DNA of 60,082 nucleotides, the filler included, from Bipalium vagum (Eukaryota): the NCBI GenBank assembly GCA_037834085.1. It is 3 parts of 3 records of this genome, joined end to end, with 100 filler letters (N's around TTAATTAATTAA, not from the genome) between each part and the next. Parts side by side here need not be neighbours in the genome. Positions count along the whole stretch, not along the records: positions 27,362 to 43,344 come from JBBMKC010134669.1; 2 more parts are not named here. The stretch is one strand, 5' to 3'. This document shows positions 1-60,082 of this stretch, piece after piece (within the stretch, counting starts at the first letter, position 1; each line of letters opens with the position of its first letter). A program made the position numbers and the translations under genes. The notes beneath the pieces were generated by a model. It worked only from the letters and a program-made list of their open reading frames with translations, ran no database searches and was not told the origin of the DNA.

Positions 1-564
1 CGTTTCTTCAGTGGTACGCAGCATCCATCAATTATTTTCTGTGCCGTTACCTTAACACTTTCGAAATTGCCTTTAGCTATGAATCTCTTAATTTGTGTGC
101 GTAACTTATTTGTTATTTTTGTTTATGGACCTGTTTTCTTCTTTTGGAATTTATTTTCATAGCTTATTAGGCACTGGGCAGTAGAAATACTTAACTTTAA
201 ATTCTTACTAATTTCCTTTAAAGTTTTTCCACTCTTTCGCTTTCTTTTTATCTTTTTATTTTTTTTTAAGTAGAAATACTTAACTTTAAATTCTTACTAA
301 TTTCCTTTAAAGTTTTTCCACTCGTTCGCTTTCTTTTTATCCATAAATTTGAAATTAAAATAAAATTATAAAAAAATACTGCTCACTTCGAATTTTCAAA
401 ATTTTCACTGATATATTTAAACAAACGCAATTCAGAAAACTTATCTTAACAAAATAATTACTTTTTTATAAACTACTTATATTATATATTTAGTGTTTTT
501 AAATATATTTTCAATGATCATGGTATTGCTTTGCAATAATTATAAAAAAATACTGCCCGCACTA
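1..564 (-). mobile_element. 5' end of a decayed Tc1-like element with an internal ~73-bp direct duplication
   Basis: Terminus TA-TAGTGCGGGCAGTATTTT on minus; HTH-like remnant GKTLKEISKNLKLSISTAQ...KKTGP; 180-252 repeated at 270-342. Confidence 0.6.
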
Positions 565-599
565 TATTTAGTCAAAATAATCGCCAAAACTATCAACAC

Positions 600-1130
600 A
601 ATTTCGTCATCTTAATGGTAACTTGTTTATTCCAGCAGTGAAGAAGTCTGACGATAGAGCAATGAAATCACCAAAGGTGTTTTGCGCAGCCTCTTCTGTA
701 CTGAACATTTTTCAAACCAAGAAATGATCCAAAGCTTGGTAGAAATGATAGTCAGTTGGCGCAAGGTCTGGTGAATACGATGAGTGGCAGAGCTTTCAGC
801 TCCAACTCAATGATCAATTATTGTATGGATGGAGAAATTGAATTTCAACGCGAACTCCTCAGTACTTTGAGATGAGTCCTTCTCTACAACAACTGTCAGG
901 CCAACTTGATTCACATTCGTCTCAGGTCGACCACCTAGCCTATTTTGAAAACAGAAATTTCCTGAAGGAACTTTTGAAATCATCAATTCTTTTCATCATC
1001 TATTCTTTCATTGACGACCTTAATCTCAAACAAATCCATCATATTTCGAACCGTTTACCTTGCTTTATTTCCACGACGGAACTCGTATTCAAAAATGAAA
1101 TGAATTTTTGAAATATCCATTGTTTAGAAA
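600..1130 (-). mobile_element. mariner transposase remnant
   Basis: Minus strand ~780-720 reads YSPDLAPTDYHFYQALDHF (mariner C-terminal motif). Confidence 0.75.
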
Positions 1131-2149
1131 AGTTACCCTAAGAATGTTAATTTATAATTTACTCAGATATTTAAATATGTGATATAAAAATTAATTACCT
1201 GTTTACTCAGTAAAACAAAAACAAATAACTTTCGAGTTAAATAATTTAAAATATCAAATGTTAAATTTTGGATTTTGTGAATCAAACATTTCATACTTAA
1301 TGACCTAGTATAATATAATATAATATAATATTTAATAATATTAAATAAAATTATATAAAATAAATAAAATTATTTAATTCAATAATTTGTGGCACAAGAA
1401 GTAAACCACGGTTTAAAATGTATTATAGTTTAAAAATTAATATATAAGTATAATTAATATTATTTAAACTTAATTTTTCTGTTAGGAAATTTTTGGTGCC
1501 ATGTCAAAATATCTTGCGTCAATTATATTAAACTTTATTTTATATTTATCAAAACTTTGACAACAGGATAAGTGAGAACAAATCAAAGTGATGGTGGCAC
1601 CTACAAAGCATACTTTTTCAGTGAATAAAATTTTATTTTTATCATTGATAAGAAGCTTTGCCCCTCTTGAGCCTTGACTGAACGGTTTTGTGTTCAATAA
1701 TCAATAAATTTATCAACAGTAATGATCACATTCCACTCTCAACCATATATTCACGTGTACTAATCCTGGAATTGGATTTTATCGGTTACCTTATGTTTTT
1801 TTAATGTTTTATTTTAAAGCTGGTGGTACGTGGGTTGTTAATCGTGTATTGGGTCATTATAAAGTTATGAAAATCATTGCGTTTATAACACCAATATATC
1901 AATGTATTAATAATAAATTTGGTCGTCTTAAGAGAATTTATTTTACGACTTAGGATTATGGAAAATGTTATTGAGCATGAAACAAGGTTTTTATCTTTTT
2001 TATACAAATAGTTTATCAACGAAATTATAAAAGTATTTTACTTAGAGTTTTCTTTAAATTTTACAGTTTGGCAATTGTTTAAATACGCAGTAAAACAAAT
2101 ATAGTCAAAACAAAATTTCTTAAACGTTTTTTAAAAAAATTTTTAAATT

Positions 2150-3542
2150 GACAAAAGCAATGAGAATTTAGATATTCTTACTTTTATTTCATGAAAGTAA
2201 ATTTTCTCTGTAATCACGAGATTATATACGAAGCTATGATGAAAATACTGTTGACGATCCAACTTGTCGTAAGTGGTTCAGAAATTTTTATTCAAAACAT
2301 CATTTTTTGGGTTTATCCAAAAGTACCAATAGAAAGATATGGATCAGTAAATAGTCCAATAATCCCTACATTAATTAATTTAATTTCAATGAATTTCTTT
2401 TAGAAGTCGAAAAACTTTTCCACACTTCTCCGGAGAAATGAAATACGTTTTTCCTCATAATTTCTTGGGAAAAGTTAATCACCTAAGATACAAATGAAAC
2501 TTAAGGGACCTAAAACTCACCTTTGTTTTTAATTTTTAAAAAAATTTATTTTCCTTATAATATAAATTTAGTTTCAGTGTAATTGTCTGTGAAAATTTAT
2601 ACCACTGTTATTTTAGAATTTTGTTTGAAATGATAATTTATAAAAACACTATTGCTAGACTGAGTTTGTTGATTACACCAACTATAAGGCATGGGAGTTA
2701 GGTTTTAACTATCAGAGAATTGACAAAATTTTATTTTAAAAATTAACTTCTTATAACCGAAAATATAATAAAAGTGTAACTTTTAATTAATTTCTTGTTT
2801 AATGTATTTAAATAGTTAATTTTACTTTGATCCAATCACATAAAATTTGTAACACTCAATAATTGTAGCTCTGACGATGATTGTTACCTTGCTAATAAAT
2901 TAGTTAGATAACCTAGGTAATATGAGAAAAAAAAGAATTGAAAATTGATTTTATCTTTAAAACATTATTGATTAAAATTAGTCCGTTTAAAAAAAGCGGG
3001 ACAAGCGGAATTTTTTGAAAAACTAATATTAAGTTATAAAAAATGCCTTTCTGAAATAATTTAAAATATATTTTTTAGATCTTTATTTAATAGATCTTAT
3101 CTTCTCCAGGAGCTCCGCATTGTGTTACGTTTATCAAAGGTTATTTTGTCAAATTCAACAAAAGAATTTTTCACAGATTGGTTAAAGAAAGAACCAAAGG
3201 ATTTTGGATATGACCAAATTAAATTGTTAAAATAATGATGCACCAAAAAATCACTAAATAGTATCGATAAATAAAAATATATAAAGGCGATTACTAAAAA
3301 TGCTTTGTTCTTCCAGCTTTTATAAATAATATATGCAGAATCGTGCGGTTATTCTACACCATTACCTATGCGTACTTTCTGTCCTTAAATGACCAGCTTA
3401 GAAATCCAATGTCTGTACGAAGGCTGAAAGGATATAAAAATTAGTCAAAAATTATTTATAACAAACCTTGCAATTAATTCGGTGCCAAACGACGCTAAGT
3501 GGAAATGAATAAGGTCCGAAGAGAAAGGTGACATAGATAAAA

Positions 3543-3574
<32 letters not shown>

Positions 3575-4104
3575 ATCAGTGCCACAAGAGAAAAGTAATC
3601 ACATCATGAAACGTTTTAAAAACTATAATGAAACACGATTAAAAATTGAAAATTATTAAGTAGTGAAATTACCGGTCGGTTCCTGAAGAACACAAAAATA
3701 AAAATGTTAAAATAAAAAATAAACTGAATTCCCTTATTTCAAAAATGGTATAATAAAATTGTGCAACTACGATTGTTCAATTTGCCTTTCTTTAAGTTGG
3801 TAAGGAACCAACAAATCGAGTTTTTTCACATATCCCATATGCCTGATATTGGTTTCGATAATTATTGAAATTAAATTAATTAATGTATGGATTATTGGAG
3901 CCTTTAGTAGCCCATACCTTTCTATTGGTACTTTTGGATAAACCCAAAAATTGATGTTTTGAATAGAAATATCTGAACCACTTACGACAAGTTGAATCGT
4001 CAACAGTATTTTCACTATAGTTTCATATGTAATCTCGTGAGTCCAGAGAAAATTTACTTTCATGAAATAAAAGTAAGAATATCTAAATTCTCATTGCTTT
4101 TGTC
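2150..4104. repeat. ~240-bp inverted repeat pair (2150-2389 / 3864-4104)
   Basis: Near-identical opposite-strand copies; they produce the twin ORFs 2191-2403(+) and 3767-4063(-). Confidence 0.9.
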
Positions 4105-4109
4105 ATTCC

Positions 4110-4666
4110 TTTATTTCAAAAATGATAAAATAAAGTTGTTGCAACTGCAATTGTCCAATGTGGTTTTAAGTTGGCGAGGAACCCAGAACTCGAGTTTTTC
4201 ACATATCCCATATGCCTGATATGGGTTTCGATAATTATAATACCATGTGATACATCTGAGCTTCTTTGCAATGTTACGCGTTGTTTTGTAATGATCCACT
4301 TTGATTAAATCATCATTGAAATCTATAAAACGGCTAGATCCTTACTTATTTTTGAGTGAAAAATCAACCCATTCGCAATTTCTCAAATCAATTGTTTTAA
4401 TGTATCCTCGTCGTACGCTTTTTTTGAAATTTTGTGATGCATTCTTTTCTTTCCCATTATAGAAAAGTAAAATAAGCCTTAAATGAATGTTTCGATCTTC
4501 CATACGTAAGCTGACAAATGAAATACGAAACGAAGACTGAATTTTGAATCCACCAACAATTTTTAATATTATTTAAACAATGACTATTGAATTTAAGACA
4601 CGGTTAAGTAAAAGTTAAAATTGTTTTTATGCAAAATTGGCAATTATTTTCTTGCCAGCCAAATAT
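4110..4666 (-). mobile_element. mariner 5' half, decayed
   Basis: TIR TA-TTTGGCTGGCAAGAAAATAATTG; MEDRNIHLRLILLF start; LEFWVPRQLK (WVPxxL). Confidence 0.8.
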
Positions 4667-5529
4667 TAACCAAACCTAGGTTCACTAAAAATATCAGAAC
4701 ATTATTGATGTTCAAAAATTTTTTAATGATGAACGAGCTGGGGCAAAACAAGTCACAGTTGACTTATTAAATTCAAATTTTTATCCGTCAAAGAGCATTT
4801 TTCAAGTTGGCATTTTATTTTAAATTTCTATACAAGGTTATGAACAAAAATTTTTAAAGTGTATGATAGGTTCCAGAATTCTTGTTAACTTATTAGAGCG
4901 ATTCATTTGTAAGAATATATAATAATAAATTTTAACTAAATTTAAACGTTTCAGGACTCAATTATGTTTATGTTTAAATTTTGATTTTCCCGCCCTTTTT
5001 ATCGTTTCTCCCGTTTAGTGGGATAAAGAGGCGTTATTTGACATCAGATGACCACCGAGTTAATCAAAAGAACCACCCATTTCTTATCTCCCCCTTTCTC
5101 GAGGTATGAGTTTAGCATCGTAATTGTAATATAATTGATTTTATTGTTACAAAATTGTTTGTAGTTAACATTTAATTACTCGTAACAATGTGGAGACCCC
5201 AGATAAGGACCATAATCAATAAAAGTGGACTTATCATGTTGTTCTATGGCTTGATTTTTTGATATTTTTCTTGTACTTTTGTATTTGTAAAAAGAAATTC
5301 CTTTGAAATATATATCATTTCTTCCTCTATTCCTGGTAATCTCAACTAGGAACTCAGCAACAGTTAAAGATAAAATGGGAGACACAGTTATCAGTTAGCT
5401 TTTCGTATAACGTTAATATATTGAGCTTTCGAAACTTTACCAGTGTGAGTAAAAATAAAATTATTTATTAATATTTTCTTATCATTTAATAAAATGTTTT
5501 TTCAGTATTTCACAGCTCTCACACTTAAG

Positions 5530-6070
5530 ACGCGTTTCCTTTACCTTTGTGATTTGATGTCAGCGGAGCATTAAATGACTATCCATTAAATCAGATGACA
5601 TTAAACGAGTCTGCTTCTTTGTAATCAACAAAAATAAACATTGTTCTTTGCAGGGAAAGCCTAAATGCGTTGAGTCTCAAATTCATTTGTCATTAAAACA
5701 AAAAATATCAGAATGAGACCTGACAGTCGCATCTATGAAAAATTACCAAAGCTTTAACTAATAACAAAAACATTCCCTTTTATTCCTTCTCACACACTCA
5801 AAGCGAATGCTTTTAACTTGAAAACATATTTTCTTTCAAAACATTTAAAATGGGCGCCAAGAGTAAACAAACAAAAGTATGAGAGGCAATTTGTATATGG
5901 ATAACACGTTCAATACTCCGTCTTAATCGTACCAGGTTTATATATTTGACAAAGATGCTTCATAATTATAAATTTATAAATAAGATATTCGGTTGGAGTT
6001 AAAAGTGTACCACAAAAGATACAACAAACAACGAAAAGTCCCAAATCAAAGGTTCTTCATCAAAGTAGCG
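5530..6070. promoter_or_regulatory. candidate enhancer 3' of the FGFRL gene
   Basis: CATTAAA x4 (5568-5697); tandem ATCAAAG at 6045 and 6059. Confidence 0.3.
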
Positions 6071-6283
6071 GAATTATAAAATGATTTGAAAATTTTTCCT
6101 GAGAAATAAAAAAATATATTAAAAATTGGGATCATAAAAAAATAATTCTATTCTCGTAAGATAAGAACAATTCGCTCCCAATTAAAATCTAACTGAGAGG
6201 CATTTCATTGATTTTAATTACTTTAATAAATAATTATTGACATTATCGGGAATAAAAATATGTACTTTCTGTAGTATTATATT

Positions 6284-6662
6284 CAGGGTGTGTATAAAGT
6301 ATGTATCCGATTTTCACATGTAATATTGCAAAAAATATATTCAACATACAACAAACAAATATATTCCTCACTGTTCTCTCTGTAGGTCTCTTTTTCCATT
6401 TCAAATGTTCTAAATGCCCACCGACTTGTGTGACTGATTTCATCTTAGCTATCAAGTAAAACGATTTGCACTTTTTCTTCAATGGAGATCATTATTAAAA
6501 TCTGAATTTACTTCAATTTAATTACAAAGACTTATTAAAACAATTTAACACTTAAAATAATTTATGGAAATTATATTTTTTAGAAAAATTTAAATCGAAT
6601 ATATTTAACTACACAAATTTTTCTGAGCTCCAAAATCGAATACTGTCTTTATAAATACTCTG
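6284..6662 (-). mobile_element. internally deleted Tc1/mariner-superfamily element (MITE-sized)
   Basis: Imperfect TIRs CAGGGTGTGTATAAAGTATGTATCCGATTTT / CAGAGTATTTATAAAGACAGTATTCGATTTT; transposase-like N-terminal remnant (KSVTQV...PTERTVRNI). Confidence 0.65.
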
Positions 6663-7734
6663 TATGTATATATTATACTAAAACAATATTAAATAACAAT
6701 TTTAATGCAAAATTCACAAAGTACATGACAACAATAAAAAATTGATTGGTGACATGTTTGACTTCCTAAATTTCGACAGATTAAAACAACAAACTTTCTT
6801 TTTTTTAAAAAAAATATGTAAATATCGGATCAAAAAACTTCGCAGGCTGAAATAAAAGATGATGGATAAATTTTTATGTGTCTAAGATGGCTGGGCTTGG
6901 GTAGGAAACTTAAATGTTTACATTTTCTCAATATGCTTGGGTTCAAATGCGGAGTTTCGGCTTGTAAGGAGGAAGTTCAATGCCGATTTCATCTGGATTT
7001 TTCGCTGAATTTTTAAAGAAGCTTTCTTTGAAAATAATAATGCCTCATTTATTTTGACGATATTAATAAAATTATTGATTTAAAACAACAATATATTTCT
7101 GTTCTGATAAATATTACGAAAACTTTCCAATATTGGGATATTTTTAAAAAATTAAATAATTTTTTTATTATTATTACTGATATAGAAAAAATAAAATTCG
7201 TTAAAATTTTAAATTAAGAAAAAGTTTTTCAAATCAATATATATTTTAATTTATTTTTGTTTTAAAGACTGAAAATACCAAAATATTGTTTTGATAAAAA
7301 GTAAAAAATTCCATTGAAATCTACCGAAAAATATTTTTAATTTTATAAATTATATTTAAAATAATTAATTTTTAACAAACGCCTTTTGTAATACTTTTTA
7401 AGGACAAAAAATAAAAATATATAATATAATTTAAAAATCTATTCTGAAGAGCAGATATATCGATTTCAAGATAATTCAATCACAAATTAATCAATAAACT
7501 AATAATTAATAATAATTACTGATCAAAATCATTATACTAAATAATAATTATTTTATTATTATTATCATTTAAAAAATCTGAGAATACTAAAAACCTGTTT
7601 TATTTATTTATTTTTATACAAAAGATTTTTATATTTCTTGATGAAAAATTTATATATATGTTTATTTAATCGCTGAAAAAATTATTAAACCACAATTTCA
7701 TCAATCTTTTTTGAATTATCTAAAAATCAGAAAT

Positions 7735-8620
7735 ATGAAGAACAAACGTCAACATGGATACTTGACCATGCAGCCAAATTTATCAATTCTTTCTTAGATC
7801 AGAATGCGGAATACCAAATTTATCTTAAAAATATCTTTTTCTCCAAAAATGATCTTGATGGATTGTCGCTTAATATTGCGGAGTTTGGAAACAGAAGGAA
7901 GAATGAAAACATGCAAATCTATGCACGAAATAAAAATGTTTTCTAAAACAATTCTTGAGAAAGCAGATAAAATACAAGCTGACTCGTGAGTTAAACCAAT
8001 TGAGAGAAATGATCTGAAAAGCACTATTTTTGGTCAGAGTTAGTATTGGTCATAAAACGTTATTCGATTTCTGGAATAAAAGTTTTTAAGAATTCTATAC
8101 CCTAATTAGTTCATTAACATGCTTTTACAAATCACTTAAAGGAAATATTTTCATAAAAATATTGATTTTAAATGAATAGCCTTAAAAATGATATCACACA
8201 TATTCCAATAGTCATGGGTTAATGGTAAAAAATAAGAATATAATTTCTTCATCATTACGATGAAACCAAGAACACAAACTCTTTAAAAAAGCTTTTGAAA
8301 TTTATCAAATTACATAATTTCTATCAAGTAAACTTAGGTAGATTTATTGTGTTATAATAAGAAACTAAACATATTGTATATCAGCTTAAAAGTTAAAGGC
8401 CAGGGACAGGTATGAGTATTTTTATTCTTATCCTGAACAAGTGATATATGAAAAGGATGGAACAGCCAGAAGTGATAAGAATATTCCTTTTTAAGATTTA
8501 AGAAAACAACTAGAGAATAGACCAATTACCTTACACCGTGATAATGCACAACACAACTCTGCACACATGACATCAGTCATTATTCTCAAGGCTGAATAAT
8601 TTTTATTTTTTCATAGACAA
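7735..8620 (+). mobile_element. heavily decayed mariner
   Basis: Remnants ...YDET (~8257) and LHRDNAQH..AH (~8531); boundaries approximate. Confidence 0.55.
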
Positions 8621-11102
8621 ATTTTGTTAAGGTTTAAGATCTTTTTTTTACTGTCATTTTAGGTTTTCATTAAAGACATTCATTTCATTTATTAGTGACT
8701 AAATCTATTTCTATTAATCTACGAACCATTTCCTGTATATCATCACTTATTCGAAGCTAAAAATATCATTAATTATTTTGCGCCTTTCCCTAACGAATTG
8801 TGTTCTGTTATCTTATGTTTGCATTGTTGAACAGTTTTCTATTTACTTATTGTTTTCCGCTTCTGCAATTGGTATGCGTTATCTGGGTTCGTTTGCTTTG
8901 ATTTTGACAGATATATAATTAATTTCAAATCTCTTAAAATTTATATTTTCTACAAACACTGATCCATGTTTCTCCAAATATTTCAATATACATTATGAAC
9001 CATGTCACTTACTGTTTTTCCATTAATGATGTCTCAGATCTCCTCAAGACTTTCCTCGTACCTTCAGATTGTATATCAATCAGTAGGAATTATAAATTTG
9101 AAGGTTTGAAAGTGATAAGGTGAGTTTTCGAATTAATAATAATAATTGGAATAATTATAATCAATTTTTCACCAATAAAAATGTTTTACGTTAATGATAA
9201 ACTAAATCAATGAAATTAACCACGTGTCTAACAAAAAATATAATTGTTTACATTCACTCATATCATGGTTATATACATTAGTGTACAACGGTAAGTGACC
9301 TTCACCACATAAAGTTACTCTCACAAAATGAAAAAGTTATCGGTTTATATTATATCAATCCGTTTAGGATCACAACTGATACCAGTTCGGCATTGAATAT
9401 ATAACATTAATATTAATTTCAGGATTTCTCTCAACATTTAAACAAGAAAACATCATTAATTGAAAATCCTAATAATCGCGCCATAAGGCTTGAGGCACAG
9501 ATGCGCATTTCGTTGTAACTAGTTGACTGGAGTTCCCATAATTACCAGATAAAGATGTAATATGGATTAGTTGAATATAATGCTTGTAAAAAGCCAGTAA
9601 TCACCATTTTGTTACATACCCGTGATGTAATCCGACAATAATTTGGAACATTAATTAAATTTATACTTTTATTACATAATAAAGGATTCCTTCGGAAATG
9701 ACAACGAATCATCATCGTAATTATGATTATTATGTACATCACCAAAAATATTAAAATTAAATGAAATTGGTTAATTAAAAATAATTAATCACACTGATTG
9801 ATTATGTCTCCTTTGGTTTTATTACTTTCAGTTTAATAATATTTTGAGATCTTTGCTGGAGATATACTGGTTGAAATTAATGAACAATCAAAAGGAGAAA
9901 CAAGCTACCATGGACAGGATAGGAATTGCAAAAATCATCTTTCTATACATATATTTTTTATTTTTCAACTTTTATTGATCATTCTTCTTTTTCTTAAGTT
10001 GATGTTGCAGCAAAAGCAAACAAATCCCCACCCAATATAGACTCAAAAAAGACTTTCGCCTTGAAAAACCCTTTCATCACTTTAACTAACATACAAGACA
10101 ATGACACAGGTGATTTAAAACAAGTCTCTGGAAGATAATAAAAAATAATCTTTTAAAGAAGCATTCAAGAAATCTCCTCCCAAACATGATTTTACTTAAA
10201 TTTCGATAATATTATTTATTATTAAATAAAGGCAATGATTTTTATCTTATTTTTCCAAAGGAAACATAATTAAATTAAACTAAATTGTTTACAAAAACCC
10301 ACGATAAAAATAGATTTAAATTAATAAAATTGATTTAGTCCTCCTGTTTTTTTCATTCATTAAGAAAATTGGAAATCATTTTAATATTTTTTTTTGGTAA
10401 AAAATCTTTTAATAATTCATTAAAAAAAATAAAAAGATTAATTAAAAATTGTAAAATTGATTTTCTTGAAAATAATTAAACAAAAAACATAAATTTATTT
10501 AATATCGTCCCCTGTGACCGCCAGTTTTGGTTTCCTTCAAACAAATTAAATTAACGATAAGATCAATAATGTAAAAAGAGTGGAGAAAACAAAAATCAAT
10601 GGGAAACCAACATAAAAATCAAGACAATTAATAATTTATTCCACACATCATTGTAAGGCAACAAAATTCATTTATTTCTGCCATTTATATACAAATAATA
10701 ATTATAATAACAAAAACCAAAAATTATATCTAACACAATAATAAGATTACTCAAATTCAAATAGGATACCCGGATGAAAATAATTAAAGATGAGATAATA
10801 TATAAACAATATACCCTTCCTAGATCCAGCAATTGGTTGTACCCTGTCAAAGAGAAGATCTCGAGGTTGCATCTGTAAGCATACACCCTGTTTGCCAAAT
10901 ACAAAACCCTTATGTAAAGTAAGTAATCACTCGATTAAACACTATCGAAAAAAAATCAATCTAGGGTAGCAGCCAAATAAAAGGTTTAGTAAAAATCGAT
11001 GATCTATCAAAACTAACACAAAATTAATAATAATAATAATAAATAATAATAATAGCAACAATCCAGAAAACAACCCAAATACAATACGACGTGATACAAC
11101 GT

Positions 11103-11893
11103 TTATGCCGAGTACATGTTTCCAATGGTGTAGACCGGTTGCTGTTGAGATGACATCGGATTGGTGTTGGCCAAGTATGGAGCATTGGATGACGATGAGA
11201 TGGACGACGTGTTCTGTGATGGTTGATAAACTTGACTAGATTGATTAGGAGAGTAAGAATTGGCGGAGATACCACTTATGGAGAACGGAGGAACCATGTG
11301 TGGATTGCCAGGATTGTTGGCTAGAGTGGAAATGGTGTCTGTCACACTGGTCGGTGGCGGCGGCGACGGCGTTGTATCGGAATCGTATGGAACGTTTTGA
11401 TTGTTGTGAGACAGACAAGTGTGGTGTGAGCATGGATGATCGATTTCTGTGCTACTGGGAGTGGTATTCGACTGCGGCAGATACTGACTGTGGCCGGCAT
11501 AATTGTAGTTCATTACTGCTGGAGTGTAACCGGCGGCAAATGCCGGATAATTAGAACCATACGATGAAGGATCAGAAGTTGGATTTGTAGAATATGATAC
11601 GTTAACGTTGGCTGGAATATTTTGACTATGCATATTCTTTGAACTGACTGTCGTTGTCGTTGGAAGCATATGTTGACGAGCCGTGGAGACGTTTCGAGAT
11701 CCCGAAGAGCTTCCATTAGCGCTGGACGTATTGGTTGTTGTAATTGTAGTGCCTCTCCCAGCTCGATTTTTGAAACTCGAATCTTGTCGCAGTTTACGGC
11801 GTATTAGACAAAATAAGATTGTTCCAAAGCATATAATGAATACGGCTATTGGTCCAGTGATATAAAGTGGAAAATTACTACCTTCTCTTGTTT
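11103..11893 (-). CDS. FGFRL1: FGFRL terminal exon: TM helix and ~230-aa cytoplasmic tail
   Basis: tgttcag|(E)TREGSNFPLYITGPIAVFIICFGTILFCLIRRK... open through ORF 11103-11669 to ...YTIGNMYSA*. Confidence 0.85.
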
Positions 11894-14800
11894 CTGAACA
11901 TATTTAACACATGAATATCTTATTAGATACATTTTGAATTGGAATTCAATTAATTAAGTCAATTAAGCTTGTTCACAAGAAATGAAATATGGACCTTAAG
12001 AAAATAAATCTTTTAAAATATTGGATTGGAAAGAAAACCGTATAAATTTTGTATAAATACAATTTTAACTTTAACTTAACTGTATTTTAAATCAATAATC
12101 ATTGTTTAAATAATATTTAAAAATAGCCGGTGAATTCAAAATTCAATCTCCGTTTCGTATTTCATTTGTCAGCTTAAGTATGGAAGATTGGAACAGGAAT
12201 TTGAAGTATATTTTACTTTTCTATTATTGAAAAGAAGACAATGCCTCACAAACTTGCAAAAAATGTGAAGTATAGTGTCTAGATGCATTAAAAAATTGAT
12301 TTAAAAAATTACGAAAGGATGATTTTTCACTCAAAAATAAGCAACAATGAAGCCATCCACTCGATGTCAATGACAACGAAATCTAAGACTTATTCAAAGG
12401 AGATCCTTAAAAAATTACGTGAAATTGCACATGCAACTATCGAAATCCACATCAAGCCAAGCACATGGGATATGTGGAAAAACTAGAATTATAGGTTCCT
12501 TACCAACTTAAAGAGTCACATTATGTAATGTTTTGAAATATGCGATTTTAGAGTCTCATGTCTTCGTTTTCTTTAAAAAATTCGACAATTACTTTGCCAA
12601 TTAAATAAAAAAAATTCGCAGTTTTGCTTTCACTCTTTCAAAAAAATATGATGAATTTTTTTAATGTCTATTAAAACAAAATATATAAATCAACATTTTC
12701 TCTATAATAATGCTCAAGGTTATAAAAAAATTATAAAGATAACGTAGAATTTTAACTCTATTCCAATGGACTGGAATTATGGTTATATTATAATTCCAAG
12801 GTGCAAAGTTTCTCTCATTAAGTCCATTGAGACGTTGATAGTCAGAAACTGTCACATTATCCTTTTTTGTTTGAATTCATAAGTCAAAATTTAACGTAAT
12901 ATTTATGAAAATAATTGAGTAGTTGGAAAGTGCTTTCCCATTATTTAATCAATCAATTATTTTACAATATTAAATTATAATATTATTTAATTATTGATGT
13001 AAAAATCGTTATTAAATTTATATTTATTTAATTAATATTTATTTAATGATTAATTTTAATATTTTTAAAATTAATTCATCAACATCAAAAAATTCAGTTT
13101 TAATATTATTTTCAATTTAATCCTTACTGTGGATTTTATTATATAAATATTAAAATAAACAATTTTTAATCTTCTGCAAATATTTACAACGGGCAAAATG
13201 AAAAATTTTTGGAAATTAAATCAACACAGCAATATAAATAAATAATTTAGGAAATGTTTTCATTTATAACAATACTTCATATTTATTGACATTGTTAAAT
13301 TAGTATTAATTACTAAATTATGGGAGTTTCCATATCTAAAGCAACGTGACCACCATTGTCATTGTTTGGGAAGTCAATTCGGCCTATTTTCATGCATGAA
13401 TATACAAACAATAATTGTCCAGCGGACCTTTACAAAGCACATATAATGGAGAATTTCACTCCCAAATTTTATTGTAATATAGTAACAGTAATTTCACTAC
13501 AATTTTAAAATAATTGGGCAATAAAAATCGTTCATGTTGATTTTATGGATATATTGTTTCTGAAACGTAGAAAAACGATATTTCAATTTCCATACCACGA
13601 AAATAAATTCCGTTTGAAATTCAATAGAATTTCGTCTAATAAAATGTCAAAAACAATTATGGAAAGAGAAATCATTCCATATCCTCTGCTAACAACATTC
13701 ACCATTTCATTCAGGCTTTGTTTTAATGGTAATAAATTAGTAATTGTTAGCACAAAATAATGAATAATGAGCTTTGCTTTCTGAAACCATGACGATTTGG
13801 TCTGCAAATCTGTGAAGACCAAACGAAATTGTCTGCAACAATAAATGGGGCCAGAAATAACGATTACTTTCAACATGCTATTGCAATTCTCCTACTTGAA
13901 ACCGATCGATCTTCACTGAGACGACTGGATAAGAATACCCTTATCTCAACAATAATTGTTTTAATCTTACCTCAATCTAAACACTGAAAAAGTCACTTTA
14001 CAGCGCAACAATGCTCTCATGGACTATAACAAAAAAATTTTCGTTGAAATTAGAGTTGGACGTTAAATCGATAATTTTTTTAAAGATGAATTTTTTTTCG
14101 GTAATATTTTTATCATTAAATATATAAATAAAATTTATTTAAATTACACAATTAATTTATTGTGTGACTAATTATTTTAAAATGAAAATTAATTTTAATA
14201 AAAAATTTCACGGATAAAAACAGATCGATAAATTTAATACAAAATAAAAAATATTTATTATTTTTTTGTTTTAATGAAAGTACATGTAACATATGAAAAT
14301 GATGTTGACAGCTTCAATAAAAAACGTTGAAAACAAAAACAAACATAAGCTCGATTTTATTATAAATATCAGAAATAACAGCTGTCTTAATACCAGCAGA
14401 TTTCTGAAAACACGTTCTTTTCATTAAAACAAAATATGTTTCCTGTATTTTTAACCATTTTCTGAAAAAAGCAATTACATTTTGAGGTTTCACAAAATTA
14501 AAAGATGCCAATATTTATATATAATGGAACCCATAAAATATTAATAAATAAAATCCAACGATGATGTTTTAATTTTAACTCTACGGTCCTTTTTGTTTTG
14601 ATAGTCAGTCGTGGAGAAATAAATTTATATAGTTATATTTTTAATATATAAAATTGAAGTTTGTTAAATTATATTTTTGACTCCACTTTCAATTTAAAAT
14701 CTCTTTAAATGTACCACCAAAGTTGAATGATAAATAAAAATTGTATTATTCTCCATTGGGTTTAACTAATAATATTAGTATGACATCAGTAAAACAAATC

Positions 14801-16253
14801 TTTCTTACCTCCAGATTTCAAAGAAACGTGCACAATTTTCATCACTAAATAACTAGATTTCGAAAGCACTGAACAAACGTAAGTTCCAGCGTCTGATTTT
14901 CCAATGTTTTCAACCTTTAAGGTGTTCTCGTAAAAAGAGGCCTCCTTGATATTTCCTTCATTATTTTTATGTTCAATATCCAATGATCCTTGTAGAAATT
15001 TGTAGTTATTTTCTTCCCATTTGACAAGTCCAGTTGCTTCATCCGCTTCTTTTTTATCAAGCCTCTTTCCCCACTTAATTCAAAAAATCCACAGGATAAA
15101 TACATTTAATAAAAAGATTATTGTCATTTTTTATTTTTTATTAATTTTTATATTTTGTTTTATTATATTACAAACCAAATTATATTTTTAACTTATGATT
15201 GTCATATTACCGACTTTAATGTAGTGAAGCACTAAAAAATAATAAAATATTTTGATCCGAACACCCTTTACTTTTTGATCGGACAGTAAGAGAATATCAA
15301 AATTTAGTTAAAATACCATTTAAACAAAATATTTTATTTTCTCAAATTTAATTGGTTAGTTCTTAATTACAATTTCTTATAGATTATTTATATTTAATTT
15401 ATAGATTATTTATATATTTTTATTTTATAGATTATTTAACGTATATGAATTTGAATAAAAATAAACAAATAAATAACCAAATAAAGTAAGAAAAATAATA
15501 ATCATAATCAATTAAACACTTTAATATAAAAAAGAACAAAACAGGAAAAAATTAAAGAATTAAAGCGCTCACTAATTATACAAAAAACTCGGAAAATTTA
15601 TTTCGTTTTAACTGGAAACAAAGTTTATTAGAGCTGTTGTAAAATTTCCTCGAAAATTTCTTAAACTCTTTTGGCATTGTACAACAAAATTTGACAGCCC
15701 CCCCACATTTGAAGGCAGAGCAGACATTAAAAAGTTAGACATAACAAAGGCAACTACTTATCTCTCAAGTGATAAGGCCTATTTTCACAAAAGATAAAAG
15801 ACGAGCCTGGTATTAATGGGAAATGAATATCGATGATGAATATTTTACTCAGTAAAATGAAATTTTTACTCAATAAATCTACTCCGAATCCCTGGCATTT
15901 GTTTCTTTGAAATGTTTCGCCCTACCAACGGTGGCCGTCGTTAATTCAATTGGGCAACGCAGTGATGCAGCTGCATTTGTTGTCTAATATTAATTATAAA
16001 ATAGATTATTTTGTTCAACTGTTAATGGATCCTGAGTGAAATATTGGCAATTTAATTAGTTCCTCCTAGCCAAGAAAAGTGACAAACTCTAAGATTTCCT
16101 ATACACAGATATATATAGTTATGATTTAATAAATTATTTTCCCAATATCCCAAACACTCTCCAATAATTGATTTCCATTTTTAAATAAAAATTTGTCACC
16201 TACGAGTTTCCGAGGGAAAAAATTATTTTTACTCAAATGTGTATAACAATAAT

Positions 16254-16293
<40 letters not shown>

Positions 16294-19200
16294 TTATATA
16301 CTTTTGGTTTCGTCAAAGAATTGAATGCTTTACAAGAAAATGTGTGAGTGCTTCCGAGAGTGACTGTAACGTTCTCTAACAGAGATCCTTCAATGACCGT
16401 CATGGACTTGACCTCTAGAACAACAGAAACGAGTTTTAAATCAGATTTCTTTTTAAAATAAATTGGTGAGTGTATTATTCTAAATAATATGAAATATTAT
16501 CATATGATTGTAATAATTATAATGTGACCCAAATTTTGTCCAAAAATATTCGATAACCACCCTTATTAGATACTAATCACTCTTTATGTCTTTATTATTA
16601 TTATTGTAAACGGTGACGATGGTGAAGACGAGGTAGCGGTGGTGATTTTATTTTCAAGGAATCTGGTTACTTAATAAAGCCTTTGAATAGTATGATGACA
16701 AATACCTTGCATATTAACAATGGGTTGGCCATATCCGATATCCGTCTGTGGCTGAATTCGAAATGGTTTGAGCCTATTTATGATAATATAAACAAAACAC
16801 GTTAGTAAAGAATCATTTCGTCCTGATTTTAGATATCAAAATAACATCAAGTCATAGTTGAAAAGTTCTTTTTTTCTACAGACGACTTGAAAATGATCCT
16901 TTATTAAGATACCCTTGAGTTTTTGATTTACAAAAGTTAATGAGAACAATCATCAAATCAATTCGCAATGATGATTATTGTGTAATTATTGTAAAATGTG
17001 TCACAAGTTAAGACCTCTCACCTTTAACTCTAAGACGGTAGTTTCGACTGAGTGTAACCGAAGGACTGGAAGCAGTGCAAATGTAAATTCCTTCCATATC
17101 TTTAGTAACTTTTTCAAACATCACAACTGAATTCCATGAAGACATGTCATTATAGTTGGAAGGTTCGATTTTTTCACCAATAAATAGCTTGTTGTTTATT
17201 GTTGTAGTTGGGGGATTTCTGTCCTTATTCATGCCCAATGGTAATGGCTGAAAAGAATCTGTGGTGGGAATTTTTCTCCAGCTGTAAGTGACGGGGGATT
17301 TTCCATTATCGGTTGTGTTCATAATAGTTCGACAGTCAAATATCACCTTTTTTCCTTCATCTATTTCATAGTAGAAATTGTTATCGGTACTGGAGACCAG
17401 AAAACATGGTCCTGAAAAAGAAGAAGTGGAATTGGAAACAAACACTCAATTTATAAATAAAAAATAAAGAGACAATATCAGTGTTTACAAAACGGTTCAT
17501 GTGGTACATAAGATACCAAGCGGTTGATATGGTTCTGAAGTACATGATATATACATGGATGCATTATTATGAAAAGCTGTTAATTCAGATTCCTACAAAA
17601 ATCAATTTTTATGAGTGATCAATTTAAAAACTCCATTAATGACCAATGGACTGAGTCTAGGAATAATATGCTGTTAAGTTTTAAATGAGTGATTTAATGA
17701 ATAACATTTATTATTTCATAAGCCACCAAAAAACCAAGAATTTTAAATTTTATTATTTATATTTGTCACATTTATAATATTTTATTAATGTTATCTTTCT
17801 TTTCATTCAATTTTAATTGGAAAATGAGACTAGAAATTTGGATGACCAAAAACATAAAATTCCCATTTATGTGATATGATTTTAAACAATGAGAGACTGT
17901 CACCTATCGCATACCTAACAAAATGTGATGTGCTTAGTGATATTGTAATTAGTAATAGTCAATGCAGTGGATAGTTTCAACGACACAAGTATGGAAATGT
18001 AGATCTAAAAGATGATCACGCTAAGCAAGAATGGAGTGATCGATATATGAAATATTTTCGGTCATTGTAAAACTTGGTAAGTTAAATTTGTTCATTTTCT
18101 GATCACAATTTTCAAAAAAGTAACATTGTAATTTTTCTTTTATGATTTTTCTTATTTTTGTTCAGTTATCGTTTGTCATTGTTCACTTCATCAATTTCAT
18201 TCTATCCGTTGTAATGAAAATATTTTCCTTTTTTATAATATCCAAAAATGAAAGTCGCGTATTTGTATTAGAGTAATCAATTTCTTTTATAAACAGATGA
18301 AAGGGAAAGTTCTCATTTATGTTTGGGTTGAATGTTTTCATTAACAATTGCGTCTCTTCTGTACAATGGTGTTCTATGAGACAAAGGATGAAACAAAATA
18401 TTCAGTAAAATAGAGCCCGAAAAATTCCGAAAATGCTTTGAAACGAATTATTATTCTTCATATTTAGAATAAAAGAATTCAGAAATTGAAAAGTCATCTG
18501 GCTTATAGTTTATTTGAAAGTAATTATCAAATTATCTATTATTAATTTATCATAAATAAAAGTATAATAACCAATTAAAATTAAATCAGTTTTTATTTTA
18601 TTATAAAATAAAAATTCACATTATTAATATTTAAAATAATTAAATAAAGTTTACATTAGTTTCATAAATAAATAGTAACAATTATAAAATAAAATATAAA
18701 AAATATAAATAAATTAATATATTTTTCAAAAATAAATAATAATATATTTTTTAAAAAATTAAATAAATTTATAATATATTTTTCAAAAATAAATGTTAAT
18801 AATTATAAAATATAAATAAATAATAAATATCAAATATAATTTGTCTCAAAAAATGAAGTATTTATTCATTTTTATAAAAGAAAAATTGAATAATCAGCTG
18901 GAAAATTGCGGGAGGAAATACTTCCTATATTAATATTATAAATATCTTTCTTTATTTTACAAGTACTATTAAAACACATTTATAATTATTGCTCGAAATC
19001 AGAAAAAGGCATGAAAATTAAAAAATATTTGTTAAGATGATACATTATAAAACAATAAAATCAAATAATGCAACTTCTTAATCCCAATAAAGAATAAATT
19101 CGATCGTTAATGTCAGCCCAAATACAAATAAAGAAGTTTAGTGAATAATGCCTTTTCAACTCTCAAATAAACGCTTTTTGGAAAAGAATTCTGAAAAAAA

Positions 19201-20455
19201 ATCTTCTCAATTATCTTCAAATGATATCACATTCATACTTTTTTAAAATAAATTTTCATTCTGATTGGATAAAAAGTTTGTTATAAACATTTCTAAAAAT
19301 TATAACTTTTTGTTCAAAAAATTAAATCATTTTTTTAATTAAAAAAATTAATATTTAGAAAAAACATTAAACAAATTAAGCATAAAGAGTTATAGTTTTA
19401 AGATTTTTTGAATAAAAGAAATTGTATTTTTGAAAATTTTTATCCAATAAAAATGAAGTTAAATTTATGAAAAAAATATAAAATGTGATATCATTGGGTA
19501 ATAAAATTGACTGAAGAGGATCTGAACTAAAAGATCGAAATATGTTTCAAAATTTTATTATAATGAATAAAGTTTATACTTTGAGAATTTCTTCAAAAAT
19601 AAATAAATAAAAATATAAAATTTCTGAAATAATATATTATATTTTGAGTTTTCTTAATAAAAATTGGCTTCAAAAAGGTATCTCAGTATGAAGAACAGAT
19701 CAAATCTTATATATAAAAACTGAATATTAATGCTATCATTAATATAGTAGAGCAAAAATCCCAGTTCTAAAATTTATAATTTCGTCCAGCTTCCCTTCAG
19801 ACTAACATTTTATCATCAATGTCGACCATAAATATTAATTGTAAATTATTATTTCTGGTTTACAGGAAATGATGGCCATCATGGGAATACTAATCTGGTC
19901 TGATATGAAAATTGAAATATGTATGACATAGTAACCAATGTCACATTATCATTCCTTTAGTTATCAACCACATTAGAATCGGATTTAAAAAAAGAAACGA
20001 GGAAAATAAAAGTGAAAAAGACAGGAAAGAATCACAATTTTTGGATAAGAGAATTTCAAAATTCCAGAAAATCCAGAATCAGAGATTACAAAAATTCACT
20101 TACCGGCCTTATTGGCTTTACAGTCTACATCAAAATGCTTCGAGTTGACATCTGAAGATTAAGAAAATTAGAAGGTTTAATATTATTATTATGTGGCTCA
20201 TACCAATGCCTTTGGTAATAAAGGTTGCTGTTCTCTTTCCGTATCCATTAACAGCTTCGCATTCGTAAATCTCTGGAATTGTATCGGAAGTGATTTTGAT
20301 CTGGTGAGTTTTTGACTCTGCCAGTGCATGGCTTGCACTCTTAAGATTGTTCCATTTATAAAAATCAACCTCCGTAAATGGGCATGTAAGATTGACTTTT
20401 TTATTGACCTCCATCAAGAAATATTGCTTGAGATCCCCAACTTGAACAGGTGGAC
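11103..20455 (-). CDS. FGFRL1: FGFR-like 1 / nou-darake (ndk/ndl) family receptor, 5'-partial; join(20455-20204,20151-20104,17411-17022,16414-16302,15073-14809,11893-11103), ~620 aa without the signal exon
   Basis: Six exons with AG/GT boundaries and consistent phases (1-1,1-1,1-1,1-0,0-1,1-stop). Three Ig domains (LTCP...YECEAVNGYG; FDCR...W...EGIYICTAS; ENVTVTLGSTHTFSCK...DAGTYVC), TM LYITGPIAVFIICFGTILFCLI then RRK, and a low-complexity tail with no kinase domain. Which ndk/ndl paralogue it is cannot be decided here. Confidence 0.85.
12019..12607 (+). mobile_element. internally deleted mariner in FGFRL intron, same family as 4110-4666
   Basis: Shares tttcgtatttcatttgtcagctta..atggaagat and atgggatatgtg..aaact with the 4.1-4.6 kb copy; right TIR caattactttgccaattaaata. 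Confidence 0.75.
13500..14000 (-). mobile_element. decayed Tc1/mariner-superfamily transposase fragment
   Basis: VISGPIY...SWFQK resembles IGPYFF...WFQQDG; boundaries approximate. Confidence 0.4.
14809..15073 (-). CDS. FGFRL1: FGFRL exon, Ig3 C-terminal half
   Basis: attaag|WGKRLDKK...NTLKVENIGKSDAGTYVCSVLS...VSLKSG G|gtaag. Confidence 0.85.
16254..16290. repeat. (TAA)n microsatellite
   Basis: About 12 perfect units next to an FGFRL splice donor. Confidence 0.9.
16302..16414 (-). CDS. FGFRL1: FGFRL exon, Ig3 N-terminal half
   Basis: gttctag|(E)VKSMTVIEGSLLENVTVTLGSTHTFSCKAFNSLTKPK|gtatat; resembles FGFR IgIIIa NxTVxxGxxxxFxCK. Confidence 0.8.
16667..16773 (-). CDS. putative alternative exon of the FGFRL gene, truncating after Ig2
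   Basis: TACTAAC branch point (16807-16801) 28 nt before taaatag acceptor; phase-1 frame GSNHFEFSHRRISDMANPLLICKVFVIILFKGFIK*; internal donor aag|gtattt at 16706/16705. Confidence 0.45.
17022..17411 (-). CDS. FGFRL1: FGFRL exon, Ig2
   Basis: tttttcag|...GPCFLV...VIFDCR...YSWRK...DMEGIYICTASS...YRLRVK G|gtgag; lies within ORF 17008-17445. Confidence 0.88.
19219..19496. mobile_element. AT-rich palindromic foldback/MITE
   Basis: aatgatatcacatt...ttggataaaaa at left versus tttttatccaa...aatgtgatatcatt at right; inner arms also pair (ataactttt/agagttat). Confidence 0.6.
20104..20151 (-). CDS. FGFRL1: FGFRL 48-nt linker exon (DVNSKHFDVDCKANKA)
   Basis: cttcag acceptor, gtaagt donor, phase 1-1, follows a 52-nt intron. 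Confidence 0.75.
20204..20455 (-). CDS. FGFRL1: FGFRL exon, Ig1
   Basis: tttag|GT CCA CCT...; (G)PPVQVGDLKQYFLMEVNKKVNLTCPF...YECEAVNGYGKRTATFITKGI G|gtatga; YxCxAxNGxG is FGFRL1 Ig1-like. Confidence 0.85.
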
Positions 20456-20717
20456 CTAAATTATTAATTGTTTTACTATTGAAGATAATTCATAATTGTA
20501 TTGAATTATTATTTAACACATTGTCGACAGCCAAGCCAATTATCATCTTCATTTGATTTTCACTTGAGCATTCGTTAGGAGGCCGAAATAAAAAATGTTT
20601 AAAATACATGGTTTATGTATAATAGTAATTTGAGAATCTAGAAGTTTTAATTTGTCTAAGTATAAAAAATTGATTATTTGTTTTTATATTGATAAAGGCA
20701 TTTTTATAGGTTTTAGA

Positions 20718-21045
20718 ATGTTAACAACAGAAGAAAGAAATTTTGTTTGTTTGGAATATCATAACAAATAATCAGTATTCCAGGAAAATCTTCTGAAATT
20801 CCAAGAATATCAGCAAAAGTCAATGTTGGGAAAATAAAGTCTTCCAAAAAATTAATTGGTCTCTACAATGTGAAATCAGAAAATTATTTACAGCTGTTCA
20901 AAGATTATTTTGTACGTACCCTTAAAAAGTCATAAAATTCTGAGAAATTCATTTTTTCAAAAAGATGGAGTGTGGCAGTACGTCAATTTCTCAATGAAAT
21001 ATTTCCTCAAATATGGATTGGGCGTGGAGGTTCAATTAGCTGGAT
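20718..21045 (+). mobile_element. deleted rosa/maT-like transposase remnant
   Basis: MLTTEERNFVCLEYH start; FFQKDG...VRQFLNEIFPQIWIGRGGSISW. Confidence 0.7.
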
Positions 21046-22339
21046 ATTATGAATTATGACAGAGAGGAACATTGTTCGTCCCAGACAGCCAACGTGTTAA
21101 TAATCACAAGATTTATGTTTAAACAAATTTCGAAACCAAAAAAATTAGGAAACCAGAACAGTATAAAGTAGTATAAAACTCCAGATAATTTAATTGAAAA
21201 GAATTGGGTTTGAATAAATTATGGCAGTAATAATAATATTATTTTAAGACTCCAAACCTCCCTATAGCTCTCCATCCAAATAAATAGTAAAACAGTATTC
21301 TAGGACTGGCTTATGAGAAGTATGCTATACTTTTCTTTGCTCCCGAGGGAATAAATGTAAATTATTTGTCTCTTAATTAAAGAGAAAAAAATATTAAATC
21401 GAGTCCCAAAGTTGATGTAAAAATTTAAATGTTCATTTTTTCTCAAAATTAAATTTGAGGTATAGACGGGAGGAGCTCATAATTTATGCATATTTTTATG
21501 AGATTATGCCCATTCCCCTTCGTTATCCCATAAGAAGCAATTATGAAAATATTGACAGTGAGAGGATCAGGAATTTTGTAATTATTCATAATTATTGACG
21601 AGCATTATAAATTTACTGCATGGTTTATCAGAATATAAAATATCCCAAAGAATATTTTTAAAATTATTACCAATTATTATTTTATAATCCAATAAATGTC
21701 TTTGGAATAGTTAGGAGTTTGTAAAAAAATTATAAAAAATGATGGCAAAAATATTTCTGCTGATAATTATCGCAGAAATTTAAATAATCGCGATAATTGA
21801 AAATATTAAATAAATGTAATTATGATTTTTCTCATTGGACTGAGTAAACTGTGGAAATCAATTTAATTTGGAAAAGAATAAATGAAGAAATAGTCAGTTG
21901 GCACTGTAAAATTAAAAAAAATCAATGAAATTATAATGGAAAATAAATTAATAATTCGAACGATTTTAATGTTTTCTCACCTTTTAATCTGTTCTTAAAA
22001 ATGTCAATTTTTCTTTAACTTGTGAAGTTAATGAAAAGTTCAAATGCCAATTTTTCATGAAAAAAAATAATTAAGCTCTGAATTGGTTTTAATATATATT
22101 TTAATATCAGAGCCGTTCATATGCATTTTTCGTTTTTTTCGAATTATCTTTGAGTGAGAAATAAAGAAACTGTGTTAAAGTAAATTTAAAAAATATTTCT
22201 AAGCTATGGCATGATGAAAAAATAATTAAAGTATGATTTTTTGCAGAATATTCAACGAATAATCTAAGAGCATCGAATAATACGAAATTCATTTTAAATA
22301 ATAATAATTATTATTGATTAATTTAGATTTTTTTATCTA

Positions 22340-22732
22340 AAGGATGCTTCATAAATATGTGTACGTCTTTAAAACAAAAATAATCAACTAATTTTTAACC
22401 GAATTTATTAATCTTTTTGTACAAAAACTATTCAAATCCAAAATGACTATTAATAAATTTTAGTAATAATATACATGTATTAAAGAAGTTCGGTTGGCAT
22501 TCATTGGACATCGATACATTTCTGTAATCTTGACAATACAGATCTGTTAACTTTCTAACAAAGATCTACTGGAATCAGGATGATTTTTCCATAACGTTTT
22601 CGAAATCATTGGAACAATATAAATATTTTTCTAATGATATATCACAATAATATAAAAAATGAATCATGATCATTGACAAATTGATTAATTTTTATTTGTT
22701 TAATCGCGTATACTTTTTTATGAAACACCCTG
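22340..22732. mobile_element. Tc1/mariner-derived MITE
   Basis: Right end atgaaacaccctg-TA; degenerate left end aaaggatgcttcataaa. Confidence 0.5.
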
Positions 22733-23199
22733 TATGATGATTATCATTTTTAAAACAGAATTTTTTGTTCAAATGAAAAAAAAGTCATAAAGAACATCGA
22801 ATCTCGTGAAAACCGTTTTTCACAATAAATTCAATATTAATGAGAAATAATATTGGAAAAATTAATGATATTTAATACAAGTGGAAATTTCAATATTTTT
22901 TTTAAAAATAAATAAAAATTAACATTCTCAAGATGAAAAATTTATAACAATAAAACAACGAATCATTTCCATAAAAAAATTTAAGAGAATTAATTTTTAT
23001 TTGAGAAATATTATTATTAATAATAATAAATGCAGACTTTTATTGACAATTTTAATAAAAGCTGAAATAACAATTATTTCTGCTGAAATGGCTGTTGTCT
23101 TTATAACGAAAATGCTAATCAACAGTCTAGCATTTAATTCCAGACAAAAGCAAATGGGAGATTAAAGAATTAAGGGTAAAAATCGCTAATTCCACACTT

Positions 23200-23400
23200 G
23201 GTGATGTAATTAAAACACCATTGAAATTTACAATCAACGAAGCGCGTTCAAAGCAGCGAATTGGGAAATCGGTCACTGTCACGGCTCATTCATTGTGAGT
23301 CACAGAATTAAGCTGGTCGCCCAGCGCTTTGGCTGTGACTTATCCGTGGCTTTCCAGTGGGGCGTAGCGTCAAATGCCCCCAATGCATTTAATCTAAAGT
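23200..23400. promoter_or_regulatory. candidate enhancer 5' of the FGFRL Ig1 exon
   Basis: GC/CpG-enriched non-coding block; TTCAAAG 23247, CATTGT 23291, TGAGTCA 23296. Confidence 0.35.
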
Positions 23401-26400
23401 ACTCGACATTTTATTGATTTTATTTAAAGTTTCGGTAATATTATTTCGAAAATTTTATTTTTCCGCAATTTAATCTCAATAAATCTGTCTGATAAATGTT
23501 GTCAACGGGGATTTTCTGTTTCACAAGCCCAGACTTTATATTATGAGTTCAGGACCAATTGTTTCTTATATTTAGTTTTGAGAAATGCTGCTTAAAAAGC
23601 CCCATCGACTGCATCCAAAAACAGTATAAAAATATAAATAATATAACAGTTCATCAACGATGACTAAAAGTCGAGATCGATTTCCAGGAACATGTCATGG
23701 TAATATTTACAAAGAAATGACATTTGCAACGTAATTGATACGGGGATTTTCGTATTACACCAAGTCAGGAATTCCGTGTCTGAAACCGAATCGTTCTATT
23801 ACATAAATAATGATATATTAGGGCCGCTCAAAAAACATGATTTCCTGACTGCTGTCTAAATGACATTGATTATGTTTCCGCTAGCTTTCGGCCACAAAAT
23901 CCACCCACTATTTTCTAATGACGACCGTTTATAATAGAGCAAATCTGATCAAGCTGACTTTGATCTTCAACTTTGAGATTAATCAATGACATTCTGTAAC
24001 AATTGACAGAATTGGAAACCACCAGTTCACTTGTGAAAAGGCGTGCTTTGGAACGATTATTATTAAATTCAATAAAGTTTGACAGCGCAATTATCTTTTG
24101 TTTTATCATTCGATGATGAACCCCGACGATCGACGAAAAAGAAAGGGAAATCATTTTCACGATTTTTGTGAAATTATTTTCCAAGGTTGGAATCTTTACC
24201 GAATGATGCGGATTTATGTGGAGCGTTTTCGAACCGAGGTTCCAGAAAATTTTTATGAAATTACTTTTTTCAACTAAATTATTATTTTCTTTTTTACTCT
24301 TAAGTTTTGAATGGACAGATTGACGGCAAATGTCAGTCTTTCTCCATGATTACACAACAACGGTTATTTCACAACACGTTCCGGTGTCTTTCCGGTTCTT
24401 ATCTTTCATTCAGTAATAAATGACAACTCTTCCTTTCTTGGATATTTATTGATATATAAGAAACGAATAGACCATTTCTCGCATGGACAATCACTGATAG
24501 AGTGAGATTAAGAGACATTACAAAAGGTTCAGTGAGATTCCGCTGCGTATTTCTTGGTTTCGTATGCAAACAAATAAATCAGTACTGCCCATAATTCATT
24601 CTCTAAAATAATAAGCATACTACTTTTACATTGTAACATTTATCAGTCACAAGAAGTACCTTTGTCTAAAAACCGAGGAAATAATACAGAAACTCTGAAT
24701 AGCTTGGTTCTTTTACACAATATCGCTTAAACATTTAAACTATTAAGCAAAGATAAGCATGTTAAACAAAGCCTTCTCAGATCGTGCCAAGGGTCAAAAC
24801 ATGACGTTACACAATCTTCTGAAGAATATCGACTCACAAAGACTTATCTTACATAAGAAATGCCAAGCTGTGGCCACAGATTTCATTTTGCTTCTTACTT
24901 GAAATTTATTTTCTATCTTACAATAATAGAGAGAGTTGATGAGTTCTCTCCACAAGATAAAATGACAATAAGGACTCAATGATAACAACGAATTTCCTGT
25001 AATAGGAAATTTATTTAAGACAGTTTCACTTATGAAACACTTTCAAAATGAAATGATTCGATCATACAGTCATCATTTTAAGTTTATCAATTATACAAGG
25101 ATCCTTCCAATATTAAGTCACGGTTTTTAAAAAAATATGTAAGAAAATCGTGAAAATTCTCCATACGTTGCTTGAAGCCAAAAGAAATATCGTCGATTTT
25201 CCGAAATTATAAGGATTAAGACTCATTTCATTTTATACAAATATACAAAAGGTCACAATAGTCTTCCTGGAAAGAATAGAACCAATAATGGTTGAAACCA
25301 TGTCCAATAATACAGTATTGACGTCTACCATGGAGAGTGGGCCCAAACAAATTGCGAAATCTGTTTTAGGCTATCAAATATAATAATAAAGTAAAAAAGA
25401 TAAATAGTATTTTAACTTTTCATGGATAAAAATACCCAACGGATTTTATATAAATTATCCTCAGCGCACAACCGTCGCGAAAAGTGGAAAAAATAATGAT
25501 TTTATCCCAATTATTATTTTTATGCTATTATGGTTATTATTAAGAGAGGATTCTTATCGAAAATAAATTAAAATTAATTTTAATAAAAATAATAATAATT
25601 ATAATTATAATAATGAGAATAGTAATAATAATAAATTAATAATAATAATTATAATAAAAATTAATAATAATAATTAATAATAAAATTTTTTATTTAACAC
25701 GGAGGCAAAATGACAGGTTCAGTTATCATTCTCGTCATCACTTAAATAATGAAATTGATCTTTTGATAACAATAATAGGGCAAACCTATTTTGGATCCAA
25801 AAACTGTTTGGAATCGATCTCTATCTTACTGATAACAACTGGAGTCCATCGCGGACTATTAAAACAAAAAAATAATTAATAGTTTTCCTGATTTCTTTTA
25901 TCAAAATCGTTAGAAACGGTATTAAAACATTCTTGGTACAAAGAAAATGAAGTATAAGGACTATGCTAGAGTGTTTAATAAAGAGCAGTTTTATAAAAAC
26001 CATAAAACGGTCTAGGATAAATTTTGAGATAAAATATTTATAATTTTTACGAAAAAGATTTTTTTCCAGTGTCAATGTTTGAATAAGTAATCCCCTTACT
26101 AAAAGCAGGAACAAACAATGTGGGATTTTACTTTGGATTCGGGAAACTTAATTTCGATGTTTAGCGAAGGTTCAGCTGGGCCACGACGTAATAAGTTGGA
26201 AAAACGGTGACATTAGATTTTTCATTAATGATGCTGGTACATGGTTCCTTCCTGGTTTTAATGTTGTTATCTAAACAAAAGTATCAGCTCCAATTCTTGA
26301 GCTTGGAGATTTGGAGATCTGTGATCACGGGATGAGACTGTCATGGAAAACCGAAAAAAATATATAGTTTTAATGGGATTTTTCAAAGTCAGAAACCAAA

Positions 26401-27261
26401 TTACGGATTCAACAAAGAAATCGGCGATATGACAATCTTTAACAAAAGAAATGTGAGAGTTCGCATTGCCAAAATGGCCAAAGCATCCTATGAAGAGTGG
26501 AGGGAGGCCTTTGAGAGCGTCCGGTTACTTTACCGATCTTGTAGCTTTTGATTTTCATCTCATCTGATTGCTGCAGGATGATTTATGCAATGTTTCCTTC
26601 AGTAGTCAATTGAAATTGGGAGTGCATTGTTAGTTGAATATTGTTCCCAGCGTGTTGGTGGTATTATATATTAAACAGAATAACTGATTCGTGAAGTCAA
26701 ACACCAGGGAAAAAACAAACGGATATTGGTTATTTTCCAGCTCAACAAACACAATTCGTGAAAGCAAGGAAAGTGAAACTGATTTTTTCTTATTAAGAAG
26801 ATATCACAAACAGTTTAAGTCCTTTTAAGCTCTCAGAAAGACGAAATCAACAAAGACTTCAATGTTTCCAATTATCCAGAATTTTGATAATCAGTCTCAA
26901 GAATATATCTTAATACAGGTTCTAGGGGGTATTGATTAAAGCCATTGAAACTGGGTAATAGGTAGGGAGTCAATTTTTCTCACTTTCATTCAGTCCTACA
27001 GGACGTCTCCTCCTTGCATTTATATCTTTACTCTGGTGCGAGAAATGTTATGTAAAATAAAATGACCCAGTTTAATTGAGAGGTCTTTTCTGGAACTGAT
27101 AAATATATAATCTTAAAAATATATAGAGAAATAAAATTGTCTCCTTATTCTCGTTTTTTCCAATCAATGCTTTTCTTTGAGAATATATACAGGGTGAGCG
27201 AGTAGAATTGGCGCGGAAAATGAATTAATGAAAAACAACTGTAAAAGTTATAATTTTAAAT

Positions 27262-27361
27262 NNNNNNNNNNNNNNNNNNNNNNNNNNNNNNNNNNNNNNN
27301 NNNNNTTAATTAATTAANNNNNNNNNNNNNNNNNNNNNNNNNNNNNNNNNNNNNNNNNNNN
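27262..27361. other. artificial assembly spacer N44-TTAATTAATTAA-N44
   Basis: Exactly 100 nt; palindromic six-frame stop linker at 27306-27317. Confidence 0.98.
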
Positions 27362-27376
27362 TTATTATTATTGTTA

Positions 27377-27431
<55 letters not shown>

Positions 27432-27440
27432 CATTATTGT
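27362..27440. repeat. (ATT)n microsatellite at contig start
   Basis: About 26 units with a few variants. Confidence 0.9.
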
Positions 27441-27644
27441 TGAAATATATATTTTAAGGAATTTTGGAAATTAAATAAATATAGGGGAATAAAAAATTCC
27501 ACGCTTTTACATTTTTATTCTGTAAAGTATTTTTATACTATGAAGTATACATTATATATATGGAAATATATATGGAAAGGCTAAAAACTAATTTGACTCT
27601 ACAGAAATTTTGAGGATACTTAAAAAAAACTTGCAATTAAAATA

Positions 27645-28200
27645 TACGAGGGTGAGTCAAAAAATAACATGAATAAGTATAAATATACGATTAATTTAAA
27701 TATTTTAATTTTTGTTTGCACTAGATTAGATTACTTCAAAAGAATTTTCGAAAATATGGAATGTCGCAGTATGACACTTTTTTCACTTTTCAGGGGAAAT
27801 CGCAAAAATGAAATTAATTGTCAGATTTAAGGGCGACCATTGGGATCGGATAATTTTAATCTGGTCGGATGTGTTTTCGATTCAATCAAAAACGGAAGAT
27901 CTATAGAAATTATTAAAGAAATTACTAAACTATTGAAAAATATAGTGAAAAGGTAATGAAAAATTACTCCAACGGAACTATCTAAAACCTAAATGTTTGC
28001 AAATTAATCGTTCAGCTGCTTCTAGAGCAAATGAGAATCTGAAATTTATGTAACAGGTTCATGTCGAGATTTTTAACAGCTGAAATGATATCTAGACGAA
28101 AAATGGCCTGTGAAAGGACCCTTCGTTTTCTGAATGCAGTCCGACCAAATTTTTTATCGAATTTTGTAACTATAGACGAGACGTCATTGAGCCTACCTTC
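27645..28200 (+). mobile_element. mariner 5' portion, truncated
   Basis: TIR TACGAGGGTGAGTCAAAAA; FVTIDET first catalytic Asp motif at ~28163. Confidence 0.7.
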
Positions 28201-28204
28201 CTTT

Positions 28205-29093
28205 CTCTAAATGAGAGTTAAAGGAATTCGTTTTCGAAATTCGAATTTAGAAGTACATTTGATTTATAAAATCTTGTATCAAAAGATGTTTTTGTCGGTA
28301 AGATACAGATTTCGTCGGACCCTGATATGTCAGTCCAACCCATACAACCAATTTCAAAGGATATTTTCTCTTTGGAAAAAATCCACCTTTTAAATTTGCA
28401 TCTTTTCTAGACACAGCATAAACGACGTCTGTTGTGTTGATTAAGCTGATCATCTGCATCAAAAGATTTTTCATCACTAAACATAATTTTGTTCACTGCC
28501 TGTTTACCAAATCTTTTTCTTAACCAACATGAGCACGTCTTTCGTCTATTGATTTGGGACTCAGATAGATAGGGAACTTTTATTTTCCTGTAGCATATAA
28601 ATCCCAAGTCATTATAATATATTATCAAGTATAATATTTCCAATAGTTTCTCTTGAACATTTGAAATCTAAAGCTAACTTTCTAGCTGATTTCTTTTTTG
28701 TTTGTTTGTTTTAAGGTTTGTTTTAATTTTTTTGATAAATGTTTTCGTTCTTACGGTTCTTGAACGTCAGCGGAATTTCGAGCAAGTAATGATTTTTCCT
28801 CTTTTATTAGTTTAGTCTATCTATAAATAGTGGACTTTGGTACCGTTTTTGCTACAGCTTCATAAATTTCTTCCGGTGTTTTCCCATTTTCATAATGGGT
28901 TTTTATCAAATTTCTTACACAGCTCTCATACGTCATTATCTAAAAGAAAATATTGCTAAAAATAACGTATGTTTATTTTGCAAGATATTAAAAACCTTGC
29001 CATAAATTAAATCAATTAATAATTCAAATTTAAATTTTTTATTTTAAAAATAATGTATTTAAACAATTTATCATTCTTTATTGGCCACCCGTT
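28205..29093 (-). mobile_element. Tc1/maT-like element, 3'-truncated
   Basis: IMFSDEKSF, NQHNRR, LVVWVGLTYQG; terminus TAACGGGTGGCCAATAA. Confidence 0.8.
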
Positions 29094-30547
29094 ATAATTG
29101 AATATTAACAGAAATTTAGTTTATTAACTGTTATGTTATTTATTATTGATTTGTTTTAATAAATAGTTCTTGATATCAACGTGCTATCTTTCTACATCAC
29201 TAGGTCATAAAGAACGAACGAACTGTAACTATAATCAATAAATATATAATTGATCAAAGTCGAGAAATAAAGTTTTAAAATAATTTAAGTCTTTCCTAGA
29301 TTCACAAACAAAGCTTATTTATTTTTCGAAAAGGATAATAAAAATTACCCAACCATTAATAAAACAATACTACATGAGAAAATAAATATAATTTATAACA
29401 ACTGTATTTATTATCTTAATTAAATAATGTATAAAAAGAAAATATCGAGGTGAATATTTTTGGAGAACATATACGAAATAATAACAAACTTGACAGAAAA
29501 CAAACTTCAGCATGATATTTTTGTAATTTTATAACTATTAGTAAGTTATATTATACAATTATTAAATTTTCTATGAATAATTAAAAGGACAATAAGTTTA
29601 TTACCATAAGCATTTTTTACCATAATTTTTTTTAAAGTATAAAGTATTATTTTAAAATCAGTGTGATCTTTGTAATTCAAATGAATACCAATTTTCTTAA
29701 AGCCAGGGTTCGTGAGTAAAGAACAGGGTTAAAAATAATAAGAAATCCAGTCTTCGAGTATTGCATTAATTATTATTCTGAAACACATTACTGATTTACT
29801 ATTCACTACTTAGTCAATTCTAAGCCGGAATGTTACCTCCCCATCTATCGTATTCCCCTGTAATGAAAGTCAACTTATTTAATTATATCAGAAAATCATT
29901 TACAGGCATATAATATGCAGTGATTACGATTCTATTAAGCAAATCTAGAGATAGAATATGATCGATATAATGATATCCTGGTAAATTGAGTTACAAAGAT
30001 ATCTTTTAATATTAATGTAAATTAATAAATTAATTAAATACTTCTAAAATTAATAACTGATTTTATAATTAAAAAAACAGAATAATACTGAGTACCGAAC
30101 GCTTAGAAGAGTGAATGGAAAACATCGCTCATATGGTCCTTTTAATTTTACTCTTAAACTCTTTTCTTAATTACATTAAAGAAATAATTTTTTTCTAAGA
30201 CTATCTAAGAATAAATAAATAATTAATCAAGAAATATCAATTGCAAAAGTCCATTTTTCTTAATACAAAATATTAGAATTAATGAATTATTTTTTTTATA
30301 AGAAATGTTTCTGACATGTAATAATTACTCTATACAAAAATTAATCATTCGATAACACCCAAAATAGAATAAAAATAAAATTAAACAATATCTCTAATTA
30401 GAAATTTTGAAAAATAAAATAAGAAATCTGATCTTTTAAAATTTAAATTTTTGATAAACAATGAGCATTTTTATATTGATAATTTGTTCCCTTTCATCCT
30501 CAGAACCAATAGACAATTCTAGTATTTTCATTAGTCATTATATTAAG

Positions 30548-31605
30548 TAAGGGCAAAGGTTTTGCAACAAAAGATTCATGCAAAAATTTATTAAACAAAT
30601 TCATTAGTAACAAAAAATAATGTCGCTTTTTAATATTGAAATTTAAAAGCGTATATTCAAATAAAAAAACTTTATTTATTGAAATAAGAATCAGCCAATT
30701 CAACATACTTTAGTCAACAAGTCAGAAGTTTATCTATGCCCGTTTATTAAAATTCCTGACTTCTGAAATCGATCATATCGTTGAAGGCTTTTTAAAAATC
30801 ATCCTGATTTCTGAAGCATTTTTCCTTAAAGACGTTTCGCAAGTGTTTAAAGAAATGTTAGTCAATGGGTGGAGGGTCTGGCAATTATAGTGGAAGAGGT
30901 ATGGTTTCATAGTCCAACTGTTTAATTTCTTTAAGACCGATTGTGCCACATGTGAACAAGCGTTATCATAAAGAAGAATCGATTCTTTCTTATTGACTAC
31001 TGATGACTGTTGTTATCGAAGTTTCAAATGCATTTCGTCGATTTCATAAAAATATTTTCCTACCGTAATGGTTTCACCTGGCTTTAAAAAATGTAATCAA
31101 TCAACATCACATTCTTTTGATGTAAATCTTGTTTTAGACAATGTTGTTAAGCATTGAGCAGAGGGATACCGATTGCCATAATTCAGTTTTCATCTCACAT
31201 CTCAATAAAGGGATTATTATTGTTGAGGAAAATGAGTGACGAGGCAATTTCAAATAGACGATTTTTTTGGTTTTCGTTCAATTGATGAAAAACAAATCTG
31301 TTCAACTTTTCTCCTTTACTAATTTCTCCAAAGTGGTTCCAATTTTGTTTAAATAGAGAGATCCATTTCCTCTTCAAGTTCCTGAACTGCTGTACGTGGA
31401 TTTGCCTTCACCAAAGTCTTTAAATTTTCCTTTTCAATGATAATCTTTTAAATATCATTTCTATTTAAAGACATAATATGGAAAGATCAAATAGAAAAAA
31501 TAAAAATTAAGCAACTAATATTTTATTATTTTGAATTATTACTAATCTGAATTTTTAAAAATTTTATTTTATTTGAAAGTATTGCAAAACCTTTGCCCAT
31601 TCCAA
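30548..31605 (-). mobile_element. decayed mariner with both TIRs
   Basis: gggcaaaggttttgcaa (30551) / ttgcaaaacctttgccc (31582); LYDNA and degraded YSPDLAP remnants. Confidence 0.8.
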
Positions 31606-32370
31606 GTCAAATTAGTTTTTTTACAAAGAAACTGTAAGCTGTCAAAATATGTCGTCACAATAACAAAAATATAACAAATCTTAGCCAACAAAGAATATTT
31701 TCGAATTTCTAAATTTTATTTATTCTATGAATATAGTTAACTATCACTGTAAACATTGATAAATTAATGACTTATTAGAAGATTTTAGAAAAATGGATAT
31801 GTCTAATAATTTTTAGAATTTAATATCACTGTTCCTATTGATAAAAATCTAAAATCAAACAACAAACAAAAGTTTATATGTTAAAAATTTATTATTTATT
31901 GTGTAAATAATTTGGTTTTAATTATCAAGAGTAATAAAAAATAAAAATAGTCAGAAAAATTTATATGCATACAAATCTTTTTAAAATGGAGAATTAAAAA
32001 TGAGATTAATTACAAGCTCTATTTTCAAAATTTGACTTGTAAATCTTAATTCAAAAAATATGTCAGTTTTTATTTTCAATTAGAAAGCTTTCCATTGTCA
32101 ATTTTAAAAGAAATTCTAATCAGAAACGAAACGAATTAACTTTTTAAAAAGATAATATTTATGAGAATCTTCTTCGTTTCTCAATTGTATATTGTTCAAA
32201 AACGAAAAAATTCAAATAGAACTGGTTCAAAATTTCATTGATTTTAAGCACTGTCAATTCAATCAACTTCTATTCAAATCTAATAAAGTTATATAATAGT
32301 TATATATTATGTTGTAATATTATTGTCGTGATTTTGAACAATATATATTGTATATATTTAAATTGTAATA

Positions 32371-32607
32371 TATCAGGTTGTGTAGTATGAAATTTGTAGG
32401 TAATGAGATTGCCAACTTTAATTGTTGTTTATTTGTTATCGGCTTGATATTTTACCATTGTTTTTTGTGTTGGTAAATTATATATCTGTCTTGTTTGAAA
32501 ATATCATTTTAATCTGATAAAGTATAAATCAATTGTTTAAATTAATCATTAATTTATTAAAAAACTTTGTTTTTCATTTTACAAATTTCATACTACACAA
32601 CCTGATA
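32371..32607. mobile_element. mariner (Mos1/mauritiana-like) MITE
   Basis: Perfect 28-nt inverted ends TATCAGGTTGTGTAGTATGAAATTTGTA including the TA target site. Confidence 0.9.
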
Positions 32608-32914
32608 CAATTATTAATAAATTGTAATATTGTATTTACAAATAATAGTTAAAAATCAATTGATAACGTAATTTCTTTATTATTTAGGACTGTCACCCCA
32701 TCTTTCCACCAGATATTTATAGATTTCCTCAGAAAGAAATCAGTCAATCACTAATTAAGCTCATATTCATCTCAAATGTATTGTCTTTCATTTGGTTAGA
32801 GGCTAATTTTGACAGTATTTGCTGTGTGCGTTTTAATGAAGAAGAATGAATTTGGCTCATTTATCTTGTGTCTTCTCCTTAATAATGTCGTTTATTCTAC
32901 CTAATAGATTCAAA

Positions 32915-34107
32915 CAGTAGTTACCATTAAATTAATGACATACAAAAAATTTTTTTTACGTATAATTGAAAACTAAGCCAAAATAATATACATATAAATA
33001 TTTATTATGCTTAAGTGATATTGGTATCGAATTAATGAAAAGTTAGTGAATTTATATTTATTCGTTTTGCTATTCGTTTCATATAGATTTTGGGTTATAA
33101 ACAAGATTTATGTGATTTCAAAAAAGGTCAGATTGTAGCTCTGAAATCTGAAGGCTTGAAAGCTTGAAAGCATGTCTGATGAAAAATACTAAAAGAAAGA
33201 ATTGCCAACGTGCTCGCAAAACAAGTGCCCGTGATGATTGTTTTTAAAATCCGTAGTTACGGCATGTTCTATGACGTCGTCTGCAAGAATTAGCCAGCTG
33301 GCAAAGGAAAGAGGCATTGACGTAAGTGCACGATCTCTACGTCGACGACTGGTGAAGTATTTTGGTATATTAGCAAGACGTCCAGCAAAAAAACCACTAT
33401 TGACAAAAGCTCAAATAGCTGGAAGAATAAAATTCTGCAAAGAGTTGAAGGACAAACCACCTGAATGGTGGCATCAAGTTATGTTCACAGATGAAAGTAC
33501 GTTCCAACAAGTAAGAAGTACAGGTTAAAATTATGTCAGACGACCATCAGGCCAGCGGTTCAACCCCAAATTTACTATGAAAACTGTTAAGCATCCTCCA
33601 TCTTTGATGGTATGGGGAGGAATAACTGTAAAAGGAACGTTTGGTCTACATATATTCCAAAAAGGCGAGACAATAAATGCTCAAAAATACATAAGCGTCA
33701 TTGATAATAAAGTCAAAAATCACATTACGGGATTGTCCGTAAATGGTTCACTGATAACAGTAAATGTTCTTCAAAATTGGCCATCCAATTCACCGGACCT
33801 AAATGTTATTGAAAACTGCTGGTGTATTATGAAACAAAAGGTTGCTGCCCATCAACCAACCTCTGAAAAGTGTGGAGAACGGATATAACGCCAAATTATT
33901 GTAAAAACTTGGTTGAAAGTATGCCTAGGCTTATACAAGAAATACTTGACAATAAGGGTTATTCTTCTAAATACTGACATTTATCAAAAATAAATGTAAA
34001 TAATGTTGTAAATAAATCCCCTTGTATTACTTGCTCTGAATTTTATATATATTTTTATACTTTATCTTTATTTTTTAATAGTGTCCTTAATTTAATGGCC
34101 ACTACTG
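32915..34107 (+). mobile_element. Tc1-family element, near full length, disrupted transposase
   Basis: TIRs CAGTAGTTACCATTAAATTAA / TTAATTTAATGGCCACTACTG; RRPAKKPLL, VMFTDESTF, TVKHPPSLMVWG, WPSNSPDLNVIENCW; stop at 33526 and internal deletion. Confidence 0.92.
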
Positions 34108-34497
34108 CATATAGTTGCTTGTCGAATTGATGGTTTTTCTGGATCATTTTGGTAGCGTATATAACTAATCCAATTCAACCAAACCTAATCCCATGATTTT
34201 CTTGGATTGCAAATCTTGTTTAATTCTGGACGTTGAGATTTCCCGGAGCCAACCATTCCTTCCTGTGCCTCAAGTTTGTATAAGAACACCATTCCTCCTG
34301 CCCGTAGTCATTCGATAAAGAAACTGTTCTATGTAGCAAGATTTTTGACTTGAATATTTAAAAAAATTTATTTAATTTTTCATTCATCCGATATATTACA
34401 TATTCAGTTATTGACTATACCCATTTGATTTTTAATTAAGTATATGAATATAGTTATGATTTTAAACAAAAAAATTAAAATAATAAAATAACCCAAC

Positions 34498-34707
34498 CTT
34501 TAAATCGCAAACAACTCTGACTTCTCCAGATTCTATGAAAAACATTTCTAAGCCAGGTTTACCTTGTTCTAAAATCATTTCTTCATCCTCATACGTTCTT
34601 GAAATTAAAGCGTCAGCTACGTTTGTTCGATCATATGCACTAAGTTCTCCAAGAAGAGCTACGGATTGCAAAAGATTTTCGTACATTTGGCGTTTCTTAA
34701 AAGCATT
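34498..34707 (-). CDS. PRKAR2: PKA-RII exon, N-terminal part of CNB-B
   Basis: tttcag|[16 protein letters not shown]...VADAL...[15 protein letters not shown]|gttggg. Confidence 0.9.
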
Positions 34708-37700
34708 CTGAAAGTTTTTCATAGTTAAATATTGTGAAAATTGTTTCAACGATTTTTTAAAAATACCCAAAATTTAAAGAAATTAATACTTATGAAAAAA
34801 ATATTGAGAAACAAACAGAAATGTTACTAATTTCACTGATGCATTAATTTCTTATTCAAATCTTCAAGTGTTCAAAAGATTATTAAGAATTTGGTAAAAT
34901 CTAAAATTAAAGCTGAAAAAACACGATTTAAGTCATAAAAATATTCCTATTATCCTTTATCATTTATATACAAATCTTATAATACTAATCTATGATAACA
35001 ATAAAGTTTGACAATATTTAGTTAAAGTAAAAAGAATAAATAAAATTATTTTCAAAAAGACAAAGAAAAAGTCCATAACAAAATCTCTTCAAATTATTTG
35101 ATAAAAGCAACTGACAGGCCGAGTAAAATTCCGCTTGACAGCCACAACTCTTTAGAAAGCCTTGAGATAAAATATATAGAATGAATTTTGTTGTAGATCT
35201 ACCGTTATTGATTTTTTTCAAAAGGAAATTCAAAATAAACCTAACTCGGGAAGGAATATATCAGAGCAGTAGCAATAAAGTAGATGTACATCAATAAAAT
35301 AAAAGTTTAAAAGAAATAAATCTTAATAAATTTTAAATTTTAAAAAAAAATAATTTATAATATTTTTTAAACTTTTTAATAATATTTTAAATAATTTAAT
35401 GAATATTAAAATAAAATTTTAATTTTATAAAATCTTACAAAGGAAATTATTTTATAAAGAAAATTTTGATTTAACCATATTTAGTCATGTCTTCTACTCT
35501 TCTTTTATAAAGCTTTCAAAAACAAAAGGATCAATGATTCTCTTTTTGCAGTCAAATTTTTAATATTAATTATTGATTATTTATTCATCTGGTATTATAT
35601 GAAATATTAACCTTTTCTTATTTGTTTTCGATTTGAAGCACAATATACATACTTTTAAAACAATATGTCGAAATGTCTTTCGATCCATTATCCAAAGAAT
35701 TCCGGAAGTCTTGGCAACAATTGTTGCTGCACGAGGAGTGTTATACATCAATGCTAATTCTCCGAACGAACCAGAATTTGTATATTCACCAAGTTTGATA
35801 TCATTGACCAAAATATCAAAGATACCTCTGAAGAAAGAAGAAAACCACCAAATATAGAGATGAAATATAGGTTTCTAATCAAACCGAACTTTTCGATAAC
35901 ATAAAAATCATCACCATCATCTCCTTGTTTTATAACGACTTCATCAGGCTCAACTGATATTTCTCGCATAGAATCAATAACTTTACTTCTTTGCTCCTTA
36001 TTTTTGGACGATTAATGCAGGTATATTTTAAAAAAGATAAACATACTTCATCTAAACTTCTAAATAAGAATATTGGCTTAATAGCTTCCACCAGCCGGGA
36101 CCTTTGAACATCGGTTTTAGAATACACGACAGGCTTGTCCTCTTCTTCATCCTCCATTTCTGGATTAAAGCTCTCGGCAGCAACTGTGGAAAAATTAATG
36201 AATATCGATTAACGATTCTTAATCTCATTAAGTCGTCAATTAAGTCTCATAAAATCTTGCTGATCCGAAATTTAGTTTAAAATAATTGAAATGCAAATTT
36301 TGCTAAATCTCAAATCATATTTTCTCAGTAAAAATTGTAAGTATAAATCTTGTTCTAACGAAAATTTGTCTCATTTCACAAGAGGTTTTAACATACTGGG
36401 GATCGGTATATCCTTTTCTTTTTCTTACATGGAAAGAAATTAGAAAAACAAAACTGTTTTGTGTAATTAAAAATATACTAATTTAGAAGTTTAAAAAAAA
36501 AAGAAACTTACCGCTCTGTCGTCTGCCTCTTTGGATTTGCCTTTCTAAATGTTAATAAAAAATAAAAGTATATCATAAAGAAACAGAAATTAAAGAAAAA
36601 CTTAAATTGCGGAAAAGTTTAAATTATGAAATAAATTAATACTTGAAGTTAAAAAATGACATGTCTTTATAAAAGATCTGTTTTATTCAAAGAAAATTGA
36701 TATCTGTGAATACATTTGAAGAAAACATTCCTCGTGATTACCTTTGCTGAAATATCTCGTCTATACTAGAACATCCTTTCTTTCGTATTTCAATAATTTA
36801 TAAAATTTTAATTAATGAAAACTTCATGAAATTACTTTAATTATTATTTAATTATATTATATTAATAAATATTAATCAGAGAACACACTTGCAACCAATT
36901 CATTTTTACTTTCCTTTGCTTGGATATTAATCTCTAGATATCGATGTTTTATTAATAATGATTTTCAAATCTTTCGCTCATCAATATTATCAACATTGCT
37001 TATAATTATTATAAATTCTTCTACATTAACATTGCATTTTTGAGCAATTAATTTTTTGAATGATCTAAGGTTTTACTGGTTCTGCTTAATTGCGGTTGCT
37101 CACTCATTCGCGTTCCGAGGTGACGCTGTGTCTTACTCACAAGAAAGTAATAGAAAAGATTGTAGGTCATGCAGATCTGAAATGAAATTCAATCACAACA
37201 AAAACGAAAAATTATTTTAAAAATAAAATGACAACGCCTGGAATATTGCAAGCTAATATTGTGTACCAATTTGAATGTAATGAGTCTAATGCCTATGCAT
37301 AGGGGATTCAAAGCATCAATGTTCAAAAATTTTTATAAACACAAAATAAATCAAAGCAATTTCAAATTTCTTATGAAATTAAATGAAAATTCTTTTTCTT
37401 TTGGATGGAAATTGATCTACCACCAGAAAAGATATTCCACGCTTTATTTAATTAAAAAAGTTTAATTTCATTTTTATTAATAAAATCAATATATATTAAA
37501 AAATTGATCAATTATAAAACGTCGGCCTAAATCAATTAGACAAAGATAATTGAAAAATATTGACCAAAAGTTTAATTGAAATTTAAAACAGTAAATTATT
37601 TTTTTCTTATCAAAGAATAAAATGTTTTTTTCTTTTGTCTGTCAGAGTTACTGAGAATAAAATTGAATGTAATTTCACTTGCTATTGTGGCGTAGTAAAC

Positions 37701-40700
37701 AAATATTTCCATTTTTATTCCATGTGTCATAAATTAAACAATCTCAATTTGAAGGTTCATTTTTCATAAATTATTGACACAATTAATTTTTATTGTTATA
37801 AAAAATATTTTCATCATACTCTTTTCTGAGTATCATAGTTATATATTGTTATTAGATTAGGTATCTTGACAATATTTTTCTTAGAAGTTGGCATAGTTAT
37901 ATTCTTGTGTAGTCATTTTTAATTAAGAATTCAAAGTCGAAGCAATAATTATAATATATTTCATTAAATCCGATTAACCAAACAAACTTTTCAAAATTGG
38001 ACCTTGCCTTTTTATTAAAATTAAATTATTTACTTTTTTAAAATTAACCAACATTTATTTAAAATAGTTATTTAAAAAACGTAACATTATAATTTTTAAA
38101 AACTTTAAATTAAAAACATTTAATATTGGTTAATCTAGGTGCGAGGTCCTTATTTTAAAAAATTCATACAAACTAATTCTTCGAATCACTTCTTATAGGC
38201 ATAATTTCATATTTAATATATATTTTATTTTCATATTTACGAAGTTCAATCAATATTGATATATTTTATATTATACCCCGAAATTTCAAAACTATGTACT
38301 CTAACTCTTATTATATTAAAAACAAAATGTTATAGGGGAATATTATAAATAAATTATTTTAAGAAACTAAAAATGTAAAATTATATTAAAATTAATACAG
38401 AGTTATGCAGAAATATATAGAAAAATATTCAGAAATAAATATTGGAAATGTACACTAAATAAATTCCCTTCTCACCAAGGATTTTTCTATAAACCCTCTC
38501 ATGTTGCGAAAATAATCACTTAAATCGTTATCATCATGCATAAGTACTTTGGTAATCAATTTTTATAAATAGTTCCGATCTATAATGGTTCTCATAAAGG
38601 ATGATATTTGCGACTTGTAGTTGAGGCGAGTATGGTGGCAGAAATCTGTAAGCAATACGTCGTTCTGTCAGTAACTTAATAACATTTTTGGCGTGATGGA
38701 ACCCGCAATTGTCCATCACCAATACATCCTCAGGATTTCGATCGAAATGATTGTATAACTTGTCACTACTAAAGTCCATAAAACTATCTCCATCGAAAGA
38801 CTTATCTTTGATTTCGAAGCATAAAATTCCTATAAATCTGATTTAATTAATAAACAGATGAGAAAACAATGAAACCTGTCATTTTAATAGCAGCCATACA
38901 GCTGATATTTTTGGCTGACTAAAATGCAATCAATTCAAATAGAAACAATCGAATATTTTTTCTATATTTTGAATGGAATTGATTTATTTTTGCATAGAAT
39001 TATATATATTTTGAATTTTCTTCTATATATTTCTGCATAAACCTGTAAATTTCACACCTTACCTCTAATTATTATAAAGTTATATAAAGCGGTTTTTGAA
39101 AAGTTGAAAATCAAATAAATGAAAAAAACAAAAAAGAACCAAAAACTAATTAACAAAAATCAATTATTTAATATATTTTTTAATTTTCTTATTAAAATTA
39201 AGAAATATTTTAATTTATATAAATGAATTTTGAATTTTTTCTTCATCTGATTATCAATAATTTTAACATTTTTTGACAATAATTTTTCATTATTTAAACA
39301 TGATAAGATAAATAATTGTATTAGGATCACAACGGATCACAGTTTGGATTTCTAATAAATATTATTTTTTTACTATTTGCTATCATTATTAAAAATAAAT
39401 TTTAAATATAAATTACTAGCTACATTACTTTCATTTACAAAATAATGTTTATTTGTTTGAAAACTTTTCAGTTTTACAATAAATTCTTTAAATTTTAATA
39501 CATGCATAATACAAGGTGAAACCGAAATCTCTGCTAAATCAAAATTATCGGATAATTTTATTTTTAGGAGCATTTCGTTTTTCACATCTAATTCCCAATA
39601 ACTAACGTAGTAGTCTCGTTTATTTTATATTTTAAAGAATTTAATTTTAATTAATTAATGTCAATTTTGTGGATAAATTTTTATCAAAAAACTACGGAAA
39701 TTATGTGACTTAACACAAAAAATAGTTTAACCATTTTTCTTCTTAATTAAATTTAATGAAAATCATGTTTAAAAGGATAATTAAAAATTCCGAAAAATGT
39801 TTTGTAATTAGTTATGAAATATATCTTAATTTCACTGTTTTCAAAACGACCTGTAGTTTGATTTTCAATCATGAATAAATTAATGGTGAATAATCATCCT
39901 TAGTAATGAGACAAATTTTCATCTTATTGAGAGAAAATTTTAAATTTTGTGTATCAGATAACTGAAAAATTCATCTTGGTCACTTGTGAGAAATTTGAAC
40001 AAAAGTTATGATTAATTTTAAATTTTTCCAGAAAAAGATAATGCAAAAGTAGTTTCAGATATTGAAAGAATCTTATGGCTTGATATTTGTAAGATATAGA
40101 AGATATGCAATTTCAATAAGGTAAGACTTAGAAGGCATATCCAAGAAACCCTACAGCTATTATAAAGCAAATTTAATGGTATTTTTATGTCACTTGACAA
40201 ACCAAAAACCATAGGTTAACTAAAAGAAGAAATTTTCAATATACGGAAACCAAAATTTTTATAAAAGTTCATCAATAGTATACTTTTGTACGTAAGAAAA
40301 ATATTGTACTTGTATTTATATTCAGCATTAATACCAAGAGACTTTAGAAAGTTTATCTCTTTCTTCATAAGACTTTCTAATTTCTATAGTTTTACAACAT
40401 TTATTTTTACCTTAATTAAACTATATTCTTCCTTCTTAATAGTGTATGAATTTTGTTTTTAAAAATCAAAGAAAATAGATTATCTAAAACCTTAAAACTA
40501 TTTAAAGGCCGTATATTTTGGAAAAGTGTGAAGAAAAGGCATTTATTATTAATATGTTCTCGAAATAAGCTGTAAAAGAATTTTAACTTTTACCTATTAT
40601 ATATTTAGTAAAGAATTCTTTAAAATTTTCATTAAAAATGCTCTGATGTCAATTTTAAAACACTTAACATCAATCATTTTCTTACAGTGAAAAGTTATAA

Positions 40701-42426
40701 AATCTTTAAATTATTTTCGTTTATGATTAAATTTCAATAATAAACTTCAACATCTAATTGTATGCAACAAAAAGAACAATTCAATTTCAGTCAATGGTGG
40801 CTAATTTGTGCATTCATTAATATTCCTATAATCATAAAGCAAATTAAAATGAGAACATAGTTTCATTGACAACACTTCATTGTAAATCTTTGAAAAATGC
40901 AAATTTTAAATGACCACAATTTGAGAAAGAAAAGAAACTAAAGCAGAGTTTATTATCAAATCAATTAATGGTCTTCTTAACTCATATATACTAACCATTC
41001 ATTAGTACAAAATAAGTTCAATAACAGTCCATTGTATCTTAGTTACAACAGTTAAGAGCCACAATGACAAGATAAAAATTATTAGAATTTTTTTTCTAAA
41101 GAGAACCTAACAGTAACAAATTAAAATTTTTAAAAGATATAAATATATAATATTTTACTTTACATTTTATGGAAAGTAGATTTATTTTTTATTAAATAAA
41201 ATTAATCAAATATTCCACAAAATTTTAAAAAAATTTTACTACTTAGTTAGAAAATGGCAATAATTAGTGATTTTAATTTAATAAATCGATTTTTATCACA
41301 TTGAATAATAATTATATTTTGTTACATATGAAAGAACCAATCTCACACAGGTCTTAACAAAAATGTACGTTGACTTAATATTTCTTAGAAAACAACCAAA
41401 GAAATATAATTTTTATAACTTATCAAAACGAAATTAATTGAATTGTATAATTATAAAAATTATACATTATTTAATTCTGAAAGTTAGAAAGAAATTAATT
41501 TTGAAAGATTAATTAAGAACATTTATTATTAAATTCTTAATTACAATGTACGATTAAATAATTTTTTAATTCAATTAAATGAGAGCTTTGTTAAAAAAAC
41601 ATTATCTAAGCCAGATTTAAAATAATAAATTATATATAATTTTTAATGCAAAATCAAAAGAAATATTGCCTCAATTTCATAAAATTTTTATAATACCGGG
41701 ATTAACTTGATCTAATTTTTTTCATTATTTTAATTCTTTTATCATTTATGCAATTTACATGAATATATTATTTAAAAGTGAATTTTACAATAAGACATTA
41801 AAATTAATAAAATATTAATTAAAAACAGAGAATATAGCTGATATTTTATGTTAAAATGTAGTTATTTTTCCAAAATGTTCTCCGATGATTATGAAATGAA
41901 GTTATCAGACAAAATCGACATTGCAATGTTTAATTGTACAAAAATAATCGTTATGTAAATATATAATTATGTACATAATTATATTTTCCAATATTTATAT
42001 TATTTCAAGTTACTTTCATGTATTAGACGTTATTTTTCACTAATTAGAGAGCAGAAGTGTATGTCTTAGAACAGATATATTTTTAAATAATATTATTGCT
42101 CTCAAATTTCTATCTGTATTTTTATTATTTATTTTCAATTATTTTTCATCAAAAAACAACACATTAATTATCAAAACAATGGAAAACTGAATATTATCTA
42201 ACATATTTTAAAAAACTATTATTATTATTGAAAAAGAACCGGAAACCAAACTGTAACAAAAAATCGATAAATTCAGTCAAAAGGAAATTTATTGAACAAA
42301 GAAGAATTTTTTTATAATTAACTAATCAATCAATTAATCAATGAAATCGAACTTACCGGTCTGTTCATTGTCGAAATCCGAAACGTAATGGTTTAATCTC
42401 GAAAGTATTTTATTGATATTTCCCAT
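34498..42426 (-). CDS. PRKAR2: cAMP-dependent protein kinase type II regulatory subunit, 3'-partial; join(42426-42357,36544-36512,36183-36047,35996-35890,35827-35653,34707-34498)
   Basis: Inhibitor site RGRRQSV (Ser = RII type), AESFNPE...KTDVQRSRL...LFRSLD, CNB-A with [12 protein letters not shown] and [21 protein letters not shown], start of CNB-B (VADAL...EQG...FFIESGEV); phases consistent. Confidence 0.9.
35653..36183 (-). CDS. PRKAR2: PKA-RII exons 3-5 (36183-36047, 35996-35890, 35827-35653), CNB-A
   Basis: Overlapping ORF-track fragments stitched across 50- and 62-nt GT-AG introns; [15 protein letters not shown]. Confidence 0.92.
36512..36544 (-). CDS. PRKAR2: PKA-RII 33-nt exon encoding the inhibitor site ([11 protein letters not shown])
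   Basis: tttag acceptor, gtaag donor; joins to give RRQS-V-AAE. Confidence 0.85.
38398..39045 (-). mobile_element. deleted IS630/Tc1-like element in PKA-R intron 1
   Basis: ~45-bp TIRs CAG(A/G)GTT(T)ATGCAGAAATATATAGAA with TA flanks; [11 protein letters not shown]...FLPPYSPQL. Confidence 0.85.
42357..42426 (-). CDS. PRKAR2: PKA-RII putative first coding exon [23 protein letters not shown]
   Basis: ATG with in-frame TGA ~45 nt upstream; strong ACCG|gtaagt donor in phase 1, matching the next exon. Confidence 0.6.
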
Positions 42427-43344
42427 AATTGTTGATTGGAAATTATTAATTTTCTTTCGTTTCACAAGTCAAAAATATTAGTCGAAAGCAAATCAATTTT
42501 AATGTGTACACATATATTTATTGATAAACATTTTCATAATTATAAATATATGTATAAATAAAATAAGAAAATCTCAGATTCTTATCACATCTCTCATTTT
42601 ATAACACAACACAAGCGCGCGCAAATGCATTAATCAGCTCTCTTCTTTTTCTTCTTCACACGACAGCAATAGCAGCAGCAAAAATAATGTTATACAATAA
42701 TAATAATAATAATAAACATCATCATCATCATTTAGTGAGTTGCTGTAGCCTGCAGGTTTTGTAAAAACATCAATGGGCTGTGTAAATTTTAAATAAATTA
42801 CCAAACTCATTGGACCAAGTTGAAAATCACACACAAAAGAAAACAATAGTGTGGACTCAATCACACCATCACCATCATCGTCGTTGTCTTTTTCGTCATT
42901 TTGTAACAGCATCAAATGATAGTCTATTTAGTCGCAGCCCTTTTATTAATTTTCCCTTTGAATATTGTGTAACAGAAACATGGGACATTTTAAAACATTT
43001 TTTCGGGTGAGAATTAAAATCCATAAGAAATTTCTAATATATGAAATATGTATTGTTTTTGTTGCCATTGCTGCTCTGTAAGTGGCGCAATCGTTCCGTG
43101 AAAAAATCAGAGAGATTTGATGTGTGAACCGTATAATACGGGATATGTTATTGAGTCCAAATATTGACGTTTGCGTTGTCAAAAATTGGCAGTGTGTCTG
43201 GTTGATGCTTGTGTGTGTGTGGTTTTGTGTGTGATCGTGTGTCCGAACCAGACTCTCATGTAAGATCTCGATTGTCACATGCATTTTATCATGCAGTTTT
43301 GTAGCTATTCTAATAGGAGAAATTTAAGAAAATTTATTATATAT

Positions 43345-43444
43345 NNNNNNNNNNNNNNNNNNNNNNNNNNNNNNNNNNNNNNNNNNNNTTAATTAATTAA
43401 NNNNNNNNNNNNNNNNNNNNNNNNNNNNNNNNNNNNNNNNNNNN
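43345..43444. other. artificial assembly spacer N44-TTAATTAATTAA-N44
   Basis: Identical to the first spacer; linker at 43389-43400. Confidence 0.98.
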
Positions 43445-43618
43445 GTTAGTAAATTTTTAAAAATATTAAAATAAAAGAAAAAAAAATTATGAACAATTGA
43501 AAATTCAAAAGCTTCTCAAAATAAAATCTATCATTAAGGATAAAAATATATTGACCACACAGCACTCATTTAAAGAAAAGACAAAATTTGATTTATTGCA
43601 TGATTATTATTAAAATAT

Positions 43619-44729
43619 TATACCGAGTAAGTCGTATAATCGCGGACTGTTTTGAATCAGACAACTTCATCAAACAAAACAAACCTTTATTTATTTGATG
43701 ATATTTATATTTTCGTTGAACTTCATTAACTTATTCAATTGTTACAATTTTTAAAAAGATTTTATGGTTTAGATGAATTTCAGCTACAAAGGGCAGGCTG
43801 ATATTGTAATTATATATAAGGCTGATATATATTATTGTAAGCCCAAAAATCATAGATTATTCATATTTTAAAAGTATCAAAAATAGTGTAAATAGATCAA
43901 ATCAAAATTGAAAAACTATACCAGTACATTGGAGCCCGGAAAAGTACGAAAAAAGTCAGTTAGAACAAAAAAGTTGGTTACGAAAACCAAAACCAGATAA
44001 GTTATAATCCTGTGAGGTCAGTGCTTAAAATTTCCAATGACATGGGTATTTCTGAACCCACAATAAGAAGAATTGTTAAAGAAGACCTTAATTCAAAATT
44101 AAGACCAATAACCAAACACCAGGTGCTAATACATTCACTCAAACTATCAAGATTTGAGAGATATAAGAAAATCAGTTAAATGCTGAGAAAATAGAAGAGG
44201 ACATTTTGTTTATCCTGATCAAAAATATTTCATTGTTGACAAAGTTCGAAACAGTAGAAATGATAGATACATTTCACAAATATCTTTTAGGGATAGCCCA
44301 GATAACATTAAAAGCATTTCCAGGTCAAACATCTCAACCATGTGATGGTTTTTGGACATGTGTAATCAGATGTCATAAAAATGTCTCTGGTAAACGAAAT
44401 ATTGATTTTTTACTGAAAATCGTTTTCCATGGGTTTCAGTACTTTGAAGACATACCTTAAGTCAGTTTTACCAAATATTGAGGCCCATATTATACCTTAA
44501 AGTCAACAAAAGCATAGCTCAAAGAAAATAAAAACTTTAGGGATAAGTCACTATTGTCTTATGGATCATCAATCTCAATTCTCTAGATTTCTCAACATGA
44601 TCTTTTGTTCAGGCAGATACCTCCAAAGTACAATACCCCAATTTGAAAATTAATGCTGAAGAAGGCCTCATAGAATCTGACTTGATAAAATTACTTTTTA
44701 TATTTGTGCACTTATCTTGGCACCCGGTG
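43619..44729 (+). mobile_element. decayed maT/DD37D-like element
   Basis: ISEPTIRRIVKEDL, FVYPDQKYFIVD..RNSRNDR remnants; right end cttatcttggcacccggtg-TA. Confidence 0.7.
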
Positions 44730-44994
44730 TAACTACTTAATAATATTTAAATTGCACAAAAAATATTAAGAATCAAATACCTTTCCAAAGACTTTGCCAA
44801 ATTTTTAATAAATCGGAAATTTCGTTTGAAAACATTGATATAACATTTTAAAAGTTGAAGATAAAATAATAAATAATTAAATTCATTAATAATTATTATT
44901 AGAAAATTATAATTTTTGCACATTTTTCAAAGAAATATCTTTATAAATTTACTTTGGGATAATTATAAAAATGTTTTTATTTTAAGATTTAATT

Positions 44995-47595
44995 TCATTT
45001 AAAAACAATTGAAAATTCTGTCGTACCATCTGGATGTCCTTGTCTGTATTCTTTCGGTTCATATTTTAACATTGGGACTTTCAAACAGCGCTTACATTTA
45101 AGAAGGACGATTGCAATGGCCAAAATGACGGATACTAACAGAGTGACCGTGATCATACATATCATAACTACTAAGTCTTTCTCAAGAAAGCGATATTCTG
45201 TGAAGGGCTGCGATATCTCCGTTAGAAAGTTGATTCGAACAATGGTGGTGTTAAAAAGGGCAAATTTACCACTATCTGAAACTTTGATAACCATTCTAAT
45301 AGTGTCTGGCGTCGAACTCATCGGATGTTTCACAAGATATAAGGAGCCCGTCTTTTGAGTTAAGCGAAATATCTCTAATTCATTTCCCTGTATAATTTCA
45401 TAGTTCAATGTGGAATTTAATCCCAAATCTGCATCGGTAGCTTTGAAAACGGTAATCAATTTCCCAAGGGTTTCATACCTCGTAACATTGAAAGTGAGTC
45501 CACTGTCAGAATACTCAACCCATTGAGGATAATTGTCATTGACGTCTTCAATTTTTATCACGACATCAACAAAAACACGGTGGCTTAAAGGTCCACTGTC
45601 CCAAGCTTCAATAGAAAATGAATGTAAATCAAATACCTCTCGATCCAGCGATTCTCTTGTCGTGAATATCCGTCCATCTGAAGTGACTGAAAAATAAATT
45701 TTGGCTATATGGCTCTTTTTCTCATACGGTTTTATGACCATTGCATATGAAATTTGTCGGTTTATGCTTTCTACGTCTGCATCATCAGCTGAAACCGATC
45801 CAACATATGTATTGAAGGATGTACCTTCATAGATATGAAATTCGTAAACCAACTTTTTAAAAACCGGAGCACAATCGTTTACATCTTTAATTTTAACCCT
45901 GATTGATGTTACACTTGAAAGTATCTTCTCTGTACTTTCAGAATCCACTATATTTCTTCTATCATAAACGGTCACTTCCAATTTGTGCTCTGCTGTACTT
46001 TCCCTATCAAACACTGCGTTGGTTTTCAGAATTCCGGAAAACTCATCTATGCTGAAATAAACATGATCGCTTTTATAAATTAGCTGTGAATTGATACCTA
46101 TATCACAGTCAGTGGCATTTAGCTTTGCAATGAAGGTCTCAATAGGCAGTCCTTCGTCGATATACACTATGGAGACCGTATTGGAAAACTGAGGAGTACA
46201 GTCGTTCTTATCCAGAACTCTTATATTCAGTAATTTCCTAGACATTTGTTGTGGATAACCGTCATCCTGACAAGTGATAACAACTTGTAAAAACTCATTT
46301 ATTTCCCTATCAAGAGGCTTTGTCAAAAAAATGGTATACTTCGTAATGGCCATTGTTTCAGATTGGATTCGAAGTAGCTTAAAACCATACATGTTACACT
46401 TGCAGGAAATGATAGTGGAACGATTATCAATGTCTTCCGTTGTCAAAGTAGCAATTATCTTTTCTTCCGATATATTTTCTTCAACGAACAAAACATTATT
46501 CGAATTATTTACCAGAGGTAAGATACCTATAGTTGGAGGGTTATCATTCTCGTTTTGAACCTTCACAATAAGAGTTATTTCTGCGACATTTGAACCATCT
46601 GTCACTTGTATTGGTAAATTGAAAATGTTTTGATCAGAATCATAATCCAATACTTGTTTAACGAAAATCTTACCATCTTTGGGATCTATATAAAACTTGG
46701 ATTTTTCTTCGTTACTCATTGAATAGCCAAAGGAATAGGATAATTTATCATGGTCAGAGATATCATTGTCTTTAGCAATAGTTTGACACAGGAATTGATC
46801 TACCGGATTGTTTTCTTTAATATGAGCCTCCAATTGGGGTTTATCGAAATATGGTGGATTATCATTGATATCGGTTATACTTATGATGAGAGATGTGGAT
46901 CCAGATAACGGTGGTGAACCGGAATCTTCTGCTATTAACAAAAGTTCGATTTTATCAATTTTTTCACGGTCAATATCGGATTCCACTTTAAGCAATAATT
47001 GATTCCAGGGTACCTTTTGAGAAATAGAACTATAATCTAAACTGAAAAGTTTCAGTTGAGATCTATTCATATACTCTAATGTATATTTGGAAACAGAATT
47101 CTTTGGTGAGAGATCTGGATCTTTAGCAAGGGGCAAATGATATTTGGAACCGATCTTTGTGTGTTCTGGGATGTTAAGTAGAATTTGCGATTCCGTCCAC
47201 AATGGAGCGTTATCGTTGATATCTTCGATGTCAATGCGAATTTCAAAGTAGTCCAGCTGAAGTTTAAGTCGGTTAATGAGAACTAGTAAATTTAAACAAC
47301 AGCAATGGTTTATTTTTATGCATATCTTTTCTCGATCAATGTTACTTTTAACAACCAGTTTTCCAGAGACAAGGGAAATAAATTTATTTTCTTTCATCAT
47401 TTGAAAATGTATATTTTCTAAGCCGGGAATTAGGGGGTTTTTATGTTTATAGCTTTCTCGAAGATCTCCAATTACCAACCCCAGTTCTGAGTGCTCCTTA
47501 ACTTGAAAGTCTAAAGAAATGGATTCTGTCAGAGTTATGAAGGAATAATGCAGTAGAATTAATGACAAATGTGTAACACTACCAAGAAACTTCAT
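44995..47595 (-). CDS. protocadherin (7 cadherin repeats, delta-1-like architecture); one large exon with signal, ectodomain and TM; probably spliced at GATG|gtacga (45027) to exons outside this contig
   Basis: 866-aa ORF from ATG 47595; signal peptide; repeated DRE, DxD and DxNDNxP motifs (six linkers); TM LVVMICMITVTLLVSVILAIAIVLL then KCKRC. Confidence 0.95.
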   Translation of the reverse strand: MKFLGSVTHLSLILLHYSFITLTESISLDFQVKEHSELGLVIGDLRESYKHKNPLIPGLENIHFQMMKENKFISLVSGKLVVKSNIDREKICIKINHCCCLNLLVLINRLKLQLDYFEIRIDIEDINDNAPLWTESQILLNIPEHTKIGSKYHLPLAKDPDLSPKNSVSKYTLEYMNRSQLKLFSLDYSSISQKVPWNQLLLKVESDIDREKIDKIELLLIAEDSGSPPLSGSTSLIISITDINDNPPYFDKPQLEAHIKENNPVDQFLCQTIAKDNDISDHDKLSYSFGYSMSNEEKSKFYIDPKDGKIFVKQVLDYDSDQNIFNLPIQVTDGSNVAEITLIVKVQNENDNPPTIGILPLVNNSNNVLFVEENISEEKIIATLTTEDIDNRSTIISCKCNMYGFKLLRIQSETMAITKYTIFLTKPLDREINEFLQVVITCQDDGYPQQMSRKLLNIRVLDKNDCTPQFSNTVSIVYIDEGLPIETFIAKLNATDCDIGINSQLIYKSDHVYFSIDEFSGILKTNAVFDRESTAEHKLEVTVYDRRNIVDSESTEKILSSVTSIRVKIKDVNDCAPVFKKLVYEFHIYEGTSFNTYVGSVSADDADVESINRQISYAMVIKPYEKKSHIAKIYFSVTSDGRIFTTRESLDREVFDLHSFSIEAWDSGPLSHRVFVDVVIKIEDVNDNYPQWVEYSDSGLTFNVTRYETLGKLITVFKATDADLGLNSTLNYEIIQGNELEIFRLTQKTGSLYLVKHPMSSTPDTIRMVIKVSDSGKFALFNTTIVRINFLTEISQPFTEYRFLEKDLVVMICMITVTLLVSVILAIAIVLLKCKRCLKVPMLKYEPKEYRQGHPDGTTEFSIVFK

Positions 47596-48589
47596 CAAAC
47601 CAAAGTAATGACATTGAAATTATGTTTTAAAGACATGTTTATTATAAAAAATAATTATCAAACATTTTTTCATATATGATTGGTTATTTATACAACAAAT
47701 GAAATAGAAAAAAATTAAACAATACATTCTCTTGAAAATTAAATAAAAGAAAATAATTTCAAGATTTGTTTTTCCTTAAAAATTGTCTGGGGATAATTTA
47801 TTTATTATCCTTTATAAAAATAATTTCCTCATTTTCCAGGACAATGAAATAGCTATGGAAACATTAATATAATAACGCGAACTATGAAAAATTAATTTCA
47901 TTTTTTATGTGTATTAATTAATTTTAAAATTGTATTATATAAAATTTTTTTTTAATTTTTAGAGTAAAAATTTCTGAGTACACAAGGCTAAGTATTTTTA
48001 AAGCATTTTTTATTATCTTGGAGATTTATTTTTCAAATAATTTCTTTCTTTTAAGAAGAATAAATGTCCCTTTCGTATAGGTCTAATATGATTAAAAACA
48101 ATACCTCAACGGGTTTTGCAAAATCATAATAATAAAAAAGTTTCAAGTTTTTAAAAGAAAAATTACAAATTTACATATAGAGAATAAAAAAATTTAACCA
48201 AATTTTCATCTCTCAATATTACAGTTACACCTTTGTGTACGTAGAACGTCTGGGTTTTGTCCTTTACAGTATGATCAACGTTTTGTTAATCTTTTTCATT
48301 AATGAAAGAAATAAATAATTTTTTGCTGGTACTGCGGCTGCATAATGAAAAAGCTTTGGTACAATGTACTCAGTGATAAGAGGTGGTCTGTTATTGCCGA
48401 GATGAAAAACAATAAATTTTCGGTTAAATCGAATTTGCTTCATTCTAACGAGCTCCTTATAAAATTAGTAGAATAAAGTATACTCTTCCACAAAAAAGTA
48501 CGACAAATTAAAGAAAAAAACAAAAACAAAAAATTTTGAATATATTTTAATTGTTTTTATTTTAAAATATCTGTTATTTAATATTCACT

Positions 48590-49340
48590 TGGTAATATAA
48601 TATATAATTTTAAGCGCGCATAAGTGATTTTTTTTATTTTTATCAGTTATTTTATTATTTTATCAGTCTTCACATATATTTTGTTTGTTAAAGATCGATT
48701 AAGTGGCATGCTCGAAGGCGGACTGACAGTCGATTGTGTTTCAGAAAAAATGAAATTATCAATCAGAACAGCCTAAAAATGATGGTCACAATTTAAAAAA
48801 GGACATTGTGAACAAAAAATTGAATCTGGTAAATTAAGAAAAATATGTGCACACCAGGATGCTCATTTAATTCTAAAAATAAAAAGAAACAAACTCCAGT
48901 CAATGCCATTTATTGGTAGAGAGTTGATCACAGATAATAATTTAGAATATTCAATAGAGACAGCTAGACGCAGGGCTGTTACAAAACCAGTGAGTTATGC
49001 ACACAAAAATAGACGTCTGAATTTTGCAAGAGAACATCTCAAATTGGTTAGCAATAAATAGAAGTCTATATTATGAACAGATGAAACCTGATTTTCACTG
49101 GATTTCAATGATGGTCAAATAAGAGTCAAACGCCAGAAAATTGAGAGATATAGGAGATTGCTGAATAAAGCAGCATGATAGATATGGTGGTGCAAGTTTT
49201 ATGATATGGTAGAACAGTTGTAGTTATTATTGATGTCACATTAAATGCTGCACATTATTTGAAGGAGTATATCAACCAGCTCATCATTCCAAATAATGAA
49301 CTGCATCATCTTATGTTAAGACATGATAATGCAAATTTTA
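48590..49340 (+). mobile_element. decayed Tc1-family transposase
   Basis: ARRRAVTKP, RLNFAREHL, IL*TDET, DGQIRVKR, GGASFMIW, HDNA; boundaries approximate. Confidence 0.75.
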
Positions 49341-50129
49341 ATTATTAGTTATATTTTCCTGAGATAAACAATTTAGCTATTTTCACAGAAATCCTCATAA
49401 TATCTTTAATGTGAATATGATAAAAATCTTTTCCAATAATTCAGTCTCAATTTGCCTTCCTCAGTTTATTAAGACTGTCAAATTTATTTATCGAAAAAAA
49501 ATGTGAAGAAAATCAACATTAAAATATTTAAATTACTTTCTTTCATTCTTTCTTTTATTATTATATTATTTTTATTAAATTGTTTTGCTGTTACTAAAAC
49601 AAAGATAATGCTTCGATAATAATATTTTCGAAGGACAATCTAAAGAAAAATACTCAGAGCTACTCTTAAAATATTGAGAAAAATCATTTAATCTGAAATA
49701 ATTATCGAAAAATAAAATTCAATCATGATATTCTTTAATTAAATGTTGTTACTTCCATTTTCATAATTAATTTTATTAATCTAGTAGATGAGGACATCGA
49801 CGATGAAGTACACAAATTCATCGAGATTATATTTATAGAAAATATATTAATATAATAAAGTATTTTAGAAGTAATTTTTTTATTGTTTAATTACCATTCG
49901 TAAATTAAAATATATTTTTTTAAATTAAATTTTTTTACATTTTTATTTATGCTGATTAATTTATTTTCAGATTAAATAGGGAAGTCTTATTGATCTTTTT
50001 TAAAATTAAAACAATATATTTGTTCGCAGTCTTATTGTGAACGAAACGGTTTTAGGTTTTGAAGCGATTGAAAATCACTTGAATTATTGAACAATCTCTG
50101 GTCCATATAAATTTGCAGAAAATGATATA

Positions 50130-50349
50130 CAGTCAACCATGTAAAGTTTGTCACGTACTGGTTTTCAATAAATATGGAAAACTTTAGGAAATGGTAAACT
50201 TCAGAAATGGCACCTTGTCAAAATATTGCATGATATTGTGTAATGTTAGTATATAATTGTATCTTTTACTGATATCTCCGAAGAGATTTCAATCCGTAAC
50301 GACGAAAAATGATAAACTTCAGAGATGGTAAACTTTAGAGGGTTAACTG
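50130..50349. mobile_element. pogo/Tigger-like MITE with subterminal 16-bp repeats
   Basis: TIRs CAGTCAACCATGTAAAGTTTG / CAGTTAACCCTCTAAAGTTTA; internal AAACTTYAGRRATGG x4. Confidence 0.7.
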
Positions 50350-50899
50350 TGTGTGGACTCACGTGCAGGTCTCACTTTTTTAAAATTGTAATGTATACTT
50401 TTGAGCTGAGTCTATCTTTTTCATTGGCAAAATCTGACATTTATTTTGACTGCTAAATGCGTATGTGAAACAGAATGCATAAAAGATGTAATTATTTTAA
50501 AAACCAATTGAAACCTGGGACTCTATGTTAATTCAAGCTCAATTAGTGTTTTGAAATCAAAACTTAACAATTATTTCTTTTTCTGCTTACTTAGAAATGC
50601 TTCTTGCACACCTCTCTCCTTTTCAGATTTCTTGATTTACTGAACATATGAAACAGTTGTGATTCTAAGATAGATTTCAGGGGTATTAGGTTAGGACCAG
50701 TTTTTACGGGTCATAAGTAATAAGAATAATAATCATAAAAATATTTTAATAAAAGATGTAACATTAATTTATAGCAAATTAATCATGAAAAACAAATAAA
50801 GATATTTATTTAGTATTAGGAATATGAGTTCATCTAGTACGGTCTGAATTAGTTAAAGATAGACAAAGTAAGTAATTAATTATGATGTTAAGACTATTA

Positions 50900-51862
50900 A
50901 TAAGGTGGTTGGAAAGTCTTTAAAATAATTTAAGATAAACCAAAAAAATTATTATATGTATAAAACAAGATTTTATTCTTTAAAATATAGTCCAATGTGC
51001 TCTATAGTCTTCTGGCATATTTTCTCAAGCTGGTTGATTCCTCTGGCAACCATACACTGTCTATGAAAGCGAAAATTTCTCGACAGTCATTGACTAAGGA
51101 AGGATAATGGGTCCTCAAAGCTTCAAGCAAACGTTCTAATCGCACTGAATAGAGTTCGCATTGACGGCTAACCAAATTTGAAGAAGCTCAAAATGCACTA
51201 TTCCCTTGTAATTCTACCAAGAGAAGAGAAGAACCTTTTTGCAAAGCGTTCTCTTTTTGGTACTACAAGAGCTTGTTGATTTAAATCGAGCCACTGATTT
51301 TCCCTGTTATAGTTGGTAAAATAAATCCATTTTTTTTATCGGAAGTGATGATTCGTTCAAAAAACCGTTAATCTCATGGATTGCATAACAATTTTGAAAA
51401 ATTTTGATCCTTCGCTTTTGTTTCTCATAGGTCAATTCATGAGAAATTTCCTTATATAGTTTGCTAATTTTTTCCAGCCTATACAAATGGTCATGGACTG
51501 TTGATTTGATCAAATGTAGTTCTCCTGAAAGTCTTCATTGACTTGTAATTGGGTTTGCTTCAACAGCTTGTCGTATGACCAACAGCCTTACATATATTTC
51601 AACTAGCTTCAGCAGCAGAACGACCCAGCTGGAACTCATGGAGCAAACGTTTGCAAATTTGTTTTATTTGTAATATTCATTCTAACATTTATAAAAAATT
51701 AGTTTAATAAATCAAAGGGTTTTTATTCATACACAGTACTAATCGCCATGAAATGGGCTTTTCATAGATGTCTAAATCGATAAAGAAATAAAAGAAATAT
51801 TTTTAATAGATTTAATAATTATTATGCAAAAAATAAGGCCGCGAATTTGGTTTACAACCTAA
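50900..51862 (-). mobile_element. decayed mariner
   Basis: KSTVHDHLYRLEK...ISHELT; 3' GINQLEKICQKTIEHIGLYF remnant; terminus TA-TTAGGTTGTAAACC. Confidence 0.75.
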
Positions 51863-51864
51863 TA

Positions 51865-53126
51865 CAGGGTCTTCCAAAAGAACCATAACTACTTTTAACA
51901 TATTAAATACTAAGTAGTTTTTGTTTAAATAAATTAATATTTAACATTAATCTAGCTAAACATTTAAAAATTAAATATGGATCGTTATAATATTCAACAA
52001 CGGACAGAAATATTCAAAATATTTTATCAAAGGTAGTTCAATTTCAGTAACCGTTAAAAATTTAATTGCAAAATTTGGGAAAAACAAATGTCCATCAAAA
52101 CCAACAATTTACAGTCTGGTTAATGCTTTTGAAGTATTTGGCTCAGCAGCAGATAGACCAAAATCTGGACGACCTCGTACACCTGAAAATATTGCAAGTA
52201 CACTAGAAAGCATTGAAGACAATAAATGCACCTCAATCAGTCATAGAGCACACGAATTAAACCTTTCAAAATCCAGTTTGTCGCGGAAAATGCATGAAGA
52301 TTTGCATATGAAAACCTATAAGCTTACCGTAGTTCAGAAGTCTAAGAATCAGACCATTAAAGTTACCTGAATTATTGTAAGTGGTTGTTAGAAAAATCAA
52401 TTGCGGATTCTCATTTTTGGAAAAAAATCATTATGAGTGATGAAAGTCATTTTCACTTGAGTGAAGGTGTTTTTAATAAACAAAATTGTTGAATTTGGGC
52501 AACAAAGCAACCCTATGTTTTGAAGGAAGAAGCATTACATTAGCCAAAAGTTACTGTATGGTGTGGAATGTGGGCAAGAGGTGTAATTGGTCCATACTTT
52601 TTCGAAAATGCTGCAGGTAAAACAGTTACAGTAACCGGAGAGAGATATCGACACATGATAGAAACATTCCTTAAGCCTTATTTGAATGATTTGAATAAGA
52701 GAATATTTACTTTCAGCACGATGGTGCCACATTCTATACAAATTGAAAAAAATTGCATTATTACACAAAACCTTTCCATCTGGCGTGATCTCACCTTTCG
52801 GTGATGTTGATTGGCCTCCCAGATCTCCCGATTGACGGCTCCAGACTATTTCTTATGGGGATCTCTAAAAGATAAAGTTTATATTAATCAACCAAAAACT
52901 ATTATACAAATCAAAGACAACATTTCGGAACAAATCGCTATGAGCTCAATTGACTTATGCCAAAAAGTTATGCAAAATTCCATAAAATAGCCGAAACTTG
53001 TAAGGCTGCCAATTTGTGTAACATCTGTGTTTAAATAAAGGTATAAATAAAATTACTTGGCTTTTTAATTTTTATGTACGGAGAAATAGCGGCTTAAAGT
53101 AGTAAAGCTTCTTTTGCAAGACCATG
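51865..53126 (+). mobile_element. rosa/DD41D-like element, near full length, frameshifted
   Basis: TIRs CAGGGTCTTCCAAAAGAA / TTCTTTTGCAAGACCATG with TA flanks; MDRYNIQQRTEI, IMSDESHFHL, WCGMWARGVIGPYFFE, QHDGAT, WPPRSPD..APDYFLWG; second and third Asp 124 nt apart (about 41 codons). Confidence 0.88.
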
Positions 53127-53128
53127 TA

Positions 53129-54235
53129 TTAGGTTTATGCATTGAAAGTCACCTTTTTTTTTACAAATTTGTTTCTTTATTTAATAAGTAATATAAAAAT
53201 TAAGTTAACATAAAACGTGAAAGATAATTTATTCAAAATATTTTTCATTGTTAATAATGATTTTCTCCAATTTTGCAGGAAGCGGATGAATTCCTTGTGA
53301 AATAAATCGGCATCTTTGGTGGCTCTCAAATCAGTGATCCATTTTACACCTTCCTGGAAGGGTTGGAAGCGTTTCTTGAAAATCGAATGTATCATCAACC
53401 AAAACAGATGATAGTCAGAAGGGCAGCAGTCTGATGAATAAGCCACGTGGTGTAGCATATCCCATCAAATAAATTCAATTTTTTTTCTGAACTTGTTTGT
53501 TGACGTGCAACCAAGTGTTTTCATGGACGAAAATTACTTCATGTTGCCTTTTCCAATATTCTGGTCTACCTTTCAGCAATGCCTGGCTCAGACACATTAA
53601 TTGTTCTTGGTACAACTCCTCTTAGAAACGCATGATGAATCACATAATTTTGGTCCCACCAGATGCTTAGGGGATCATTTTTTATATGGCTGTTCCTCTT
53701 AGATGTTGCTTTGGCTAGCTCTCCAGGATCGCAAAATTGTTTTTTCGAAGGAAATCCACTTTTTATCACCCGTAATAATTCAGTGCAGGAGACTTTCCTT
53801 TTTTCGTGCAAGGAAAATATTATTTGTGAATTTACATCTTTCCATATCTTTTACCTTCAGCTCGTGTGGTACTCACATTCCTTCTTTGTATACCTTTCCC
53901 ATGGCTTTTAGATGTCGGCTAATTGAAGATTGAAAAGCATTTAATGATTTAGCAAGATTAGTTAGAGTTGAGCACGGATCTTCAGCCAACAATGCTTCCA
54001 GGTCTTGATCTTCAAACATATTCGTTTTTCCGGGGCACTCTTTATCTTCCAACATAAATTCGACTTTTTGGAAAAATGTAAACCATCTTTTGCAAGCGAC
54101 TCTTGATAGAGCATTATCCTCGTAAGTCCAAACAAGGATTCTGTAAGCTTTTATAGCAAAATAAATAGCATCACCTCGCGCAAATGTTGCTTATTTGGTA
54201 TAGAAACCGCCATTTGAAAAGGATAAAAATAAGAT
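53129..54235 (-). mobile_element. decayed mariner (mauritiana-like)
   Basis: MAVSIPNKQHLRE start, VPHEL, LSIWWDQ, HVAYSSDCCPSDYHLF. Confidence 0.88.
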
Positions 54236-54238
54236 ATA

Positions 54239-55166
54239 TTAGGTCGTAAAATAATTTTTCGTGATTTTTTACAATATATAAAATGAAGTAATTAAAGCAG
54301 CTTATTTACAAATAATAATGAAAATCATTTGATAACATAATTTCCGACATTGTTTATAACCTTCTCCCATCTTTCCATTAATTTTTCAAAACCCTTATTC
54401 CATAAATTGTTAGATTTTCTCTGAAAGAAATTTGTGATCCAAATTTTAAGATCATCCTCGTTCTGAAAAGTATTAATTTTCATTTGGTTTGACAGCGAGA
54501 GGAAAAGATTAAAAAAATAGTTGGGGCAAGATCCGGAGAATACGTAGGCTGCGGAAGAATCTCCCAGTCGAGCTCTTGCAGAGTGGTTTTGGTAATATTT
54601 TCTGTGTGTGGTCTGGCGTTATCATAGAGAAGAATCACTTTATACTGATATTTCGTTTATACGATTATTTTTATACGTTTATACGTTTATTTCGTTTATA
54701 CTGATATTTCACTTTAATAATGTCTTTTACTCGATACCATTGGTTTATCTATAGAAGCTTCTCGACTGTCGTGCCTTTTGTTACCATTTCCCAGTGTATC
54801 AGACTAAACACAGATCATAATTTTTTTATACAACTCTGGTTTAATTCTGAACGTACCTATTCAACCAGGAGCCACCCACTCCTTCTTATACTTTATTTTT
54901 GTATACAGACTACATTTTTCATCCCCTGCTATGATTCCATGAAGAAAACGCTCTTTGTGGCCGCATGTTGCCTGTTATCTGGCAAGATTTTGAGCTGCAA
55001 TTTTTAAACGACTTTCTCTGATTTTTTCATTGAACCGATATGGTATACAGAAACCAATTTTTTGAGAATAACCATTTGATTTTAGGTGACGGAAGACTGT
55101 CATTTGATTGTCCGTCCGAAATTTCTTGTGCAATCCTGAATTCGCATATCCGGTACTCAACCACAT
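54239..55166 (-). mobile_element. decayed mariner, 5'-truncated
   Basis: LYDNARPHT, WEILPQPTYSPDLAPT, TVFRHLKSNGY. Confidence 0.85.
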
Positions 55167-56439
55167 CGGAAGTTATTATTGTGCGGAAGCAACAATTCTT
55201 ACGAGTGACTGTGAGAATGGCTTCAAGTGGTATCTATATTGCTATAAATATTGGTACACAATATCTGACATCAAAGGGCACTATTTGATCCAGTTGGCTT
55301 TGTAAGCCAATTCCTGACGGTATATACGGAACGTTTTCGGCCAATTCTCTTCTTGGATTACGTCCGATTCTCAATTTTCTTTCTTCTTGGGTCTCCATAT
55401 TTCCATTTTCTGCAGATAATCTGAATTATCATTAATCTGGTTAGTTAAAATTCCCGATCCAACTCTACTGATATCTCTGTTGATAATGTAATACGAATTC
55501 TTCTATTCGAACTTCTTTCATCTTATCTGAATATATTATCTTTCCGGTACTTAAAATTTATTTCTTTGCTCCAATACTTGAAGTAAATAAAATCTATCAC
55601 TGGAACATTTATAACCAAACAAATCATCTGTTGATTATCTGTTTTCGTATATTTCAATTTATTTGGCAGTTTCCACTTCCGGAAATCATGTTAAATTTCC
55701 ATTATTTTTGTGGAATCAAGCTCGTAAGAGTGAGATTCCACTCATGACTGAACCTTATTCTTCATTTTGTAAATGAAGAGTTTTCTGTTATCTACTGTGT
55801 CATATAAATAGTTGTTTTTTAATTCTTCTTGGAAAATAAAGAAGGGAAACAATATCACAACAATATTCGTATGAATGTACTCCATCTTTCATTACTTTGT
55901 TACTAGTTGGTAATAACTGATCTTCTTTAAATATACAAGAAAATATATATTGAAAAACAATCAACCATACGTCTTCAATAAGATAATAGTAAAGAGATAC
56001 CTTTTATGATACCTTTTATAGAGAATCATGAGACACGAAAAAATAGCAATTTAAATTTCCTCTATATTTCGAAATGGTTGAAATAGTTGCTTAAAGAGAA
56101 ATAGAAACAGGAGAAATATCGGTAGGATATGGATCATGTGGTAAAACTTAAAATTTCAATTCATAGAATTTTCGCGGGTGATTTATGATGTGTATGGATG
56201 TACATTATCGTGGAGTAACGCTATGTTATTTCTATGGATGGGTGTTCTGGATACGCATTATTTTTCACATGTTATCTGACCATTGTCCAGAAATTCGTTG
56301 TAAACGATTCCAAGATGAAAATTTTTTAGTATTGGAGTGTGCAGTAACACCTTATTTGATTCATTATTATTTAATTAATTATTAATATTTAGTTATTAAT
56401 AATAAATAAAAAATTGATTTTCGTTCACTTTGTATTAAA

Positions 56440-57568
56440 AAAAAGACAATTTTTACAGAAAAATATTTCTATTAACAAATATTAGAATTATATTCTACAA
56501 TACTTTCTTGTCATCCTTCATTACCTTCTTCAAACCATAATTCCACTTTCGAAAAATATTTATCTATTTTTACCACAAAAATCTGAAAGTGCAAACTGAT
56601 GCTAGAATCTGTGCTGAATGTTTTATCAACTGAAGACTTGTGCAAGAATCTAAATAAATGAAAGTCTGACGGCGACCAAAGATGTGTGACTTTGCATCAT
56701 CATTATGAAGACTACCTTTACTATTTATTAACTCTGGGCGTTTCTTTGCAATCATTCATTCGAATTTGTTATTTGTTCACAAAAAATATTAGAGTTAATT
56801 GTTACATTCCTAGGTTGAATCTCAAGATGACTTACCCCTTTATAATCCTACTATATCGGCAACATATCCTTTCTTTAATGAATATCAGCTTTAGATATTG
56901 TTGGAGATACTTATTCATGCCTGAAACAATATCTTTGAATGTTGTTTTAGACTATCAACGTTTCGTCTCTAGCTTTTAAACCCTTCAAAAGGTCTTTTTG
57001 ATTAAGCTTTAATAGAAAATCACAATTAGTGATGCGTACTACTAATTGTGATTAGATCAAATTATGTGGTACTAAAACATCAAGATTTTTTTAAATAACA
57101 AAATTTTCTCAAGAGATCGACAATAGTTGTTTTTTAAGCATCACATTAAATTGAAGTTCTGTTATATTATGATCAATCATCAATCAGTGCCTTTAGATCA
57201 TCCTTAATAATATTTTCTGGCTGGCAGCGTGCATCGCCTTGAAGGGAAAAATTATTTCTTTAAATTTTTTAATCATTTTTGCATGTTCCAAGTTTTAATT
57301 CATCATTACTGTAAACAACAAATAGTTTCTTATTTGCGTTTGTAACTGCTTATCCTTTATTTTAGAAAAAATAATCAAACTTGGTAGATATGTTCATTTC
57401 CATTATCCATTTTGAAATGTTAAAAAATATAAAATAAATGTTAAATCTGAGAAGCTTAATATTTAAACTTTTAATCTATATATAATCTATATATCTCTTG
57501 TTTACGTGCTCGAAAATCAAACAAACTGATTCATGTAAAAAAGTACAGGAACTTTCCGGCCAACCAAT
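56440..57568 (-). mobile_element. heavily decayed mariner
   Basis: Terminus TATTGGTTGGCCGGAAAGTTCC; IAKKRPELIN..LHNDDAKSH. Confidence 0.7.
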
Positions 57569-60082
57569 AGATATTATGTGAATGAATGATACTCTTGTGT
57601 CACTTAGACAATTTCACATAATAATTCATTTTAGGCCGGGTATTTATTTGGACTATTACTTAGTTACTGTGCTTTCCTATCATGCACATTAAGATTTTCG
57701 ATATTCTAATAAGAATAATTCTGTCTAAAGTGAAACATTATTTTACATCTGCTCTATTAAAAATTATTATTGATTATTAATTATTTAATGCGATGTTAAA
57801 ACAGTTATATTAATAGTTAAACAAAAATTAAAAATTAATTACAAAGAAAATTTATACAAAATTCCTTTGATATTTATGAATTGACCCTAATCTTACTTTA
57901 CCATCTCACTTTGATTAATGAGAAATAATTGCTTTCTCAATAATTTTAATCTTATTTTTACATCTGAAATAAACAGTTTGATAAAATTAAAACTTATTAT
58001 ATCTTTTTCAATAATAAATAATTTTTAGATCCACCTAAATCTTAATAATAATGATAAAATATTTTATGTGTTCAATAAGGCTCACATCCTCGATTACAAC
58101 TTACAATATTACAAAACCAATGTAGTGAGTAGTGAGCAGTGGAGATTTTGTCATATTTTGTGACAAAACGTCAGAAAATTACTGATTTGGTCTTCGCTAT
58201 TGCATGCTTATCGATTTAATGAAAGTTTTAGAATTTCAAATTTGTTTAATTTCGTTACGAACACAAGTATTAAATTTGGAGTCAGATAATTAGCCTGGTT
58301 AATATTAAAATATAAAATGTAATAAAAATAAATAATAAATTCTAATAAATAAAATATTTTTTATTTATATTATTTTTATTTATTATTTTATGCCTAGTGT
58401 TTTTATTTACATCATTGAACTTGGTAATTTTAAGAAAATGTCGATAAGAGTGTAATGCTATCTTAAGCAGAAATATAAATTTTCCAAGAGACATGAATAT
58501 CTGACATTATACAGACATAAATTCAATGAAAGGAAATAATAATAATTAATAGATTTTTTCTTTAGATTTTCAATTAAATAAATATAAGATTTTCTCCTAG
58601 CTCTGAAATTAATATGATTTACTTAAATAATATTTACTGTTGACAATGAAGATAAAACTTAATGATCAAATGAGGAAGAAATATTGAATTTTTGTGAAAA
58701 TGTATTAAAACAAAGAAAATTTTATTGATTAATTGTTTACAATAGAATTGAGTAATATATAATTAATTTACAAACTCATAATCTTTATTGATCTGAATCG
58801 ATTTTTAAAGAAATGATAAAATTAATAAACAACTCTAATAAAAGTTCAGTATATGTAAGACAATGATGATGTTCTCTTTATAAATTTACCGATATAAAAA
58901 GTTTATTCAGTTAAACAAAATTAAATTATTTTCTAACAAAAGGAAGTGGGCAATGTTTGATAAAATTTTGTTTTGGCAATTCATTAAATGGCAACACAAT
59001 CAAACACGTGTAATGAGATAAACCTGGCATTTGCAGCTCCCTGGAAGATATAAAAATAAGTCATGGGTTGTTACCACAGTATTTATTCATTATCTTTTAA
59101 AGTGGCGCAATGGGTTCAAATTTGACAATTTACTTGATAATTAAATGAGATTTTGGTTGAAGTTCTAAATGAACTTGGGAAATCATTCCGAGAGAAGAAA
59201 TGTTACATAAGACAAGAAAACTTGACATTTAATGTTCACATTGATGGAGAATGAAATATTTATCATTTATTGATTCTATTCAAGAATCAGATTAATCCTA
59301 TGGATTTTAACAGTAATTTCATTTGATTAAAACAATAAAAATTACATTTGGAAGAAGATATATAACGTAAATAATAAAAATTAATGTGAAATAATAAATA
59401 ATAATTGCGTAATAAAGTGAAGAGTTTTTCTAAAATAGAGAAATTAATTCAATTTGAAGGAATATTTCAGTTCCATAACCGAAATTCTTAAGTCAATTCT
59501 TAGAAAAGGAAACAAGGAATTAAAAAATATTTATAGATATTTATTATTACCCATACTAATAAATATAAATTATTATTATAGGTAAAAAATATTTAGCAAT
59601 ATTATTTATTATTAATTATTAAACTTATAAATTAAATGAAGGTAATAAAAAATTAAAAATTATCTCAAAAGTAAAAATATAACAATCAATAATTTTCTAT
59701 AACAGCGTCCATTTATAGAAGAGAGAGATAATCATATCTATAGTAAATATTAATTGTCATAAATATTGATACTAATGGTTTGATCTTTTCCTTTGCAGCC
59801 ATTAATGATAAAATTTTAAACAATATCTGATAAAAATATGAAAAAATAAAAATAAATTGAACATAAAATTTCAATTAAATAATCTTTAACACAAACTCGT
59901 TTGTCTCTCGAAGAGAAGTTATAGTATTGTCTATTAATACAGTTTGATCCAACGAATTGTCCACCCCTTTAAAAAATCCACAAATTTGTAATTTTGGTAA
60001 TAAAGGTTAAATAATTTAACAATTATTTAAATAAAATGTGTTTAAATAAGCTAAATTGTTTATTTTAGCGATATTTTGATTT

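Follow-up and report, generated by a model that had tools for sequence, protein, structure and literature searches.

A predicted, paralog-conserved stop exon inside the third Ig region of an FGFRL-like receptor gene of Bipalium vagum

Comparing a predicted FGFRL-like receptor gene of Bipalium vagum (assembly GCA_037834085.1) with its closest paralog points to a short conserved stop exon at 16031-15990 on the minus strand, which is very likely real. On balance, we favor its use as an alternative last exon that would give a secreted Ig1-Ig2 form of the receptor. All positions refer to the window, meaning the whole stretch of DNA that was analyzed (60,082 nt, filler included). The initial annotation had placed a hidden truncating exon in the intron between the second and third Ig regions, entering at 16773. 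The idea of such an exon is supported by the stop exon, which lies one intron downstream, inside Ig3, whereas the proposed location is not, as it has no counterpart in the paralog; the site at 16773 is probably a cryptic look-alike.

Gene layout and family membership

The gene lies on the minus strand of positions 1-27261 (C98064, JBBMKC010098064.1), with the following exons in order of transcription.

20204-20455, minus strand: predicted Ig1 exon, phase 1 at both ends (from translation and splice sites)
20104-20151, minus strand: Ig1-Ig2 linker ('box') exon, 48 nt (from splice sites)
17022-17411, minus strand: Ig2 exon, with a long loop and two cysteines 85 residues apart
16302-16414, minus strand: Ig3a exon, the opening part of Ig3 including its first cysteine, ending in phase 0
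14809-15073, minus strand: Ig3b exon, the remaining Ig3 from the C-strand tryptophan (from Pfam and paralogs)
11100-11893, minus strand: last exon, with transmembrane helix and Ser/Thr/Pro-rich tail, a 266-codon open frame to the stop

This arrangement of Ig1, box, Ig2, split Ig3 and membrane segment with tail, with phase-1 domain borders, is the one that PMC2754479 describes for lophotrochozoan FGFRL1. As in FGFRL1, ndk and ndl-1 to ndl-5, there are three Ig regions, a single membrane helix and no kinase; the difference is that a sequence match to a named FGFRL1 or ndk protein is absent. Family membership rests on architecture because protein searches and a profile search (1.84 billion representatives) returned generic Ig proteins and no named ndk or FGFRL1. 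A Pfam scan of 4 of the 14 generic Ig matches from the profile search added nothing, and PDB sequence and fold searches confirmed Ig without singling out FGFR, with FGFR2 and FGFR4 present and not at the top.

Evidence for the individual regions is uneven. The assignment of Ig1 is a prediction: the Cys/Trp pattern fits, the region occupies a phase-1 exon by itself, and this exon is 82% identical to its Ig1 counterpart on C203746. A Pfam scan of Ig1 gave no match; C203746 also has an exon of the same length and place as the 48-nt linker. The closest paralog is C118510 (L008), which is 58-62% identical in Ig2, Ig3a and Ig3b and shares the introns. Ig2, whose exon has its 3′ end at 17022 in phase 1, matches Pfam Ig_3 under the cut-off (E 5.9e-5), is 62% identical to this paralog and gives a predicted model with an Ig beta-sandwich (pLDDT 60). 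Ig3a is 58% identical to the paralog (BLASTN E 4e-8), and Ig3b is 60% identical and also matches Pfam Ig_3 under the cut-off (E 5.4e-4). The last exon encodes one hydrophobic segment (hydropathy 2.41 over 19 residues) followed by ~230 low-complexity residues and a stop, and the Pfam scan of this tail found no kinase family. No convincing or paralog-conserved signal-peptide exon was found in 20456-27261, where the contig ends. These features support a kinase-less three-Ig FGFRL-like receptor, likely from a flatworm.

In planarians, patterning of the head and trunk depends on ndk/ndl genes. The initial annotation had labeled the locus nou-darake/FGFRL; the FGFRL-like class is kept on the strength of the architecture, and the choice of nou-darake over another ndl paralog was not confirmed. 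Against ndk proper, the Ig2 cysteine spacing is 85 here and 48 in the distant paralog L021 (hand count), and Ig2 is longer than that of Dugesia Ndk (SMART 161-225, ~65 residues). An exon count that could reach 8, as given for ndk in the consulted part of PMC6114478, fits ndk proper. The best name is therefore ndk/ndl family member, with 'ndk proper' unproven.

Planarians have six ndk/ndl genes according to the family description in PMC4865367, and at least five paralogs are present in the genome. Further ndk/ndl-like gene fragments were seen on C118510, C203746, C70069, C262712, C187406, C255542 and C229583. The window gene, C118510 and C70069 form a long-Ig2 group, in which C70069 is a third Ig2 paralog on a contig of only 270 nt, and a short-Ig2 pair has Ig3b and the membrane helix in one exon. 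The phase-0 position of the Ig3a/Ig3b intron recurs in two distant paralogs, whose introns are just 45-48 nt and thus leave no room for a hidden stop exon. Their Ig3a/Ig3b junctions lie at L021 4928/4977 and L022 3600/3554, with a Cys-to-Trp spacing of 15 residues as compared with 11 for a direct Ig3a-Ig3b join (16302/15073) in the window gene; inclusion of the first 12 nt of the conserved exon, through a weak donor after 16020, would bring the latter to 15.

Other observations concern the remainder of the window and the assembly. At 44995-47619 (minus strand) one exon of 874 codons encodes a cadherin-repeat protein that has a membrane segment and looks protocadherin-like on visual inspection, and a putative regulatory subunit of protein kinase A is suggested by an exon at ~35930-36210 (minus strand). 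Numerous broken remnants of Tc1/mariner-like transposases were noted by eye at ~33200-33900, 51900-55400 and L022 8700-9600. There are 25 COX1 matches, intact and broken (L026-L029 and other contigs), suggestive of several mitochondrial sources or nuclear copies. The best of them has AAA at 5/5 positions where mouse has Asn, which is consistent with the flatworm/echinoderm code and is not proof of a flatworm, since the assembly holds several COX1 copies.

Conservation of the stop exon

The elements of the conserved stop exon and its surroundings are as follows.

15990-16031, minus strand: hidden conserved stop exon, reading DPLTVEQNNLFYN followed by TAA, phase 0, in frame with Ig3a, 13 codons
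L008 2120-2158: counterpart of the stop exon in the paralog, 12 codons followed by TAA
16032-16097, minus strand: conserved intronic block 5′ of the stop exon, with CTAAT at 16059-16055, a pyrimidine tract and a CAG acceptor
15597-15989, minus strand: 3′ UTR predicted for the short isoform, containing AATAAA at 15629 and 15602

BLASTN of the gene against C118510 gave four collinear blocks with E < 0.01, namely three exons and one intronic block. The latter aligns 16097-16022 with L008 2056-2129 at 74% over 77 nt (E 4.9e-7). Both genes retain the CTAAT branch motif, the pyrimidine tract, the CAG, a phase-0 frame that continues Ig3a and the stop. Comparison with the paralog at the DNA level gave a score of 85, against 61 ± 7.6 for shuffles, 2/200 of which reach it. 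The 70 nt upstream of the exon have a similarity score of 53, as compared with 15-28 at five constitutive acceptors. Strong conservation of the upstream intron is a mark of regulated exons, whether of the last-exon or of the poison kind. With splice matrices built from 19 acceptors and 16 donors that we annotated by homology, the stop-exon acceptors score 8.5 (window) and 9.6 (paralog) against a true-site median of 5.9, and the acceptor in the window ranks 6-27 among 242 intronic AGs.

The encoded peptides agree at 7/12 residues, with 4 of these identities kept through synonymous changes, and frame 0 alone is stop-free in both genes. Differences fall on the three codon positions as 4/2/6, alike to the 19/18/43 of Ig3b. 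When 12 differences were placed at random (20,000 trials), an equally good stop-free peptide arose in 0.4% of cases and at least four synonymous changes in 2.5%. Using the acceptor as anchor, on which the strong figures for this exon depend, none of 31,241 intronic positions reached the score of codons 4-12 (3 reached the identity count), and codons 5-12, which lie past the internal GTs of both genes, outscored every one of 31,268 intronic positions. When the introns were compared as protein in six frames with no anchor, the same peptide pair came out best, yet 43/200 shuffles equaled it. Conservation at the amino-acid level suggests translation of the peptide.

The element is known from two genes only; a pattern search built from both paralogs returned those two alone, which is not independent support. 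Contigs from a single run, possibly the one behind the assembly itself, had neither an informative joint nor any differing letter and weigh on neither side. By eye, the peptide (16031-15993) is faintly like a segment close to where Ig3b begins (15073-14990, minus strand), and the stop exon might be what is left of an Ig3b duplicate.

The candidate exon upstream of Ig3a

The exon proposed in the initial annotation lies in the Ig2-Ig3a intron.

16667-16807, minus strand: candidate exon, with branch motif at 16807-16801, acceptors before 16773 and 16751, a donor after 16706 and a stop ending at 16667

Its description was accurate at the level of motifs. A TACTAAC is present exactly at 16807-16801, its branch A lying 28 nt away from the AG that ends at 16774; the 35-codon read-out in the phase of the Ig2 exon and its stop match; AATAAA is found at 16652, 15 nt past the stop; and the donor after 16706 does close a 68-nt cassette with a frameshift stop in the Ig3a exon (16414). 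The weight of these motifs is mixed. The window contains 6 copies of TACTAAC where 6.03 are expected, with 57/100 shuffles reaching 6, and the motif precedes 0/19 of the homology-annotated true acceptors, while the looser CTRAY precedes 4/19. The acceptor at 16774 ranks 171, 91 and 145 of 242 intronic AGs for three matrix widths, with 3/19 true acceptors scoring lower. The donor after 16706 is ninth of 285 intronic GTs, and the inner acceptor at 16751 ranks 4-21 of the 242 AGs.

The combination of motifs is uncommon. Requiring an exact branch point, an AG at 18-40 nt, at least 35 codons and AATAAA within 100 nt, criteria that were picked post hoc, only 2 sites were found in 409,708 strand-bases (a background count that omits contigs L041, L045 and L049, each equal in length to a neighbor), one of them the 16807 site; with AATAAA within 30 nt, the 16807 site was the sole one. 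Allowing a CTRAY branch point raised the counts in the same strand-bases to 13 (within 100 nt) and 4 (within 30 nt), which, scaled to the 7,494 scanned intron bases, amounts to an expectation of ~0.24 and 0.07. The second full site, at 50251-50245 (minus strand), has an exact branch point, AG, 60 open codons, AATAAA and a good donor.

Conservation is where the candidate exon and the stop exon part ways. Against C118510 the Ig2-Ig3a intron is at chance level, with 131/200 shuffles scoring as well for protein and 48/200 for DNA; for the candidate segment alone the figures are 121/200 and 38/200, and none of the four BLASTN blocks falls at the candidate exon. This comparison thus does not confirm conservation of the proposed exon. 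Absence from one old paralog is compatible with a young exon; a shared exon would have been detected. The candidate is a single copy in the genome by DNA search, and DNA searches (common words skipped) for a transposon origin of its intron or of the conserved block found the window itself only.

A real, younger and gene-specific exon is doubtful, be it a poison cassette, a terminal exon whose product ends in a hydrophobic stretch or an in-frame cassette of 117 nt, and would be compatible with the last-exon explanation for 16031-15990. The good donor and inner acceptor and the rarity of the full motif set speak for it, as does a GC content of ~0.35 near the candidate, compared with 0.10-0.25 in the poorest intron stretches. 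The 117-nt cassette (16822-16706, minus strand) is stop-free, phase 1 at both ends, and would lengthen the Ig2-Ig3 linker by 39 residues; codon usage is exon-like over its last 22 codons, in the top 4% of 499 intronic frames, and it has no conservation in the paralog. Besides the missing paralog similarity, the mediocre acceptor, the lack of TACTAAC before true acceptors and the codon use argue against a younger exon, the candidate frame being intron-like at 0.0 versus 0.32-0.41 in known exons withheld from training. Other readings of this DNA are a 46-nt stop cassette, the 117-nt cassette from 16822 and an in-frame passage via 16412. Nothing chooses among these readings, and four incompatible readings that fit about equally are what is expected of a chance site. 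The Ig3a acceptor is itself a tandem TAG-AG (16414 and 16412, minus strand), as in the distant paralog L022 at 3736 (minus strand); the second AG, with a poor score of -4.4, would restore the frame of the 68-nt cassette.

The initial annotation had further suggested a GPI-type tail, and a terminal exon at 16773 giving a GPI-anchored or tail-anchored two-Ig receptor is highly improbable. A GPI signal is a C-terminal uncharged hydrophobic stretch after a small-residue cleavage site. The predicted end reaches a hydropathy of 1.96 in a 19-residue window and of 2.45 in a 15-residue one and is followed by the nearby AATAAA, but it has three lysines among its last 13 residues, a longest uncharged hydrophobic run of 7 and no conservation in the paralog. 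Equally hydrophobic ends occur in 27/398 intronic frames for the 19-residue window and 18/398 for the 15-residue window, because T-rich DNA reads as F, L, I and V. A gene-specific poison cassette, running from 16773 or 16751 to 16706, would be unlikely as well. We regard the exon at 16773 as likely cryptic and at most gene-specific, and doubt that it is used at all; calling it cryptic is a judgement, since its motif set is uncommon.

Possible use of the stop exon and comparison with known systems

An in-frame acceptor, a stop and a poly(A) signal upstream of the membrane exon are present in both paralogs at the DNA level. GC content stays at 0.30-0.40 down to ~15600 and then falls to 0.11-0.26, and AATAAA lies 360 nt past the stop here versus 50 nt in the paralog. 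If the exon is a last exon, the Ig3a donor (after 16302) would pick either its proximal acceptor at 16031 or the Ig3b acceptor (15073), and the unusually conserved upstream intron would likely bind factors that regulate this choice. Polyadenylation of the short mRNA would take place within the intron, near 15600. Its product would comprise Ig1, the linker, Ig2 and the first Ig3 strands with one unpaired cysteine, followed by 13 new residues and no anchor. Given a putative signal peptide, this form would be secreted, lowering full-length receptor and acting extracellularly as a decoy or competitor; as a counterpoint, half an Ig3 with a free cysteine may stay in the ER. In mouse FGFRL1, as described in the sections consulted of PMC12026108, heparan sulfate is bound by Ig2, and the main roles in kidney and fusion belong to Ig3, so competing with the full receptor would be a likelier role for the short form than standing in for it.

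The same DNA could act as a poison cassette, which we consider rather unlikely. A donor after 15926, the best between the stop exon and Ig3b (score 7.1), would close a 106-nt cassette with the stop 64 nt before the next junction, leading to nonsense-mediated decay and dose tuning; the highly conserved upstream intron fits either kind of regulated exon. The 50-nt decay rule comes from mammals and may not be this animal's, and a poison cassette has no need of a synonymous-biased, residue-conserving pattern up to the stop. The paralog has a 10-nt internal donor (score 4.7) that would shift the frame too, but downstream of its stop there is no good donor (best 0.2). A last exon is favored because the paralog lacks this donor and has AATAAA 50 nt on. 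It is quite improbable that the conserved block is instead a microexon or a non-coding element, such as an enhancer or splicing element for Ig3b, with an incidental peptide match. For such a role one may cite that DNA identity peaks upstream of the exon and over its first 10 bases, that conserved non-coding elements are reported at Dugesia ndk in the portion consulted of PMC6114478, and that 12-nt use would restore the Cys-to-Trp spacing of 15 found in distant paralogs. The internal GTs, however, lie 12 nt into the exon in the window (score 0.5) and 10 nt in the paralog, differing in place and phase, and no shared in-frame microexon was found in the Ig3a-Ig3b intron of the two paralogs. The protein-level match of codons 5-12 lies beyond both donors and also counts against a non-coding role.

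Extending the last-exon reading, the exon could be a regulated Ig3 splice switch that a single branch of the flatworm ndk/ndl positional-control receptors kept since an old duplication, from a membrane FGFRL to a secreted Ig1-Ig2 form perhaps dimerised by the orphaned Ig3 cysteine; we put this forward tentatively. If true, FGFRL could signal in diffusible form, in convergence with vertebrate FGFR1-IIIa, and FGFRL genes with narrow muscle-domain expression would have a direct route to long-range tissue patterning. A secreted form encoded by splicing would also offer isoform-specific handles, as RNAi, probes and rescue could address its separate 3′ UTR, and these would let one ask whether FGFRL acts on the producing cell or at range. 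The discussion of FGFRL proteins in PMC4865367 calls their mechanism poorly understood. Literature searches showed no report of a spliced soluble FGFRL in planarians, and figures in PMC6114478 and PMC4865367 may bear on it.

Several known systems resemble the predicted short form in part. FGFR-1(IIIa), as outlined in the available text of PMC7962449 and PMC3825415, is a secreted two-Ig isoform from alternative splicing, in which processing after the first Ig3 half gives a form without an anchor; the equivalent here is predicted. FGFR1 has a kinase, and its soluble form removes signaling, whereas the parent receptor here is already kinase-less.

The vertebrate IIIa/IIIb border lies later in Ig3 than the C-strand tryptophan, and the FGFR1-IIIa end is an intron read-through. 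By comparison, the intron here lies just before that tryptophan, earlier in Ig3, and the predicted end comes from a spliced exon of its own whose codons are conserved. Soluble decoys of VEGFR, EGFR and MET arise by intronic polyadenylation (PMC3775402, citing Vorlova 2011, in the part consulted) and are alike in that an intron preceding the membrane exon carries the stop and the poly(A) signal; those are vertebrate tyrosine kinases, and here the case is a prediction for a kinase-less invertebrate receptor. Lineage-specific alternative exons recur inside the Ig3-coding region of bilaterian FGFRs and are thought to alter ligand affinity, according to the excerpts of PMC5703972, whereas the FGFRL exon here would stop the protein, and homology of intron position is not implied. 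Vertebrate FGFRL1 gains its soluble form by shedding, as related in the consulted text of PMC12026108, in contrast to the dedicated last exon proposed here. Soluble receptors with intronic ends are thus already known in vertebrates, and the FGFRL stop exon predicted from the two paralogs would be a variant on that theme.

What the first reader, a model, noticed from the sequence alone, without database searches (positions are those of the whole stretch)
36512..42426. PKA RII subunit apparently lacking the dimerization/docking domain and starting Met-Gly-Asn (possible N-myristoylation)
Seen: the only convincing upstream coding exon I found (42426-42357; strong donor, correct phase, in-frame stop upstream) gives [38 protein letters not shown], so the inhibitor site comes ~30 aa from the start. 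I found no D/D-like exon in 36.5-43.3 kb. Known: metazoan RII normally has an N-terminal D/D domain for dimerization and AKAP binding; acylated, D/D-less R subunits are known from apicomplexans. Inference: a monomeric, AKAP-independent, membrane-targeted PKA holoenzyme in a flatworm, as a paralogue or an alternative first exon. Caveats: residue 6 is Lys, not the preferred Ser/Thr, and a D/D exon could lie beyond the 43345 gap.
Basis: partly seen in the sequence, partly recalled or inferred. Interest (0 to 1): 0.7.

Follow-up and report, generated by a model that had tools for sequence, protein, structure and literature searches.

The report
Flatworm PKA subunit's helix-bearing alternative start
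This flatworm gene for a protein kinase A regulatory subunit likely keeps its normal docking domain on another contig, and the short Met-Gly exon seen here is likely an alternative start that swaps that domain for a predicted membrane-binding helix, as fluke versions of the same gene appear to do.

Summary
The exons are real as read: a 70-nt Met-Gly exon (42426-42357) joins in frame to a type II PKA regulatory subunit body, with the inhibitor serine at residue 34. The gene is probably not docking-domain-less. Its contig ends 918 nt upstream, and an orphan D/D exon plus linker exon on contig C160445 joins the same acceptor in frame. That exon differs from the sister paralogue's D/D exon exactly as much as the two bodies differ (pS 0.81, pN 0.12 against 0.71-0.86, 0.10). 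The Met-Gly exon is still probably coding: it has the only GTAAGT donor in 6.8 kb, encodes an amphipathic helix, and is the best of 31 frames against the short helical N-termini of the trematode orthologues (tree support 99/96), which lack D/D. Best reading: one gene, two starts, giving a D/D form and a likely monomeric, helix-targeted form. Myristoylation is weakly supported: 0 of 37 orthologous N-termini start Met-Gly, residue 6 is Lys, and there is no Cys. No RNA was available and the two contigs are not physically linked. D/D-less animal R isoforms are already known (C. elegans kin-2).

The parts
42357..42426 (-). Candidate alternative first coding exon (Met-Gly-Asn start, 23 codons plus 1 nt, phase-1 donor); predicted amphipathic helix over residues 2-18
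   Evidence: donor, shuffles; hydrophobic moment 0.56, p 0.004; likeness to trematode N-termini
42427..43344 (-). Upstream 918 nt to the contig end; GC 0.32-0.35 over 42600-43199 against 0.236 for the whole 6.8 kb, with short tandem repeats; possible promoter or 5' UTR (inferred); holds 27 ATGs
36545..42356 (-). Intron, 5.8 kb, phase 1; no D/D match; holds a high-copy repeat near 37.8-39.2 kb
36512..36544 (-). 33-nt exon with the type II inhibitor site RRQS; phase-1 acceptor that fits both the Met-Gly exon and the C160445 linker exon
   Evidence: same 33-nt exon in sister paralogue, 76% nt identity
36047..36183 (-). Exon: end of inhibitor site and start of CNB-A
35890..35996 (-). Exon: CNB-A
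35653..35827 (-). Exon: CNB-A with intact phosphate-binding cassette (Glu and Arg present)
   Evidence: Pfam cNMP_binding 33.8 bits
34498..34707 (-). Exon: first half of CNB-B; last exon found on this contig

Best explanation
This is likely one type II PKA regulatory subunit gene with two starts: a D/D exon and linker exon (contig C160445) and, inside the following intron, the Met-Gly exon, each predicted to splice in phase 1 to the 33-nt inhibitor-site exon at 36544. The first form would be an ordinary dimeric, AKAP-binding RII. The second would lack D/D, so it would form a one-R-one-C, cAMP-activated, autophosphorylatable holoenzyme that cannot bind AKAPs; its first 18 residues are predicted to fold as an amphipathic helix that most likely places it on membranes or on a partner protein. 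The helix, not a myristate, is the feature shared with the trematode orthologues. Shown: exon structure, phases, the orphan D/D exon and its divergence, the tree, the helix pattern. Inferred: that C160445 belongs to this gene, that the Met-Gly exon is spliced and translated, monomeric state, and membrane binding.
For: D/D exon: the sister's D/D exon found an 80%-identical orphan on C160445, 127 nt, phase-1 donor, followed by an 81-nt linker exon; joined by coordinates to the window body it gives 290 codons with no stop; no CNB exon on that 5.3-kb contig. Divergence from the sister: D/D pS 0.81/pN 0.12; exons 4-6 pS 0.71-0.86/pN 0.10; two orphan last exons 0.78/0.09. Only two bodies of this group were found, two D/D exons and two last exons. 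Met-Gly exon: donor statistics; moment p 0.004; top of 31 ATG frames in the 6.8 kb against both trematode N-terminal profiles; type B profile, one-residue shift, reached by 15 of 2087 genomic ATG frames and 146 of 20000 shuffles; type A profile unshifted by 38 of 2087. Orthology: window gene plus sister group with six D/D-less RRQS-type proteins at 99/96 in a 29-row tree (96 SH-aLRT in a 58-row quick tree). Trematode genes show two alternative short N-termini on one body. Precedent: tick and scorpion RII listed as D/D and non-D/D isoforms on scaffolds of the same length; kin-2 isoforms without D/D (PMC9692727).
Against: No transcript evidence for either junction. C160445 and the window contig do not overlap and C160445 ends in a repeat, so the link is by parsimony. 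The orphan D/D exon scores 18 bits, under the Pfam cut-off of 22.4. Likeness to trematode N-termini is modest and was tested with two profiles and three shifts (25 of 2087 frames reach the same best score; type A best-of-three 85 of 2087); single-sequence scores were p 0.009-0.9. The sister's matching intron has no ATG frame with a good phase-1 donor, so the exon is not conserved in the closest paralogue. 27 upstream ATGs lie in the 918 nt above the start. Two later CNB-B exons were each found once, not twice, and neither lies in the 7.1 kb below 34498. Net charge of the helix is only +1.
Confidence: 0.6

Rival explanations
1. The Met-Gly exon is a chance frame in an intron; the gene makes only the ordinary D/D-bearing RII.
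For: A complete D/D route exists. 40 of 1000 shuffles give an equally long frame at such a donor. No counterpart with a donor in the sister. No RNA support.
Against: Donor, A at -3 and G at +4 of the ATG, amphipathic pattern (p 0.004) and best rank against both trematode profiles all fall on the same frame; orthologues use this very architecture.
Confidence: 0.17
2. The short form exists and is N-myristoylated on Gly2, giving a myristate-plus-helix membrane anchor like apicomplexan PKA-R.
For: Gly2 is present. Two Lingula RII isoforms lack D/D and start Met-Gly, one with Thr6/Lys7 and one with Cys5/Ser6. Toxoplasma PKAr1 is targeted by Gly2 and Cys5/7 (PMC6152992, passages).
Against: 0 of 37 N-termini of the orthologous group start Met-Gly. 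Residue 6 is Lys; the preference for Ser/Thr/small residues there is recalled, not tested. No Cys, net charge +1. Met-Gly starts occur in about 7% of gene products (PMC4200515, passage).
Confidence: 0.13
3. The gene has lost D/D altogether, as trematode orthologues appear to have, and the C160445 exons belong to a third, unassembled paralogue.
For: No physical link; the assembly has 272,664 contigs; none of 37 trematode-group N-termini shows D/D.
Against: Two D/D exons, two bodies and two last exons with matching pS and pN; in-frame phase match; no third body found.
Confidence: 0.07

Closest known systems
C. elegans kin-2 isoforms without the dimerization/docking domain (review PMC9692727, passage seen; primary paper Pastok 2013 seen only as a reference)
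   Same: One animal R gene giving forms with and without D/D; the latter implied not to form tetramers or bind AKAPs.
   Different: kin-2 is type I-like; here a type II subunit with an RRQS autophosphorylation site, and the replacement N-terminus is a predicted amphipathic helix with counterparts in flukes.
Trematode RRQS-type RII (S. mansoni Smp_131050-like; proteins P0123-P0128, P0135, P0155, P0167-P0196)
   Same: Orthologous by tree (99/96); short helical N-termini in place of D/D; two alternative N-termini converge just before the inhibitor site.
   Different: None of 37 N-termini starts Met-Gly; none seen with D/D, whereas this genome keeps D/D exons in both paralogues; the type B helix ends in an RRxS site that the window exon lacks.
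Lingula anatina RII isoforms X1/X2 (P0166, P0122; database annotation)
   Same: Animal RII, no D/D match, Met-Gly start.
   Different: Better acylation motifs (Ser6 or Thr6, Cys5); not in the flatworm RRQS group in the tree; no significant amphipathic moment over residues 2-18.
Toxoplasma PKAr1 (PMC6152992, passages seen)
   Same: No docking domain, Gly at position 2.
   Different: PKAr1 has Cys5 and Cys7 and tested acylation-dependent targeting, and no D/D form; the window exon has no Cys and the gene likely also makes a D/D form.

Membership tests
PKA type II regulatory subunit | Substrate-type inhibitor site RRxS | tested here: met
   RRQS at 36512-36544, residues 31-34
PKA type II regulatory subunit | CNB-A with phosphate-binding cassette | tested here: met
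PKA type II regulatory subunit | Complete CNB-B | tested here: inconclusive
   First half in window; later exons absent from 27362-34497; candidate tail exons on C8936 and C214785 are unlinked
PKA type II regulatory subunit | N-terminal D/D domain | tested here: inconclusive
   Absent from the Met-Gly form; orphan D/D exon on C160445 fits the gene but is not physically linked
Flatworm RRQS-type RII group | Groups with trematode D/D-less RII on the CNB body | tested here: met
   99/96 in 29-row careful tree; midpoint root, no one-clade test run
Flatworm RRQS-type RII group | Short amphipathic N-terminus from an alternative first exon | tested here: inconclusive
   Moment p 0.004; profile likeness 15 of 2087 and 38 of 2087; no transcript
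Acylated apicomplexan-type PKA-R | Gly at position 2 | tested here: met
Acylated apicomplexan-type PKA-R | Palmitoylation cysteines near the N-terminus | tested here: not met
   No Cys in the 23 codons; Toxoplasma has Cys5 and Cys7
Acylated apicomplexan-type PKA-R | Small or hydroxyl residue at position 6 (rule recalled) | tested here: not met
   Lys6; no passage on this rule was found
Acylated apicomplexan-type PKA-R | Acylation-dependent membrane location | not testable with these tools
   needs labelling and GFP fusions
D/D-less splice isoforms of animal R subunits (kin-2 type) | Both isoforms transcribed from one gene | not testable with these tools
   only a DNA contig set was listed

The most novel reading that the evidence does not exclude
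Flatworms run an AKAP-independent arm of PKA signalling: an old first exon, kept from free-living worms to blood flukes, replaces the RII docking domain with a self-targeting amphipathic helix; flukes have fixed it as a docking-less paralogue with a PKA site at the end of the helix as a release switch, while this species keeps both starts and may have added a myristate.
Probability: 0.25. Interest if true: 0.65.

Novelty: new variant of a known kind. Interest (0 to 1): 0.4.

Why it matters
PKA location is usually set by AKAPs binding the D/D dimer. A conserved flatworm RII form that carries its own targeting helix would give a simple, knock-down-friendly model of AKAP-independent PKA placement in an animal, and it points to an overlooked feature of a schistosome R subunit whose body peptide is seen in adult worms (PMC7089424 supplement). 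The case also shows that a Pfam scan alone misses the real D/D exon here (18 bits) and would have wrongly confirmed a loss. I found no description of these helical N-termini in ten searches of the held library, which lacks most subscription papers.

Tried and rejected
RNA: no RNA holder listed; the one run is DNA-like contigs that end where the window contig ends and show no exon-to-exon joint among the 15 of 154 joints printed; a second laying on C160445 gave no result, so depth and continuation of that contig stay open. PF02197 scan of the genome missed C160445; its other hits were assigned by eye to other R genes, sperm-protein-like or RI-like domains. Search with one exon found a single distant protein among 69 candidates; no protein of this species group's own paralogue pair appeared among the 120 best listed of 3134 and 4152 hits. 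The Met-Gly exon has no second copy and a trematode type B N-terminus found nothing in the genome (an empty answer shows nothing). Rejected: the Met-Gly exon as an internal linker exon, because the two AG sites in its open frame fall in phase 0 and 2, not 1 (read). The idea that the helix docks like an AKAP on another subunit's D/D dimer was folded with a Fasciolopsis pair: no answer, score 0.22 under the mark 0.34, no evidence either way. Schistosome phosphoproteome supplement: no N-terminal peptide, but the model there is 33.8 kDa, shorter than the 349-363 aa forms, file 5 was cut and 4 of 14 files were not searched. The exon-7 check was in the wrong frame and was redone. One search used three wrong exon edges, corrected. 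The 58-row careful tree did not finish; its quick tree is cited as such, and C227324 was dropped for want of the anchor motif. The representative search never ran. Lys6 frequency among myristoylated proteins was not counted (1 of 28 parts of the supplement read). Earlier scan notes: nothing relevant.

Full report
Setting. The window is a pack of three stretches. The middle one, 27362-43344, is the whole contig C134669 (15,983 nt) of a 441-Mb assembly in 272,664 contigs. The '43345 gap' is therefore a contig end, 918 nt above the ATG. Named relatives of its R genes are flatworms; a free-living flatworm is inferred, not shown.

The observation. Six exons on the minus strand give an open frame of 244 codons with GT/AG edges. 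The first has A at -3, G at +4 and the donor CCG|GTAAGT in phase 1. It is the only GTAAGT of 8 strong donor-like sites in 6.8 kb; 40 of 1000 shuffles give such a donor with an in-phase ATG frame of 20 or more codons and 3 of 1000 one containing Met-Gly. The upstream region is richer in GC than the intron. The body is a type II subunit: RRQS inhibitor site, intact CNB-A cassette, first half of CNB-B. The rest of CNB-B is not in the 7.1 kb downstream, so the gene runs off both ends of the contig.

The D/D domain is probably there. A sister paralogue on C167823 has the same intron positions and about 80% amino-acid identity, and begins with a D/D exon and a linker exon, then a 5.9-kb intron, then the same 33-nt exon. 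Searching with its D/D exon found an 80%-identical exon on C160445 that the Pfam scan had missed (18 bits against a cut-off of 22.4). It has the same length (127 nt) and phase, is followed by an 81-nt linker exon, has no CNB exon on its contig, and joins the window's 36544 acceptor with no stop. Its divergence from the sister (pS 0.81, pN 0.12) matches the body exons (0.71-0.86, 0.10) and a pair of orphan last exons (0.78, 0.09). Two heads, two bodies and two tails were found, which is what one whole-gene duplication leaves. The link is inferred: the contigs do not overlap and C160445 ends in a repeat. Two intermediate CNB-B exons were each found only once.

The Met-Gly exon is probably still real. 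A profile search biased to this gene pair brought up trematode RII proteins without D/D. In a careful tree of 29 CNB bodies the window gene and its sister group with six of them at 99/96 (rows chosen from the 58). These genes carry two alternative short N-termini on one body; of 40 sequences seen, 37 had an N-terminus, none started Met-Gly and none showed D/D (Pfam-scanned here for 8; precomputed for 4 more; the rest by eye; 15 of 29 members of one cluster were listed). The window peptide has a hydrophobic moment of 0.56 over residues 2-18 (p 0.004 against shuffles), like both trematode types (p 0.004-0.13 for most rows). It ranks first of 31 ATG frames in the 6.8 kb against both profiles; 15 of 2087 genomic frames match type B as well and 38 of 2087 match type A as well, and 25 of 2087 reach the same best score over both profiles and three shifts. 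This is modest support for common origin. Against it, the sister's intron has no such exon with a donor, and no RNA could be tested.

How it likely works. Inferred from established PKA biology: the D/D form dimerises and binds AKAPs; the short form keeps the inhibitor site and both cAMP sites, so it would bind and release one catalytic subunit, but cannot dimerise or bind AKAPs through D/D. Its N-terminal helix is the likely address, most simply a membrane surface, possibly a protein partner. Myristoylation is the weaker claim: Gly2 is not shared by any orthologue, residue 6 is Lys (the preference for small residues there is recalled), there is no Cys, net charge is +1, and Met-Gly starts are common (about 7% of gene products, PMC4200515 passage). 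N-terminal acetylation would fit the Met-Ser/Ala/Thr starts of the orthologues (recalled rule).

What is known. Some kin-2 isoforms of C. elegans lack D/D (PMC9692727, passages). Toxoplasma PKAr1 lacks it and is targeted by Gly2 and Cys5/7 (PMC6152992, passages). Database isoforms without D/D occur in Lingula (two starting Met-Gly), Tubulanus, crustaceans, a tick, a scorpion and Branchiostoma. S. mansoni has six predicted R genes (PMC3117856, one passage); a peptide of Smp_131050 that matches the body of this group is in the adult phosphoproteome (PMC7089424, passages and supplement rows; unseen supplement parts could hold more). PMC7048800 passages gave nothing on residue 6. Ten searches found no account of the flatworm helical N-termini.

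Verdict. Observation partly confirmed; the gene is most likely an ordinary RII gene with an added D/D-less start (0.6), not a myristoylated D/D-less paralogue. New variant of a known kind, interest 0.4; the bolder reading of a flatworm-wide self-targeting PKA form has probability 0.25.

Noticed in passing
L030 (G000:C211498): Intronless R-subunit frame whose first Met lies 10 residues before the RRKS site, with no D/D in frame: a second candidate D/D-less R subunit.
   Followed up: no
L013/L026 (G000:C209776:213-2219): 674-codon frame with a D/D domain, a degenerate R body and then a second R body with its own inhibitor-like site: a tandem, four-CNB R-like protein.
   Followed up: no
L040:6912-6992 (sister intron 2): ATG frame that scores best of 2087 against the trematode type A N-terminal profile but has no phase-1 donor; a decayed first exon or AT-rich chance.
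   Followed up: partly
P0123, P0127, P0135, P0155, P0173, P0176: The trematode type B helix ends in a conserved RRxS, a PKA consensus site, so PKA could switch its own anchor; absent from the window exon.
   Followed up: partly
   Followed up: partly
G000, several contigs: At least 14 contigs hold R-subunit-like CNB-A matches of 45% identity or more, many intronless and divergent: a large expansion of PKA R genes.
   Followed up: partly
window 33238-33885 (+) and 38537-38842 (-): Transposase-like remnants inside the gene's introns, high-copy in the DNA run (named by eye).
   Followed up: no
window 10900-20500 (-) and 44998-47619 (-): An Ig-domain receptor with no kinase-like tail (FGFRL-like) in stretch 1 and a long single-exon protocadherin-like frame in stretch 3 (names by eye, not tested).
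   Followed up: no
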